Translations under genes and position numbers: made by a program
The notes under the pieces: model-generated
Told to the model about the DNA's origin: nothing
Seen by the model: the letters and a program-made list of their open reading frames with translations, nothing else
The model's database searches: none
DNA from: Cupriavidus necator
GTDB taxonomy: Bacteria; Pseudomonadota; Gammaproteobacteria; Burkholderiales; Burkholderiaceae
Length of the DNA stretch: 32,000 nucleotides
Assembly (NCBI RefSeq): GCF_016127575.1
Contig: NZ_CP066019.1
Coordinates: 2,880,555-2,912,554, forward strand
Reading direction: 5' to 3'
Shown: positions 1 to 32,000 of the stretch, piece after piece
How positions within the stretch are numbered: the first letter of the stretch is position 1
Layout of the letters: the number at the start of each line of letters is the position of its first letter

Positions 1-26
1 GCCAGCCATCGTCACAGGAAGGGAAC

Positions 27-2261
27 ATGAAAGTCGTTAACATGCATGGCAGCGTTCCGGATGCCGGGGACGAGGGGCGCGACCCGCTCGATTTGACCGT
101 CCATGTCGATGTGCTGTTGCGCTACCGCTGGACCTTTCTCGCTGTGGCAGGCATGTTCATCTGTGTCGGAATGCTCTATGCCCTCCTGGCGACGCCTCTC
201 TATCGCACCGACATCCTGGTGCAAGTGGAAGACATCAATGGCGATGCCAGCGCTGGCAGGCTGGCAACCAACATCTCGCCGATATTCGACGCCAAGCTGG
301 TTGCAGCGGCGGAGATTGAACTGCTGCGGTCCCGGATGGTGGTAGGAAAGGCGGTTGACGACCTGCGCCTCGATATCGAGGCCGCAGCACGCTATTTCCC
401 CCTGATCGGCCGGGGCCTCGCAAGCTTCAGTTCCGGCCTGTCCACGCCCGGCCTGTTCGGCTGGGGCGGCTTCGCGTGGGGCAAGGAATCGATCAGCGTG
501 GCCCGGCTCGAAGTACCGCCGCAGATGGAGGGGAGCAAGATCTACCTCACCGCGCTGGGGGGCAACCAGTTCCGTGTCACCTTTGACAGCGACGATACCA
601 AGGTGACGGGCACCGTGGGCTTGCCCCTGAAGATTGCTACGGGACGCGGCACGGTTACCCTGCTGGTCAGCCATCTCGATGGCCGCGCCGGCTGCAAATT
701 TGTGCTGCGCCGCCTGCCACGCGCCACCGCCATTGCCAGGCTGCAAGAACAGTTGATGATCTCTGAGCGCGGAAAGGAGAGCGGCGTGATCGGCGTATCG
801 TTGAATGGCAATTCGCCGACGATGATCGCGGCCATCCTCAATGAGATCGCCGGTGCGTACGTCGACCAGAACGTTCGCCGCAAAGCCGCCGAAGCGGAGA
901 AGTCACTCGCCTTCCTGGAGCAGCAATTGCCGCAGCTTCGAGAGCAGGTCGAGGAAGCCGAAACCCGCTACAACGCGATGCGTAGCCAGCGCGGCACGAT
1001 CGACCTGGGCGAGGAATCCAAGCTGGTCCTGGTTCAGTCGATGCAGATCCAGACCAGGCTGCAGGAGCTGCACCGGCAGCGCCAGGAGCTGGCCACGCGC
1101 TTTACCAACGGCCACCCGGCACTTGAAGCCATCGATGGCCAGATCGGTCGTCTCAACGCACAGATCAATGCCATTGCCGGGCAGATCCAGAAGCTTCCCG
1201 ACGTCGAGCAGCACGTGCTGCGCCTCATGCGCGATGTCAAGGTCAGCACTGAAATGCTGCAGTCCCTGCTCAATGACATCCAGCACCTCAAGCTGATCAA
1301 GGCCAGCAAGGTCGGTACCGCACGCCTGGTCGATCCCGCCGGCGTGCCGGTCAAGCCGGAGAGTCCCAACCGCCCACTGATCACCGGCCTATCCATAGTA
1401 CTCGGCCTCTTTGCGGGTCTACTGGTGATCATTGCGCGCCACTCGCTGGATGGCGGCGTCAACGACGCCGACGAGGTCGAGCGACAGACTGGCATGACCG
1501 TCTATTCGACCATTCCCTTCAGCGCACAGCAGGCACAGGTGCAGTCGGCGGGCATGGAGGATGCGGGCCTGCTGGCGCGCGTGATGCCTAAGGATCCTGC
1601 CATGGAGAGCCTGCGCATTTTCCGCACCGTACTGCAGTCCGCGCTGGCAGGCAGCGACAACCGTGTCGTTGTGATCAGCAGCCCGTCGCCGGGCGTCGGC
1701 AAGTCCTTCATCTGTGCCAACCTAGCCGCCATTGCCGCCAGCGGTTGCCGCGTGGTGCTGATCGACGCCGACCTGCGCCGCGGTGGCCTGCACCATTGCT
1801 TCGGCGTGCAGCGCAGCCCCGGTCTGGCCGACGTGCTGATGGGCATGCCGCCGGACCGGGCGTTGCGGCGTCAGGTGGTGAAGGGCCTTGATTTCATCGC
1901 GACCGGTATGGAAGCACCGCACGCGGCCGACATGCTGCAGAGCGCGGGCATGGGCGCCCTGCTCGATGCACTGAGGTCGCGCTATGACTTGGTTGTGATC
2001 GATACGCCACCGGTACTGGCTGCTGCCGACGCCGGCATTCTCGCCGGCAAGGCAGACGCGGTGTTTCTGGTGGCGCGCGCGGAAATGACAACCGCGGGCG
2101 AGCTGCGGGCCTCCCAACAGGCGATCCGCCGGGCGGGTGCCGAGGTCGAGGGCGTGCTGTTCAACGGTCCCCACGTCCAGGGCCGCTGGTATCGCTCGCA
2201 CAATCACTACGGCAAGTACCGCTATCTCAACGAGTACCGCTGCGCGGCGAAGCAGGCCTGA
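27..2261 (+). CDS. wzc: Polysaccharide co-polymerase / bacterial tyrosine autokinase (Wzc/EpsB type, PCP-2a)
   Basis: 744-aa ORF with an AGGAAGGGA Shine-Dalgarno just upstream of ATG 27. It has an N-terminal TM segment, a periplasmic region with a long coiled-coil stretch (LEQQLPQLREQVEEAETRYNAMR...) and a second TM (LITGLSIVLGLFAGLLVIIA). The C-terminal P-loop kinase shows VVVISSPSPGVGKSF (Walker A), VVLIDADLRRG (Walker A') and DLVVIDTPP (Walker B), followed by a Tyr-rich tail WYRSHNHYGKYRYLNEYR. Confidence 0.9.
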   Translation: MKVVNMHGSVPDAGDEGRDPLDLTVHVDVLLRYRWTFLAVAGMFICVGMLYALLATPLYRTDILVQVEDINGDASAGRLATNISPIFDAKLVAAAEIELLRSRMVVGKAVDDLRLDIEAAARYFPLIGRGLASFSSGLSTPGLFGWGGFAWGKESISVARLEVPPQMEGSKIYLTALGGNQFRVTFDSDDTKVTGTVGLPLKIATGRGTVTLLVSHLDGRAGCKFVLRRLPRATAIARLQEQLMISERGKESGVIGVSLNGNSPTMIAAILNEIAGAYVDQNVRRKAAEAEKSLAFLEQQLPQLREQVEEAETRYNAMRSQRGTIDLGEESKLVLVQSMQIQTRLQELHRQRQELATRFTNGHPALEAIDGQIGRLNAQINAIAGQIQKLPDVEQHVLRLMRDVKVSTEMLQSLLNDIQHLKLIKASKVGTARLVDPAGVPVKPESPNRPLITGLSIVLGLFAGLLVIIARHSLDGGVNDADEVERQTGMTVYSTIPFSAQQAQVQSAGMEDAGLLARVMPKDPAMESLRIFRTVLQSALAGSDNRVVVISSPSPGVGKSFICANLAAIAASGCRVVLIDADLRRGGLHHCFGVQRSPGLADVLMGMPPDRALRRQVVKGLDFIATGMEAPHAADMLQSAGMGALLDALRSRYDLVVIDTPPVLAAADAGILAGKADAVFLVARAEMTTAGELRASQQAIRRAGAEVEGVLFNGPHVQGRWYRSHNHYGKYRYLNEYRCAAKQA

Positions 2262-2353
2262 GCGCGGCACGTGGGGCACCCGGCGTCAGGTAGCGCAACT
2301 TTTTGCCAATCCGTCTCCTGGCGGCCACGAGTTCTGCGCAACGGTTCTGGCTG

Positions 2354-3352
2354 TTATTTTGCCTGGCGAAATACACCGCGAGCCATATGTAATGCTGCGA
2401 ACAACCGGTTTGAGATGTTGGAGAACGTGCGTTGCTGTCCTCCGCAGCTTCTTCTCACCGATTCAACAGACTGAATCATGCTGCCCTCGAAATCAAGGCA
2501 GTTTAATTTCAACTCGTTCCGGGTATATTGAATGGCATCCCAGATTAGTTTTATTCCGGCACCGCTTGTGCGCAGCTTCGGGTCCTCGCCGACCATGTGG
2601 ACATAAGAGGACTTCTGGTCCCACGTTAAATAAAGCGCGGAATGTATCTGGTTGTCATCGTCGACGGCCATGAAAATCTTTCTTGCATTTCTTTCCAGCA
2701 AGGCTTGGTCGTGTCTTTCTATAAAGCCAAAGGAATATGGCATTTTCATGCCCTGGCGATCAAAGGTCTTTTTGTTGATGGCGTAGAATTCTGATACATC
2801 ATTGGTGAAGCGTGTTTTGACAATTTTCTCTGCTTTGCGAATCTTGTTGCGCGCGGCGCTGTTGAACCGGCTGAAGACACCGTCCAGATCGGCGATGTCA
2901 TCGATAACGTAAGTGTAACGTACAGCCTCGGAAAATCCTTTCCAATAGAATGGCAATAGATTTCTGAGGGAATGATGAATATTGAAGCTAACGACATGTG
3001 ATTTTGGGAGCAGTGCCACGATTTCCCTGACTGCCTCCATTTCAAAATCAATGCGATTGTGCTCGGATATATTCGACGGATAATTTAGCCAGAGCTGAAA
3101 GCTTTGCGTCAACTTTGGCATCCTTTGAATTATGAGTGGCCCCCTGCGTTCGGTGTAGTAAGGGAGTGCGGCAATTGGCTTGTTATTCTTCATGACAATC
3201 GCCGCGTCCCATTCGCCATTCTGGCAGACCGAGTCAAGCCACCAGTCTTTGGATGAGATCGCTATCTGCGGATTTTCCGAGCATATGGTGCGATATGCCT
3301 TCCTGGTCTCGCTTTCAGCGGTGATAGCTGGCACGGGCTTGGTTTGGCTCAT
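2354..3352 (-). CDS. FemAB/BioF2-like GNAT-fold acyl- or aminoacyl-transferase (EPS-locus accessory transferase)
   Basis: 332-aa ORF with a GAGGA SD before the ATG (cat at 3350-3352). Codon and GC content are clearly AT-richer than the flanks (27/60 GC in lines 2701 and 3001, versus 42/60 in line 1681). The overall sequence resembles the Acetyltransf_6/FemAB-like proteins seen in polysaccharide loci. No catalytic motif was verified, so the function is tentative. Confidence 0.6.
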   Translation of the reverse strand: MSQTKPVPAITAESETRKAYRTICSENPQIAISSKDWWLDSVCQNGEWDAAIVMKNNKPIAALPYYTERRGPLIIQRMPKLTQSFQLWLNYPSNISEHNRIDFEMEAVREIVALLPKSHVVSFNIHHSLRNLLPFYWKGFSEAVRYTYVIDDIADLDGVFSRFNSAARNKIRKAEKIVKTRFTNDVSEFYAINKKTFDRQGMKMPYSFGFIERHDQALLERNARKIFMAVDDDNQIHSALYLTWDQKSSYVHMVGEDPKLRTSGAGIKLIWDAIQYTRNELKLNCLDFEGSMIQSVESVRRSCGGQQRTFSNISNRLFAALHMARGVFRQAK

Positions 3353-3551
3353 GATTCCTCACAACGCTCCATAGTTGGTTTCTCTCAGAAACACTCGCCT
3401 TGAGATATTGCCCCTGGCGGCCCCAGCATTTGCCTGCGAGGCCTTCCTTTTTTCGTTAAAGGAATTATTCCCGCGTGGTAGTGCGGTCGCAACGGGCCCG
3501 CGTGTGTCAGCGAACGCAGGATTGGCTCGCACTGGCTCATGCCGGTCGGCT

Positions 3552-5591
3552 TCAGCTCGCCTTGCTTGAATTCGACAGTGTTGCGAGTTGCGGGTCGGTG
3601 CCGATCTCCGGGGGCGGCTGCTGGCGCGATGCAACCCCGCGCAGTGCATGCTGCAACGGCTGGCTCGGCTCCCGCTGCGAGGGCGCCGCCACCTTGCGGC
3701 CCGGCGACTCCAGTGAGCTGTACGGCGCGTACTCGACTACCAGGCTCTGAATGACGGTCTGGATCTCGAGTTCGTCACGGGTATCGCAGGCGGCAAAGAG
3801 GCGCTCAAGCATCTCGTGCAACTCTGCCTCCGCGATGAGCGGTTCGTTCGAGCACAAGATGCGCTCATGCTCGCTGGCCGTCACCTCACCACCGATGAGG
3901 AGCTCTTCAAACAGCTTCTCTCCCGGGCGCAGCCCCACGACCTTGATCTCGATGTCCCCGGCGGGGTTCTTGCGCGTCTTTTCCGTCAGGCCGGACATCT
4001 CGATCATCGTGCGGGCCAGGTCGATGATGCGGACGGGCTTGCCCATGTCCAGCACGAAGACTTCCCCACCTTTGGCCATCGCGCCGGCCTGGATCACCAA
4101 CTGGGCTGCTTCGGGGATCAGCATGAAGAAGCGGATGACGTCCGGATGCGTGATCGTGACGGGCCCGCCCTCACGGATCTGTTTGCGGAACAGTGGTACC
4201 ACGGACCCGGATGAGCCCAGTACATTGCCGAAGCGCACCATCGCGAACGTTGTCCGCGTGTTGGGGCGCGTGGCTGCGGCTTGGAAAACGAGTTCCGCAA
4301 TGCGCTTGCTGGCGCCCATCACGTTGGTGGGCCGTACCGCCTTGTCGGTGGAAACCAGCACGCAGGTCTGAACGCCGAAATGGTCTGCCAGATCGGCAAT
4401 GGTCAGGGAGCCCAGCACATTGTTGCGGATCCCTTCGGGCATGTTCTTTTCGACCAGCGGCACATGCTTGTAGGCGGCGGCGTGATAGATGGTGTCGACC
4501 TGCTGGCCGCGCAGTGCGGCTGACACGGCAGTGGCGTCGCACACAGAGCCGATCCGCGCCGTGATCTGCAGGTCAGGGTAGCGCTGGCGCAGTTCCTGTT
4601 CGATCGCGTAGAGGGCATATTCGGAGTGGTCGAAGAGAATTAGGCGCTGGGGTTCCTGCGAAGCGATCTGACGGCACAGCTCCCTGCCGATGGAGCCACC
4701 CGCACCGGTCACCATGACCGTCTTGCGTTGCGTGCATTTGGCGAACAGGTCTACCCGTGGCGGGACGATGTCACGGCCCAGCAAGTCTTCCACGCTGATA
4801 TCCCGAATCGATTGCACGGTGATCTTGCGATCCACAAGCTCGAGAAGAGAGGGCAACGTGCGCACGCTGACCGAATAGCGGTGCAGCTTGTCGACGATCT
4901 GGCGGCGGCGCTCGATTGGCAGGGACGGAACGGCCAGTACGACTTCATTGATGGCGTGCCGCTGGATCTCCTTGCGCACGTGGTTGCTGTGATGGACTGG
5001 AAGGTCGGCAACGACCTTGCCCTCCAGCGCGAAGTCATCGTCGAAGAAGCAGACGGCCTTGTGGCCCAGGCTGGCGCGCATGGCGATGGCGAGCTGGAAG
5101 CCGGCCTCGCCGGCGCCGAATATCCCCACGCGCAAGCTGGCGCGCTCGTTGCGGGCCAGCAGGCTCTGCCGCGTGCGCGTCAGCAAGGCGCGCGCCACGA
5201 AGCGCGAGATCACGACATAGGAAAAGGCGATGAACCAGTAGATCAGCAGGCCGGTGCGAGGCAGCCGGTCGAGGTGCATGAGGAACGACAGCGCATAGGT
5301 GAGTCCGACGATGCCGGCCAGGCTGGTGCCGGTGGTCCAAAGGACTTTCAGGTCGAAATACCGGACGACGGTCCGATACAGTCCGCTGAGCGAAAACACG
5401 GGAATCGTGCAGGCGGCAATGATCAGCGGCGGCGTGATGCCGTACTGTGCCAGCAACTCGAAGTTGCCGGCGCGCAGGAATAGTGCGAAAGCAAAGCACA
5501 GCGGCAGCGCAAGCAGGTCCGCCGCAATCATCAGCGCGACTTTGCGACGTCTTGGCAGGGCAATCAGCCAGCGCGAGAGCGGTTTGGTCAT
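3552..5591 (-). CDS. Membrane-anchored NDP-sugar 4,6-dehydratase/epimerase (CapD/WbpM/PglF family)
   Basis: 679-aa ORF with a GGAGG SD about 11 nt upstream of the ATG (cat 5589-5591). It has N-terminal hydrophobic helices followed by Rossmann domains. The glycine loop MVTGAGGSIGRELCRQI and the family-typical HAAAYKHVPLVE motif are present. Confidence 0.9.
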   Translation of the reverse strand: MTKPLSRWLIALPRRRKVALMIAADLLALPLCFAFALFLRAGNFELLAQYGITPPLIIAACTIPVFSLSGLYRTVVRYFDLKVLWTTGTSLAGIVGLTYALSFLMHLDRLPRTGLLIYWFIAFSYVVISRFVARALLTRTRQSLLARNERASLRVGIFGAGEAGFQLAIAMRASLGHKAVCFFDDDFALEGKVVADLPVHHSNHVRKEIQRHAINEVVLAVPSLPIERRRQIVDKLHRYSVSVRTLPSLLELVDRKITVQSIRDISVEDLLGRDIVPPRVDLFAKCTQRKTVMVTGAGGSIGRELCRQIASQEPQRLILFDHSEYALYAIEQELRQRYPDLQITARIGSVCDATAVSAALRGQQVDTIYHAAAYKHVPLVEKNMPEGIRNNVLGSLTIADLADHFGVQTCVLVSTDKAVRPTNVMGASKRIAELVFQAAATRPNTRTTFAMVRFGNVLGSSGSVVPLFRKQIREGGPVTITHPDVIRFFMLIPEAAQLVIQAGAMAKGGEVFVLDMGKPVRIIDLARTMIEMSGLTEKTRKNPAGDIEIKVVGLRPGEKLFEELLIGGEVTASEHERILCSNEPLIAEAELHEMLERLFAACDTRDELEIQTVIQSLVVEYAPYSSLESPGRKVAAPSQREPSQPLQHALRGVASRQQPPPEIGTDPQLATLSNSSKAS

Positions 5592-6070
5592 TGGCCGGAA
5601 CCTCCGCGCACCAGAACGGGCAGGGGCCTGGCGGCGACCAGGCTGCGATAGGGACGCCCCATTTGCGGGGCGGACAAAGAAGGTTGCGCACGGTTATGCA
5701 TTGTCTTAAGGCTTCTTCTATGGGCAGCTCCACCGGCTGGTGGCCTCTGGAAGGGACATGCCCTTTCAGAGGCTTCCGATTTGCCCGTTTACCCGTCAGC
5801 GACTGGGTGCTTTCGACACCATTCCCGACTGAAACAATTATTGTTGTTGGTGCGTCCCTGGCAACGCAGCAGCGTGGGTTTGCGTACGCAGCGGCAGGTG
5901 GCGCAAAGGGCGTGGCGCCCGCCGCGCCCTTTGCGCCTTAGTTGAGTGATCCAGGCCACATGGCGGCCTTCACCTGCCCATGCAAGTCTGGTTAGATGGA
6001 TGCGTTCCCGGTACCCGGTCGGGTTCGTGCAGGGCACCCGCTCCGACTTTCATTACTGAGGTGGACCACC

Positions 6071-7324
6071 ATGCTGGATACCAGTTTTTCTCCCTGGCCA
6101 AGTTTCACTGCCGACGAGGCGGCTGCCGTGCAGAAGGTGCTGCTGTCGAACCGGGTGAACTACTGGACCGGCTCTGAATGCCGGAAGTTCGAGGAGGAAT
6201 TCGCCAGGTGGGCCGGGACGCCCTATGCGATCGCGCTGGCAAACGGGACACTTGCGCTCGATGTCGCGCTGAAGGCGCTGGACATTGGCCTTGGCGACGA
6301 GGTCGTGGTGACGCCGCGAACATTCATCGCCAGCATTTCAAGCGTGGTGAATGCGGGAGCAAAGCCGGTATTTGCAGACGTCGATCTTGCGAGCGGCAAT
6401 CTTTCCGCGGTGACGATCAGCAAGGTTCTGACGCCAAGGACGCGAGCCGTCATATGCGTGCACCTTGCCGGCATACCCTGCGACATGGACCCGATCATGG
6501 CGCTGGCGCGCGAGCACGGCATCAAGGTGATCGAGGATTGTGCCCAGGCACATGGTGCGCGCTACAAAGGGCGTTCGGTCGGCTCGATCGGGGACGTGGG
6601 TGCATGGTCCTTCTGCCAGGACAAGATTATGACCACCGGCGGCGAGGGCGGCATGGTGACGACCAGCGCGAGGGACCTCTGGCTGCGCATGTGGTCGTAC
6701 AAGGACCATGGCAAGAGCTGGGACGCTGTCTATGAGCGTCAGCACCCCCCGGGATTCCGGTGGTTGCACGAATCCTTCGGGACGAACTGGCGCATGATAG
6801 AAATGCAGGCGGTGATCGGGCGCATCCAGCTTGCGCGCATGAAGCAATGGACAGCGCAGCGCACTGCCAATGCGGAGGTCATTGCCGGCGCGCTTCGGCA
6901 ATGTGCTGCGGTCTGGTTGCCCGCCTGCCCACCGGATGCACAATCAGCCTGGTACAAGTTCTATGCATTCGTCCGCCCGGAATGGCTGAGGGATGGCTGG
7001 AGCCGTGACCGCATCGTGGCCGAGATCCAGGCAGGCGGCGTGCCCTGCTATGCGGGCGGCTGCTCGGAGGCTTATCTCGAGAAGGCGTTCGATTACACGG
7101 GCTGGCGCCCGCCGCACCGGTTGCCCAACGCCAGGCTGCTGGGTGAAAACAGCCTGATGCTGCTGGTGCATCCCACCCTGACCGACGCCGAGATTGCCCT
7201 GACTGCGCAGGTGCTGCGCGAGGTCATGCTTCGTGCAACGCTGCCGACCGGTGCCGGGCGGGACGCCGACGGCGGGGTGGTGCCCGGCCTGGCGCAGGAC
7301 TGCGCGGGCGCCATGCGGCGATGA
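6071..7324 (+). CDS. DegT/DnrJ/EryC1/StrS-family PLP-dependent sugar aminotransferase
   Basis: The PLP-lysine context SFCQDKIMTTGGEGGMV is typical of the family. The preferred start is ATG 6071 with a GAGGTGG SD. The ORF-track start at 5996 would add 25 residues that do not look conserved. The stop overlaps the next start (ATGATG at 7321-7326). Confidence 0.88.
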   Translation: MLDTSFSPWPSFTADEAAAVQKVLLSNRVNYWTGSECRKFEEEFARWAGTPYAIALANGTLALDVALKALDIGLGDEVVVTPRTFIASISSVVNAGAKPVFADVDLASGNLSAVTISKVLTPRTRAVICVHLAGIPCDMDPIMALAREHGIKVIEDCAQAHGARYKGRSVGSIGDVGAWSFCQDKIMTTGGEGGMVTTSARDLWLRMWSYKDHGKSWDAVYERQHPPGFRWLHESFGTNWRMIEMQAVIGRIQLARMKQWTAQRTANAEVIAGALRQCAAVWLPACPPDAQSAWYKFYAFVRPEWLRDGWSRDRIVAEIQAGGVPCYAGGCSEAYLEKAFDYTGWRPPHRLPNARLLGENSLMLLVHPTLTDAEIALTAQVLREVMLRATLPTGAGRDADGGVVPGLAQDCAGAMRR

Positions 7325-8070
7325 TGCACTGGCCGTCGCTGATCCAGCTTGGCACCATTACCTTGCTGGTGCCCGTTGCGCTGGTCATTGCGCTAGCGCT
7401 GTCCGTGGGGGGCGCATGGCGCAGCGCGCTGCGATGGCTGGTGTCGTTCAGCCTTGGCGCCGCGCTGGTGGGGGCTGCCAAGTTCGCGTTTGATTACGGC
7501 GGCTGGTACCTGCCGCAGCTCGGCCTGTACAGTGTCAGCGGCCACGCCATGCTGACCGCGGCGACGTATCCGGTGCTGCTGATGCTGCTGGGTTCGGCGC
7601 TGAGCCCGCGCGTGGCACGCATCGGCTGGTTCGCGGGACTGGCGCTGGGGCTCGCGATGGCGGTGAAACTGGTGTCCGGCAATTACCACACGCTGTCCGA
7701 GACCTTGCTGGGTGGTGCGGTGGGGCTGGCGGTTGCGTGGCTGAATGCGGGCATCCGTATCCGCGGGCCGGCGCCGCAGATCGTGCTGGTGGCTGCGCTT
7801 GGCATCGGCGCCTTCGTCTTTGTCAATGTGCGCGGGTTGCTGTACCCGGTCAAGGCCGCAATGTGGGAGCACGCGGCACCGTGGCAGGACGGCACAGTGC
7901 GGCATTACCGGCAGATCGACGCCGATCCGGTGACGGGCGAGACCCGCATCACCGTGCGCAAGCGGTCGTGCCTGTCGAAGCGGGGCCGGCAGGCGCCGCG
8001 TTTACTCACACCATCGAAAACAGGAACATCTACCCGGACACCAAGCTTGCTCTCGACGCAAACTACATGA
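7321..8070 (+). CDS. Polytopic membrane protein, degenerate PAP2-like (possible lipid/undecaprenyl phosphate phosphatase)
   Basis: 249-aa ORF with 5-6 hydrophobic helices, translationally coupled to the aminotransferase gene. VSGH and YHTLSETLLG resemble PAP2 motifs 2 and 3 (PSGH, SRx5Hx3D), but motif 1 (Kx6RP) is not recognisable. Confidence 0.5.
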   Translation: MMHWPSLIQLGTITLLVPVALVIALALSVGGAWRSALRWLVSFSLGAALVGAAKFAFDYGGWYLPQLGLYSVSGHAMLTAATYPVLLMLLGSALSPRVARIGWFAGLALGLAMAVKLVSGNYHTLSETLLGGAVGLAVAWLNAGIRIRGPAPQIVLVAALGIGAFVFVNVRGLLYPVKAAMWEHAAPWQDGTVRHYRQIDADPVTGETRITVRKRSCLSKRGRQAPRLLTPSKTGTSTRTPSLLSTQTT

Positions 8071-8477
8071 TTGGGCACTCTCATCATCAGTTTAAAACAG
8101 AAAATGGCAGTTTTATTCCTTACAACAGCGGTGATGTGGGGCAGAACAGGTTGCACATTAGTATCATTAATTATCTGGTATTTTGCACCGACGAAAATCA
8201 GGTAGAGATGAGGTAGGCCGCATATGCAAGGGGCCGTATCGGGCTGGCGCCTGCCGTGCCCGGGGCAGAACGCCGCGCCGGCCGTTTGGCAGGCCGCTGA
8301 CCGCCTCGCGCCGTGCGGGGTTGCCTCCGCGGAAGCGCACGCTGCGTGTCGTGCATTCGTCTACCCTGAACCATTCCAGCGCGGCGCTGGCCGCCTCACC
8401 CCTCGAGTAGGTGCGCCGCCGCGCACGCGTGGGCGGGCAGCGCAGAAATGGGTACGCTCCCCGGGCCTGTGCGCTTG

Positions 8478-9404
8478 TCAGTCGCGCGGCAGCGGTGCGC
8501 CGAGGCCGGCGGCACCCTGGCGCCCGGCGGCTCGCGGGCCGCGCAGCAGCTGCCACAGGCAAGTCGCCGTGTCATAGAAGGTGCCGGCGCCGCGCAGACC
8601 CGCTGCGCGCAGATGGTGCGCAAGGTCGTGCGGCAGGGCCAACAGCAGGAACACTGCCGTCTTCAGTGGGTGCTGCGGGCCATGGTCATAGCGCCGGCAG
8701 GCCACATACAGTCGTGAGGCGTCGCTGGCGGAGCATGGCCGGTCGGCCGACACCGACGGCAAGCGCTGGTTGACTGCGCTCGGGACCATCTCGATGCGGT
8801 AGCCGAATTCCTGCACCGCGCGTCCGGCCAGTTCCAGGTCGTCGTAGCCGACGGCAAGGTGCTCGTCGAACGACAGGTTCTCGAACAGCTCGCGCGGGAA
8901 CACCGCGCTGTGCAACAGCACCGAGCACAGGCGCTCGCCGCGGCGGTAGTCCAGCGTCGGGTGGCCCAGGAACGCCGGCTTGCGCGGAACGCCGCGCCGC
9001 CCCTGGCAGACCTCGGTCCCGGTCAGGATGAGCGGCGTCGCGCAGCCGGCCGTGGCCCGCCGGAGATGGTCGTCGGCAACGGACTCGGTCATCTGCTGCA
9101 GGAAGGTTGCGCCCAGCAGCGTCTGGTCATCCAGGAACAGTACGTGCGAGCCGGTGGCCGCGCGCAGGGCGCGGTTGCGGTTGGCGGCCCTGGAGCGGCG
9201 CGGGCCTTCCAGATAGGTGATGTCCGGATAGTCCCGGCGCATCATCTCGCGCGTGTCGTAGCCGCTGCTGTCATCCGTGACGATGAGCTGGTGCGCCGGC
9301 ATGGTGGAATCAGCGACCGATTGCAGCGTGTGCCGCAGCTGCTCGGGATGGTCGCACGTGTAGATGCACACCGAAACGGTGGGCAGGAACGAGCTTGCCG
9401 GCAT
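8478..9404 (-). CDS. Family 2 glycosyltransferase
   Basis: N-terminal GT-A signature VSVCIYTCDHPEQLRHTLQSV...LIVTDDSSGYDT...RAANRNRALRAATGSHVLFLDDQ. The preferred start is ATG 9404 with a GGAGGGG SD. The track start at 9473 adds an Arg-rich extension. Confidence 0.8.
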   Translation of the reverse strand: MPASSFLPTVSVCIYTCDHPEQLRHTLQSVADSTMPAHQLIVTDDSSGYDTREMMRRDYPDITYLEGPRRSRAANRNRALRAATGSHVLFLDDQTLLGATFLQQMTESVADDHLRRATAGCATPLILTGTEVCQGRRGVPRKPAFLGHPTLDYRRGERLCSVLLHSAVFPRELFENLSFDEHLAVGYDDLELAGRAVQEFGYRIEMVPSAVNQRLPSVSADRPCSASDASRLYVACRRYDHGPQHPLKTAVFLLLALPHDLAHHLRAAGLRGAGTFYDTATCLWQLLRGPRAAGRQGAAGLGAPLPRD

Positions 9405-9482
9405 GGTGACCCCTCCAATGTTCGGCAGATGGCAGACACCTGCGCCGGCCCGTCTGGTGCGGGCGCGGCGCAAGGTCCTGAA

Positions 9483-10439
9483 CTACAGCACCGGGCTGGC
9501 GGCCTGGAGCGCGGCTTCGCCGGTGCGGGACGCAACCACAGGGCGCGCGGTGCTGCCGCGCGTGAAGCGTTCATCGCCGCTGACCCACTCGAGCGTCGCG
9601 CCACGTTGCAGGGCGGCATAGACGGCCTCGCCCTTGTTGCGTACCTTCAGGCGCTGGTACAGCGTGCAGGCGTGACTCTTGACAGTTGCCACCGAGATAT
9701 TGAGCATGCGGCTGACGGTCTTGATCGGGTAGCCGCGTGCCAGCAGCACCAGCACCTCGTACTGGCGCGGCGTGATCTTCAGCATTTCGGCTTCGTCGTA
9801 GCTGGGCTCTTCCTCGACCAGCGGGGCTGCATTGGTGGCAGCCGGGGCCGACAGCGGCTGCCCCGGCCGGAGGCCGGTGAGGTCGCGCACCGCCACGGTG
9901 GTGCGTGCGGCACCGGGCGTGCCGGCGCATGCCACCAGCGACAGTTGCTCGCCTGTGAGCGCGTGCGCAGGGTTCAGCGGAAGCGGCGCGGCCGAGGCCA
10001 GCGACTGCACGGCCGGCATGGCCGAACGCGACGCCGACGGCATCGAGCCGGTTTCGGCCGAGAACAGCAGCCCCTGCACGCCTGACACCGCCAGCCGGAT
10101 GGCCGCCTCGATCACCGCCAGCGAAGCGGATTTCGGCAGGCAGCCGCAGACGCCGCGGGCGCTGTCCGCGTTGGGCACATGCAATGGCAAGATGTCTGCC
10201 AGGATCAGGATGCGTTGCGGCGACAGTGCTTCGCGGGCCTGTTCGAGCTGCGGCCAGCCAGACCCCACATCGGCGGGCATGCCGAATACGAGCAGGTCTG
10301 CGTTGTGGTGCCGGGTGTCCAGCCTGGCGATGTCCGCGGGCGCAATGGCGGCAACCTGGGCAGACTCCTGGATGTTCTCGAGCATCTGCAACAGCCCGAG
10401 CCGGAGCAGTGGATGCTCCTCGATCAGCAACGCGTTCAT
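9483..10439 (-). CDS. LuxR/FixJ-family transcriptional regulator with degenerate receiver-like N-domain
   Basis: C-terminal LuxR HTH (ITPRQYEVLVLLARGYPIKTVSRMLNISVATVKSHACTLYQRLKV). The N-terminal CheY-like fold reads LLIEEHPLL (EE instead of DD) and DLLVFGMP, where no Asp sits at the usual phospho-acceptor position; the K of GCLPKS is retained. ATG 10439 has a GGGGAG SD 8 nt upstream. The track start at 10448 is a GTG. Confidence 0.8.
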   Translation of the reverse strand: MNALLIEEHPLLRLGLLQMLENIQESAQVAAIAPADIARLDTRHHNADLLVFGMPADVGSGWPQLEQAREALSPQRILILADILPLHVPNADSARGVCGCLPKSASLAVIEAAIRLAVSGVQGLLFSAETGSMPSASRSAMPAVQSLASAAPLPLNPAHALTGEQLSLVACAGTPGAARTTVAVRDLTGLRPGQPLSAPAATNAAPLVEEEPSYDEAEMLKITPRQYEVLVLLARGYPIKTVSRMLNISVATVKSHACTLYQRLKVRNKGEAVYAALQRGATLEWVSGDERFTRGSTARPVVASRTGEAALQAASPVL

Positions 10440-10608
10440 TGACTTCACTCCCCGTTACTCGGGGGCGGAATGCGGGGCGCTTTGCGTATGGAGGGCATTG
10501 CAGGACAGCAGTCACCTGCGGCGACTGGCTGCTTGTCTGACCCCCATGCTTCCATGCTCCGGCAGTCCCGTTTTTCTGGATGGAACTTGTCGGTGGCTGG
10601 AAGGTTGA

Positions 10609-10626
10609 CCCGAACCCGAACCCGAA
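10609..10626. repeat. Hexanucleotide tandem repeat (CCCGAA)x3
   Basis: Read directly: cccgaa cccgaa cccgaa. It lies about 170 bp upstream of the LuxR-type gene start, on the opposite strand. Confidence 0.9.
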
Positions 10627-11156
10627 AGATTCTCGCTCCTAAATCGGCTTAAATTCATCTTATGGGCTGGTTGAATGGAATGCAAGCGAGCCGGTCTGGT
10701 ACGAGTGTGGGTGGGAATGAAAGGACATACATAATCCTTTCAAAAATCATCCGAACGCACCGGTCCAGGTTCCGCAAACGCCGCGCTGATGCGGGGTCCA
10801 GGAGGTTTCACGGATGTGACATCGGGATTTAATTTGGTTGCAGCATTGAAACAGATAGCATTATCTGTACCCCCTGAAAGTAGTATTCTTAACCCCATCG
10901 TGGGGTATCGGTAATATATCTGCGGCGGATTGCTCCAATCATGAAACGCCGCTTTCATATGTGTTTTCGAAATAGGCCTGCCTGATTTTCAGGCAGGTCG
11001 GGCGCATGGCCTAGTGCTTCTGGATGAGAGACGTCTCCCACCTCGGGATGAGCGCTGCGGCGCCGGCTGCACCGACCTGCGCCGGACTTGCCACCGCCTG
11101 CCGGGAGGACAGGGTGGCGGGCCCGGGGCCGGCCGGCAGGTTCGTCCGCGCAGGCG

Positions 11157-11474
11157 TCAGCGGGCCCAGTGGCCGGGATGCATGACCCAGCCGTGCGGAC
11201 CGCGCACCCAGCGCTCGGGCACATAACGGTAGCCTGGACGCTGCGCCTTCCAGTAGCCGGCGCGCCAGTCGTAGCGCCCGCCGGTGGCGGTCCAGTGGCC
11301 CGGCACCCAGACCTGGCCGCGGCGCGCGGCGGGGTGCGGTTCATAGCGCGGCGGCGGGGGCGGACGGTCATAGCCGTGGGCGACCGCCACCGGATGAGCC
11401 TCGGCGGGGGCGGTCAGTCCGAAGGTGCCGCCCGTGGCGAGGACGGCTGCGGCAATCAGGAGCTGGCGTTTCAT
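11157..11474 (-). CDS. Secreted YXWGXW-repeat protein
   Basis: 105-aa ORF with an AAGGAG SD and a signal peptide MKRQLLIAAAVLATGGTFGLTAPAEA. It carries repeated W-x-x-G-x-W type segments (VPGHWTATGGRYDWRAGYW, RWVRGPHGWVMHPGHW). Confidence 0.8.
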   Translation of the reverse strand: MKRQLLIAAAVLATGGTFGLTAPAEAHPVAVAHGYDRPPPPPRYEPHPAARRGQVWVPGHWTATGGRYDWRAGYWKAQRPGYRYVPERWVRGPHGWVMHPGHWAR

Positions 11475-11523
11475 GTGGATTCTCCTTGGGGCGGTTGGAA
11501 GCGGTTCGAAGCCGCTGGCTCGG

Positions 11524-11646
11524 TCAATAGCGGTCGTAGTGGTGGTGGCGCGGCGGCGGGCCGCCGCGCGGTGGCACTACGATGCAGGCGGACAGCAGTG
11601 CGGCCGTGGTGGACAGCAGCACCAGCAGCGAGAGGGCGCGTTTCAT
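11524..11646 (-). CDS. 40-aa His/Pro/Arg-rich small lipoprotein (hypothetical)
   Basis: MKRALSLLVLLSTTAALLSAC with lipobox L-S-A-C, then IVVPPRGGPPPRHHHYDRY. An AGGAG SD precedes the ATG (cat 11644-11646). It lies immediately upstream of, and co-directional with, the YXWGXW gene. The longer 161-aa track ORF looks like an artefactual extension. Confidence 0.55.
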   Translation of the reverse strand: MKRALSLLVLLSTTAALLSACIVVPPRGGPPPRHHHYDRY

Positions 11647-12359
11647 ATGGGCTCCTGGCGGGTTCGCGTTGGACATGGCTTCAATGTAGCGAGCCAGCCC
11701 CGCTGCGCGTGCTTGCACTTGTAAGGCTGTCTCACAAGGGGTTTTGCAGCGGGCGCAGCCCCGCACCGGGCGCGCGGCATCCCGGAAGCCCTTGCGTATC
11801 AAGGCGTTGCGCGCATGGCGGCAGGTCCATGGCGTGGCCTGCGCGTGCCGGGTTGGAGGTAATGTGACGTTACACGGGAAATGATTCTCGCAAGGCAACG
11901 GATCCCGGAGCAGGCGCCGCACCCTTTGTGGGCGGCCTGGCCGGGCACGCAGAAACGGGTACGCTGCAACGGTGCGCGATGCCTCGGCATGGCCCGGTTG
12001 GGGGCGCACTGGTGGCGTCGCGGCGCCATCACGGTGCGTTCAGTCGCGCAAATCGGTGGGGCGGAAATGGCATGAAGCTTGCGCCATGGGCTATACCAGT
12101 CGGAAGTGGCCTCGTGTGCTTGAAGGAGGCGTCATGCCGGTCATGCTCATCGTGCTTGCCCTGCAATGGCTGCAGGGGCTGTCGCCGCCCGCCGCGGCGT
12201 TGTTCGCGCTGCCGCAGGAGATGGCGCCCGCGGATGCCGCGGCCATCGTCGAACCCGCGCTGACACGCTGACATGGGCTGACGCCGGGGTGGTATGACTA
12301 CCCTGCCGCCGTGGCAGTCCGAGTGGTTCCATCCAACCTACCACTGTCATGGAGTCAGC

Positions 12360-12803
12360 ATGAACCGCAGCGACGTCACCGACCTCATCATCGAAGCCAA
12401 GGTCACCCGCGGCATTGCCTGGGCGCAGGTGGCCGAACGCGTCGGCCGCAGCAAGGAATGGACAACCGCGGCGTGCCTGGGCCAGATGGCATTCGACGCC
12501 GCCGGCGCGCGCGCGGTGATGGAGCTGTTCGGGCTGCCGCCCGAGGCCGAGCCCTGGCTGCGCGAGGTGCCGTACAAGGGCTCGCTGCCGACGCAGGTGC
12601 CGGCCGATCCGCTGATCTACCGCTTCTACGAACTCATCAGCGTGTACGGCACCACGTTCAAGGCGCTGATCCATGAAGAGTTTGGCGACGGCATCATGAG
12701 CGCGATCGACTTCCGCATGGACCTGCAGCGCGAGCCCGATCCCAATGGGGACCGGGTGCGCATCGAGATGTCGGGCAAGTTCCTGCCCTACAAGACTTAC
12801 TGA
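12360..12803 (+). CDS. cynS: Cyanase (cyanate hydratase)
   Basis: 147-aa product MNRSDVTDLIIEAKVTRGIAWAQVAERVGRSKEWTTAACLGQM...SAIDFRMDL...RVRIEMSGKFLPYK reads as full-length cyanase. A GGAG SD sits at 12351-12354 before ATG 12360. Confidence 0.93.
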   Translation: MNRSDVTDLIIEAKVTRGIAWAQVAERVGRSKEWTTAACLGQMAFDAAGARAVMELFGLPPEAEPWLREVPYKGSLPTQVPADPLIYRFYELISVYGTTFKALIHEEFGDGIMSAIDFRMDLQREPDPNGDRVRIEMSGKFLPYKTY

Positions 12804-14029
12804 TGGGCGACCGCGCGCACGGGCGGCAGCGCAAGCGACACGCCATAGCGCGCCGGATCCAGGCGCATGGTCAGCACGCCCACCAGCGCGGCGCAGGCCA
12901 GGTGGTACCACCAGCCGGCGGCGAAGCCGCCGGTGCGTTCGTGCAGCATGGCGGTGATCCAGGGCGCCAGCGACGCCAGCAGGAAGCCGCCGCCTTGCAT
13001 CAGGGCGCTCAGCGCGCCGGCGCTGTCGGGGTCCGGCAGGTGGTCCAGTGCCACCACCAGGTATAAGGCAAAGCAGCCACCGAGGCCGGCGCCGCCGATC
13101 ACGGCCCACGCGTGCGGCGCGGCGTCGGGCCACAGCGCCAGTCCACCGAAGCCCGCCACCTGCATGGCTAGTGCCAGCGCCATCCAGGCGCGGCGGTCCA
13201 GGCTGCGCGCGGCCAGCACCGGCAGCAGCAGCGCCGCGGCGGCCTGCGCCACCGCCATCAGCGCCACCAGCGACCCGCTCGCCGAAGCGCTCCAGCCGTG
13301 GTCCTGGTAGAACGGTGCGAGCCACGCCACCAGCGACGCATAGCCGCCGTTCATCACGCCAAAGCAGGCCATCAGCAGCCAGGTGCGCGGACGCCGCAAC
13401 AGCGTGCGCGTTGCCCTCGCCGGGCGGCTTGCCGGCACCGCGGGGCCGCGCGCCGCGGTGCGCGGCAATGCCACCCAGGCCAGCGCCAATGCTGCCAGCG
13501 CAGGCACGGCCCACAGCGCCAGCGCATCGCGCCAGCTGCCGGCCAATGCCGTCACGTAGGGCGACAGCTGCGCGCCGAGCGCACCGCCGCCCATCAGCGC
13601 GGCGGAGTACAGCCCCATCACCGGCGCCACGCGCCCCGGGAATTCCTGCTTGACCAGGCCCGGGCAGGCGGCCTGCACCACGGCCACGCCCAGCCCGCAC
13701 AGCGCGGCCGAGGCGATCAGCCAGGTGCCGTCCGCCACGCCCAGCCGCAGCGCGCAGCCGGCACCGAGCAAGGCCAGCGCGCCCAGCACCGCGGTGCGCG
13801 CACCCAGCCGCTCGCGGATGGCCGGCCCGAAGAACGCGCCCGCGCCCATCAGCAGCATCGGCAGCAAGGTCAGCCAGGCCATGCCCTGGTAGCTCAGGCC
13901 GGTGCCACTGCGGATGGCCGGGGCCAGCGGCCCCACCGCGGTCAGGAACGGCCGCAGGTTCAGGCCGATGCCCGCGACCGCGGCCAGCACCAGCCAGCGC
14001 GGGGTGGTGCCGCGCGCGCCCTCAGCCAC
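12797..14029 (-). CDS. cynX: MFS transporter, CynX-like (cyanate transporter family)
   Basis: 410-aa, roughly 12-TM hydrophobic protein with an N-terminus (LNLRPFLTAVGPLAPAIRSGTGLSYQGMAWLTLLPMLLMG) typical of the CynX/YeaN family. The GTG start at 14029 overlaps the upstream deaminase stop. Its 3' end overlaps the 3' end of cynS by 7 nt, in convergent orientation. Confidence 0.8.
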   Translation of the reverse strand: MAEGARGTTPRWLVLAAVAGIGLNLRPFLTAVGPLAPAIRSGTGLSYQGMAWLTLLPMLLMGAGAFFGPAIRERLGARTAVLGALALLGAGCALRLGVADGTWLIASAALCGLGVAVVQAACPGLVKQEFPGRVAPVMGLYSAALMGGGALGAQLSPYVTALAGSWRDALALWAVPALAALALAWVALPRTAARGPAVPASRPARATRTLLRRPRTWLLMACFGVMNGGYASLVAWLAPFYQDHGWSASASGSLVALMAVAQAAAALLLPVLAARSLDRRAWMALALAMQVAGFGGLALWPDAAPHAWAVIGGAGLGGCFALYLVVALDHLPDPDSAGALSALMQGGGFLLASLAPWITAMLHERTGGFAAGWWYHLACAALVGVLTMRLDPARYGVSLALPPVRAVAHQ

Positions 14030-14480
14030 GGGGCGCGCGCGGGCCGTAGAGCTGCGCCGCAGAGAGGTCGACCGCCACCCGCGTGAGCGGCAGCGGCGGC
14101 GGGTTCAGCGACAGGCGCAGTGCCTGGTAGGCGGCCTCGCTCGACATGCCGTAGGGCGCGGCATCGTGGTTGTCGAAGGCGTAGTAGACCGCCTGCACGC
14201 CGGCCATGGTCATCGCCGCCAGGCACATCGGGCAGGGGTGGCCGCTGGCATAGACCACGCTGCCGCGCAGGTCGGGGCGGCCCAGCTTGCGCGCGGCGGC
14301 GCGCACCGCCTCCATCTCGGCATGGGTGGTGGGGTCGTGGCTGTGGACGATGTCGTTGACGCCGGTGGCGACGGCCTCGCCGTCGAGCACCAGCACGGCA
14401 CCGAAAGGGCGCGCGCCACGGTCACGGTTGGCCGCGGCAAGGCGAACCGCCTCGCGCATGAATTCCTGGTGAGTGGTCAT
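14022..14480 (-). CDS. CMP/dCMP-type zinc deaminase (nucleoside/nucleobase or tRNA-adenosine deaminase-like)
   Basis: HAEMEAV and PCPMCLAAM zinc-binding motifs are present. The preferred start is ATG 14480 (MTTHQEFMREAVRLA...). Confidence 0.8.
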   Translation of the reverse strand: MTTHQEFMREAVRLAAANRDRGARPFGAVLVLDGEAVATGVNDIVHSHDPTTHAEMEAVRAAARKLGRPDLRGSVVYASGHPCPMCLAAMTMAGVQAVYYAFDNHDAAPYGMSSEAAYQALRLSLNPPPLPLTRVAVDLSAAQLYGPRAPRG

Positions 14481-14656
14481 GGTTGGCAAAGAAGTGAGTG
14501 CATGCTCGCGAGTCGGGCGGCATGGGTCTTCGTGGGGCTTGCCCGGCAGTTGTGGGACGCGGGCCGGGGCAGCGTGCAACTGTACGCCGGGGCTTGGTAA
14601 TTGGGAAATTAAATGATGAAATCGCCGGCAGTGGAGAAACTAATGGATAACCGGCC

Positions 14657-15559
14657 ATGCAGGACCCTCGCCTCGATCCCGTACTGCTGCAGAGCTTTGT
14701 CGCCGTGGCGGAAAGCGGCAGTTTTACCCGCGCCGCGCAGCGCGTGCACCTGACTCAGTCAACGGTCAGCCAGCAGGTGCGCCGGCTGGAAGACCAGCTC
14801 GGCTGCGTGCTGCTGGACCGCGGCGGCCGCTATGTCACCACCACGCCCGAGGGCGAGCGCCTGCTGGGCTACGCGCGCCGCCTGCAGCAGCTGATGGCCG
14901 AGGCGGTGGGGCAGCTGCGCCAGAGCGCCGGCCAGGGCGAGATCCGCATCGGCGTGCCCGAGGACTTTGCCGCGCGGCCGCTGACGCCGGTGCTGGCCGG
15001 GTTTGCCGATGACTGGCCTGGCATGCGGCTGGAGGTGACCAGTGGCATGAGCCATGAGCTGTGGCAGCGCTTCCAGGACCGGGAACTGGACCTGGTGCTG
15101 GTCAAGCAGCGGGTCGGGCAGGCGCCGGGGCTGGCCAGCTGGCCCGAGCCGCTGTGCTGGATCGACAGCCGCAGCCGTCCGGCGGTGGCGCGCGACCCGG
15201 TGCCGCTGGTGGCGTTTCCGGTGGGCGGGCTGTACCGCGGCGAGATGACGCACGCGCTCGACGCCGGCGGACGGCGCTGGCGTGTGGCCTTTGTCAGTGC
15301 CAGCCTGGCCAGCATCCTGGCCGCGGTGGCCGACGGCCTGGGCGTCACCCTGCTGCCGCGGCGCCTGGCCACGGCTCAGCACCAGGTGCTGGAGGACGGC
15401 GGCTGGCCCGCCGCGGTGCCCGACGTCGAGCTCAGCCTGCACGCGCAGCCGGACCTGCCGGCCGCGGCGCGCGACATGGCCGCGCGGCTGGCCGCGCTAT
15501 GCGAGACCGTGATGGGGTCGGGCGCGCCGCCCGCGGATCAGCCGAAGAACTCGTTGTAG
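14657..15559 (+). CDS. LysR-family transcriptional regulator
   Basis: N-terminal wHTH LQSFVAVAESGSFTRAAQRVHLTQSTVSQQVRRLE followed by a LysR substrate-binding domain. It is divergent from the deaminase-MFS pair. Confidence 0.9.
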   Translation: MQDPRLDPVLLQSFVAVAESGSFTRAAQRVHLTQSTVSQQVRRLEDQLGCVLLDRGGRYVTTTPEGERLLGYARRLQQLMAEAVGQLRQSAGQGEIRIGVPEDFAARPLTPVLAGFADDWPGMRLEVTSGMSHELWQRFQDRELDLVLVKQRVGQAPGLASWPEPLCWIDSRSRPAVARDPVPLVAFPVGGLYRGEMTHALDAGGRRWRVAFVSASLASILAAVADGLGVTLLPRRLATAQHQVLEDGGWPAAVPDVELSLHAQPDLPAAARDMAARLAALCETVMGSGAPPADQPKNSL

Positions 15560-15726
15560 TAGCGGGTGCAGGTGCCGGCCGGGCGGAAGGTGTATGGCAG
15601 CTCGGCCATTGCCGCGGCTTCCAGCGAGCCGAACGGGATGTCGGGCGCGGCCAGGGGGCCGGCTTCGGGGGCGGACTGATGGTCGGGGCGCGCAAGCTCG
15701 GCGCGGGTGTTGGATGGCGAAGTCAT
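15538..15726 (-). CDS. Hypothetical 62-aa protein
   Basis: ATG at 15726. Nearly every codon ends in G or C (my read of the reverse complement), which supports coding in this genome. The product is MTSPSNTRAELARPDHQSAPEAGPLAAPDIPFGSLEAAAMAELPYTFRPAGTCTRYYNEFFG. I did not recognise a family. Confidence 0.4.
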   Translation of the reverse strand: MTSPSNTRAELARPDHQSAPEAGPLAAPDIPFGSLEAAAMAELPYTFRPAGTCTRYYNEFFG

Positions 15727-16022
15727 GTCAGGCTCATTCTCAAGGGTCGGGCACTGCACCCGGCAACTGCGGATCGGCGTTGTCAACGCGTGCAGCCATG
15801 CTAATGCTGCAGCGCGGCGCAGTCAGCCACCCCAGCCTGAACACACTGTTGCGCAATCGCGCCCAATCGGGGCGACTTGCCCGGCGTTGCGAGCGCCTGG
15901 CTGCCGCCGGCGACTTGCGCCAACGCCGTCCGCGGCAGGGTCTATATTGGCTGAGGGTTGCCTGCGCCGCTTGCTTTGCGGGCAGCGCGGGCCTGAGTGC
16001 CGCTGACCTTCCGGAGCGTGCC

Positions 16023-16718
16023 ATGTCGTTGCCTCCATGCTTTACCGATCGCCGCGAGGCTGGCCAGTACCTGGGCCGCCGCCTGGCCGAACTGGGTTTT
16101 GGCGCCGCACAACTGGGCCAGCCCGCGCTGGTGCTGGCGCTGCCGCGCGGCGGGGTGCCGGTGGCGTTCGAGGTGGCGCGCGCGCTCGACGCGCAGCTGG
16201 ACGTGCTGCTGGTGCGCAAGATCGGCGCTGCCGGCTATCCCGAGCTGGCGCTGGGCGCGGTGGTGGAGGGCGATGCCGGCGGCGGCGGCCCGCACACGGT
16301 GGTCAATGACGATCCCTGGGCGCGCCGCGCCGTGGAAAGCGGCAGCTTCGATGCCGAGCGCGGCCGCCAGCTCGACGAGATCGCGCGGCGCCAGCGGCGC
16401 TATCGCGGCGGTGCGCCGGTGCCGGAGCGCGCCGGGCGCACGGTGATCGTGGTCGATGACGGCGTGGCCACCGGCGCCACCATGCGCGCCGCGCTTGAAG
16501 GCGTGCGCATGGCCGGGGCGGCGCGGGTGGTGGCGGCCACGCCGGTGGGGTCGGAGCAGGGGCTGGCCAGCCTGTCGGCCGCGGCCGACGAGGTGATCTG
16601 CCTGAACACGCCCCCCAGCTTCGGCGCGGTTGGCGCCTTCTACCTGGATTTCTCCCAGACCAGCGATGAAGAGGCGCTGGCCCTGCTGCGCGCGGCGGCG
16701 CCGCCGCCTGCGCGCTGA
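16023..16718 (+). CDS. Phosphoribosyltransferase-family protein
   Basis: PRPP-binding loop VIVVDDGVATGATMRAA and an N-terminal F.DRREAG..L motif. The start is ATG 16023 with a GGAG SD. The upstream part of the 374-aa track ORF is Arg-rich and non-protein-like. Confidence 0.8.
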   Translation: MSLPPCFTDRREAGQYLGRRLAELGFGAAQLGQPALVLALPRGGVPVAFEVARALDAQLDVLLVRKIGAAGYPELALGAVVEGDAGGGGPHTVVNDDPWARRAVESGSFDAERGRQLDEIARRQRRYRGGAPVPERAGRTVIVVDDGVATGATMRAALEGVRMAGAARVVAATPVGSEQGLASLSAAADEVICLNTPPSFGAVGAFYLDFSQTSDEEALALLRAAAPPPAR

Positions 16719-16725
16719 GGTTCGC

Positions 16726-17232
16726 TCAGCCCTTGCCCAGGCGCGCCTTCAGGTGCGGCACCAGCCCGCCGGCGGCCAGGATCGCGCGCAGGAAGTCGGG
16801 GATGGGTTCGCACGCGACCAGGCTGCCGTCGTCCAGGCGCAGCTGTGCCGTCGCCAGGTCCAGCACCGCGTGCGCGCCGTCGGCCAGGCGGCAGGTGTCG
16901 GCGCAGACCAGCACCGGCAGGCCCAGGTTGATGGCATTGCGATAGAACAGCCCGCCGAAGGACTGCGCCACCACGGCGCCCACGCCGAGCGCGCGCAGCG
17001 CCTGCGGCGCCTGCTCGCGCGAGGAGCCGATGCCGAAGTTGGCACCCGCCACCAGCACGTCGCCGGGGCGCACGCTGCCGGGGAACTCCGGGCGCAGCGA
17101 GGCCAGGCAATGCCGGACCAGCACGGGCAGCGGCGATTTCATCAGCACGGCGGGGGCCATGGCATCGGTGTCGATGTTGTCGCCGAAGCGCCAGAGGCGG
17201 CCAGTGGGGTCGGGGGCGATAGCAGGGGTCAT
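16726..17232 (-). CDS. Aconitase-family dehydratase small subunit (LeuD-like, short type)
   Basis: GDNIDTDAM and GANFGIGSSREQA motifs are present. It lies 47 bp downstream of the large-subunit gene. Confidence 0.85.
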   Translation of the reverse strand: MTPAIAPDPTGRLWRFGDNIDTDAMAPAVLMKSPLPVLVRHCLASLRPEFPGSVRPGDVLVAGANFGIGSSREQAPQALRALGVGAVVAQSFGGLFYRNAINLGLPVLVCADTCRLADGAHAVLDLATAQLRLDDGSLVACEPIPDFLRAILAAGGLVPHLKARLGKG

Positions 17233-17279
17233 GCAAGAAGTCTGTCCCGCCAGGCGGGCACGAAGTCAGGTCCGCAGCG

Positions 17280-18566
17280 TTACTCCAGCAGGGTGCGCGG
17301 ATCGGTAATGCGGCCGGTGACGGCGCTGGCGGCCACGGTCATCGGCGAGCCCAGCCACACCGCGCTGCCGGCATCGCCCATGCGCCCGGAGAAGTTGCGC
17401 GCCGTCGACGCAATCGCGCGGCTGCCCGCCGGGAAGCGCGCCGCGCCATAGCCGGCGCAGGCGCCGCAGGCGTTGGGCAGCAGCGTGGCGCCGGCGTCGG
17501 TCAGGATGCCAAGCGTGCCCTCCTGCTCGGCCAGCAGCTGGTCGCGGCGCGAGGCCGGCGCCACCTGCAGGGTCACGCCCGCTGCCACGCGGCGCCTGCG
17601 CAGCACGCGCGCGGCCATGCGCAGGTCTTCCAGCTTGGCGCCAGTGCAGGCACCCAGGTAGGCGATCTGCACGGGCTCGCCGGCGGCCTGGTCTACCGGC
17701 GCGCTGTTGGCCGGAGAGTGCGGCGCCGCCACCTGCGGCACCAGTGCCGCGGCGTCGAAGCGGTGTGTGGCCAGCACCGGTGCATCGGGGTCCGTGCGCC
17801 AGTGGGCCAGGTCGATTGCGGCCAGCGTCTGCGCCGGCACGCCGGCCTCGGCCAGCCAGCCGAGCGTGACCGCGTCGGGCGCCACCAGGCCGGTCTGCGC
17901 GCCCAGCTCGGCGCTCATGTTGGCCAGCGTCATGCGCTCCTGCATCGGCAGCGCGGCGACGGCGCTGCCGGTGTACTCCAGCGCCTCATAGCGGCCGCCG
18001 CCCATGCCGAGCGTCGCGCACAGGAACAGCATCATGTCCTTGGCGCAGACGCCCGCTGCAAGCTGGCCGTCCCATTGCAGCCGGATGGTATTGGGCACGC
18101 GCAGCCAGATCTCGCCGGTGGCCAGCACGCCGGCCATCTCAGTCGCGCCCACGCCGAACATATAGGCGCCGAAGGCACCGCCGGTGGGGCTGTGGCTGTC
18201 GCCGCCGACAATCAGGCGGCCCGGCAGCACATGGCCGCGCTCGGGCAGCACCACATGGCAGATGCCTTCGGCGTCGATGAAGTGGGCGCCGGACTGGCGC
18301 GTCCAGTCGCGCGTGAAGCGCAGGATCGACTCGGCCTGGGCATCGCCGCCCGGCACGAAATGGTCGGTCACCACCACATAGCGCGACGGGTCCCAGACCC
18401 CGGTGCCAAGCTCTTCCAACAGCGGCGCCACGCGGCGCGGGCCGCTGGAGTCGTGCGACATCGCCAGGTCGACCCGGCAGATCACCACCGTGCCGATCTC
18501 CGCATGCGCCAGCCCGGCGGCGCGCGCAACCAGTTTCTGCGCCAGCGTGGCGGGAGTATGGCTCAT
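17280..18566 (-). CDS. Aconitase-family dehydratase large subunit (LeuC-like)
   Basis: 428 aa counted from ATG 18566 (MSHTPATLAQKLV...). Fe-S cysteine contexts YLGACTGAK and PNACGACAGYG are present. The start overlaps the stop of the upstream Bug receptor gene. Confidence 0.85.
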   Translation of the reverse strand: MSHTPATLAQKLVARAAGLAHAEIGTVVICRVDLAMSHDSSGPRRVAPLLEELGTGVWDPSRYVVVTDHFVPGGDAQAESILRFTRDWTRQSGAHFIDAEGICHVVLPERGHVLPGRLIVGGDSHSPTGGAFGAYMFGVGATEMAGVLATGEIWLRVPNTIRLQWDGQLAAGVCAKDMMLFLCATLGMGGGRYEALEYTGSAVAALPMQERMTLANMSAELGAQTGLVAPDAVTLGWLAEAGVPAQTLAAIDLAHWRTDPDAPVLATHRFDAAALVPQVAAPHSPANSAPVDQAAGEPVQIAYLGACTGAKLEDLRMAARVLRRRRVAAGVTLQVAPASRRDQLLAEQEGTLGILTDAGATLLPNACGACAGYGAARFPAGSRAIASTARNFSGRMGDAGSAVWLGSPMTVAASAVTGRITDPRTLLE

Positions 18567-19603
18567 TCCGGCGAGGCTCCCGAATACTTGACCACGGCGG
18601 CCCAGCGCCTGACGTCCTGCTTCACGAAGGCGGCGAAGGCGTCGGGCGGCGTGCCCATCGGCTGCGCCCCGTCGTTCTCCAGGCGCTTGCGCACCGCGGG
18701 CGTTTCCAGCCCCTTGCGCGCGGCCTGGTACAGCGCCTGCGTGACTTCGTGCGGCATGCCGGCCGGACCGAACAGGCCGAACCACGCGCTCGATTCAAAG
18801 CCCTTCACGGTGGCGCCGATCGGCGCCGCGCCCGGGAACTGCGGCAGGGCCGCGGGGCTGGTCACGCCCAGCACCTTGAGCTTGCCCGCGCGCACATGCG
18901 GCAGCACGTTGATGGTGCTGGCGAACATCAGGTCGCACTGGCCCGCCAGCACGTCGGTGAGCGCGGGCGAGGTGCCCTTGTACGGAATGTTGACGATATA
19001 GGTGCCGGTCATCATCTTGAACATGTCGCCGGCCATATGCAGCGACGACCCCACCGAGCCGATGGCAAAGTTCAGCTTGCCCGGTTCGGAACGCGCCAGG
19101 CGGATCAGCTCGGGCACATTGCTGGCCGCCAGCTTAGGCGTGGCCACCAGCACGCTCGGCACGGTGGCCACCAGCGTGATCGGGGTGAAGTCCTGCACCG
19201 GGTCGAACGGCAGCTTCTTGTACAGGGTGGCGTTGATGGTGTGGCTGGTGAAGCTCATCAGCAGCGTGCTGCCGTCCGGCGCGCTTTTGGCGACCAGGTC
19301 GGCGGCGATATTGCCGCCGGCGCCGGGGCGGTTCTCGACCACCACCGGCTGGCCGAGCTCCTGGGACATTTCCTGGGCGATGGTGCGCGCCAGCGTGTCG
19401 GTGGTGCCGCCGGCGGGCGCGCCCACCAGGATCCGGATCGGCTTGCCGCCGGCCACCTGGGGTTGCCCCTGGGCCGCGGCGGACAGCGGCAGGGCCAGCG
19501 CGCACACGGCCAGGCTGGCCATGGCCAGGCGCTGCACCGCGGCGCGGCGGGGGATCGAAGGCAGACGGGTCGGGCTGGACGGGACCAGGCAGAACACGGG
19601 CAT
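18563..19603 (-). CDS. Bug-family (TctC-like) tripartite tricarboxylate transporter periplasmic receptor
   Basis: Signal peptide ...LAVCALALPLSAAAQG, then KPIRILVGAPAGGTTDTLARTIAQEM...VVENRPGAGGNIAADLVAKSAPDGSTLL, typical of Bug proteins. The start is ATG 19603 with a GAGGAG SD. Confidence 0.85.
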   Translation of the reverse strand: MPVFCLVPSSPTRLPSIPRRAAVQRLAMASLAVCALALPLSAAAQGQPQVAGGKPIRILVGAPAGGTTDTLARTIAQEMSQELGQPVVVENRPGAGGNIAADLVAKSAPDGSTLLMSFTSHTINATLYKKLPFDPVQDFTPITLVATVPSVLVATPKLAASNVPELIRLARSEPGKLNFAIGSVGSSLHMAGDMFKMMTGTYIVNIPYKGTSPALTDVLAGQCDLMFASTINVLPHVRAGKLKVLGVTSPAALPQFPGAAPIGATVKGFESSAWFGLFGPAGMPHEVTQALYQAARKGLETPAVRKRLENDGAQPMGTPPDAFAAFVKQDVRRWAAVVKYSGASPE

Positions 19604-19713
19604 GGCGACGGCTCCTCGCTTGATGTGATCAGAGATGCGCAGTATCGCCCGGAACGTTACGTGGCGCATCCCTGGCTGCGCCGCCTGCGGGAAGTCGGCG
19701 GCGGTCCGCGGGG

Positions 19714-20499
19714 TCAGTCGCGCAGGCCCGGGCGGGTTTCGCTTTCCACCCAGACGTTGGCGCTGTCGACGCCGGCCGGCGACAACTCCATGCGGTATTC
19801 ATAGCGGTCCGGGCGGTACTGGCCGAGCAGCAACTGGACCGGGCGCCCGGCCGCGTCCTTGACCACGCGGCGCACCGCCAGCAGCGCGCCGCCTACCGGC
19901 ACGTCCAGCAGCGGCGCCACCACCACGTCGGCCAGGCGCGCGGACAGCACCTGGCTGGCACGGCCCAGCTTCACGCCGCCGGCCTCCAGCAGCCGCAGCA
20001 CCGGCCGCTCTTCCAGGGACTGGCGCGTGATCGGCCGGCCCAGGTCGGCGGGCAGGTAGACCGTGATATGCGACAGCGGCCGGTTGCGGTAGTGGCGCAC
20101 GCGCACGATCTTCACCACCGGATCGCCCGGCTCGATCTGCAGCGATTCGGCCACATCGGGCGTGGCATGGACTTCGTCGATCGAGATCACCTTCACCGAC
20201 GTCTTCTGGCCCATGTCGATGATGTTGTCGAGCAGGCTGGTGCCGCGTTCCTCGCCGGCCGCCGTCGCCGGGCGCACCGGATGCGGGTTGACGAAGGTGC
20301 CAAGCCCGCGGTGGCGGCGCACCAGGCCTTCTTGCACCAGGCGGTCGAACACGCGCCGCATGGTCACGCGCGAGGCGTGGAACTGCTTGGCCAGGTCGAT
20401 CTCGCCCGGCAAGGGGCCCTGGCCGAAGCGGCCTTCCACGATCTGCTGGCGCAATACCACGTAAATCTGGTGATACAGGGGAACGACGGCTTCACTCAT
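19714..20499 (-). CDS. GntR-family (HutC/UTRA-type) transcriptional regulator
   Basis: wHTH LPGEIDLAKQFHASRVTMRRVFDRLVQEGLVRRHRGLGTFV followed by a UTRA-like C-terminal domain. It is the first gene of the minus-strand module. Confidence 0.85.
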   Translation of the reverse strand: MSEAVVPLYHQIYVVLRQQIVEGRFGQGPLPGEIDLAKQFHASRVTMRRVFDRLVQEGLVRRHRGLGTFVNPHPVRPATAAGEERGTSLLDNIIDMGQKTSVKVISIDEVHATPDVAESLQIEPGDPVVKIVRVRHYRNRPLSHITVYLPADLGRPITRQSLEERPVLRLLEAGGVKLGRASQVLSARLADVVVAPLLDVPVGGALLAVRRVVKDAAGRPVQLLLGQYRPDRYEYRMELSPAGVDSANVWVESETRPGLRD

Positions 20500-21089
20500 G
20501 GTTTCCCTTGCGGAGAGATGACAAGTCTGTAATGCCTCTAATGTACTTTAAATCAGACATAGAGCCTAGCATGGTTAGCCGCAGTGGCGCTTGCGGGACA
20601 ACTGCGCCGGCGCGGTGTTGCAGCGATGCATCTCGTCTGTGCCGAGACCCTTGGCTGGCTGCGCCAGCGCGGGTGAAGTCGGTCTGGCGCCGCTGCATGC
20701 CTTGCTGGGATGGACAACGCCGGTGCGGTGGAGCGGGTTGTGCCGTGCGGCGAGAACAGGACATCGGGGCGCCGCCGCAGCAATGTGGAGATGCCCCACA
20801 CGGGCGGCGACGACGGCACCCTCGATGCCGTGTTTCAGTCCCGATACGTAAGGTCGCGCCTCGGGCAAATTCTGGCTGCCGGCATAAGACCCTGAAAAAT
20901 AAGGCGTTTTCCGACTACCCCGGAACCCCCCCAGGTGGGCCGGGAGTGGCCGTGTCACAGCGGTGTGACATGTCGTCTGCCGTGCACAGCGGCGAGGGCG
21001 GCAAGCGTCGCGCAAAGCCGCGGAAAGTCCCCGCCAGAGTGCCGGGCGGGCCTTGTAATACAAGGAGTTGGCGCCGCAGGTGGCGCAGC

Positions 21090-21104
21090 TGGCACCGATT
21101 ATGC
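21090..21104 (+). promoter_or_regulatory. Candidate sigma-54 (-24/-12) promoter
   Basis: TGGCAC-cgatt-ATGC compared with the consensus TGGCAC-N5-TTGC. The GG/GC spacing is correct and there is one mismatch in the -12 box. It sits about 120 bp upstream of ATG 21224. No enhancer-binding protein gene is visible in the window. Confidence 0.3.
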
Positions 21105-21223
21105 GCAAGGGGAGTCTGGTTTGGCTGGGTGCCGGACCTGAACCTCCAGCCGTCGTTCCTCGCAAGAGCGCCGGCCGGAGGCTGAGCCGCTGTGACACTG
21201 TGCAATTCTCCTGGGAGCTTCGT

Positions 21224-22738
21224 ATGAAAAAGACCTTACTGGCGTCGGCTATCGCCATGGCATTTGCGGGACAGGCCTGGGCAAATCCGACCAATAACAA
21301 CGACGTGGTAAGAGGTGGCGGCGACAACACGCAAACCGCCACAGCGACCTCGACGCAGAGTGGCAGCGGCGCGGCGGCAAACGAATATTCGACCGCAGTC
21401 CAGGCCAATGACAGCAGCACCAACACCAGAACCACCACGGTTGGCGTCAACAAGACCAAGACCACGACCAACTCGAACAACAGGAGCAGGATCGACTTTG
21501 ACCATGGCGTAGGCAACGCGGGCTCCAACGGTGGCAGCGCAACCTCCAGCGTAAGCAACGCCTTCAACACCAGCAAGGCACTGGCGATCAGCAAGCTGAA
21601 TGGCACGGTTTCCAACAACAGCATTGGCCCGATCGGCAATTACGCCACCAACTGGGGTAACGCGAATGGTGCAGCCGGTGGCCGGGGCGGCAATGGCTTT
21701 GGCGGTACCGGCGAAGGCGGGCGCGGCGGCAACGGCGGCAACGGCGGTAACGGCGGCAGCGGCGGCTCCGGTGGCAGCGCTACCAACGGTAGCGCCACCA
21801 ATGGCGACGCCACCAACGGCAGCGCCAACGCTGGTAATGGCGGTGCCGGCGGCAAGGCGATTGGCTGGGCCGGCAGTGGCGGTGACGGCAAGGCATATGG
21901 CGGCAGCGCACTCTCCGCAGCGGGCAGCAAGGGCGGCAGCGGCGGCGATGCTTATGGCAAGGGCGGCGGCGCTCTGAGCGCATCGCTCGGCGCCGGCGGC
22001 CGCGGCGGCAGTGCCGGCGCGATCGGCGGTGGTGGCCTGGGTGCCAGCGGCGCCCTGGGCGGCTTGGCAGGTTCGGCCGGCGGCTCAGGTGGTAGCAGCG
22101 GCAATGCCAACGGTGCGGGTGGCGACACTACCACTGGCGGCGCAGGCGGCGCAGGCGGCGCAGCGGCCGGTACCAACACGGCTGGCGCAGGCACCGGTTC
22201 GGGCGGCGCAGGTACCGCGAGTGGCGGTGCGGGCGGTGCCGGAACGGCAGCTGCAGGCGCGACCGGCGGAGCCGGCAGCGGCACCGGCGGTGCCGGTGGC
22301 GCGGGCGGCGCGGCGACCTCGACCGCAACGGCGGGCGCGGCAAGCGGCACCGGCGGCGCGGGCGGCACGCAAGCCAGCGTTGGCGGCGCGGGCGGTACTG
22401 GCGGTTCGGCCACGAACGGCAGCGCAACGAGTTCGGCCTCCAATGGCAGCTCCACGGCTGGCAACGGTGCGGTGGGTGCTACCGGCGGCGCGGGCGGCGC
22501 GGGCGGCACTGGCAATGGCGGCACTGGCGGCACCGGCAACGGCGCAGTCGGCGGCGCTGGCGGTAATGGCGGTTACAACATTGTTGACGCGGGCACCTTC
22601 AATATGTCCAACACCATGACCAGCGTTGGTCAAACGGCGGCGGGCATCATGATGGCCAACCAGAACAGCGGCGCTGCCTCGCTCGTGCAGCAAAGCGTGA
22701 ACGTTCAGGCCAACCTGCAGGTCGGCGGCAACCGGTAA
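21224..22738 (+). CDS. Secreted 504-aa glycine-rich (GGAGG/GGN, PGRS-like) protein; putative major cargo or fibre subunit of the C39/barrel operon
   Basis: GGGAG SD and signal peptide MKKTLLASAIAMAFAGQAWA. The order of regions is DVVRGG, a T/N/S-rich segment, about 306 aa of Gly/Ala/Ser/Thr/Asn low complexity (nt 21656-22573), and a C-terminal Q/N module ...TAAGIMMANQNSGAASLVQQSVNVQANL. The mature part has no Cys. Confidence 0.8.
   Translation: MKKTLLASAIAMAFAGQAWANPTNNNDVVRGGGDNTQTATATSTQSGSGAAANEYSTAVQANDSSTNTRTTTVGVNKTKTTTNSNNRSRIDFDHGVGNAGSNGGSATSSVSNAFNTSKALAISKLNGTVSNNSIGPIGNYATNWGNANGAAGGRGGNGFGGTGEGGRGGNGGNGGNGGSGGSGGSATNGSATNGDATNGSANAGNGGAGGKAIGWAGSGGDGKAYGGSALSAAGSKGGSGGDAYGKGGGALSASLGAGGRGGSAGAIGGGGLGASGALGGLAGSAGGSGGSSGNANGAGGDTTTGGAGGAGGAAAGTNTAGAGTGSGGAGTASGGAGGAGTAAAGATGGAGSGTGGAGGAGGAATSTATAGAASGTGGAGGTQASVGGAGGTGGSATNGSATSSASNGSSTAGNGAVGATGGAGGAGGTGNGGTGGTGNGAVGGAGGNGGYNIVDAGTFNMSNTMTSVGQTAAGIMMANQNSGAASLVQQSVNVQANLQVGGNR
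21725..21838 (+). repeat. In-frame tandem repeats inside the glycine-rich gene: 9-bp units (GGC GGC AAC/AGC) x6, then 15-bp units (GCC ACC AAC GGC AGC) x4
   Basis: Read directly. Positions 21725-21778 encode GGN GGN GGN GGS GGS GGS. Positions 21779-21838 encode ATNGS ATNGD ATNGS ANAGN. Confidence 0.85.
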
Positions 22739-22751
22739 GGCGTGCAGCCAC

Positions 22752-22784
22752 GGTCTGGCCCGGGACTTGTGCCCGGGCCAGACC
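22752..22784 (+). terminator. Perfect 13-bp GC-rich hairpin 14 nt after the stop of the glycine-rich gene (attenuator or terminator candidate)
   Basis: GGTCTGGCCCGGG-acttgtg-CCCGGGCCAGACC. No U-tract follows. Confidence 0.45.
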
Positions 22785-22805
22785 GGCAGCTCGCACTCAT
22801 GCCGG

Positions 22806-22848
22806 CAGGACCGGCGCCCGCATCCTGTGTGCGGGCGCGCGGGTCCTG
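22806..22848 (+). terminator. Second compound hairpin (7 + 9 bp) in the same intergenic gap
   Basis: CAGGACC g GCGCCCGCA-tcctgtg-TGCGGGCGC gcg GGTCCTG. The loop shares YTGTG with the first hairpin. No U-tract follows. Confidence 0.35.
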
Positions 22849-22923
22849 TCATGCCCCAAGCAAGCCTGATTGCCTTGCAGCCGTCCGGATGGGGGCGGCC
22901 GGCAGGCAAGGGGAGACGACATC

Positions 22924-23358
22924 ATGCAATCGGTCCGCTTCGCCGTCGGCGCATTCGCGACGGTCTTACTCGCCTGGCCAGTGCTGCAGGCGCACGCTGA
23001 GCCGCCAGGGCTGGACGCCGCCATGGCAGCGGCGCGCGCTGCTTCTGGCGCTGCCCCGGACACGGCTGCAATCACCGCACAGCCGACGGCCGCAACTTCC
23101 TTGTTCGGAGGGGTGGCGAAAGCCGTACCCGTGTCTAAACTGGATGACATCCGTGGCGGCGCCGAGGTCACGGTCAACGATATGCGCCTGCACGGTACCG
23201 TGGCCGACAACGCCGCGGTCAATATTCTGTCCGGCACCAACAACATCGCGGACGGGGCCTTCTCGAATGCGGCAGGGATTCCCACCGCGATCCAGAACTC
23301 GGGCTCCAACGTACTGATCCAGAACGCCACTATCGTCAACGTCCAGTTCAAGCAATGA
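22924..23358 (+). CDS. Secreted 144-aa protein with internal double-glycine motif and C-terminal Q/N module (putative minor subunit or nucleator)
   Basis: GGGGAG SD and signal peptide MQSVRFAVGAFATVLLAWPVLQAHA. An Ala/Pro-rich pro-region ends in VSKLDDIRGG. The C-terminal 65 aa end in ...NAAGIPTAIQNSGSNVLIQNATIVNVQFKQ. The stop overlaps the next ATG (ATGA at 23355-23358). Confidence 0.75.
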   Translation: MQSVRFAVGAFATVLLAWPVLQAHAEPPGLDAAMAAARAASGAAPDTAAITAQPTAATSLFGGVAKAVPVSKLDDIRGGAEVTVNDMRLHGTVADNAAVNILSGTNNIADGAFSNAAGIPTAIQNSGSNVLIQNATIVNVQFKQ

Positions 23359-24053
23359 AGCCGCTGCGAAACCTGTTGGCGTCTGTACCGTTCTTGCTGG
23401 CCGCGGGGGGCGTTCCATGTGCCCAGGCTGCCGACACCCTGATATACGGGCCGGTCGGCGAGTCCTACAACGTCCGGGTCACGAGCGTGCGCGAGGCTCG
23501 CTTCAAGTCCACGATCCGGCAGCAGTTCGACTTCAGCTGCGGCTCGGCCGCGGTGGCCACGCTGCTGAGCTACCAGTACGGCCATCCGATGAATGAGGCC
23601 ACGGTCTTCCAGAACATGTACCTCAACGGCGACCAGCAGAAGATCCGCGCCGAGGGGTTCTCGCTGCTCGACATGAAGCGCTTCCTGGCCGCGCTCGGCT
23701 ATGAGGCGGACGGCTACGAGCTGCCACTGTCCAAGCTGGAAGAGACGCAGGTGCCGGCCATCGTGCTGATCGTGGAGAACGGTTACCACCATTTCGTGGT
23801 GGTCAAGGGCGTGAAGGGCGACCGCGTGCTGATCGGCGATCCCGCACGCGGCACGCGCGCGATGTCACGCGAGCATTTCGAGCAGATCTGGGACAGCCAG
23901 CTGCTGTTCGTGATCCATAACCGCACCGAACGGGCGCGGTTCAACCTTGCAGCCGACTGGCGCGTTGCGCCGAGCGGTCCTTACTGGATGGGAGTCAACC
24001 GGGATAGCTTGTTCTTCACCGTCATGCCCAAGCATGGCGCGGGCGATTTTTGA
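23355..24053 (+). CDS. Periplasmic stand-alone C39-family cysteine peptidase (FapD-like)
   Basis: Signal peptide MKPLRNLLASVPFLLAAGGVPCAQA. Gln56 and Cys62 sit in RQQFDFSCGSAAVATLL (Q six residues before C). His146 sits in GYHHFVVVKG and Asp162 in LIGDP (His-to-Asp spacing of 16). This is the canonical C39 catalytic arrangement. Confidence 0.85.
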   Translation: MKPLRNLLASVPFLLAAGGVPCAQAADTLIYGPVGESYNVRVTSVREARFKSTIRQQFDFSCGSAAVATLLSYQYGHPMNEATVFQNMYLNGDQQKIRAEGFSLLDMKRFLAALGYEADGYELPLSKLEETQVPAIVLIVENGYHHFVVVKGVKGDRVLIGDPARGTRAMSREHFEQIWDSQLLFVIHNRTERARFNLAADWRVAPSGPYWMGVNRDSLFFTVMPKHGAGDF

Positions 24054-24063
24054 GGAACGCATC

Positions 24064-24909
24064 ATGTTGCAGACTTCCTTCCCGACCCCAGCAGCCCCTC
24101 GCAGCGCCGGTCATGCGGCCGCGGCGATGCTGCTCGGGGCCGGTTTGGCCTGTGCCGGCACGGCGCAGGCCACCATGCTGCCACAGCCCGACGCCCTCGA
24201 CGCGTCGGCGCTTCCATTGCAGGGGGCCATGCCCTCGAGCGACGGGCAGGACCAAAACCCTCTGGCTGCCGCACGCGGCAGCATGGCCGGCTGGAAACCG
24301 GTAGCACACGAAAAACTCGACGACATGCGGGGCGGCTTCGAAGTGCCGGGCCTGCAGGTTTCGTTCGGTATCGAACGCGCGGTGTACATCAACGGGGCCC
24401 TGGTGGTTGCCACCAGCATTAACATCCCCGATGTCAGCCGTATCACCGCCGACCAGGCTGCGCGGCTTGCCTCGACGCTGGGCCCGGCCATCGTTGCCAG
24501 CACCAATGCGGCGGTCGCCAACGCGCTGGCGGCGGCGGGCGCGGCCGGTTCGGATGGGAGCGCCACCTCGGCGGCCAATGGCGCCTCGGCCAGCAGCACC
24601 GGCACGTCCGGGGCCGGTTCGGGCGCCAGCGGTGCGGCGGGCTTGCCGGCGGCGGTGGTGAATACGGCCACCGGTCAGGTCGTGAGCAATGGGCTGTTGA
24701 ACGTGATCCAGAACGGCCCGGGCAATGCGGCATCGGTGGGATCGCTGGCGGGGACGCCAACGACCGTGATCCAGAACACCTTGAACAACCAGAGCATCCG
24801 GAGCCTGATGACAATCGACGCAAGCGTAAATACGCTGCAGGCATTCCGGTCGCAGTTGGCCAACACCACGCTGAACAACGCGCTGATGCGGGCCGCAAGC
24901 ATGAGGTAG
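24064..24909 (+). CDS. Secreted 281-aa protein with internal double-glycine motif, beta-rich core, G/A/S linker and degenerate Q/N module (FapE-position protein)
   Basis: GAGGAA SD and signal peptide ...AAAAMLLGAGLACAGTAQA. The pro-region ends in HEKLDDMRGG. It continues with FEVPGLQVSFGIERAVYINGALVVATSINIP, a Gly/Ala/Ser stretch, and then LLNVIQNGPGN...SLAGTPTTVIQNTLNNQ. Confidence 0.75.
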   Translation: MLQTSFPTPAAPRSAGHAAAAMLLGAGLACAGTAQATMLPQPDALDASALPLQGAMPSSDGQDQNPLAAARGSMAGWKPVAHEKLDDMRGGFEVPGLQVSFGIERAVYINGALVVATSINIPDVSRITADQAARLASTLGPAIVASTNAAVANALAAAGAAGSDGSATSAANGASASSTGTSGAGSGASGAAGLPAAVVNTATGQVVSNGLLNVIQNGPGNAASVGSLAGTPTTVIQNTLNNQSIRSLMTIDASVNTLQAFRSQLANTTLNNALMRAASMR

Positions 24910-24985
24910 TCGTAGCGAGGCATCGGGCAGTACAGGTCGCAGGCTCCTGCAAGAACAGCCTGCCGTCCCGGGGGAGGAAGACGTC

Positions 24986-26425
24986 ATGAAGAAGCGGTCG
25001 ATGCAGGGCATTCGCAATGCGGGATGCTCGACGTTACTGTTGCTCGGCGGCCTGGCGCAGGCCCAGACGCCGCCGGATGCGGGACCACCCGCAGCCGGAC
25101 TGGAAGCACTGCAGAAGGAGCTTGCCGAACAGGCCACCCAGCTCGACGCCATGAAGCGGGCGCTGGCCGAACAGGAGGCGCTGATCCGCGAACTGCGTAA
25201 CGTGATCGGCACCGAGGTGCTGGCCAACAAGCGCGGCGGCCAGCGCGCGGGGCCAGGCGTGTCGCCGTCCGACAATGCCACCAACGCCGCTACCGCGGCG
25301 GCCGCTGCCAGCGCCACCCAGTCAGCGCCCAACGCGGTCAACAACCCGCAGCAGATCATTCTCCAGCCACCGCAGGACATGGCCCAGGGTCCGCAGGCGG
25401 GCGAGTCCGCCGACCGGCAGACCGTGGCCCTGGAAGAACCCGTGGGCCGCCCGCCGGAGGAAGACCGCCGTCCGCCTGAGATCGCGCCGATCATCGACCA
25501 GCCCGGCGTGCTGACCGCCCAGGGCAAGCTGGTGATCGAGCCCGGCTTCCAGTACGGCTATTCGTCCAATAACCGCGTCGCGCTGGTCGGCTACACGGTC
25601 ATCCCGGCCATCCTGATCGGCCTGGTCGATGTGCGCGAAGTCAAGACCTCGACCTACATCCCGTCGGTAGCGTTTCGCTACGGCCTGACCAAGCGGCTGG
25701 AAATCGAAGCCAAGGTGCCTTACGTGCACTCATCGGGCCAGACAGTCAGCCGCGAGGTCTTCACCGGCACGGCCGTCGACCGCGTGTTCAATGCGAGCGG
25801 CAGCGGTATCGGCGACGTCGAGGCGACGGTGCGCTACCAGCTCAACTACGGCAACGAGAAGATTCCGTACTTCGTCGGCTGGCTGCGCTACAAGTCCAAT
25901 ACCGGCACCGACCCGTTCGAGGTCGTGACCGACTGCGTGACGCGCTGCGTGGGCAATGCCACCGGCACCGGCCTGCCGCTCGGGTTGCCCACCGGCACCG
26001 GCTTCCAGGCGATCCAGCCCGGCATCACCTGGCTGCTGCCGACTGACCCGGCGGTGTTCTTCGGCACCTTCAGCTACCTGCACAACTTTGCGCGCGACAA
26101 CGTGAGCCGCACCGTGCTGAACGGCGAGAAGGAGAATCTCGGCAAGATCGCCCCCGGCGACATCTTCGAGTTCAGCTTCGGCATGGGCCTGTCGCTCAAT
26201 GAGAAGGCGTCGTTCAGCATCGGCTATGACCAGGCCATCATCTGGCCGACCAAGCAGAACGGCCAGACCGTGCCGGGCTCGGTGCGCGTGACCCAGGGCA
26301 CCTTGCTGGTGGGCTATTCGTACCGCTTCAACAACCGCTACACGGTGAACCTTTCAGTGGGTGCGGGGCTGACGCGCGACACCCCCGACCTGCAGGTGAA
26401 CCTGCGCCTGCCAATCACTTTCTGA
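24986..26425 (+). CDS. Outer-membrane beta-barrel with N-terminal coiled coil and disordered linker (FapF-like; MetA/phenol-degradation-type barrel fold family)
   Basis: GGAGGAAG SD and a signal peptide ending LAQA. A clean 5-heptad a/d pattern runs L39 L42 L46 Q49 L53 M56 L60 Q63 I67 L70 I74 (nt 25100-25207). It is followed by about 90 aa of A/P/Q/N-rich linker, then alternating beta-strand sequence ending ...VNLRLPITF with a terminal Phe. Confidence 0.8.
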   Translation: MKKRSMQGIRNAGCSTLLLLGGLAQAQTPPDAGPPAAGLEALQKELAEQATQLDAMKRALAEQEALIRELRNVIGTEVLANKRGGQRAGPGVSPSDNATNAATAAAAASATQSAPNAVNNPQQIILQPPQDMAQGPQAGESADRQTVALEEPVGRPPEEDRRPPEIAPIIDQPGVLTAQGKLVIEPGFQYGYSSNNRVALVGYTVIPAILIGLVDVREVKTSTYIPSVAFRYGLTKRLEIEAKVPYVHSSGQTVSREVFTGTAVDRVFNASGSGIGDVEATVRYQLNYGNEKIPYFVGWLRYKSNTGTDPFEVVTDCVTRCVGNATGTGLPLGLPTGTGFQAIQPGITWLLPTDPAVFFGTFSYLHNFARDNVSRTVLNGEKENLGKIAPGDIFEFSFGMGLSLNEKASFSIGYDQAIIWPTKQNGQTVPGSVRVTQGTLLVGYSYRFNNRYTVNLSVGAGLTRDTPDLQVNLRLPITF

Positions 26426-26460
26426 CGCGCCTTGCTGCGAATTTCCGCCTGACGTGACGC

Positions 26461-26483
26461 GTGCCCCGCATGTGCGGGGGCAC
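26461..26483 (+). terminator. GC-rich hairpin 36 nt downstream of the barrel gene stop
   Basis: GTGCCCCGC-atgt-GCGGGGGCAC, a 9-bp stem with one bulged G. There is no clear U-tract. Confidence 0.4.
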
Positions 26484-26639
26484 GTGCGCATCACATCCGC
26501 GGCGAGGGTGCGCAGGCACGGAAACGCGCCTTGCGCTGGCCCCTTGAACGGCGTACAAAGAAATAACCCCGCGCCGCCAGCGGTACTTTCTGACCAGGCT
26601 CAAACTCACCGGCGGTGCGGCCTGAAAAAGGAGAGAGAC

Positions 26640-27152
26640 ATGCGCAAACGCATCTTCTGGTTGTTGCCCGACCTGGCGAGTGCCCGTCGCACCATGGACG
26701 ACCTGCTGCTTGCCCGGCTCGAGAACCGCCACATCCACTTCGTGGCGCGCGACGGCTCCGACATGACCGGCCTGCATGAAGCCAACCTGTTCCAGACCTC
26801 CGACATCGTGCATGCCGCCGAGATGGGCTTGATGGTCGGCGGCGGCGTGGGCGTCGTGGCCGGCGTCGTGGTGGCGATGTTCCCGATCGTCAGCGACACC
26901 CCGCAGTGGGGCCTCGTCGGCGTGCTGGCGGTGCTGGGCGCGGTGTTTGGCGCGTGGGCCTCGAGCATGATCGGCAGTTCGGCACCCAACAGCCGGCTGC
27001 GTGCATTCGAGAAGGACATCGAGGCCGGCAAGATCCTGCTGATGGTCGACGTGCCGCGCAGCCGTGTCGAGGAAATCGAAACCCTGCTCGCGAACGCGCA
27101 TCCGGAAGCCAGCTTTGCGGGGTTGGACCCGGCTGTGCCGGCTTTCCCCTGA
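26640..27152 (+). CDS. DUF1269-like small membrane protein (glycine-zipper TM pair)
   Basis: AAAAAGGAGAGAG SD before ATG 26640. Two Gly-rich TM segments are present (MGLMVGGGVGVVAGVVVAMF and GLVGVLAVLGAVFGAWASSMIG), flanked by soluble N- and C-terminal parts. Confidence 0.65.
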   Translation: MRKRIFWLLPDLASARRTMDDLLLARLENRHIHFVARDGSDMTGLHEANLFQTSDIVHAAEMGLMVGGGVGVVAGVVVAMFPIVSDTPQWGLVGVLAVLGAVFGAWASSMIGSSAPNSRLRAFEKDIEAGKILLMVDVPRSRVEEIETLLANAHPEASFAGLDPAVPAFP

Positions 27153-27256
27153 GCCGTCGGCGTATCGTCGCTTATTGTCGTTCAACGCGGTCGCATGTCT
27201 TTCCGCGCGCCCTTGCGGCGCGCCCTGACGCGCATCCTTTAGCGCGCCCCGGCTCG

Positions 27257-27284
27257 CACCGGAACCGCCTTCGCGGTTCCGGTG
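27257..27284 (+). terminator. Perfect 12-bp hairpin downstream of the DUF1269-like gene
   Basis: CACCGGAACCGC-cttc-GCGGTTCCGGTG. No U-tract follows, so it could be a terminator or a REP-like element. Confidence 0.35.
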
Positions 27285-27425
27285 TGATGCCGCTGCAACA
27301 CTCCGATCTTTCCCGGTTTGCCCCCATGAGACGCATGCGGTAACTTGCGTAACGGCGCGCGGCCGTGCATGCCGCGCCGCCATACACAATGAAGGACAGC
27401 CGCACAGGCGCAAGGGGTCGAGACA

Positions 27426-28562
27426 ATGAAAGCGAAATGGATCGCGTGCGGCATGCTGGCCGCCACGCTGGGATGGGCCGCACAGACGGCCCTGGCGGAA
27501 CCGGGCGTGACCCGCAACACCATCCGCATCGGCCAGTCGGCCGGCGTCACCGGTCCGGTGGCGGGTTCGGTCAAGGAGCAGATCGCCGGCGCGCAGGTGT
27601 ACCTGCGCACCATCAACGCCAGCGGCGGCGTGGCCGGGCGGCGCATCGAGCTGGTGACCCACGATGACGGCTTCGATGCCAAGCGCACGCCCGACAATGT
27701 GCGCAAGCTGATCGACGAGGACAAGGTGTTCGCGCTCTTCATGGTGCGCGGCACGCCGCAGAACGAAAGCATCCTGCCCATCATCGCCGCGCAGAAGGTG
27801 CCGCTGGTGGCGCCGCTGACCGGCGCCATCACGCTGCACCGGCCGGTCAACCGCTACGTGTTCAATGTGCGCGCCAAGTACCAGGACGAGGTGGCGCGCG
27901 CGATCAACCACCTGGCCACCTCGGGCATGAGCCGCATCGGCATCTTCTACGCCAACGACGGTTTTGGCCGGGACGTGCTCGAAGGCTACAGCGCCGCGCT
28001 GCAGGCGCGCGGGGTGCAGCCGGCGGCGACGGCAAGCTTTGCCCGGCCCATGGGCGATATCACCCAGAGCGTGGCCGCCATGAACAAGGCCAACCCGCAG
28101 GCGGTACTGGTGATCGGCTCGGGCTCCGAGGCGGCGCGCATCATCCGCGAACTGCGCCGCGCAGGCAGCGAGGCACAGTTCGTCACGCTGTCCAACAACG
28201 CCGCCGATTCCTTTATCCGTGAACTGGGCGACGATGCGCGCGGGCTGATCATCACGCAGGTGGTGCCGGGCACCAACTCCAGCCAGATGACGCTGGCCAG
28301 CGAATACCGCAGCCTGGCCAAGCAGCAGGGCGTGGAGCCGTCCAACGCCGGCATGGAGGGCTTCATGTCGGCCAAGGTGCTGGTCGAAGGGCTGCGCCGC
28401 GCCGGCCCCGACCTGACGCGCGAGCGCCTGGTCACGGCGCTGGAAGGCATGCGCGACTACGACCTTGGCGGCATCCTGATCAGCTACAGCGCCGAGCGCC
28501 ATACCGGCTCGTCGTTCGTGGAAATGTCGATCGTCTCGTCCACCGGCAAGCTGATCCGCTGA
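27426..28562 (+). CDS. Periplasmic ABC-transporter substrate-binding protein (LivK / branched-chain amino-acid binding type)
   Basis: Signal peptide MKAKWIACGMLAATLGWAAQTALA, then IRIGQSAGVTGPVAGSVKEQIAGAQVYLRTINASGGVAGRRIELVTHDD, typical of the Peripla_BP_6 family. No permease or ATPase genes are adjacent. Confidence 0.85.
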   Translation: MKAKWIACGMLAATLGWAAQTALAEPGVTRNTIRIGQSAGVTGPVAGSVKEQIAGAQVYLRTINASGGVAGRRIELVTHDDGFDAKRTPDNVRKLIDEDKVFALFMVRGTPQNESILPIIAAQKVPLVAPLTGAITLHRPVNRYVFNVRAKYQDEVARAINHLATSGMSRIGIFYANDGFGRDVLEGYSAALQARGVQPAATASFARPMGDITQSVAAMNKANPQAVLVIGSGSEAARIIRELRRAGSEAQFVTLSNNAADSFIRELGDDARGLIITQVVPGTNSSQMTLASEYRSLAKQQGVEPSNAGMEGFMSAKVLVEGLRRAGPDLTRERLVTALEGMRDYDLGGILISYSAERHTGSSFVEMSIVSSTGKLIR

Positions 28563-28599
28563 AAGCCGCGGATAGGGGGGCTGCGGTATAGTCCCCCGC

Positions 28600-29391
28600 A
28601 TGGCTACTCCTACCCTCTCCCCCGATTCCCGTACCCCGTTCTCGCTGCACGGCCGCGTGGCGCTGGTTACCGGCGGCGCGCAGGGCCTGGGCCTGGCGAT
28701 TGCCGCCGGGCTGGCCGACGCCGGCGCCCATGTGCTGGTGGTGGCGCGCAATGCGCAGCGCGTGCAAGCGGCCGTCGCCGCGCTGGCCGCGCGCGGCGGC
28801 AGCGCCGAGGCGCTGGTGCTCGATATCACCGATGAAGCCGCCGTGGCTGCCGCGTTCGACCGCATCGACGCCGCCCATGGCCGGCTCGACATCCTCGTCA
28901 ACAATGCCGGCGCGCGCAACCGCAGCACCATGGCGCAGCTCGATGCCGGCGACCTGCGCGCCATGCTCGAGACCAACCTGGTGGCGCCCTACGCGCTGTG
29001 CCGGCTCGCCGCGCAGCGCATGCGCGGCGGCGATTACGGGCGCATCGTCAATGTGAGCTCGATTGCGGGCCAGGTCGCGCGTGCCGGGGACGTGCTCTAC
29101 CCCGCCACCAAGGGCGGCCTGGATGCGCTCACGCGCGCCATGGCGGCCGACCTGGGGCGGCACGGCGTCACCGTCAATGCGATCGCCCCGGGCTACTTCG
29201 CTACCGAGCCCAACCAGCCCATGGTCGAGGACGAGAGCGTGGCCGAGTGGCTGCGCCAGCGCACCTCGCTGGGCCGCTGGGGCCAGCCGGAGGAAGTGGC
29301 GGGGGCGGTGGTGTTCCTGGCGTCGCCGGCCGCGTCCTATGTCACCGGGCAGGTGCTGGCCGTGGACGGCGGCTATCTCGGGCACTTCTGA
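28600..29391 (+). CDS. Short-chain dehydrogenase/reductase (classical SDR)
   Basis: [16 protein letters not shown] (TGxxxGxG), NNAG and YPATKGG (YxxxK) motifs are present. Confidence 0.9.
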
Positions 29392-29449
29392 GCCGCCGTC
29401 GGCGGCAAGGCGTACGTACCCAATTCTGCGTGCCGCTCCTGGCGGGTTT

Positions 29450-30355
29450 TCAGCGCCGCGCGGGCGGCTTGCCGCCGCGGTAGAACGCCTGCAGGCAGTC
29501 GATCATCGCGGCTGCAGCGGCCGAGTCGCCGCGGTCCTTGAGCCGCACCAGGCAGATATCGCGCACCAGCGACGGCAGCTGCAGTGGCCGGATCGCCAGC
29601 CCCTCGCGCCGGAACTGAAACAGCGCCAGCGACGGCACCGCGCTCACGCCCAGCCCCGCCTGCACCAGCGCCGCCACCGTCGCCAGGTGCTCCACCTCCA
29701 TCACGCTGGTCAGGCGCAACGGATGCAGCGCGGCGTCCAGGTGCTGGCGCACGCTGGTCGTGCGCGACAGCTGGATAAACGGCAGGCCCGCCAGCATCTG
29801 CGGCGTGATGCGGCGCTTGCGCGCCAGCGCATGGTCCGCCGGGCACACCAGGTGGAAGGTGTCGCGCACCAGCGGCTCCACGCGCAGGTCTTCGTCCTGG
29901 GCCGGTGCCGGGGCCAGCGCAAAGTCGGCGCGGCCCTGGCGGACCAGTTCGATGCAGCCGTCGGCGAGCTGGTCGAACAGCTCCAGCGCGATGCCCGGAT
30001 ACAGCGCGCGGAACTGCGCCAGCAGCGGCGGCAAGTCGCCGCCGGCCAGCGACGGCAGCGCCGCGATCGACACCCGCCCCTTGCGCCGCTCGGCGTGCGC
30101 GCGCAGGTCCTCGAACGCGGTTTCGAAATCGGCCAGCAGCCGGCGCGCGGTCTGCTCGAAGCGCACGCCGTCGCTGCTCAGCTCCACATGCCGCGTGGTG
30201 CGTTCGAACAGCCGGCTGCCGGCCTGTTCCTCCAGTGTCTGCACCAGCGCGCTGAAGGCCGATTGCGACAGGTGGCAGGCGCGCGCCGCGCGCGTGAAGT
30301 TGCGGTAGGTGGCCAGCGCCACGAAGGCGCGCAGGTGCTTGACCGAGAGGTTCAT
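29450..30355 (-). CDS. LysR-family transcriptional regulator
   Basis: wHTH LRAFVALATYRNFTRAARACHLSQSAFSALVQTLE. It is divergent from the AtuA-like gene. Confidence 0.9.
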   Translation of the reverse strand: MNLSVKHLRAFVALATYRNFTRAARACHLSQSAFSALVQTLEEQAGSRLFERTTRHVELSSDGVRFEQTARRLLADFETAFEDLRAHAERRKGRVSIAALPSLAGGDLPPLLAQFRALYPGIALELFDQLADGCIELVRQGRADFALAPAPAQDEDLRVEPLVRDTFHLVCPADHALARKRRITPQMLAGLPFIQLSRTTSVRQHLDAALHPLRLTSVMEVEHLATVAALVQAGLGVSAVPSLALFQFRREGLAIRPLQLPSLVRDICLVRLKDRGDSAAAAAMIDCLQAFYRGGKPPARR

Positions 30356-30385
30356 GGGCTGGCGGATTTATCCACTAAGTCGATA

Positions 30386-30402
30386 GATTAATCCAAATAA
30401 TC
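30386..30402. promoter_or_regulatory. Candidate LysR box (GATTA-N7-TAATC dyad, contains T-N11-A)
   Basis: Perfect 5-bp dyad read directly in the AT-rich 112-bp divergent intergenic region between the LysR gene and the AtuA-like gene. Confidence 0.35.
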
Positions 30403-30467
30403 CGTTTTTTGGCTGGACGTACCAGCCCTAGAATGGGATCGACCCCACCAACGACCTGCCCCCGACC

Positions 30468-31829
30468 ATGACTGCTCCCTTGCTGATCGGCTCCGGCGCC
30501 GGCTTCTCCGGCGACCGCACCGATGCCGCGCTGCCGGTGGTGCGCACGCTGATTGCCTCCGGCCAGCCGGCCGCGCTGATCTTCGAGACCCTGGCCGAGC
30601 GCACACTCGCGCTGGCGCAGCTGGCGCGGCGCAACGATCCCGCGCAGGGCTACGAGCCGCTGCTCGATGCGCTGCTGGTGCCGGTGCTGGGCCTGTGCCT
30701 GCAACACCGCATTCCCATCGTCGGCAATTTCGGCGCCGCCAATCCGCGCGCCGCGGCGCGGCGCGTGCTGCAGCTGGCGCAGGAACTGTGCCTGCCCGCG
30801 CCGCGTGTTGCGGTAGTGGAGGGCGATGACCTGTCCGACGATGCGGGACGCGCGCGCTTGCACGGCATTCTTGGCGATGCATTCGACGCCGATCGCTTCG
30901 TCTGCGCCAACGCCTATATCGGCGCGCAAGGCATCGCCGAGGCGATCTCCGCCGGCGCCCAGGTGGTGGTGTGCGGACGCGTGGCCGATCCGGCGCTGGC
31001 CGTGGGGCCGGCGATGGCGCACTTTGGCTGGTCGTGGGACGACTGGGACCGCCTGGCCGCCGCGACCATGGCCGGCCACCTGCTTGAATGCGGGGCGCAG
31101 GTCAGCGGCGGCTACTTTGCCGATCCCGGCATGAAGGACGTACCCGATGTGCATGCGGTGGGCTTCCCGATCGCGCAGCTGGCCGAGGACGGCGGCATCG
31201 AGATCTTCAAGGCCGCCGGCACCGGCGGCTGCGTCGACCTGCGCACGGTCAAGGAGCAGCTGCTGTACGAGGTCCACGATCCGGCCGCGTACCTGACGCC
31301 TGACGTGGTCGCAGATATTGGTACGGTCACGGTCACGCAACTGGCCCCCGACCGCGTGGCGGTGCGCAATGTGCGCGGCCATCCCCGCCCGGCGCAGCTC
31401 AAGGCCAATGTGTTCAGCCACGGCGGCTGGCTGGCCGAGGGCGAAATCTCGTACGCCGGCCCCAATGCCGCCGCCCGCGCGCGGCTGGCCGCCGACATCC
31501 TGCGCCGGCGCATGCAGCTGCTGGGCCATGACGCGCCCATCCGCTTCGACCTGATCGGCGTGCTCAGCGTGCTGGCCGACGATGGCGGCGCCATGTTCGC
31601 CCAGCGCCAGCCGCATGAGCAAGCGGCGCAGGACGTGCGCCTGCGCGCCGCGTTGGCGCACGACGACCTGACGGTGGCGCAGGCCCTGCAGCGCGAGGTC
31701 AATGCGCTCTATACCTGTGGCCCGGCCGGCGGCGGCGGCGTGCGCACCGCGCAGCGCGCGCGCCTGAATGCGGTGTCGTGCCTGGTACCGCGCGAGGCCG
31801 TGACGGCCACGCATAGCTTCATCGCCTGA
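30468..31829 (+). CDS. AtuA-like protein (DUF1446, acyclic-terpene-utilisation family)
   Basis: 453-aa ORF. The N-terminus IGSGAGFSGDRTDAALPVVRTL and the overall sequence resemble DUF1446/AtuA proteins. The SD before ATG 30468 is weak. Confidence 0.75.
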   Translation: MTAPLLIGSGAGFSGDRTDAALPVVRTLIASGQPAALIFETLAERTLALAQLARRNDPAQGYEPLLDALLVPVLGLCLQHRIPIVGNFGAANPRAAARRVLQLAQELCLPAPRVAVVEGDDLSDDAGRARLHGILGDAFDADRFVCANAYIGAQGIAEAISAGAQVVVCGRVADPALAVGPAMAHFGWSWDDWDRLAAATMAGHLLECGAQVSGGYFADPGMKDVPDVHAVGFPIAQLAEDGGIEIFKAAGTGGCVDLRTVKEQLLYEVHDPAAYLTPDVVADIGTVTVTQLAPDRVAVRNVRGHPRPAQLKANVFSHGGWLAEGEISYAGPNAAARARLAADILRRRMQLLGHDAPIRFDLIGVLSVLADDGGAMFAQRQPHEQAAQDVRLRAALAHDDLTVAQALQREVNALYTCGPAGGGGVRTAQRARLNAVSCLVPREAVTATHSFIA

Positions 31830-31843
31830 GGAGGTTCCGACCA

Positions 31844-32000
31844 TGACTGACACTGCCGCGCTCTACCAGTTCGCACACGGCCGCACCGGCGACAAGGGCA
31901 ACCGTTCCAACATCAGCGTGATCGCCTACGACGCGCGCGACTACGACCACCTGGTCGAGCACGTGACCGAGGACGCCGTGCGCGCGCTGTTCCGCGAGCG
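31844..32000 (+). CDS. Small AtuA-partner protein (AtuA C-terminal-like domain), 3' truncated by the window end
   Basis: GGAGG SD at 31831-31835. The product begins MTDTAALYQFAHGRTGDKGNRSNISVIAYDARDYDHLVEHV.... The RxGDKGN motif recalls the C-terminal domain of longer AtuA proteins. Confidence 0.55.

What the first reader, a model, noticed from the sequence alone, without database searches (positions are those of the whole stretch)
21224..26425. Five-gene Sec-dependent C39-peptidase + coiled-coil barrel operon with novel low-complexity cargo (Fap-like logic, non-Fap substrates)
Five co-directional genes all encode Sec signal peptides: A 21224-22738, B 22924-23358, C 23355-24053, D 24064-24909 and E 24986-26425. 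A, B and D are Cys-free proteins rich in Q/N/G/A/S/T. C is a stand-alone periplasmic C39 cysteine peptidase with an intact Q/C/H/D arrangement. E is an outer-membrane barrel preceded by a coiled coil and a long disordered linker. A periplasmic C39 peptidase combined with a coiled-coil barrel is the hallmark of the Pseudomonas fapABCDEF functional-amyloid secretion system (FapD and FapF). This locus differs in several ways: there is no FapA-like gene, the large subunit comes first, and as far as I recall the cargo lacks the FapC-type triple repeats and C-terminal CxxC. The main cargo instead carries a roughly 300-aa PGRS-like glycine domain. I read this as either a very divergent Fap system or a distinct, uncharacterised extracellular fibre/adhesin export system.
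Basis: partly seen in the sequence, partly recalled or inferred. Interest (0 to 1): 0.9.

Follow-up and report, generated by a model that had tools for sequence, protein, structure and literature searches.

The report
Fap-like fibre export operon, new cargo
This Cupriavidus five-gene operon is an unnamed, widespread relative of the Pseudomonas Fap amyloid-secretion system. Two of its cargo proteins carry a textbook double-glycine cleavage motif, which suggests what the system's long-unexplained periplasmic protease cuts.

Summary
The five genes exist as described. C is a signal-peptide-bearing C39 peptidase with invariant Gln, Cys, His and Asp. E is a FapF-type outer-membrane barrel preceded by a coiled coil and a disordered linker. 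The top 18 PDB fold matches are FapF; the COG4313 channel comes second.

The set A-B-C-D-E is conserved in about 75 of the 80 best loci from Burkholderiales and Xanthomonadales. At least 560 species genomes hold an E relative, and the same layout occurs in Sphingomonadales plasmids. No sixth gene is conserved.

C and E score far below NCBIfam's FapD/FapF and FilB/FilC cut-offs. A, B and D match no curated family and are misnamed in public databases: E as 'acetate kinase', D as 'flagellin'.

New here:
- D is a remote FapE relative.
- A and B share one FapC-like repeat at the C-terminus.
- B and D carry an invariant L(-7)..h(-4).GG motif after a hypervariable spacer, matching the canonical LSxxELxxIxGG leader. 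FapE proteins carry the same motif ending G-[R/K].

Best reading: a sister system to Fap. Cargo crosses the inner membrane by Sec, the C39 peptidase trims it in the periplasm, and it is exported through E to build a surface fibre or matrix. Cleavage and fibre formation are inferred, not shown.

The parts
20500..21223 (+). 724-nt non-coding region between a divergent GntR/UTRA regulator gene (19714-20499, - strand) and gene A; presumed promoter and 5' leader
   Evidence: ORF map and Pfam GntR+UTRA match. No sigma-70 consensus match and no Rfam family. A regulatory role is inferred only.
21224..22738 (+). Gene A, large cargo (504 aa). Signal peptide residues 1-20. T/S/N-rich N-domain residues 21-131. 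Gly-rich low-complexity core residues 132-464 (42% G; nt 21617-22615). Conserved C-terminal FapC-like repeat residues 451-504 (nt 22574-22735).
   Evidence: Homologues found in 74 of 80 loci. The core varies in length (total protein 300-550 aa), whereas the C-terminal ~55 aa are conserved. C-terminus against mature B: hhalign probability 82%, E 1e-5. No Pfam or NCBIfam family. Only short period-9 DNA repeats.
22739..22923 (+). Structured A-B intergenic spacer with two long GC-rich hairpins
   Evidence: RNA fold MFE -120.6 kcal/mol, z -5.35 against shuffles. A spacer of 57-290 nt is present in all 71 measurable loci. A role in differential expression of A versus B-E is inferred.
22924..23358 (+). 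Gene B, small cargo (144 aa). Signal peptide residues 1-25. Variable spacer plus double-glycine-type leader residues 26-79, ending ..VSKLDDIRGG (nt 22999-23160). Conserved 65-aa mature domain residues 80-144.
   Evidence: L(-7) and GG are 100% conserved in 77 sequences. Length upstream of GG is 45-107 aa; downstream is 63-70 aa.
23355..24053 (+). Gene C, periplasmic stand-alone C39 cysteine peptidase (232 aa). Signal peptide residues 1-25. Q56, C62, H146, D162. Conserved C-terminal extension from about residue 188 to 232.
   Evidence: Pfam PF03412 8.9e-25. NCBIfam FapD 146.5 bits (cut-off 330) and FilB 136.6 bits (cut-off 475). Invariant catalytic residues in alignment A5. PDB sequence matches are C39 domains of PCAT/ComA transporters.
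24064..24909 (+). Gene D, FapE-like protein (281 aa). Signal peptide residues 1-36. Variable spacer plus double-glycine-type leader residues 37-91, ending ..VAHEKLDDMRGG (nt 24172-24336). Conserved mature part residues 92-281.
   Evidence: L85, R89, G90 and G91 are invariant, and the leader is 41-471 aa long. FapE link. The AlphaFold2 model is low confidence (mean pLDDT 48), with a helix at residues 82-88 just before GG.
24986..26425 (+). Gene E, FapF-type outer-membrane channel (479 aa). Signal peptide residues 1-26. Coiled coil residues 36-82. Disordered linker residues 83-150. Invariant Pro-rich pre-barrel segment residues 151-178. Beta-barrel residues 179-479.
   Evidence: PDB FapF E 7e-28. 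NCBIfam FapF 143 bits (cut-off 700). AlphaFold2 model. Foldseek: FapF E 7e-19, TM 0.80-0.83; COG4313 4rl8 E 5e-11, TM 0.72. Heptads. Family alignments.

Best explanation
The operon encodes a self-contained, Sec-dependent surface-fibre or matrix secretion system. It is a sister of the Pseudomonas Fap system and shares its FapD-FapE-FapF-type export module (C, D, E).

Proposed steps:
1. All five proteins cross the inner membrane by Sec. N-terminal signal peptides are seen; transport is inferred.
2. E forms a FapF-like outer-membrane channel with a periplasmic coiled coil. Homology and fold are shown; trimerisation is inferred.
3. In the periplasm, the C39 peptidase C removes a second, double-glycine-type leader from D and B by cutting after the invariant ..L-x-x-h-R-G-G. 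The motif and the intact active site are shown; cleavage is inferred.
4. Processed D (FapE-like) primes or opens the channel, or nucleates assembly. This is inferred from Fap genetics.
5. Unfolded, Cys-free, almost uncharged A and B are threaded through E and assemble outside the cell by stacking their shared C-terminal FapC-like repeat. The long Gly-rich region of A forms the bulk of the fibre or matrix. This is inferred.

The structured A-B spacer probably lets the major subunit A be made in excess over B-E.
For: - C is a C39 peptidase with a signal peptide and invariant Q, C, H and D.
- E is FapF-like by sequence and fold.
- The five-gene set is conserved in about 75 of 80 loci from Burkholderiales and Xanthomonadales. 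It occurs as ABCDE, or as ABCD convergent with E. No other gene is conserved.
- The same layout occurs in Sphingomonadales plasmids.
- D resembles FapE: hhalign E 7e-4 and 1e-4; the D-HMM hits FapE-labelled proteins at 4e-6 and 8e-5. Gene order C-D-E matches fapD-E-F.
- B and D have L(-7) at 98-100%, hydrophobic residues at -4 and -12, and GG at 100%. This matches the canonical consensus LSXXELXXIXGG (PMC1538908).
- The motif sits exactly at the boundary between a hypervariable upstream part (45-107 aa and 41-471 aa) and a length-constrained, conserved downstream part.
- 130 of 133 FapE-family representatives carry the same motif ending G-[R/K], at a median position of residue 53.
[quoted passage not shown] FapD's catalytic Cys is required for secretion, and its substrate is unknown (PMC5557850, PMC6173800).
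- A and B share a C-terminal motif (hhalign probability 82%, E 1e-5) that resembles FapC repeat 3.
Against: - No experiment exists on this family; nothing was found in the searchable literature.
- Cleavage at GG is inferred from sequence only. The motif could instead be a recognition or folding element.
- In FapE, position -1 is R/K, which is not a known C39 P1 residue. The small cargo of Sphingomonadales also has G-[K/R].
- Similarity of A and B to FapC/FapB is weak: E 0.034, and 3 of 41 B members hit FapB at E 0.04 or weaker. A and B have one repeat, not three.
- The D model has low confidence (pLDDT 48), and the D-FapE profile match is only 57% probability.
- No plug helix is predicted in E.
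- No promoter, terminator or riboswitch match was found.
Confidence: 0.62

Rival explanations
1. It is simply a very divergent fap operon. A and B would be orthologues of FapC and FapB and make a classical Fap-type cross-beta amyloid, so no new system needs to be named.
For: - C, D and E are homologous to FapD, FapE and FapF and lie in the same order.
- A and B carry a FapC-like repeat motif.
- Three of 41 B members weakly hit the NCBIfam FapB model.
- Loss of fapA is the commonest fap variant (PMC3792158).
Against: - C scores 146 bits and E 143 bits. The Aeromonas fap operon, itself divergent, scores 249 and 371. The equivalog cut-offs are 330 and 700.
- A, B and D give no hit to the FapC or FapE models, even at E up to 10 across 41 members each.
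- The cargo has one repeat instead of three, and A has a 330-aa, 42%-Gly core.
- B and D have a GG leader, which FapB and FapC lack.
Confidence: 0.2
2. The L..h.RGG motif is not a cleavage site. It would be a docking or targeting element for the E coiled coil or for C acting as a chaperone, or the first strand of the folded domain. C would cut something else, such as the E linker, or nothing at all.
For: - FapE has G-[R/K] at the equivalent position, which is atypical for C39 cleavage.
- All 80 E proteins carry L-x3-R-[G/A] at the coiled-coil/linker junction.
- Rouse et al. proposed that FapD may cut the FapF linker (PMC5557850).
- Some C39-like domains are non-catalytic chaperones (PMC6173800).
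Against: - The catalytic Q, C, H and D are invariant in C, and the FapD catalytic Cys is essential for secretion (PMC5557850).
- The motif matches the cleaved bacteriocin leader consensus at positions -12, -7, -4, -2 and -1 (PMC1538908).
- It marks a sharp change from variable to conserved sequence.
- The FapE N-terminus is lost in vivo (PMC5557850).
Confidence: 0.25
3. The operon is a bacteriocin or microcin-like toxin system. B (65-aa mature peptide with a GG leader) and Gly-rich A would be antibacterial peptides released through E.
For: - Double-glycine leaders and Gly-rich sequences are typical of class II microcins processed by C39 domains.
- Microcins can self-assemble in biofilms (title and abstract of PMC13188072, listed).
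Against: - All cargo proteins have Sec signal peptides.
- No ABC transporter, membrane-fusion protein or immunity gene is conserved nearby.
- Mature B is strongly conserved across two orders, rather than diversifying.
- A is 300-550 aa long.
- The machinery is homologous to a fibre-secretion system.
Confidence: 0.04
4. E is a COG4313/MetA-pathway-type uptake channel for hydrophobic compounds, and its adjacency to the other genes is incidental.
For: COG4313 Pput2725 (4rl8) is the second-best fold match (E 5e-11, TM 0.72). A lone homologous barrel without a C39 neighbour exists on a Vibrio plasmid.
Against: - The 18 best fold hits are FapF, at 25-27% identity against 13% for 4rl8.
- The only PDB sequence hits are FapF.
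- E has the coiled coil and linker that uptake channels lack.
- Linkage to A-D is conserved in about 75 of 80 loci, while flanking genes differ.
Confidence: 0.02

Closest known systems
Pseudomonas Fap functional-amyloid system (fapABCDEF; FapF structures 5O65/5O67/5O68)
   Same: - All components are Sec-exported.
- The periplasmic C39 peptidase (FapD/C) has a catalytic Cys.
- A FapE-like protein carries an ..EL..MRG.. motif directly after a spacer.
- The outer-membrane barrel is FapF-type, with an N-terminal coiled coil and a disordered linker.
- The gene order is peptidase, E-like protein, barrel.
- The two cargo paralogues are Cys-poor and polar, and share a G-A-F..A.G.....SG.N.L..N-type repeat.

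   Different: - Scores are far below the NCBIfam equivalog cut-offs: C 146 against 330, E 143 against 700.
- A, B and D do not hit the FapB/C/E models.
- The cargo has one repeat rather than three, no CxxC, and there is no FapA.
- The large subunit comes first and has a 42%-Gly core.
- Both B and D carry a strict GG leader, whereas only FapE carries the motif in Fap, ending G-R/K.
- The pre-barrel segment is Pro-rich and not predicted helical.

Acinetobacter Fil 'pilus' system (NCBIfam pilus_FilB C39 peptidase and pilus_FilC barrel; FilA is a fibre subunit of Acinetobacter sp. Tol 5, PMC11784438)
   Same: It is another fibre system built around a FapD-like peptidase and a FapF-like barrel. C hits FilB at 1e-39 and E hits FilC at 6e-10.
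   Different: Scores are far below the cut-offs (137 against 475; 39 against 630). No Fil-family hit was seen for A, B or D. No Fil locus could be retrieved here, so its cargo and motifs were not compared.
Double-glycine-leader peptides processed by C39 domains of PCAT/ABC exporters (class II bacteriocins, microcins, ComC). From my own knowledge, not tested here: cyanobacterial EbfG matrix proteins processed by PteB.
   Same: The leader pattern L(-12)S(-11)..E(-8)L(-7)..I(-4).G(-2)G(-1) is matched by B and D at positions -12, -7, -4, -2 and -1 (PMC1538908). The protease has the C39 fold and catalytic residues.
   Different: Here the protease is a free periplasmic enzyme, not the cytoplasmic domain of an ABC exporter. 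The leader lies downstream of a Sec signal peptide and a variable spacer, so there are two successive leaders. Export across the outer membrane is through a beta-barrel, not TolC.
Curli (CsgA/B with the CsgG channel)
   Same: The logic is the same: Sec export, unfolded Q/N/G-rich subunits, a dedicated outer-membrane channel, and extracellular nucleated assembly.
   Different: There is no homology. One D member hit CsgA only at E 0.75. There is no CsgG/E/F, and curli has no protease.

Membership tests
Peptidase C39 (Pfam PF03412) | Profile match above the gathering score, with the catalytic Cys/His/Asp and the oxyanion Gln | tested here: met
   87.5 bits against a cut-off of 22. Q56, C62, H146 and D162 are invariant in 28 sequences.
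Fap system (fapABCDEF) | FapF: outer-membrane barrel of the FapF fold preceded by a coiled coil and linker | tested here: met
   PDB FapF E 7e-28. Foldseek top 18 hits are FapF, TM 0.80-0.83. Helix 36-73 and disordered residues 81-174. Trimer state was not testable.
Fap system (fapABCDEF) | FapF plug helix closing the barrel | tested here: inconclusive
   The invariant pre-barrel segment (residues 151-178) aligns with the start of the FapF-beta construct, but it is Pro-rich, has low pLDDT, and is not predicted helical.
Fap system (fapABCDEF) | FapD and FapF score at or above the NCBIfam equivalog cut-offs | tested here: not met
   C scores 146.5 against 330; E scores 143.3 against 700. The Aeromonas fap operon scores 249 and 371.
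Fap system (fapABCDEF) | A FapE protein | tested here: inconclusive
   No NCBIfam FapE hit for 41 D members at E up to 10. Against that, hhalign D versus FapE gives E 7e-4 and 1e-4 (probability 26% and 57%), the D-HMM hits FapE-labelled representatives at 4e-6, and the two share the L..MRG motif.
Fap system (fapABCDEF) | FapB/FapC subunits with three imperfect repeats (and a C-terminal CxxC in FapC, from my own knowledge) | tested here: not met
   No FapC hit. FapB is hit weakly (E 0.041 or weaker) by 3 of 41 B members. A B-family profile search of the Protein Data Bank sequences at E up to 10 returned nothing. Only one FapC-like repeat is present. A and B have no Cys.
Fap system (fapABCDEF) | FapA | tested here: not met
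   No sixth gene is conserved in the 80 loci. FapA is dispensable and often absent in real fap operons (PMC3792158).
Fap system (fapABCDEF) | The product is an amyloid fibre (ThT or Congo red binding; dissolves only in formic acid) | not testable with these tools
   Needs wet-lab work.
Acinetobacter Fil system | FilB and FilC score at or above the NCBIfam cut-offs | tested here: not met
   136.6 against 475; 39 against 630.
Double-glycine-leader substrates of C39 peptidases | Leader consensus LSxxELxxIxGG: hydrophobic at -12, -7 and -4, and G at -2 and -1 | tested here: met
   B: V/M/L/I 83% at -12, L 100% at -7, L/I/M/H/V 86% at -4, GG 100%. D: 94%, 98%, 75% and 100% at the same positions. 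Consensus from PMC1538908.
Double-glycine-leader substrates of C39 peptidases | The leader is actually removed by the cognate peptidase | not testable with these tools
   Only indirect support: loss of the FapE N-terminus in Pseudomonas (PMC5557850).
COG4313 / MetA-pathway uptake channels | Best structural and sequence match to Pput2725-type channels, in a catabolic gene context | tested here: not met
   4rl8 ranks behind all FapF chains (13% identity, TM 0.72). No PDB sequence hit. The conserved neighbours are A-D, not catabolic genes.

The most novel reading that the evidence does not exclude
FapDEF-type modules would define a broad, largely unnamed class of outer-membrane secretion systems. 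In this class, substrates carry two successive leaders: a Sec signal peptide and then a periplasmic double-glycine-type leader. A free C39 peptidase licenses export through a FapF-like barrel by removing the second leader. This Burkholderiales/Xanthomonadales branch would export a new kind of glycine-rich fibre or matrix protein, anchored by a single amyloid-type repeat. The same rule (cut after ..L..h.R-G-x) would identify FapE as the long-sought FapD substrate in Pseudomonas.
Probability: 0.4. Interest if true: 0.8.

Novelty: new variant of a known kind. Interest (0 to 1): 0.62.

Why it matters
**An open question becomes testable.** The Fap field has not known what FapD cleaves or what FapE does since 2017. 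This family supplies a cleaner sequence signal: strict GG in two substrates, a sharp boundary between variable and conserved sequence, and the same motif in 130 of 133 FapE relatives. That turns the question into a simple test using peptide cleavage, N-terminal mass spectrometry and GG-to-AA mutants.

**A widespread system is unnamed and mislabelled.** At least 560 species genomes hold an E relative. They include Cupriavidus, the Burkholderia cepacia complex, Ralstonia, Lysobacter and Rhodanobacter. The components are currently labelled 'acetate kinase', 'flagellin' or hypothetical.

**The cargo may be useful.** The 42%-Gly, nearly uncharged cargo anchored by one amyloid-type repeat could be a new biofilm-matrix material. 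It could also serve as a secretion scaffold for engineering in the biotechnological host C. necator.

Tried and rejected
- Pfam and NCBIfam scans of A, B and D, singly and as 41-member sets at E up to 10, gave no meaningful family.
- Profile searches of the B and D families against PDB sequences found nothing.
- Rfam on the whole window found no family.
- The promoter and terminator consensus scan found nothing above the shuffle background.
- AlphaFold2 of D with a 65-sequence, Cupriavidus-only alignment gave mean pLDDT 48, so no fold search was attempted.
- The idea that A is a B paralogue split by a Gly-rich insertion has support only at the C-terminal end. The N-terminal 'LNGTVS' match is weak (E 0.007, probability 5%), so the idea was dropped.
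- The 'RGG' near the N-terminus of A (residues 30-32), which looked like a third GG site, is not conserved in homologues and was rejected.
- Five literature searches found no description of this system: FapF-like/FapD-like, periplasmic C39 with double-glycine, Cupriavidus with C39 and amyloid, Fap-like, and C39 with genus names. The library misses most subscription-journal papers.
- A conserved regulator or chaperone was sought by all-vs-all clustering of ORFs in the 80 loci. None was found: the next-best cluster occurs in 22 loci or fewer, and the upstream gene in Xanthomonadales is citrate synthase.

Full report
**Observation**

The window is from Cupriavidus necator. The D protein is 100% identical and the E protein 98-100% identical to C. 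necator and Cupriavidus sp. SK-4 entries.

The gaps between them are 185 nt, -4 nt (overlap), 10 nt and 76 nt.

All five proteins begin with a Sec-type signal peptide by simple criteria: K/R residues in the n-region, a hydrophobic core, and an AxA-type site.
- A (504 aa) is 31% Gly. Residues 132-464 form a 42%-Gly core.
- A and B have no Cys. The only Cys in D lies in its signal peptide.
- C is a Pfam Peptidase_C39 protein (8.9e-25).
- Residues 160-479 of E match the FapF crystal sequences at 7e-28.

**Is E FapF-like or a catabolic porin?**

An AlphaFold2 model was built from a 55-sequence alignment. It gives a long helix at residues 36-73 (pLDDT about 70), a disordered stretch at 81-174, and a barrel at 175-479 with pLDDT mostly 70-92.

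In Foldseek against the PDB, the 18 best hits are FapF chains (E down to 7e-19, TM 0.80-0.83, 25-27% identity). The COG4313 channel 4rl8 follows (E 5e-11, TM 0.72, 13% identity).

Residues 38-75 show six heptads with L/I at one core position. The segment before the barrel (PVGxAPxxDxRPPEVAPIFDQPGVLT) is nearly invariant in the family. It is not predicted helical, so a FapF-type plug helix is not confirmed.

**Conservation**

The 80 best loci were fetched. They come from:
- Burkholderiales: Cupriavidus, Ralstonia, Pandoraea, Paraburkholderia, Burkholderia (including the cepacia complex) and Trinickia.
- Xanthomonadales/Lysobacterales: Lysobacter, Pseudoxanthomonas, Luteibacter, Dyella, Rhodanobacter and Luteimonas.

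phmmer searches of A-E against six-frame ORFs found A in 74 loci, B in 76, C in 77, D in 79 and E in 79. The order is ABCDE, or ABCD convergent with E in Burkholderia, Paraburkholderia, Ralstonia and Trinickia.

Nearly all the misses are contig ends. Only Cupriavidus sp. BIS7 has E alone.

All-vs-all clustering of every ORF in the 80 loci shows that only these families are conserved in more than 70 loci. The next cluster occurs in 22 loci or fewer. The module is therefore autonomous, with no FapA analogue and no conserved regulator.

The same layout occurs on plasmids of the Sphingomonadales Polymorphobacter and Croceicoccus: large low-complexity protein, small protein, C39 peptidase, a protein of about 230 aa, then the barrel. 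There the glycine-rich core is replaced by N/S/T/D repeats.

**Relation to named families**

| Protein | NCBIfam model | Score (bits) | Cut-off (bits) |
|---|---|---|---|
| C | FapD | 146.5 | 330 |
| C | FilB | 136.6 | 475 |
| E | FapF | 143.3 | 700 |
| E | FilC | 39 | 630 |

A real but divergent fap operon from Aeromonas caviae was recovered by tblastn. Its proteins score 78 (FapB), 173 (FapC), 249 (FapD), 47 (FapE) and 371 (FapF) on the same models. The present system is therefore further from Pseudomonas Fap than the Aeromonas operon is.

A, B and D match no Pfam or NCBIfam family, either singly or as 41-member sets. The only exception is a marginal FapB hit for 3 of 41 B members.

Public names are misleading: 'acetate kinase' for E and 'flagellin' for D.

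The literature already noted two things. FapD and FapF HMMs hit many proteins outside fap operons (PMC3792158). FapD/FapF homologue pairs co-localise in further phyla (PMC6173800). No paper describing this cargo or system was found.

**What the cargo proteins look like**

B family (41-sequence alignment A2; 77 sequences in all):
- The architecture is a signal peptide, then a spacer that varies in sequence and length, then an invariant L-x-x-h-[R/S/T]-G-G, then a 63-70-aa domain. That domain is well conserved..L.GTV.DN.A.N..SG.N.I.DGAF.NA.G.PTVIQNSG.NVLIQNATIVNVQF.

D family (A3; 79 sequences):
- The architecture is a signal peptide, then a spacer of 41-471 aa, then invariant L85, R89, G90, G91, then a conserved part of about 120 aa.

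A family:
- The architecture is a signal peptide, a T/S/N-rich N-domain, a Gly-rich core of very variable length, and a conserved C-terminal ~55 aa..DAGTFNMSN.MTSVGQSAAGIM.ANQNSG.ASLVQQSVNVQANL.VG.
- The A C-terminus and mature B share a motif (hhalign probability 82%, E 1e-5, 60% identity over 25 columns).
- B aligns with repeat 3 of Aeromonas FapC: IDGGAFNGAVGNIGVNVSSGTNNLQAN against IADGAFSNAAGIPTAIQNSGSNVLIQN. The match is weak (E 0.034).
- So A and B each carry one FapC-type repeat rather than three.

**D is FapE-like**

- The D profile against Aeromonas FapE gives E 7e-4. The match is collinear across four blocks: L..LRG, G.s.FGIE, ITxxQA and VQN.
- Against a 15-sequence FapE alignment it gives E 1e-4, probability 57%.
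- A FapE profile search of 1.84 billion representatives returned 199 proteins. All 10 sampled have FapE as their only NCBIfam hit.
- The D-HMM hits two of them at 4e-6 and 8e-5 within that set.
- Together with the gene order C-D-E = fapD-fapE-fapF, this makes D the FapE counterpart. The homology is remote and only moderately supported.

**The double-glycine-type leader**

Position-specific counts, numbered back from the residue after the invariant Gly:

| Position | B family | D family | FapE representatives (130 of 133 full-length carry the motif) |
|---|---|---|---|
| -12 | V/M/L/I 83% | V/L/I 94% | L/V/I 93% |
| -11 | not conserved | not conserved | S 43% |
| -10 | not conserved | not conserved | D 88% |
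| -8 | not conserved | R/K/Q 90% | E 52% |
| -7 | L 100% | L 98% | L (required by the search pattern) |
| -4 | L/I/M/H/V 86% | M/L/I 75% | M/L/I 86% |
| -3 | R 72% / S 19% | R 100% | R (required by the search pattern) |
| -2 | G 100% | G 100% | G (required by the search pattern) |
| -1 | G 100% | G 100% | R/K 96% |
| +1 | variable | F 78% | Y/F 97% |

This pattern matches the canonical double-glycine leader LSXXELXXIXGG (PMC1538908). In FapE the last residue differs.

In both B and D the motif sits at the switch from hypervariable to conserved sequence. The top-residue frequency is 0.39 before it and 0.64 after it in B, and 0.38 and 0.58 in D.

In the low-confidence D model, the only structured piece near pLDDT 70 includes a helix at residues 82-88, directly before G90-G91.

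C keeps the Gln/Cys/His/Asp set in all 28 aligned relatives, including Aeromonas FapD and the two alphaproteobacterial enzymes.

Published work supports the link. FapD's catalytic Cys is required for secretion. FapE is the only Fap protein lacking its first ~70 residues in vivo. FapD's substrate is 'yet to be determined' (PMC5557850, PMC6173800). In the FapE representatives the motif ends at a median position of residue 53.

**Mechanism proposed**

Steps 1 and 2 rest on direct sequence and fold evidence. Steps 3 to 5 are inference.
1. All five proteins are exported by Sec.
2. E forms the outer-membrane channel.
3. C removes the second, GG-type leader from D and B in the periplasm.
4. Processed D acts as the initiator or adaptor, as proposed for FapE.
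5. A and B stay unfolded and are threaded through E. They have no Cys, and A has 30 charged residues in 504. They assemble outside the cell through their shared repeat, and the Gly-rich part of A forms the bulk.

The A-B spacer is always present (57-290 nt) and strongly folded. In the window its MFE is -120.6 kcal/mol with z -5.35. This is compatible with higher expression of the major subunit.

**Caveats**

- There is no experimental evidence for this family.
- GG cleavage is inferred from sequence alone.
- R/K at position -1 in FapE, and in the small cargo of Sphingomonadales, is not a known C39 P1 residue. The motif may therefore be a docking element instead.
- E itself has L-x3-R-[G/A] at the end of its coiled coil in 80 of 80 sequences, which could be another target.
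- Similarity of the cargo to FapB/C is weak.
- The D model is poor.

**Verdict**

This is a new variant of a known kind: a widespread, unnamed sister of the Fap and Fil systems. Its added value is a clear, testable candidate for the cleavage motif of FapD-type peptidases.

Noticed in passing
window 24986-26425 (E) and 24064-24909 (D); homologues: Public databases name E homologues 'acetate kinase' and D homologues 'flagellin' across dozens of species. Neither name is supported by any domain match. This looks like a propagated misannotation.
   Followed up: partly
window 25220-25240 (E residues 79-85, LANKRGG): All 80 E-family proteins carry L-x3-R-[G/A]-x at the junction of the coiled coil and the disordered linker (RGG 34, RGA 15, RAR 13, RAG 9). 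This may be a further target or docking site for the C39 peptidase, echoing the published idea that FapD may cut the FapF linker.
   Followed up: partly
window 25934-25948 (E residues C317 and C321, TDCVTRCVGN): An invariant Cys pair sits in a low-confidence loop of the barrel, whereas the cargo is Cys-free. It is presumably a loop disulfide.
   Followed up: no
window ~23916-24050 (C residues ~188-232): C has a conserved ~45-aa C-terminal extension beyond the C39 domain (FN...DWRVAP....PK[H/R]G.GD[F/I]). Its function is unknown; it may dock onto E.
   Followed up: no
window 22739-22923: The A-B spacer folds into two long GC-rich hairpins (z -5.35) and has no U-tract. A spacer of 57-290 nt is present in all related loci, whereas B and C overlap by ATGA.
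   Followed up: partly
L027 11642-17477 and L054 11161-16909 (Paraburkholderia): These loci carry two tandem A paralogues. Their D proteins have leaders of more than 400 aa containing 'VSYAAPIAVP'-type repeats upstream of the invariant RGG.
   Followed up: no
L085 4595-8966 (Polymorphobacter plasmid); L086 4657-8921 (Croceicoccus plasmid): The alphaproteobacterial versions of the operon replace the Gly-rich core with N/S/T/D tandem repeats (NRASGYNT.., DNSIDVADSGNDNS..). The D-like protein keeps RGG, but the small cargo has L..h.G-[K/R].
   Followed up: partly
L022 (Cupriavidus sp. BIS7) 8041-9507: E is present without A-D within the 8 kb upstream or 10 kb downstream. It is either an orphan barrel or part of a split system.
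   Followed up: partly
window 3552-10448 and 19714-20499: Upstream lie polysaccharide-biosynthesis genes (Polysacc_synt_2 at 3552-5591, GT2 at 8478-9473) and a LuxR-type regulator (9483-10448). A GntR/UTRA regulator is transcribed divergently from A across a 724-nt gap. Any regulatory link to the operon is untested.
   Followed up: no
L081 (Aeromonas caviae NZ_AP026896.1) 1966-4062: The record is labelled a plasmid but is 4.9 Mb. An IS4-like transposase gene sits directly upstream of a fapB ORF that lacks a visible signal peptide, so the 5' end of this fap operon may be disrupted.
   Followed up: no

Follow-up and report, generated by a model that had tools for sequence, protein, structure and literature searches.

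An Arg-Gly-Gly-ended candidate C39 leader behind the Sec signals of two proteins in a Fap-like secretion operon of Cupriavidus necator

In Pseudomonas, the fapABCDEF operon encodes cargo, a C39 peptidase (FapD), FapE, and FapF, a trimeric barrel with a coiled coil. Experiments placed FapD in the periplasm and showed that secretion depends on its catalytic Cys; processing of FapE, and perhaps of FapF, by FapD has already been proposed for Pseudomonas (PMC5557850). In C39 substrates, a helix places residues −4, −7 and −12 in a hydrophobic groove, and the cut site consists of small residues, namely GG, GA or GS (PMC6363468). Because the FapD-processing proposal exists, the concept of a two-step maturation, suggested for the present locus in a preliminary description as removal of a Sec signal followed by periplasmic Gly-Gly cleavage, is not new.

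We analysed a 32,000-nucleotide stretch of DNA (the window) from Cupriavidus necator. Five genes on its + strand, A to E (21224-26425; all features below lie on this strand too), make up a non-canonical Fap-like secretion operon, in which components of FapD/FapE/FapF type are combined with unrelated cargo. Like in Pseudomonas, the order is cargo, C39 peptidase, FapE-like protein and FapF-like barrel. All components carry Sec signals, and no ABC exporter is present among the operon genes. Gene C (23355..24053) encodes a stand-alone, FapD-like periplasmic C39 cysteine peptidase of 232 aa with a signal peptide (23355-23429). It matches Pfam Peptidase_C39 (8.9e-25), the NCBIfam models FapD (6.7e-43) and FilB (1e-39), both below cut-off, and the LahT150, PCAT1 and ComA domains in the PDB (1e-8 to 1e-4). 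The catalytic residues Cys62 (23538-23540), His146 (23790-23792) and Asp162 (23838-23840) are invariant across orthologues, the AF2 core has a pLDDT of 74-93, and a conserved C-terminal extension is missing from ABC-fused C39 domains. Judged from its sequence, C is apparently an active C39 enzyme.

The genes on either side of C share a short element. Gene B (22924..23358; 144 aa), whose stop codon overlaps the C start codon (ATGA), encodes a signal peptide (22924-22998), an Ala/Pro-rich spacer, a leader and a mature domain (23161-23355) of 65 aa; in 72 loci 63-70 aa follow the Gly-Gly. Its NCBI name is 'conserved hypothetical periplasmic protein'. Gene D (24064..24909; 281 aa), labelled 'flagellin' by NCBI, a misnomer, consists of a signal peptide (24064-24171), a spacer, a leader and a mature part (24337-24906). 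Counting the last Gly as −1, the leader module from −16 to −1 is V-A-K-A-V-P-V-S-K-L-D-D-I-R-G-G in B (23113..23160; logo from 68 distinct B windows) and G-W-K-P-V-A-H-E-K-L-D-D-M-R-G-G in D (24289..24336; 154 aligned domains). The motifs that end it, V-S-K-L-D-D-I-R-G-G (RGG at 23152-23160) and H-E-K-L-D-D-M-R-G-G (RGG at 24328-24336), had been noticed before, and the sequences and coordinates then given for the motifs of B, D, A and E are all exact. The consensus, of 16-18 residues, is Phi(−15)-x-[AP]-Phi(−12)-x4-L(−7)-[DEA]-x-Phi(−4)-R-G-G. Thus, B and D do have an internal motif of the double-glycine type behind a Sec signal, with hydrophobic residues at −12, −7 and −4 followed by Gly-Gly. 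It had been described as the classical C39 leader consensus, which is correct for the hydrophobic spacing and Gly-Gly; an invariant Arg at −3 is extra, and position −8 is basic or polar, without Glu. No earlier description of the leader consensus was found in the searched literature, and within that literature the RGG-ended consensus itself is, as far as found, new.

The preliminary description proposed asking whether orthologues keep the motif, and those of B and D do. In 80 related loci of Burkholderiales and Xanthomonadales, from at least 15 genera, nearly all have the motif in both the upstream and the downstream neighbour of the peptidase gene. The proposed pairing with a periplasmic C39 enzyme is likewise borne out by strict linkage to the stand-alone, Sec-exported peptidase. 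An unbiased D-family profile search (E<=1e-3) gave 1017 clusters, and in the 154 domains aligned from their best 150 representatives, position −7 is Leu in all 154, −3 is Arg in 153, −2 is Gly in 151 (Ala in the rest) and −1 is Gly in 153 (Ala in the remaining one). In the same set, −4 is hydrophobic in 137/154 and −12 is Val, Ile or Leu in 136/154, and Trp occupies −15 in 91 of 93 aligned domains. His and Tyr are also found at −4 in B orthologues, and natural variants such as R-A-G and S-G-G retain small residues. Such a pattern could in principle be RGG arising by chance in Gly/Arg-rich proteins of a high-GC genome. We regard this as extremely improbable, since L...RGG appears in only 0.18% (B) and 0.97% (D) of composition-preserving shuffles (probabilities of 0.0018 and 0.0097), and since a PSSM trained on other genomes only, with the window excluded, assigns 42.4 bits to the D module and 34.6 bits to that of B, with a runner-up of 16.4 bits over all six frames of the window. 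With conservation over hundreds of protein clusters, chance is ruled out for B and D by the 80-locus comparison, the D-family counts and the PSSM scores.

Chance does hold for gene A (21224..22738), which encodes a secreted protein of 504 aa with 31% Gly and a signal peptide at residues 1-20. No Pfam or NCBIfam family matches it; it probably serves as main cargo or fibre subunit. The domain at its C-terminus (nt 22574-22723) is weakly similar to the mature domain of B (hhalign E 2.7e-4, 35 columns). The motif had been assigned to all three cargo proteins; B and D keep it, and A is rejected as a third carrier. Specifically, N-N-D-V-V-R-G-G of A (21305-21319) lacks Leu at −7, L...RGG is found in 0/68 A orthologues, and the N-terminal RGG is found in 1/27 distinct orthologues, namely the window's own copy, the nearest relative (L001) having E-V-E-G-G-G at this site. 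RGG appears in 56% of A shuffles, and A itself has four.

Outside the 21-residue leader (hhalign E 2.8e-6), no relationship between B and D is detectable by hhalign in the mature domains. The pro-region counts, 54 aa in B and 55 aa in D, are correct for signal-peptide sites predicted at residues 25 and 36, but the similar length is a coincidence: in B orthologues +1 falls at residue 28-109, in D orthologues at 41-423, and in some family members beyond 750. The low-complexity spacer before the motif ranges from ~0 to ~750 residues, the length after Gly-Gly is constant, and some D orthologues have 2-3 tandem leader copies.

Canonical FapE carries a related element, L(−12)-x3-E(−8)-L(−7)-x2-L(−4)-R-G-[R/K], in 77/80 fap loci, directly after fapD and hardly elsewhere. 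The FapE N-terminus F-K-P-I..L-A-x-L-R-G-R-Y-V-M-P-G-R-I-I-S-F-G-I aligns locally with W-K-P-V..L-D-D-M-R-G-G-F-E-V-P-G-L-Q-V-S-F-G-I of D, and by HMM the two are weakly similar (1e-4, 0.06). D, which occupies the FapE position, is a probable remote FapE homologue by this resemblance. The canonical leader ends with G-R or G-K whereas that of B and D ends with G-G, and the mature part of FapE is very different from that of D, with the same leader spacing rules.

Conservation in D runs on past Gly-Gly, with Phe or Tyr at +1 and then S-F-G-I and N-G blocks, and is unbroken over the next ~25 residues. The leader and the residues after it could equally form one continuous functional or structural unit, and the motif could be simply the first structural element of the mature fold, a helix cap leading into a beta-hairpin that is conserved for the sake of folding, with B and D as diverged paralogues and no signal function. 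The AF2 confidence, moderate over the leader (block means of ~71-80) and 64 just after it, would suit this reading. Nevertheless, we consider it rather improbable, because nothing common to B and D is detectable outside the module, the module alone is tandemly duplicated, the same spacing occurs in FapE despite its different mature part, and a C39 gene always adjoins the motif.

Our preferred interpretation, which we hold with slightly better than even confidence, is that the B/D leader is a C39 leader cut by C, and that RGG-ended leaders are probably the recognition site of FapD-type peptidases of amyloid or fibre secretion. After Sec export, signal peptidase would leave a pro-region made of a disposable variable spacer and the leader. 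The leader would likely form a short amphipathic helix, in line with the helix that AF2 predicts at D residues 82-88 (−9 to −3). This helix would dock in the hydrophobic groove of C, so that Gly-Gly enters the narrow active-site channel, in the manner of double-glycine leaders in ABC-fused C39 domains. C would then cut at or beside Gly-Gly and release mature domains of constant length (B, ~65 aa; D, at least 115 aa), which may pass through, or assemble at, barrel E alongside the leaderless Gly-rich A. Because the triad of C is invariant and the FapD Cys is needed for secretion, something must be cut. The sequences themselves show a conserved module that two otherwise unrelated proteins have in common, that is strictly linked to C and that recurs in canonical FapE with Arg or Lys at −1; that C binds and cuts it, at which bond, and what this does to export, we infer. 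Published MS data on FapE point both ways: the lack of peptides from residues 1-71 agrees with cleavage, whereas the first detected peptide begins at 72, not 41, which speaks against it.

The FapF-like barrel of the outer membrane is the product of gene E (24986..26425; 479 aa). A coiled coil occupies its N-terminal part (about 25100-25240); it also has a low-complexity linker and, at 25439-25498, the conserved segment PVGRPPE..RPPEIAP. It matches FapF (9.2e-42) and FilC (5.8e-10) in NCBIfam, both below cut-off. NCBI labels it 'acetate kinase', a misnomer. The weak K-R-G-G previously pointed out at its coiled-coil end (residues 82-85, 25232-25240, within V-I-G-T-E-V-L-A-N-K-R-G-G at 25202..25240) does lie within a block conserved across genera: MAFFT alignment of the N-termini of 49 orthologues gives an L-[AD]-x-x-R-[GA] column block, which Burkholderiales, Xanthomonadales and Sphingomonadales all keep exactly where the coiled coil ends on its C-terminal side, with R-A-R, R-G-E and R-G-T as variants. 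In the longer form L-[AD]-x-x-R-[GA]-x-G it is a weaker, partly conserved version of the B/D motif. This L-x3-R-G, where the coiled coil meets the linker, may serve as an additional, weaker site.

The same block is consistent with the main rival reading, in which the module stays uncleaved and serves for targeting or docking: the leader helix of B and D, and the similar element of E, would bind the periplasmic coiled coil or the pore of the barrel, with Gly-Gly only as a helix stop; in a variant, the leader helix recruits the peptidase as a chaperone. An analogue is CsgA, whose N-terminal 22 residues target it to CsgG. The E block lies in the register of the B/D motif, and it is in this register that hhalign best matches the N-terminus of E with B and with D, although the similarity is statistically weak (E 0.019 and 0.028). 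Arg, Lys, Glu, Thr and Leu are tolerated at −1 in FapE, B-like proteins (A-G-[RK] in Sphingomonadales) and E. To our knowledge, bacteriocin-type C39 enzymes do not accept Arg, Lys, Glu or Thr there, which makes the scissile bond, or cleavage itself, uncertain; a comparison of C-type with FapD-type enzymes shows, at the residues where they differ, no change of charge that would account for Gly versus Arg at −1. In addition, canonical FapD ends in a tail, F-x-P-V-x-D-x-E-L-x-x-F-G-F, that is similar to the FapE leader and would fit several partners sharing one docking site, and some C39-like domains are non-catalytic substrate binders (PMC5557850). Against this role stand the invariant triad and the essential FapD Cys, the specific match to C39 rules at −12, −7, −4, −2 and −1, and the long, hypervariable, low-complexity spacers, which look disposable. 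On balance docking without cleavage seems unlikely to us, and docking as such is not exclusive of cleavage.

Compared with Pseudomonas Fap, NCBIfam scores are far under cut-off (146 vs 330 for C against FapD, 143 vs 700 for E against FapF), FapA and the FapB/C amyloid repeats (PF27129) are absent, and the cargo consists of the 31%-Gly protein A plus a further small protein with a leader, B. Leaders of class II bacteriocins, competence peptides and lanthipeptides share with B and D the hydrophobic −12, −7 and −4, a predicted helix and G-G (rarely A-G). In contrast to these, the B/D leader is internal, behind a Sec signal and spacer, has Arg at −3 and lacks Glu at −8 throughout its clade, and precedes domains of 65 aa to >115 aa instead of short peptides. 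The C39 domains of PCAT/AMS ABC transporters (ComA, LahT, PCAT1), which cut those leaders, belong to the same peptidase family as C and have the same catalytic residues, but they are cytoplasmic exporter domains, whereas C is a free periplasmic protein without ABC transporter. The putative Fil pilus system of Acinetobacter is matched by C (FilB, 1e-39) and E (FilC, 6e-10) below cut-off; FilA, directly upstream of FilB, is Sec-exported and has after its signal M-D-D-A-A-L-S-A-A-T-G-Q-D-G and no L-x3-R-G-G, and the remaining operon genes are unlike those here. A conceptual likeness, with different protease families, recognition sites and channels, links the locus to LapG/LapA and the type V pilus, in which LapG, a transglutaminase-like protease with an A-A site, and a gingipain cutting after Arg act. 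There, a periplasmic or envelope cysteine protease trims the N-terminus of a surface protein delivered by Sec or T1SS and in this way regulates the protein's release or polymerisation at a channel of the outer membrane.

The operon comprises five genes on the forward strand: A (21224-22738), encoding a secreted protein of 504 aa with 31% Gly; B (22924-23358; 144 aa); C (23355-24053; 232 aa), encoding a C39 cysteine peptidase; D (24064-24909; 281 aa), in the position of FapE; and E (24986-26425; 479 aa), encoding a FapF-like barrel. A crude in-house hydrophobicity heuristic predicts Sec-type signal peptides in all five products. At 23355-23358, an ATGA combines the start codon of C with the stop codon of B, an overlap that suggests translational coupling of the leader-bearing protein and the presumed peptidase. 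The many long ORFs in other frames over A are high-GC artefacts. A Cupriavidus necator protein matches D at 100% identity, and the C. necator H16 proteins CAJ94862 and CAJ94865 are identical to B and E, respectively. NCBI and UniRef records are misleading, in that D is labelled 'flagellin' and E 'acetate kinase'; B appears in public records as a 'conserved hypothetical periplasmic protein'. A, B and D match no family in Pfam or NCBIfam, a search of 108 D-family members against NCBIfam returned nothing relevant, and Foldseek found no meaningful match to the D model in the PDB (best E 0.78). The hydrophobic core of the D signal peptide (24064-24171) contains a Cys (C30; …G-L-A-C-A-G…) that is nearly invariant across Cupriavidus orthologues. 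Burkholderia-type D sequences again have a Cys at a similar place in the signal peptide, and a strict lipobox is not matched.

C matches the Pfam Peptidase C39 family (PF03412) with E 8.9e-25 (score 87.5, cut-off 22). Residues C62, H146 and D162 are invariant in 13 diverse homologues, the sequence aligns with LahT150 through both catalytic motifs, and the C39 core yields a confident AF2 model. The best NCBIfam matches are FapD (6.7e-43) and Acinetobacter FilB (1e-39), both well under the cut-offs. The C-terminal extension (23920-24050; F-N-x3-D-W-R-V-A-P…G-[PA]-G-D-F), modelled with low AF2 confidence, is conserved in C-type peptidases and absent from ABC-fused C39. A protein of 367 aa (P0124) considered as a natural B-C fusion was rejected, being a chimeric C39 duplication.

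B and D carry a common 16-residue leader ending in Arg-Gly-Gly. The preliminary description had located a D-x-[IMV]-R-G-G motif in A, B and D, and its sequences and coordinates are all correct, including the pro-regions (from the signal-peptidase site to the end of the leader) of 54 and 55 residues in B and D. For the motif survey, 80 loci around C homologues were fetched from Cupriavidus, Ralstonia, Paraburkholderia, Burkholderia, Pandoraea, Polaromonas, Variovorax, Rhodoferax, Lysobacter, Pseudoxanthomonas, Luteibacter, Dyella and other genera. The proposed motif is kept in B and D orthologues: L-x3-R-G-G is present in the genes directly upstream and downstream of the peptidase in nearly all of the 80 loci, the few exceptions in B reading L-x-E-M-S-G-G or L-A-G-K-R-A-G. 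With the Gly-Gly numbered -2/-1, the logo of 68 B and 69 D distinct windows consists of G/W(-15), A/P(-13), V/I/L/M(-12), L(-7), D>A,E(-6), a mostly hydrophobic residue at -4, R(-3), G(-2) and G(-1).

Because the logo windows were picked by a regular expression, the test was redone without it, by profile search. A profile of the D leader and N-domain, built from Cupriavidus only, was run against 1.84 billion representatives and retrieved, at E<=1e-3, 1017 clusters (50% identity). The best 150 proteins of these clusters contain 154 domains, in which L(-7) is present in 154/154, R(-3) in 153/154, G(-2) in 151/154 (three Ala) and G(-1) in 153/154 (one Ala), with M/L/V/I at -4 in 137/154 and V/I/L at -12 in 136/154. 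W(-15) is present in 91 of 93 aligned D-family domains, and conservation in this family runs unbroken past the Gly-Gly (F/Y at +1, the first residue after it, then S-F-G-I and N-G). Scored with a PSSM trained on other genomes only, D reaches 42.4 bits and B 34.6 bits, compared with 16.4 bits for the next best site in six frames of the window. Shuffling produces the motif in 0.18% of cases for B and 0.97% for D. R-A-G and S-G-G occur as natural small-residue variants; two D-family proteins with R-A-G in place of R-G-G are P0367 and P0350.

In profile-profile comparison, the similarity of B and D is limited to the 21-residue leader (E 2.8e-6), and the mature parts are unrelated. The B mature domain has a weak likeness to the C-terminal domain of A (E 2.7e-4). 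Some D orthologues contain two or three tandem leader-only copies (L021; P0071, P0074). Leader-only similarity and tandem copies together point to a portable signal, not a fold element, and the leader of B and D probably behaves as such. Its distance from the N-terminus varies widely, with +1 at residue 28-109 in B and 41-423 in D orthologues, so the closeness of the pro-region lengths in B and D, remarked on earlier, is accidental. In some family members (P0355, P0367, P0307, P0350), the leader follows 650-750 residues of Ala/Pro/Ser-rich, apparently disordered low-complexity sequence. Past the Gly-Gly the length is constant: B has 63-70 aa there and D at least 115 aa.

A had been proposed as a third carrier of the motif. 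It has no Leu at -7, and RGG is expected in 56% of A shuffles; the N-terminal RGG is absent from the other 26 distinct orthologues, the closest relative having E-V-E-G-G-G. A is thus a leaderless protein. It has low-complexity GGAGG- and NGSATNG-like runs, a conserved N-terminus (…NQTATATSTQ…) and a C-terminal domain with the pattern G-x-N-x-[IV]-x-x-G-x-F…G-I…Q-N-S-G…L-[IV]-Q, weakly common to B. A is likely the major fibre or matrix subunit, in the role of FapC without FapC repeats.

The weak K-R-G-G reported in E falls in a block of conserved columns at the C-terminal end of the coiled coil in 49 orthologues, and to that extent the observation stands; its profile match to B and D is statistically weak. 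The block, L-[AD]-x-x-R-[GA]-x-G, is exemplified by LANKRGGQ, LANARARG, LDDLRGEG, LDAERGAG and LGTQRARG. When the N-terminal profile of E is aligned locally with B and D, the best match falls exactly in the motif register, with weak E-values of 0.019 and 0.028. Block and register together indicate that L(-7), R(-3) and G/A(-2) are common to E, where -1 is free. Among NCBIfam models, E matches FapF (9.2e-42) and also FilC, all well under the curated cut-offs. Before the barrel, at 25439-25498, all E orthologues have a strongly conserved segment, P-V-G-[RQK]-x-P-E-x3-R-P-P-E-[IV]-A-x-I-[FI]-[DE]-Q-P-G-V-L-T, which may correspond to the plug helix of FapF.

Rouse et al. 2017 (PMC5557850) located FapD in the periplasm and found that secretion of FapC needs the catalytic Cys of this peptidase; their MS data contain no peptide from FapE residues 1-71. 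The fap operons compared here are those of P. synxantha, Aeromonas caviae and 80 metagenomic loci. MS-derived FapE peptides used as queries matched only fragments, one of which led to the P. synxantha operon, and tblastn of the FapE N-terminus against plasmids gave no match. P. synxantha fapE (L081 7600-8390) is frameshifted, with N-terminus, middle and C-terminus in three frames and the last 128 aa alone annotated; the gene is a pseudogene or else misassembled. The N-terminal part of canonical FapE reads F-K-P-I-E-L(-12)-x-D-x-E(-8)-L(-7)-x-x-L(-4)-R-G(-2)-[R/K](-1)-[Y/F]-V-M-P-G-R-I-I-S-F-G-I, with RGR in 32 of 33 distinct sequences and RGK in one, and lines up with W-K-P-V-…-L-D-D-M-R-G-G-F-E-V-P-G-L-Q-V-S-F-G-I of D. 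This sequence follows the ComA-type consensus, L(-12)-x3-E(-8)-L(-7), but has Arg/Lys at -1. In 77 of the 80 loci the pattern lies no more than 300 nt past fapD; it is found almost nowhere else and is absent from FapB and FapC. Two metagenomic fap-like loci (L154, L156) encode, besides FapE, a second protein with a …L-E-x-I-R-G-R-Y-V… leader near the operon start, ~3.6 kb upstream of fapD. Intermediate forms also exist in more distant systems: Croceicoccus and Polymorphobacter have RGG in D and A-G-R or A-G-K in their B-like proteins, Indioceanicola D has V-G-R, and Photobacterium has RGG in both B and D. Residues differing between C-type and FapD-type peptidases, sought as the cause of Gly versus Arg at -1, reveal no acidic gain.

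The best-supported reading of these sequences, which we hold to be rather probable, is a two-step maturation. Specifically, signal peptidase would act first on B and D, C would then cut in the periplasm at or beside the Gly-Gly, and the constant-length B and D domains would be released and, with leaderless A, exported or assembled at E. Against this, the Arg/Lys that FapE has at -1, and the freedom of this position in E, either mean another scissile bond (e.g. after G(-2)) or speak against cleavage, and the unbroken conservation after the Gly-Gly in D is a weak point of the predicted cut. The main rival, in which the leader is an uncleaved docking signal for the coiled coil or pore of the barrel, is suggested by the motif in E and by the leader-like C-terminal tail of FapD; we consider it unlikely, and docking would not preclude cleavage. 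The tail of canonical FapD (L081, L085, L090-L169), F-x-P-V-x-D-x-E-L-[ML]-[DE]-F-G-F-[IL]-x-S-D-F-F, is highly conserved and similar to the leader of FapE, F-K-P-I-E-L-x-D-x-E-L-x-x-L-R-G-R-Y. The tail may serve as a pseudo-substrate or as a common docking element.

Two-step maturation, extended to canonical Fap, leads to a broader and more tentative proposal. Phi(-12)-x4-L(-7)-x2-Phi(-4)-R-G-[G/R/K] would be the signal by which all FapD-type periplasmic C39 peptidases recognise and cleave their substrates, such that Sec-dependent periplasmic double-glycine processing would operate in canonical Fap (on FapE) and in a far larger group of Fap-like operons (at least 1000 protein clusters). Cutting of the FapE-like protein, of B and perhaps of the E coiled-coil junction would license or gate export via the FapF-type pore, with the leader-like tail of the peptidase as pseudo-substrate. 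The concept of FapD cutting FapE or FapF is already in the literature, where reviews to December 2025 state only that FapD is 'thought to process FapE and FapF' and add nothing on the site. In the literature searched, we found no paper defining the FapD recognition site, nor one describing the consensus, its occurrence as a module in two unrelated peptidase-flanking proteins, its extent (at least 1000 clusters) or its equivalence to the FapE N-terminus.

Pseudomonas biofilm amyloid secretion depends on FapD-type peptidases, with no definition of substrate or site from 2013-2017 through reviews to December 2025. A defined leader-like consensus makes the FapD substrate question directly testable with peptides and point mutants, and gives the proposed maturation step a mechanistic tie to the well-understood way in which C39 enzymes recognise leaders. 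This logic would also hold for the Fap-like operons of Burkholderiales, Xanthomonadales, Sphingomonadales and Vibrionaceae, a large family that is misannotated. If the proposal is true, double-glycine-type processing extends beyond the cytoplasmic face of ABC exporters, and the consensus would offer a way to inhibit the export of fibres or biofilm and to engineer tags for periplasmic release.

Leaders of C39 peptidases form a helix with hydrophobic residues at -4, -7 and -12, for ComA with the consensus L(-12)-x3-E(-8)-L(-7), and have small residues at the cut site because the C39 channel narrows there (PMC6363468). The suggested match of B and D to this consensus holds in part. They share the small residues at -2/-1 (G-G, G-A or G-S in double-glycine leaders) and the hydrophobic -4/-7/-12 helix positions, and AF2 places a helix at -9 to -3 of D, directly before the Gly-Gly. 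The match does not extend to Glu(-8) of ComA, in place of which B and D have R, K or Q, with Asp at -6. Double-glycine leaders are N-terminal, Sec-independent and served by an ABC transporter with a fused C39 domain, whereas the motif in B and D is internal, 54-55 residues past the predicted signal-peptidase site, behind a Sec signal and in an operon with no ABC transporter. The module is therefore like a double-glycine leader in its predicted working, but outside the context that defines that family.

Compared with Fap, C scores 146.5 against the NCBIfam FapD model (cut-off 330) and E 143.3 against FapF (cut-off 700), being homologous, not equivalogs. D shares with FapE its position downstream of the peptidase and local N-terminal similarity; its HMM matches FapE weakly (1.3e-4 and 0.06 with Z=1), and the putative relation is a weak one, drawn mainly from gene position and the local N-terminal alignment. 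FapB/FapC amyloid repeats (PF27129), found by Pfam in a real fap operon, are absent from A and B, and there is no FapA-like gene at the operon. Compared with Acinetobacter Fil, C scores 136.6 against FilB (cut-off 475) and E 39 against FilC (cut-off 630), and the FilA N-terminus is unlike the B/D leader. A. baumannii filA (L082 5705-6553), directly upstream of FilB, encodes the post-signal-peptide element M-Q-S-M-D-D-A-A-L-S-A-A-T-G-Q-D-G-I-N-I-G, which may be a different leader type for the Fil branch; FilB is frameshifted in this strain. Judged by its genes, the operon is predicted to work like Fap but is set apart by FapB/C, FapA and the equivalog cut-offs. Since C and E match both sets of models under their cut-offs, the locus is a relative of the Fap/Fil type of outer-membrane secretion systems and a member of neither.

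Follow-up and report, generated by a model that had tools for sequence, protein, structure and literature searches.

A Gly-rich exported protein of Cupriavidus necator encoded with FapD- and FapF-like partners, a putative fibre subunit with a modular insert of variable length

In the Fap functional-amyloid system of Pseudomonas, the FapB, FapC and FapE proteins are exported by the Sec pathway and exit via FapF. The catalytic Cys of the FapD peptidase is required, and the target of this enzyme is unknown (PMC5557850). Colocalised fapD-fapF pairs have been reported in five further phyla (PMC6173800). Reviews of Fap mention such pairs beyond the canonical system, the exported cargo being left undescribed.

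The Fil proteins of Acinetobacter, assigned to a putative pilus, also comprise a C39 peptidase and a FapF-like barrel. The C39 enzymes of the PCAT1, ComA and LahT type, which are associated with leader peptides, are fused to an ABC exporter. As for Gly-rich segments, runs of GGX triplets and Gly/Ala/Ser blocks occur in extracellular material, as in spider silk, the snow-flea antifreeze protein and the polyglycine-II (PGII) sandwich of phage gp38. In mycobacterial PE_PGRS proteins, a conserved GRPLI motif and a linker are found ahead of the PGRS domain, whose PGII helices have 3-4 triplets and are modelled with confidence by AF2 (PMC9436101).

We analysed a window of 32,000 nucleotides of Cupriavidus necator DNA, in which an original prediction made from the letters of the DNA had singled out a Gly-rich domain in a secreted protein. 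This protein, P1, is encoded by the first gene of a five-gene operon (Table 1). Our main reading, to which we give a probability of about 0.6, is that P1 is exported by Sec as the cargo of a secretion operon, itself a distant sister to Fap, and most likely serves as the main subunit of an extracellular fibre or matrix.

Table 1. Features of the P1-P5 locus (window coordinates, or residues of P1 where indicated)
Feature	Position	Strand	Description or basis
Sigma-54-type promoter motif TGGCAC-N5-ATGC	21090..21105	+	~134 nt 5' of the P1 start codon
P1, first operon gene	21224..22738	+	504-aa Gly-rich, very probably secreted protein; ORF/translation, orthologues, dN/dS
P1 signal peptide MKKTLLASAIAMAFAGQAWA	residues 1-20		Sec
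P1 polar region	residues 21-110		Thr/Asn/Ser-rich
P1 N motif SNAFNTSKALAISKLNGTVSNNSIGPIGN	21554..21640	+	Conserved family-wide in alignment A2
Gly-rich insert of P1	21656..22573	+	306 aa, 44% Gly, short (GGX)n runs
P1 C motif AGTFNMSNTMTSVGQTAAGIMMANQNSGAASLVQQSVNVQANL...	22589..22735	+	Q/N-rich; conserved in relatives, common to P2
GC-rich hairpin without U tract	22752..22784	+	Just 3' of the P1 stop; -44.6 kcal/mol, z = -5.8 vs shuffles
P2, 144-aa exported protein	22924..23358	+	Small paralogue of the P1 core without Gly insert; LDDIRGG at 23140-23160
P3, periplasmic C39 (double-glycine) cysteine peptidase, FapD-related	23355..24053	+	Pfam/NCBIfam/PDB matches
P4, 281-aa exported protein at the FapE position	24064..24909	+	LDDMRGG at 24316-24336
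P5, FapF-like outer-membrane barrel	24986..26425	+	LANKRGG at 25220-25240; NCBIfam/PDB matches

P3 matches the Pfam Peptidase_C39 family (E = 9e-25), the NCBIfam models of FapD (E = 6.7e-43) and FilB (E = 1e-39) and the double-glycine protease of PDB entry 6MPZ (E = 1e-8). Its CG (FSCGSAAVA) and HF (YHHFVVVKG) motifs align with LECGAASLA and NHFVVLKG of 6MPZ and are taken as the predicted catalytic Cys and His. P5 is much nearer to FapF (NCBIfam, E = 9e-42; PDB 5O67, E = 7e-28 over residues 160-479, LPTG motif included) than to FilC (E = 5.8e-10), and it is laid out as an N-terminal coiled coil, the LANKRGG motif and a disordered linker. By these profile matches, P3 is a homologue of FapD and P5 a homologue of FapF, the protein of structures 5O65 and 5O67. 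Judged by the scores, the operon itself is not a Fap orthologue, since they are far under the equivalog cut-offs (146 bits vs 330 for FapD and 143 vs 700 for FapF). Those for FilB (136.6 bits vs 475) and FilC (39 bits vs 630) also fall well under their cut-offs. Given the Sec signal peptide of P1 and the FapD peptidase and FapF pore homologues encoded in its operon, P1 is very probably secreted, as had been predicted.

The likeness to Fap extends to several features of the system. Both have a periplasmic C39 peptidase and substrates exported by Sec. The barrel of either system is of FapF type and combines a coiled coil at its N-terminus with a disordered linker and a PTG motif. In both gene orders, the peptidase is followed by the FapE-position protein, which has a disordered linker as well as a Q/N-rich C-terminus, and then by the pore. 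P1 and P2 resemble FapC and FapB, in that they would be a large and a small subunit with common Q/N-rich motifs, and the main subunit has a non-core region of variable length in both systems. In contrast to Fap, the operon has no FapA candidate, and the protein at the FapE position matches no family model. P1 and P2 have one N and one C motif each, whereas FapC and FapB have three imperfect repeats of ~34-37 residues (GVNxAA type). With 44% Gly and a length of up to 334 aa, the variable region of P1 also differs from the linkers of FapC, which total 70 to 160 residues (PMC9268375). The L-x-x-x-R-G-G motif of P2, P4 and P5 is not reported in the Fap literature examined, and the promoter of the Cupriavidus operon is of the sigma-54 type. 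At E <= 0.1, neither Pfam nor NCBIfam has a family that matches P1, P2 or P4, which also distinguishes these proteins from Fil proteins. Their description as amyloid subunits rests on analogy, since no FapB, FapC, FapE or other family model recognizes them; it is by these Pfam and NCBIfam misses that they are set apart from the Fap subunits, and the libraries may lack such models.

P2 has 441 homologues, every one annotated as hypothetical. The P1 and P2 profiles are collinear over ~36 well-aligned columns (hhalign probability 75-77%, E = 2e-5); they have the C motif in common, and the N motif of P1 aligns with the P2 motif 'RLxGTVaDN'. According to this alignment, P2 is a small paralogue of the P1 core, and the Gly insert falls between the motifs common to both. 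The AF2 model of P2 (pLDDT 55.5) does not contain a beta-solenoid, which is weak evidence with a shallow alignment of 74 sequences. P4 orthologues range from 271 to 456 aa. The protein has an Ala/Gly/Ser linker that varies and ends in a Q/N-rich C-terminus; a 'KPV..KLDDxRGGxEV' region is common to P4 and P2 (hhalign probability 93.5%).

The L-x-x-x-R-G-G motif is found in 52/52 P2 and 31/31 P4 orthologues and in 56 of the 58 P5 sequences; P1 has none. It is also present in the P2 and P4 proteins of Nitrospira and Luteimonas, and it is invariant in P2 and P4 over three phyla. Its form in these two proteins is L-x-x-(I/M/V/Q)-R-G-G, with hydrophobic residues at -4, -7 and -12, and the conserved GG together with hydrophobic residues at -4 and -7 is the sequence feature of C39 double-glycine substrates. 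An invariant R-G-G motif in proteins encoded next to a C39 enzyme is reminiscent of the C39 leader peptides. However, P3 is free-standing and periplasmic, unlike the enzymes fused to ABC exporters, and the predicted site lies 70-90 residues inside proteins exported by Sec and not in a cytoplasmic leader. With a FapD-like peptidase encoded in the same operon, the motif represents a testable candidate cleavage site and bears on an open question of the Fap field.

The gene order P1-P2-C39-P4-FapF-like is kept across Cupriavidus. Among 57 Cupriavidus loci, the N-terminal region of P1 was detected in 46, P2 and P3 in 52, P4 in 56 and the FapF-like protein in all 57. Full-length P1 orthologues of 389-546 aa are encoded in 46 of these loci, and P1 is present in 46 Cupriavidus species. 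The identical five-gene order is found in Nitrospira and Luteimonas and on L061, a metagenome contig. The five genes of L071 are likewise grouped, with the FapF-like gene on the opposite strand, and in L070 no FapF-like gene was found within 7 kb.

Of 47 Cupriavidus loci, 45 have the sigma-54-type motif at -120 to -134. L061 and CH34 have it as well, and in Luteimonas it reads TGGCAT-N5-TTGC. With both strands counted, the window contains it only twice, and a search of 20450-26700 gave no sigma-70-like site. No riboswitch was detected when the 5' region was scanned with Rfam, the sole match being a chance CRISPR-DR (E = 0.33). An equally strong hairpin of different sequence is found 3' of the P1 stop codon in 47/47 loci.

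The operon is conserved and P1 and P2 have motifs in common, as the alignments indicate; for export through P5, cleavage at the R-G-G motif, fibre formation and the conformation of the insert, we infer the following scheme. The operon would be transcribed from the sigma-54-type promoter, and the strong hairpin after P1 probably lifts P1 output relative to the downstream genes. P1, P2 and P4 would pass the inner membrane via Sec, P3 would cut P2, P4 and perhaps P5 at L-x-x-x-R-G-G in the periplasm, and unfolded substrates would exit via P5, presumably a trimeric FapF-like barrel. The extracellular assembling core would consist of the Q/N-rich N and C motifs of P1, which are common to P2. The Gly-rich insert would be a modular element in the loop between them, grown to ~300 residues in Cupriavidus. 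From the core it may protrude as a flexible, extended coat or spacer with a propensity for PPII/PGII conformations, with constrained GG pairs and X positions free to vary.

A predicted cargo family is defined here for a fapD-fapF pair beyond the canonical system. This family is modular, with two conserved motifs around a Gly insert of 22-334 residues that can be lost with the operon undisturbed. Cupriavidus necator and C. metallidurans are biotechnology workhorses, and for this reason the predicted sigma-54-controlled matrix operon would be relevant to aggregation and biofilm behaviour.

The composition of the insert agrees with the original prediction of ~306 residues made up almost only of G, A, S, T and N. 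In the ORF frame, these five account for 91% of the 306 residues (136 Gly, i.e. 44%, 64 Ala, 31 Ser, 27 Thr and 20 Asn). The insert has no Cys, Pro, His or Met and four Asp; large hydrophobic or aromatic residues number only 15, among them one Phe, one Trp and two Tyr. The count of 41 Gly in the 90-residue stretch GGAGGAGGAAAG...GGAGGTGG was exact. GGAGG, expected at least eight times, occurs 11 times, GGNGGNGGNGGSGGSGGS was found, and ATNG, the common part of the proposed ATNGS/ATNGD repeats, is present four times. The triplet counts are 17 GGA, nine GGS, six GGT and five GGN. A periodicity analysis, which had also been suggested, gave a Gly period of 3, with a lag-3 autocorrelation of 0.31 for the insert in the window, ~5 SD over shuffles, and a mean of 0.24 across 47 sequences (the window and 46 orthologues). 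The insert contains 14 (GGX)n runs of 2-7 triplets each, with 113 of the 306 residues (37%) inside them.

Instead of a flexible spacer, the insert might be a folded PGII helical sandwich, that is, a flat, rigid surface module convergent with the mycobacterial PGRS model, the snow-flea antifreeze protein and phage gp38. We regard this as unlikely. This alternative covers the structure of the insert only, and it is compatible with the secretion context. The Gly period of 3, in the window and in the orthologues, argues for it, and so do the (GGX)n runs, which are in the size range of PGII helices (3-4 triplets in PMC9436101). It is also favoured by the scarcity of indels among the closest relatives despite the low complexity, by a dN/dS of 0.39 and by conserved GG with variable X positions. 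Conservation in the insert is 82% at Gly and 52% at non-Gly (X) positions, with 2.8 gap events per 100 residues, but the value for the Gly columns may be partly an alignment artefact, the sequence being Gly-rich.

The AF2 model of P1, obtained with a shallow alignment of 24 sequences, argues against a folded sandwich: its mean pLDDT is 43.5, with no confident fold and no secondary structure. Within the insert, the pLDDT is mostly 33-46 (54-63 for the first ~35 residues and 52-61 for the last ~20), whereas published AF2 models of PE_PGRS proteins are confident (PMC9436101). Neither a PGII sandwich nor a beta-solenoid was predicted for P1, which is weak evidence with so few sequences. CsgA and FapC are usually predicted as beta-solenoids. 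Furthermore, (GGX)n runs of n>=2 hold only 37% of the residues of the insert, and its few aromatic residues do not form the regular hydrophobic/aromatic edge described for PGRS. Inserts of 22-90 aa suffice for other members of the family, and in one lineage the insert has been lost wholly.

A bolder version, which we find distinctly doubtful, would combine both ideas in an undescribed type of fibre. Its small, Q/N-rich amyloid-like core, for which P1 would supply the N and C motifs and P2 the nucleus, would display the ~300-residue Gly module folded as PGII-type helices, and its assembly would be licensed by C39 cuts in P2, P4 and P5 at L-x-x-x-R-G-G. If this were true, the fibre would parallel, by convergence in a Gram-negative bacterium, the PGRS sandwich or silk-like GGX material, and the cutting of P2, P4 and P5 would identify the long-sought substrate type of FapD-like enzymes. 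P1 differs from silk, the snow-flea protein and gp38 in that it has no homology with them, no poly-Ala blocks and no disulfides.

We return to P1 as a putative exported fibre or matrix subunit with a flexible insert. Comparison of orthologous sequences indicates that the insert, placed between the two conserved Q/N-rich motifs, is an expandable, deletable module of variable length. It spans 22-334 aa family-wide, with 244-334 aa inside Cupriavidus and 22-258 aa outside. In L061, a Cupriavidus-like contig nested in the C. pauculus clade, a clean in-frame deletion of 918 bp at a 7-bp GGCGG-type microhomology takes out exactly the whole insert and leaves the operon intact; this deletion is derived. 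The natural series of insert lengths and the deletion variant offer a ready test of long Gly-rich regions in extracellular fibres.

According to the original prediction, the GGC-rich tandem repeats (21725-21838 and near 22136-22165) should be prone to slippage or recombination. They would then act as a contingency-type repeat, with frequent strain-to-strain length variants of a surface antigen, a view that appears quite unlikely to us. The repeats themselves were confirmed with Tandem Repeats Finder (21723-21779, period 9/18; 21773-21827, period 15, 3.7 copies; 22136-22167, period 9, 3.7 copies, 95% match). Short in-frame DNA repeats of periods 9, 15, 18 and 24, the family-wide range of insert lengths and the microhomology-associated deletion in L061 speak for this view. 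It is also in keeping with a 10-residue indel between L005 and L025 on the one hand and L009 and L010 on the other, with P1 being the fastest-evolving gene of the operon and with the ends of contigs within the Gly region in six assemblies. However, all DNA arrays are short, with at most five copies, save two weak ones of 60-63% match (21723-21766, period 3, 14.7 copies; 22511-22572, period 9, 7.2 copies). Comparing the profile of the Gly region with itself gave no significant long internal repeat (best off-diagonal E = 1e-3, probability 19%).

In the 30 species pairs that are closest by their FapF-like proteins (96-99% identity), the length of P1 differs by 0-3 residues in 21, by 10 in five and by 15 at most, and divergence is chiefly by substitution; this is a species-level comparison. 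The Gly region reaches about one-third of the indel density seen in the Thr/Asn-rich N-terminal region. With such small length differences, there is only weak support for slippage polymorphism, although deletion does occur. The range across the family and the L061 deletion favour the predicted length variation; small differences between close relatives, low indel density and the lack of a long repeat unit argue against its slippage part. Two C. metallidurans records are 100% identical across the 13,470-bp locus compared, and three genomes with the P0035 protein are at least 99.98% identical and have the same P1 genes, hence they are uninformative on length.

By its pattern of substitutions, the P1 gene is real and under purifying selection: its dN/dS of 0.33-0.39 indicates that P1 is translated and constrained. 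In alignment A2 of the P1 family, the N motif has the near-invariant residues F118, L129, G131, V133, G142 and N143, and it shows 0.1 gap events per 100 residues among orthologues. The C motif keeps 74-89% identity in metagenomic relatives and in those of Luteimonas and Rhodoferax. The family is rare, with 95 representative clusters among 1.84 billion when the Gly-less natural homologue P0012 was used as a query against all representatives. A phmmer search with full-length P1 was flooded by Gly-rich words and was rerun with the Gly region excised. Word-filtered phmmer, with the 8000 candidates that share most words, retrieved only 11 proteins, each of them with both conserved motifs of P1. When the P1 family profile was run against the PDB, it matched artificial Gly linkers only. 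We found nothing describing the P1 family in the literature on Cupriavidus and FapF, FilB/FilC or FapD cleavage, and the statement that such a Gly-rich domain is not known from proteobacterial fibre systems fits the literature searched.

It is very improbable that the ORF is an artefact of GC-rich DNA, with the true gene in another frame or on the other strand. The other frames do contain long overlapping ORFs of 195-274 aa, Pro/Ala-rich and Arg/Ala-rich, and the database calls for some relatives (P0021, P0023, P0026, P0001 and P0009) are truncated or frame-fused. Against this stand the signal peptide, the conserved N and C motifs, a frame that is open in 46 further Cupriavidus genomes, a dN/dS below 0.4 in that frame, the annotation of the gene as 512 aa in complete genomes and the choice of Gly codons (119 GGC and 34 GGT vs 4 GGA/GGG).

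Like PE_PGRS proteins, P1 is a surface or secreted protein, as far as can be predicted, with Gly-rich GGA/GGN/GGX triplets of period 3 and variable length. The proposed PGRS likeness holds for this composition and does not extend to a relationship. Unlike PE_PGRS, P1 has no PE domain (Pfam PF00934), GRPLI motif, type VII (ESX-5) context or regular aromatic edge, and no PGII sandwich in its AF2 model from 24 sequences; a Sec signal peptide and a FapF-like outer-membrane pore are found instead of ESX-5. Its triplet runs are shorter and interspersed with Ala/Ser/Thr-rich segments. The original prediction was right that the Asp periodicity of RTX proteins is absent, as P1 has a single isolated GGxGxD, no nonapeptide array (GGxGxDxUx) and no Pfam match to such repeats. 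P1 was also considered as a PE_PGRS relative and rejected. Homology with, or horizontal acquisition from, mycobacterial PE_PGRS has the common GGA, GGN and GGS triplets alone in its favour and is effectively refuted by the lack of a PE domain, of any other Pfam match and of a GRPLI motif, by the Sec signal peptide in a Gram-negative outer-membrane secretion operon, by phmmer matches confined to its own family among the 8000 candidates scored, and by a codon usage and GC content in line with the host.

Finally, the contig of the closest relative begins inside the Gly region of P1, the putative fibre subunit, and the P1 locus breaks short-read assemblies.

P1, the Gly-rich protein, heads a series of five co-oriented genes (see table). 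Its reading frame is genuine, since its first codons encode a typical Sec signal peptide (MKKTLLASAIAMAFAGQAWA), it is open in 46 other genomes, has a dN/dS of 0.33-0.39 and uses biased Gly codons (GGC 119, GGT 34 and GGA/GGG 4). The 306 residues of the Gly-rich region comprise 136 Gly (44%), 64 Ala, 31 Ser, 27 Thr and 20 Asn, which together make up 91% of the stretch. Translation returned the 41 Gly that the original prediction had counted in a 90-residue stretch, as well as GGNGGNGGNGGSGGSGGS, 11 occurrences of GGAGG and four of ATNG. Tandem Repeats Finder likewise recovered the in-frame short DNA repeats at the predicted positions, and the well-matched arrays all have at most about five copies. 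(GGX)n runs, 2-7 triplets long, together hold 113 of the 306 residues, and the lag-3 autocorrelation of the Gly positions is 0.31, ~5 SD above shuffles.

Features of the five-gene operon and its surroundings (window positions)
Feature	Position	Strand	Details
Sigma-54-type motif	21090-21105		TGGCAC-N5-ATGC
P1, Gly-rich protein, 504 codons	21224-22738	+	encloses the Gly-rich region, 21656-22573
Tandem repeat, period 9/18	21723-21779		Tandem Repeats Finder
Tandem repeat, period 15	21773-21827		Tandem Repeats Finder
Tandem repeat, period 9	22136-22167		Tandem Repeats Finder
Hairpin	22752-22784		
P2, 144 aa, signal peptide	22924-23358	+	
L-x-x-x-R-G-G motif in P2	23140-23160		
P3, C39 peptidase	23355-24053	+	Pfam 9e-25; NCBIfam FapD 6.7e-43, FilB 1e-39
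P4, 281 aa, signal peptide	24064-24909	+	
L-x-x-x-R-G-G motif in P4	24316-24336		
P5, 479 aa	24986-26425	+	NCBIfam FapF 9e-42
L-x-x-x-R-G-G motif in P5	25220-25240		
Conserved predicted membrane protein, 170 aa	26613-27157		MRKRIFWLLPDLASARRTMDDLLLAR...

Relatives of P1 are rare. Querying 1.84 billion representative proteins with P0012, a natural Gly-less homologue, gave 95 proteins, many of them fragments, and those bearing names all carry the annotation "hypothetical". Common to the full-length relatives are a signal peptide, a polar N-terminal region, an N motif (NxFNxSxAxAxSxLxGxVSxNxxxxIGN) and a Q/N-rich C motif (AGTFxMSNxMxxVGQxAAGIMxAxQNSGxxSLxQQxxxVQAN). The insert between the two motifs spans 244-334 aa in 46 Cupriavidus loci and 22-258 aa in other relatives. 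P2 is collinear with the P1 core and devoid of the insert (profile-profile probability 75-77%, E = 2e-5); its RLxGTVaDN pairs with the N motif and its GaFxNAxGxPTVIQNSGxNVLIQN with the C motif. As judged from this alignment, therefore, a loop of a P2-like unit is where the Gly-rich domain has expanded. FapC follows the same logic with its variable linkers (70-160 residues in total, PMC9268375), but the P1 insert goes much further and differs in composition.

Public gene calls are faulty for several P1 relatives (P0021, P0023, P0026, P0001, P0009 and P0010), which are truncated with a start inside the Gly region, frame-fused with downstream sequence or, in one case, extended upstream of the true start. 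The family is thus under-represented and badly annotated in protein databases. P4 also has a variable, low-complexity Ala/Gly/Ser linker (its orthologues are 271-456 aa long) and C-terminal Q/N-rich motifs (VIQNGPGN, TVIQNTLNNQSI) similar to the C motif that P1 and P2 share. Draft contigs end inside the Gly-rich part of P1 (L021, L024, L026, L043, L056 and L065) or inside the P4 linker (L013, L030, L035 and L044), which suggests that short reads meet coverage or repeat trouble at this locus.

P3 is homologous to FapD and P5 to FapF, the operon is conserved, and P1, P2, P4 and P5 carry signal peptides. Residues 160-479 of P5 align to the FapF crystal structure 5O67 (E = 7e-28), LPTG motif included, and are preceded by an N-terminal coiled coil and then a low-complexity linker, an architecture described for FapF (PMC5557850). 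P3 aligns to double-glycine proteases (6MPZ, PCAT1), and its matching Cys-Gly and His-Phe motifs are taken to be the predicted catalytic pair. The NCBIfam scores of P3 for FapD and of P5 for FapF are far below the equivalog cut-offs; we therefore rejected orthology with Fap, and the machinery is, by these profiles, a distant sister of it.

A scan using P5, the downstream outer-membrane protein, identified 57 loci across Cupriavidus (67-97% identity). Outside the genus, Luteimonas composti, a Nitrospira contig and the metagenome contig L061 have an identical gene order. All five genes are also together in locus L071, with the FapF-like gene on the opposite strand, while locus L070 has four of the five and no FapF-like gene was found there within 7 kb. 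Colocalised fapD-fapF homologues have been reported in five further phyla, their cargo left undescribed (2018 Fap review, PMC6173800). The gene for the 170-aa predicted membrane protein also lies 3' of the operon in L061 and L065-L068; no Pfam family was recorded for it among the contigs looked up.

Closest in working is Fap, in which a C39 peptidase and a FapF-type pore serve the export of Q/N-rich subunits, and the P1 system is best filed as a variant of the Fap kind with a new cargo family. P1 is not a PE_PGRS protein, since it has neither a PE domain nor a GRPLI motif and ESX export is absent as well. RTX was rejected too, the predicted absence of its periodicity being borne out by a single isolated GGxGxD in P1, and so was the Acinetobacter Fil system.

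By analogy with Fap biology (PMC5557850, PMC6173800), the inner membrane would be crossed by Sec, unfolded substrates would exit through a P5 trimer, and the Q/N-rich motifs would drive extracellular assembly and leave the insert outermost. The motif L-x-x-x-R-G-G is present in 52/52 P2, 31/31 P4 and 56/58 P5 sequences, and the P2 and P4 proteins from Nitrospira and Luteimonas have it too; it was not found in P1. In P5 it lies where the coiled coil ends and the linker begins. With its hydrophobic residues at positions -4, -7 and -12, the motif resembles a double-glycine site and is a candidate target of the adjoining P3; in the literature, FapD has similarly been speculated to cut FapE or FapF.

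AF2 modelling of P1 (alignment of 24 relatives) gave a mean pLDDT of 43.5 and no secondary structure; P2 (74 relatives) reached 55.5. The P1 model speaks neither for nor against a PGII sandwich. Folding of the Gly region as a PGII sandwich would fit the period-3 Gly signal and the conserved GG pairs. However, published PE_PGRS models are confident, and P1 is devoid of the aromatic edge described for PE_PGRS (PMC9436101); we consider such a rigid fold unlikely. For these two reasons, an extended, flexible, PPII/PGII-prone region is favoured.

Evolution was analysed on 47 sequences, that of the window and its 46 orthologues in Cupriavidus. Mean pairwise identity in the Gly region is 0.63. Gap events per 100 residues number 2.8 there, compared with 9.2 in the N-terminal polar region and 0.1-0.8 in the two motifs. 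Its Gly positions are 82% conserved versus 52% for the others. The alignment of the seven closest sequences is nearly gapless there, blocks such as GGSALSAAGSKGGSGGDAYGKGGGALSASLGAGGRGGSAGAIGG being kept position by position, and profile self-comparison found no long repeat unit in the region.

Slippage had been predicted to generate strain-to-strain length polymorphism. Among the 30 pairs with the most similar FapF-like proteins (96-99% identical), P1 differs by 0-3 residues in 21, by 10 in five and by 15 at most, which lends little support to slippage as a frequent process. Over longer times, deletion and expansion are clear. L061, whose flanking genes are those of the window, shares 96% P5 identity with C. 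pauculus UM1, in which P1 is 518 aa long. Its own P1 (212 aa, 4110-4748 of the contig) has lost exactly the insert (918 bp), in frame, the junction showing 7 bp of microhomology, which is too short for a k-mer assembly artefact. The Gly-rich composition by itself is a curiosity; a handle on open questions of Fap-type secretion comes from the modular insert and its natural length variants, from how rare the family is and from the candidate C39 site.

Between the window and L001 (CP158804.1), dS falls along the operon from 0.65 in P1 to about 0.4 in P2 and P3, 0.29 in P4 and 0.20 in P5, and dN/dS is 0.36 for P1 and 0.09 for P5. Thus, P1 is the fastest-evolving gene of the operon. Its identity drops to 70-85% in some pairs with 96-99% identical FapF-like proteins, and P5 can be 99% identical yet P1 only 81% (the window with L001/L002 and L008 with L012 were compared). 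This gap and the 5' to 3' drop in dS suggest that P1 alleles are older than the machinery and may be exchanged by recombination. In the species-representative scan, the record nearest the window is L001 (P5 97% identical), which bears the title Ralstonia pickettii strain RAL3. Because its operon and flanks agree with those of Cupriavidus necator-like genomes, this title is probably a mislabel or reflects outdated classification.

A sigma-54-type motif about 134 nt upstream of P1 is kept, with constant spacing to the start codon, in 45 of the 47 loci, and occurs in L061 and CH34 and, as a variant, in Luteimonas. Sigma-54 activator genes lie beside the Luteimonas and Nitrospira cassettes; none was seen adjoining the Cupriavidus operon. 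Directly 3' of the P1 stop codon is a GC hairpin (-44.6 kcal/mol, z = -5.8) with no U tract, and equally strong hairpins of differing sequence follow P1 in 47/47 loci. It may act as an attenuator within the operon or stabilise the mRNA. Hairpins set a high subunit ratio for the major subunit genes of pilus operons, and by analogy this one could keep P1 output well above that of the genes downstream.

What the first reader, a model, noticed from the sequence alone, without database searches (positions are those of the whole stretch)
22574..24792. Shared C-terminal AAGI-x2-A-x-QNSG-x3-L-x-Q module; protein A looks like a B-type module split by the glycine domain
The C-terminus of A (TAAGIMMANQNSGAASLVQQSVNVQAN) and of B (NAAGIPTAIQNSGSNVLIQNATIVNVQFK) align without gaps over AAGI..A.QNSG...L.Q and end in NVQ. 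D carries a degenerate copy (SLAGTPTTVIQNTLNNQ) plus an extra LLNVIQNGPGN. In addition, residues 117-150 of A (SKALAISKLNGTVSNNSIGPIGNYATNWGNANGAAG) parallel B (AKAVPVSKL...HGTVADNAAVNILSGTNNIADGAFSNAAG). The glycine-rich region therefore begins exactly where B has its AAG motif, and A returns to AAGI...QNSG about 320 residues later. This suggests that A arose from a B-like subunit by expansion at the AAG core. It also suggests the Q/N module is the common recognition or polymerisation element, in the Q/N-rich style of amyloid repeats such as the curli and Fap repeats.
Basis: seen in the sequence. Interest (0 to 1): 0.65.

Follow-up and report, generated by a model that had tools for sequence, protein, structure and literature searches.

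The report
Shared amyloid-type module in Fap-like operon
Three secreted proteins of a five-gene Cupriavidus operon really do share a conserved Gln/Asn-rich module that looks like one repeat of the Pseudomonas Fap amyloid, so this is a widespread, unstudied cousin of the Fap fibre system in which the protease cleavage site is unusually easy to read.

Summary
The C-terminal modules of A and B are homologous: profile-profile E 2e-5, and 0 of 200 column permutations reach the real score. The B module also matches an internal module of D (E 1e-4, 0 of 200). A and D are linked only through B.

With its glycine core removed, A aligns colinearly with B from KAVPVSKL to the C-terminus (E 2e-5 to 2e-6). 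A is therefore a B-like unit split by a Gly-rich insert of variable length. A also lacks B's RGG site.

The surrounding genes explain the module. The peptidase is FapD-like and the barrel is FapF-like. D is a remote FapE homologue, and the B module resembles FapB repeat 2. B and D carry a canonical double-glycine leader (L-7, hydrophobic -4/-12/-15, R-G-G).

A-B-C39-D-barrel is conserved in 36 of 37 Cupriavidus genomes and in Ralstonia, Rhodoferax, Massilia, Duganella and others. The B family has at least 1265 clusters at 50% identity, no Pfam family, and no published study that I could find.

Most likely the module is the cross-beta assembly unit of a divergent Fap-type fibre. This is a new variant of a known kind. 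Amyloid formation and cleavage are inferred, not shown.

The parts
21090..21105 (+). sigma-54-type -24/-12 promoter element TGGCACCGATTATGCG, about 120 nt upstream of gene A
   Evidence: Pattern match in the window. The same element sits at -120 to -133 from the A start codon in 18 of 18 Cupriavidus orthologous loci. A sigma-54 activator gene lies next to the operon in Rhodoferax, Massilia and Duganella loci.
21224..22738 (+). Gene A: 504-aa Sec-exported protein. Order of regions: T/N/S-rich N-terminus, B-like N-part, Gly-rich core, C-terminal module.
   Evidence: ORF and translation. Orthologues found in every locus examined.
21572..21679 (+). A N-part (aa 117-152, SKALAISKLNGTVSNN...GNANGAAG). 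It corresponds to B's KAVPVSKL...HGTVADNAAVN but lacks the RGG site.
   Evidence: hhalign E 0.007, 0 of 200 permutations. Colinear alignment of the spliced A with B.
21680..22573 (+). A glycine-rich insert: 298 aa, of which 133 Gly, 61 Ala, 31 Ser, 27 Thr. Its length varies between species.
   Evidence: Composition. Tandem DNA arrays of 9-27 nt. The linker ranges from about 60 aa (L131) to over 500 aa in other genera.
22574..22735 (+). A C-terminal module (YNIVDAGTF NMSNTMTSVGQ TAAGIMMANQNSGAASLVQQSVNVQANLQVGGNR)
22924..23358 (+). Gene B: 144-aa precursor made of Sec signal, variable pro-region, double-glycine site and a 65-aa conserved mature part.
23131..23160 (+). B double-glycine site VSKLDDIRGG (L-7, I-4, R-3, G-2, G-1)
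   Evidence: RGG is present in 139 of 145 B representatives. Position profile.
23233..23355 (+). B module GTNNIADGAFSNAAGIPTAIQNSGSNVLIQNATIVNVQFKQ (Fap-repeat-like)
   Evidence: [IVL]QN[ST]G is present in 145 of 145 representatives.
23355..24053 (+). Periplasmic C39 cysteine peptidase (FapD/FilB-like). Catalytic Cys in DFSCG; His and Asp present.
   Evidence: Pfam PF03412 E 9e-25. NCBIfam FapD E 7e-43 and FilB E 1e-39, both below their cut-offs. Sequence.
24064..24909 (+). Gene D: 281-aa FapE-like protein, annotated 'flagellin' in public records.
24307..24336 (+). D double-glycine site HEKLDDMRGG (followed by an invariant F)
   Evidence: BLASTP of B vs D, E 2e-5. Profile. Tandem copies in some orthologues.
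24673..24804 (+). D internal module GQVVSNGLLNVIQNGPGNAASVGSLAGTPTTVIQNTLNNQSIRS, colinear with B 91-134
   Evidence: hhalign E 9.8e-5, 0 of 200 permutations. AF2 predicts strands here at pLDDT 70-80.
24805..24906 (+). D C-terminal extension ending ...ALMRAASMR. It matches the FapE C-terminus ...ALAAIASMRR and is a predicted helix.
24986..26425 (+). Outer-membrane barrel with N-terminal coiled coil (FapF-like)
   Evidence: NCBIfam FapF E 9e-42, below its cut-off. Sequence.

Best explanation
The locus encodes a divergent Fap-type (FapD peptidase plus FapF barrel) fibre secretion system. The module shared by A, B and D is a single Fap-type Gln/Asn-rich cross-beta repeat. It is the part that lets the three secreted proteins stack on one another.

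Proposed course of events:
1. All five proteins cross the inner membrane by Sec (signal peptides seen).
2. In the periplasm the C39 peptidase removes the variable pro-regions of B and D at a canonical double-glycine site (L-7, hydrophobic -4/-12/-15, R-G-G). This is inferred. It releases a 65-aa mature B and a mature D that begins with an invariant Phe.
3. The unfolded subunits leave through the trimeric FapF-like barrel (by homology).
4. Outside the cell, FapE-like D presents its internal module as a template. B adds to it as a FapB-like nucleator or minor subunit. A, which has no cleavage site, contributes its N-part and C-terminal module as one B-like rung. Its variable glycine-rich insert is left exposed, as the variable linkers of FapC are.

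Shown here: the homologies, their conservation, and the co-occurrence of the genes. Inferred: cleavage, secretion route, order of assembly, and amyloid character.
For: Module homology survives composition-preserving controls.

Context:
- The C39 protein matches FapD at E 7e-43 and the barrel matches FapF at E 9e-42.
- The barrel has a coiled coil, a linker and then the barrel, as FapF does (PMC5557850).
- D aligns with FapE from the (K/E)PVxxxxLxxxRG(G/K)(F/Y) motif to the ...ASMR C-terminus. The score is 36-40 against a permutation mean of 14.8 (sd 2.5), 0 of 150.
- B's module aligns ungapped with FapB repeat 2 (NIADGAFSNAAGIPTAIQNSGSNVLIQNATIV against QIGGGAFAGASGLIAANVASGNGNLQSNAAVL). E is 0.007 to 0.0016, 0 of 150 in two kinds of permutation.

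Architecture parallels published Fap biology:
- FapC is made of repeats separated by highly variable linkers, and FapB in Vibrio has a single repeat (PMC3792158).
- FapE's C-terminal part carries N/Q-rich repeat-like sequence and its N-terminal ~70 residues are removed (PMC5557850).

Gene co-occurrence in 80 loci that carry B: C39 in 80, D in 79, barrel in 76 (the rest are cut contigs). The A C-terminal HMM hits 71. Of the other 9, the 7 examined have A by inspection, and 2 are cut upstream of B.

The leader profile matches the double-glycine pattern.

AF2 treats monomeric B as disordered apart from three short strands on the module. It predicts strands on D's module. Both fit a subunit that folds on assembly.

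The last 33 residues of B carry no charge (sequence).
Against: - A, B and D get no hit to the NCBIfam FapB, FapC or FapE models even at E<=10, whereas the canonical Fap proteins of Cupriavidus do. Homology to Fap subunits therefore rests on weak profile-profile scores (hhalign probabilities 6-35%).
- The D-FapE score is partly compositional. With 15-column block permutation, 11 of 150 reach it.
- B has one repeat-like unit, not three, and no significant internal repeat.
- There is no FapA gene.
- No structure model reached useful confidence (pLDDT 49 and 59), and there are no fold or PDB matches.
- The module's near-invariance across genera exceeds that reported for Fap repeats. This could point to a recognition role instead.
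- There is no experimental or transcript evidence.
Confidence: 0.6

Rival explanations
1. The shared module is mainly an export or recognition signal. It would be read by the FapF-like barrel, its periplasmic coiled coil, or the peptidase acting as a chaperone. It would mark A, B and D as cargo rather than forming the fibre core.
For: The module is terminal or near-terminal in A and B. It is far more conserved than the rest of the proteins: VIQNSGxNVLIQNATI is about 90-100% conserved in 146 representatives. Its strict co-occurrence with the barrel and peptidase would fit a machine-cargo interface. The Fap export signal is unknown (PMC5557850).
Against: In D the module is internal and followed by a 34-aa helical extension. 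The published suggestion for a Fap targeting sequence is the removed N-terminus of FapE (PMC5557850), and here B and D have a separate conserved N-terminal leader. The module resembles the Fap repeat that forms the fibril core.
Confidence: 0.15
2. The operon builds a non-amyloid surface fibre or pilus, like the uncharacterised Acinetobacter Fil system. The module would then be a subunit-subunit interface of another kind, for example strand complementation, and the resemblance to Fap repeats would be only distant ancestry.
For: The peptidase scores almost as well against FilB (E 1e-39) as against FapD, and the barrel also hits FilC (E 6e-10). FapD/FilB-like standalone peptidases occur in 38 of 301 sampled genomes of the class with varied neighbours. 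A, B and D fail the Fap subunit models.
Against: The Fil-like locus examined (L147) has different cargo: 280-350-aa paralogues with a ...TGQ(A/D)G motif and no Q/N module. D retains the FapE end motifs. B's module aligns with a Fap repeat.
Confidence: 0.15
3. B is a secreted bacteriocin- or microcin-like peptide, released from a double-glycine leader by the C39 peptidase. Its similarity to A and D would then be incidental to that role.
For: A canonical double-glycine leader pattern next to a C39 peptidase, and a 65-aa uncharged-tailed mature peptide.
Against: There is no ABC transporter or immunity gene in the operon. A Sec signal precedes the leader. B is a core gene present in 36 of 37 genomes of the genus. 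Its mature sequence is extremely conserved across genera, unlike fast-diversifying bacteriocins. It is always linked to A, D and a FapF-like barrel.
Confidence: 0.04
4. The similarity is a by-product of low-complexity Q/N/A/G composition and has no common origin or function.
For: A against D directly is not significant. Whole-protein HMM searches are noisy because of compositional bias.
Against: Column-permutation and local-shuffle controls are exceeded in every A-B and B-D test. The alignment is colinear over about 70 columns. The motifs are conserved position by position across genera. In the 7.4-Mb genome the B profile hits only B and D.
Confidence: 0.02

Closest known systems
Pseudomonas Fap functional amyloid system (fapABCDEF: FapB/FapC/FapE subunits, FapD C39 peptidase, FapF trimeric barrel)
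   Same: Both have a Sec-dependent periplasmic C39 peptidase with catalytic Cys and His, and a barrel with an N-terminal coiled coil. Both have three secreted N/Q-rich proteins that share a repeat. The large subunit carries a variable linker, as FapC does. D matches FapE at both ends. The gene order peptidase, FapE-like, barrel is the same.
   Different: A, B and D do not match the FapB, FapC or FapE models. B has one repeat-like unit in place of three. B and D carry a long variable pro-region ending in a canonical L-x3-R-G-G site, whereas canonical FapE has RG(K/R)(Y/F) there and FapB and FapC are reported as unprocessed (PMC5557850). A's linker is a Gly-rich domain that splits a single unit rather than separating repeats. 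There is no FapA. Three of the sampled Cupriavidus genomes carry a canonical fap operon as well, so this is a paralogous system.
Double-glycine leader peptides cleaved by C39 peptidase domains (class II bacteriocins, lanthipeptides, PCAT transporters)
   Same: GG at -2/-1, Leu at -7 (100%), and hydrophobic residues at -4, -12 and -15/-16. A C39 peptidase is encoded next to the substrates.
   Different: The leader lies after a Sec signal and a variable spacer instead of at the N-terminus. The peptidase is a free periplasmic protein instead of a domain of an ABC exporter. The products look like fibre subunits.
Acinetobacter Fil putative pilus system (FilB peptidase, FilC barrel; NCBIfam NF050078/NF050079)
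   Same: A standalone C39 peptidase plus a FapF-related barrel next to several secreted paralogues.
   Different: Scores are far below the Fil cut-offs (136 against 475 bits; 39 against 630 bits). The cargo of the Fil-like locus examined has other motifs and no Q/N module. My search found no paper on Fil.
Curli (CsgA/CsgB)
   Same: Q/N-rich imperfect repeats, and a nucleator-plus-major-subunit logic.
   Different: There are no CsgG/E/F-type genes, no sequence relation was detected, and the secretion machinery is different. The resemblance is one of style only.

Membership tests
Fap functional amyloid system | Periplasmic FapD-type C39 peptidase with catalytic Cys/His | tested here: met
   PF03412 E 9e-25. 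NF058616 E 7e-43 (146 bits, below the equivalog cut-off of 330). A signal peptide, DFSCG, HHF and GDP motifs are present.
Fap functional amyloid system | FapF-type outer-membrane barrel with N-terminal coiled coil | tested here: met
   NF058560 E 9e-42 over profile positions 65-420 (143 bits, below the cut-off of 700). A heptad helix at aa 38-75 precedes a low-complexity linker.
Fap functional amyloid system | FapB/FapC subunits with three Fap repeats (GN-x-G-N-x2-AG-x2-NQQ-x-N) | tested here: not met
   A and B have no hit to NF058557 or NF058558 at E<=10, whereas canonical Cupriavidus FapB and FapC hit at E 8e-15 and 5e-28. Only one repeat-like unit aligns (hhalign E 0.002-0.007).
Fap functional amyloid system | FapE subunit | tested here: inconclusive
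   D has no hit to NF058559. hhalign of D against FapE gives E 4e-4 over 208 colinear columns with shared N- and C-terminal motifs. 0 of 150 global permutations reach the score, but 11 of 150 block permutations do.
Fap functional amyloid system | Fibrils with amyloid properties (ThT binding, formic-acid-only solubility, cross-beta) | not testable with these tools
   This needs protein work. The AF2 monomers are of low confidence.
Double-glycine leader / C39 substrates | GG (or GA/GS) at -2/-1 with hydrophobic residues at -4, -7, -12, -15 | tested here: met
   B (n=140) and D (n=42): L-7 100%; hydrophobic at -4 in 66-69%, at -12 in 79-98%, at -15/-16 in 72-95%. Not met for A, whose N-terminal RGGG is not conserved in orthologues.
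Double-glycine leader / C39 substrates | N-terminal leader without Sec signal, exported by a peptidase-containing ABC transporter | tested here: not met
   Sec signals precede the leaders. The peptidase has no ABC or transmembrane domains, and there is no ABC gene in the operon.
Acinetobacter Fil system | FilB and FilC above the NCBIfam cut-offs | tested here: not met
   136.6 bits against a cut-off of 475, and 39 bits against 630.
Flagellin (public annotation of D) | Flagellin N- and C-terminal domains | tested here: not met
   D has no Pfam or NCBIfam hit at all. The name 'flagellin' appears in NCBI records of D homologues.

The most novel reading that the evidence does not exclude
This is a distinct, widespread family of 'split-rung' fibres. 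A 65-aa peptide (mature B) is released in the periplasm at a textbook double-glycine site by a free C39 peptidase. It co-assembles on a FapE-like anchor (D) with a subunit (A) whose two half-modules close into one B-like cross-beta rung. A's insert, a glycine-rich and silk-like loop of 60 to more than 500 residues, is displayed on the fibre surface. If so, the system would give the first readable substrate code for FapD-type peptidases and a new way of decorating an amyloid core.
Probability: 0.25. Interest if true: 0.75.

Novelty: new variant of a known kind. Interest (0 to 1): 0.6.

Why it matters
The substrate of FapD has been an open question since 2017. [quoted passage not shown] In this paralogous system two cargo proteins carry an unmistakable double-glycine leader. 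The homologous position in canonical FapE reads RG(K/R)(Y/F). Cleavage, its role in export, and the order of assembly therefore become directly testable.

It has no Pfam family. Its partner D is mis-annotated as flagellin. The system occurs in Cupriavidus and in Ralstonia, including opportunists such as R. pickettii and R. mannitolilytica and the plant pathogen R. syzygii, where a matrix fibre could matter for biofilms.

The split-module architecture of A shows how a short amyloid-type unit can carry a long, expansion-prone glycine-rich insert.

Tried and rejected
- Pfam and NCBIfam scans of A, B and D gave nothing, even at E<=10.
- Whole-protein HMMER searches between the families were dominated by low-complexity bias and were uninformative for A as a target. 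I switched to module-only profiles with permutation controls.
- A test for an internal repeat in mature B (half 1 against half 2) was not significant, 22 of 120.
- The A C-terminus against FapB or FapC directly was not significant (E 0.14-0.67).
- AF2 of B (pLDDT 49) and D (pLDDT 58.6, pTM 0.35) gave no confident fold. Foldseek against the PDB gave nothing below E 2. PDB sequence searches were empty.
- Block permutation for D against FapE gave unstable scores with outliers up to 148, so that link is rated inconclusive.
- The literature search for the Fil system found no paper. A search for Cupriavidus with Fap found only a database paper.
- The FapF family search in 14 control genomes found nothing, so canonical Fap proteins were taken from paralogous loci in relatives instead.
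- The bacteriocin reading and the chance low-complexity reading were both considered and rejected (see rivals).

Full report
**Anatomy.** The + strand of the window carries five consecutive genes.
- A, 21224-22738: 504 aa with a Sec signal. A 298-aa core holds 133 Gly.
- B, 22924-23358: 144 aa.
- A C39 peptidase, 23355-24053.
- D, 24064-24909: 281 aa.
- An outer-membrane barrel, 24986-26425.

All five have signal peptides. Every quoted peptide is at the stated residue numbers.

**Is the similarity more than composition?**

Pairwise BLASTP:
- A against B gives 15/26 identities over AAGI...NVQ (E 0.005).
- A against D gives nothing.

I took the whole operon from 18 other genomes of the genus and aligned each family.

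Profile-profile comparison:

| Comparison | Result |
|---|---|
| A C-terminus vs mature B | E 2.3e-5 |
| Mature B vs D C-terminus | E 9.8e-5, 44 columns |
| A vs D | E 0.17 |

Shuffling the columns of one profile 200 times keeps composition and conservation but destroys order. It gave means of 10-12 (sd about 2.4) against real scores of 28.4 and 27.9, and none reached them. For A against D, 61 of 200 did.

An HMM of the A module scored real B proteins (median 13.7 bits) above all 1900 B sequences shuffled within 30-residue windows.

In the whole 7.4-Mb genome the B profile hits only B and D. The A-B and B-D similarities are real, and A-D is linked only through B.

**Is A a split B?**

The A N-part (KAxAVSKLxGTVSGN...) matches B's KAVPVSKLDD at E 0.007, 0 of 200 permutations.

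I removed the glycine core and joined 36 residues of the N-part to the last 52 residues. The spliced A then aligns colinearly with B from KAVPVSKL to the C-terminus over 69-72 columns (E 1.8e-5, P 78%). Against a 146-sequence B profile the result is E 1.6e-6, P 90%.

- The insert maps to B's ...NILSG|TNNIADGAF. A resumes with G(Y/T)NxVDAGTF, equivalent to GTNNIADGAF. This is about 10 residues before B's AAG.
- The AAG at A150 is not conserved in orthologues (GNANGG[TA]G).
- A has a further 10-residue insert (NMSNTMTSVGQ) inside the module. A lacks the segment of B that contains RGG (5 or 16 residues, depending on the alignment).

The glycine region is encoded by short tandem DNA arrays of 9-27 nt. 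Its length ranges from about 60 to over 500 residues between genera. It behaves as an expansion-prone linker.

A and B are distinct families wherever the operon occurs. The split is therefore ancient, and its direction cannot be read from these data.

**What the surroundings say.**
- The peptidase matches NCBIfam FapD (E 7e-43) and FilB (E 1e-39).
- The barrel matches FapF (E 9e-42).
- All of these are below the equivalog cut-offs.
- The barrel has the FapF layout of coiled coil, linker and barrel (PMC5557850).
- Some relatives also carry a second locus with a distant FapF-like barrel. Three of these second loci were read. They are canonical fapABCDEF operons.
- The canonical subunits do hit the NCBIfam FapB, FapC and FapE models (E 8e-15, 5e-28, 2e-16). 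A, B and D hit none at E<=10.

The present operon is therefore a paralogous, divergent system, not the fap operon itself.

**Remote homology to the Fap subunits.**
- D aligns with FapE over 208 colinear columns (E 4e-4). The alignment runs from KPVAHEKLDDMRGGF / EPVADDELAGARGKY to ...ALMRAASMR / ...ALAAIASMRR.
- That score is 36-40 against 14.8 (sd 2.5) for global permutations, 0 of 150. It is reached by 11 of 150 block permutations, so it is partly compositional.
- B's module aligns ungapped with FapB repeat 2 (E 0.007; E 0.0016 with the broad profile; 0 of 150 in both kinds of permutation).

This fits published Fap biology:
- Repeats form the core and variable linkers are exposed.
- Vibrio FapB has a single repeat (PMC3792158).
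- FapE has repeat-like N/Q sequence in its C-terminal part (PMC5557850).

**A second shared element.**
- B and D share ...KLDDxRGG (BLASTP E 2e-5).
- In 140 B representatives and 42 D sequences, Leu at -7 is invariant. Positions -4, -12 and -15/-16 are hydrophobic in 66-98%. To my knowledge this is the pattern of double-glycine leaders cleaved by C39 peptidases.
- Upstream of the site the sequence is variable in length and content. Downstream it is strongly conserved.
- Some D orthologues carry two or three tandem copies of the site.
- A's N-terminal RGGG is not conserved.
- Canonical FapE has RG(K/R)(Y/F) at the equivalent place.
- FapD's substrate is still unknown. Only FapE shows N-terminal processing (PMC5557850, PMC6173800).

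**Spread.**
- The barrel, with the operon, is present in 36 of 37 genomes of the genus. Source names identify the genus as Cupriavidus.
- The B profile finds 1265 clusters at 50% identity (908 at E<=1e-10) among 1.84 billion representatives.
The best 80 are in Cupriavidus, Ralstonia, Rhodoferax, Pseudoduganella, Duganella, Massilia, a Burkholderia sp. and a gammaproteobacterial MAG.
- In those 80 loci C39 is present in 80, D in 79 and the barrel in 76. The misses are cut contigs.
- The A module HMM hits 71. Of the remaining 9, the 7 inspected have an A-type gene. The other 2 are cut just upstream of B.
- Metagenome contigs show the same A-B-C39-D order.
- B homologues are 'hypothetical' with no Pfam family. 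D homologues are mostly named 'flagellin', and no domain search supports that name.

**Structure.**
- AF2 gives B a pLDDT of 49, with only three short strands, all on the module.
- D reaches 58.6. It has a hairpin at 99-121, strands on the module (197-255, pLDDT 70-80) and a C-terminal helix.
- There are no fold or PDB matches.

This is compatible with subunits that fold on assembly, but it is not evidence for that.

**Conclusion.** The module is real, conserved and specific to this operon. It most likely represents one Fap-type cross-beta repeat used for co-assembly of a FapE-like anchor (D), a small processed subunit (B) and a large linker-bearing subunit (A). Confidence is 0.6.

Rivals:

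| Rival reading | Confidence |
|---|---|
| Export or recognition signal | 0.15 |
| Non-amyloid Fil-like fibre interface | 0.15 |
| Bacteriocin-like peptide | 0.04 |
| Chance | 0.02 |

It is a new variant of a known kind, and it is worth bench work because it makes the FapD-substrate question testable.

Noticed in passing
window 21090-21105 (+): A sigma-54-type promoter element, TGGCACCGATTATGCG, lies about 120 nt upstream of gene A. It is conserved at -120 to -133 in 18 of 18 Cupriavidus orthologous loci. In Rhodoferax, Massilia, Duganella and a gammaproteobacterial MAG a sigma-54 enhancer-binding activator gene sits directly upstream of A.
   Followed up: partly
L042 and L047 (D orthologues in relatives G029 and G023): Some D proteins carry two or three tandem copies of the W-K-P-V-x-x-E-x-L-x-x-x-R-G-G-F leader motif, separated by low-complexity spacers. 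This suggests duplication of the processing site or stepwise trimming.
   Followed up: no
L052, L053, L054 (relatives G027, G029, G001): Three Cupriavidus genomes also carry a canonical fapABCDEF operon. Canonical FapE there, and in two other orders (L056, L149), has RG(K/R)(Y/F) exactly where D has RGGF. This is a candidate FapD cleavage site in true Fap systems.
   Followed up: partly
window 24064-24909 and public homologues: D homologues are widely annotated 'flagellin' in NCBI and UniRef records, although no flagellin domain is detectable. This is probably a propagated mis-annotation.
   Followed up: partly
L112, L131, L133 (Rhodoferax and Burkholderiales MAG loci): In some genera the FapF-like barrel gene is not downstream of D. 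It lies upstream on the opposite strand, beyond the sigma-54 activator. In L057/L058 (metagenome) no barrel is adjacent at all.
   Followed up: no
L147 (G068:C27, Fil-like locus): A FilB-like peptidase (310 bits) and a FilC-like barrel lie next to four paralogous 280-350-aa secreted proteins. Their signal peptides are followed by M-x-A-(L/M)-x-D-x-x-(L/M)-x-x-A-T-G-Q-(A/D)-G. This may be a different leader code for the same kind of peptidase.
   Followed up: no
window 21305-21330 (A aa 28-36): A's N-terminal DVVRGGG looks like the B/D site, but it is not conserved in A orthologues (KEVEGGGS, DKVWDGD, TDGWSHQ and others). A is probably not processed there.
   Followed up: yes
window 18563-19669 (-) and 19714-20499 (-): Upstream neighbours of the operon are a Bug-family (tripartite tricarboxylate transporter) periplasmic binding protein and a GntR-type regulator. 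They are separated from gene A by an intergenic region of about 720 nt.
   Followed up: no
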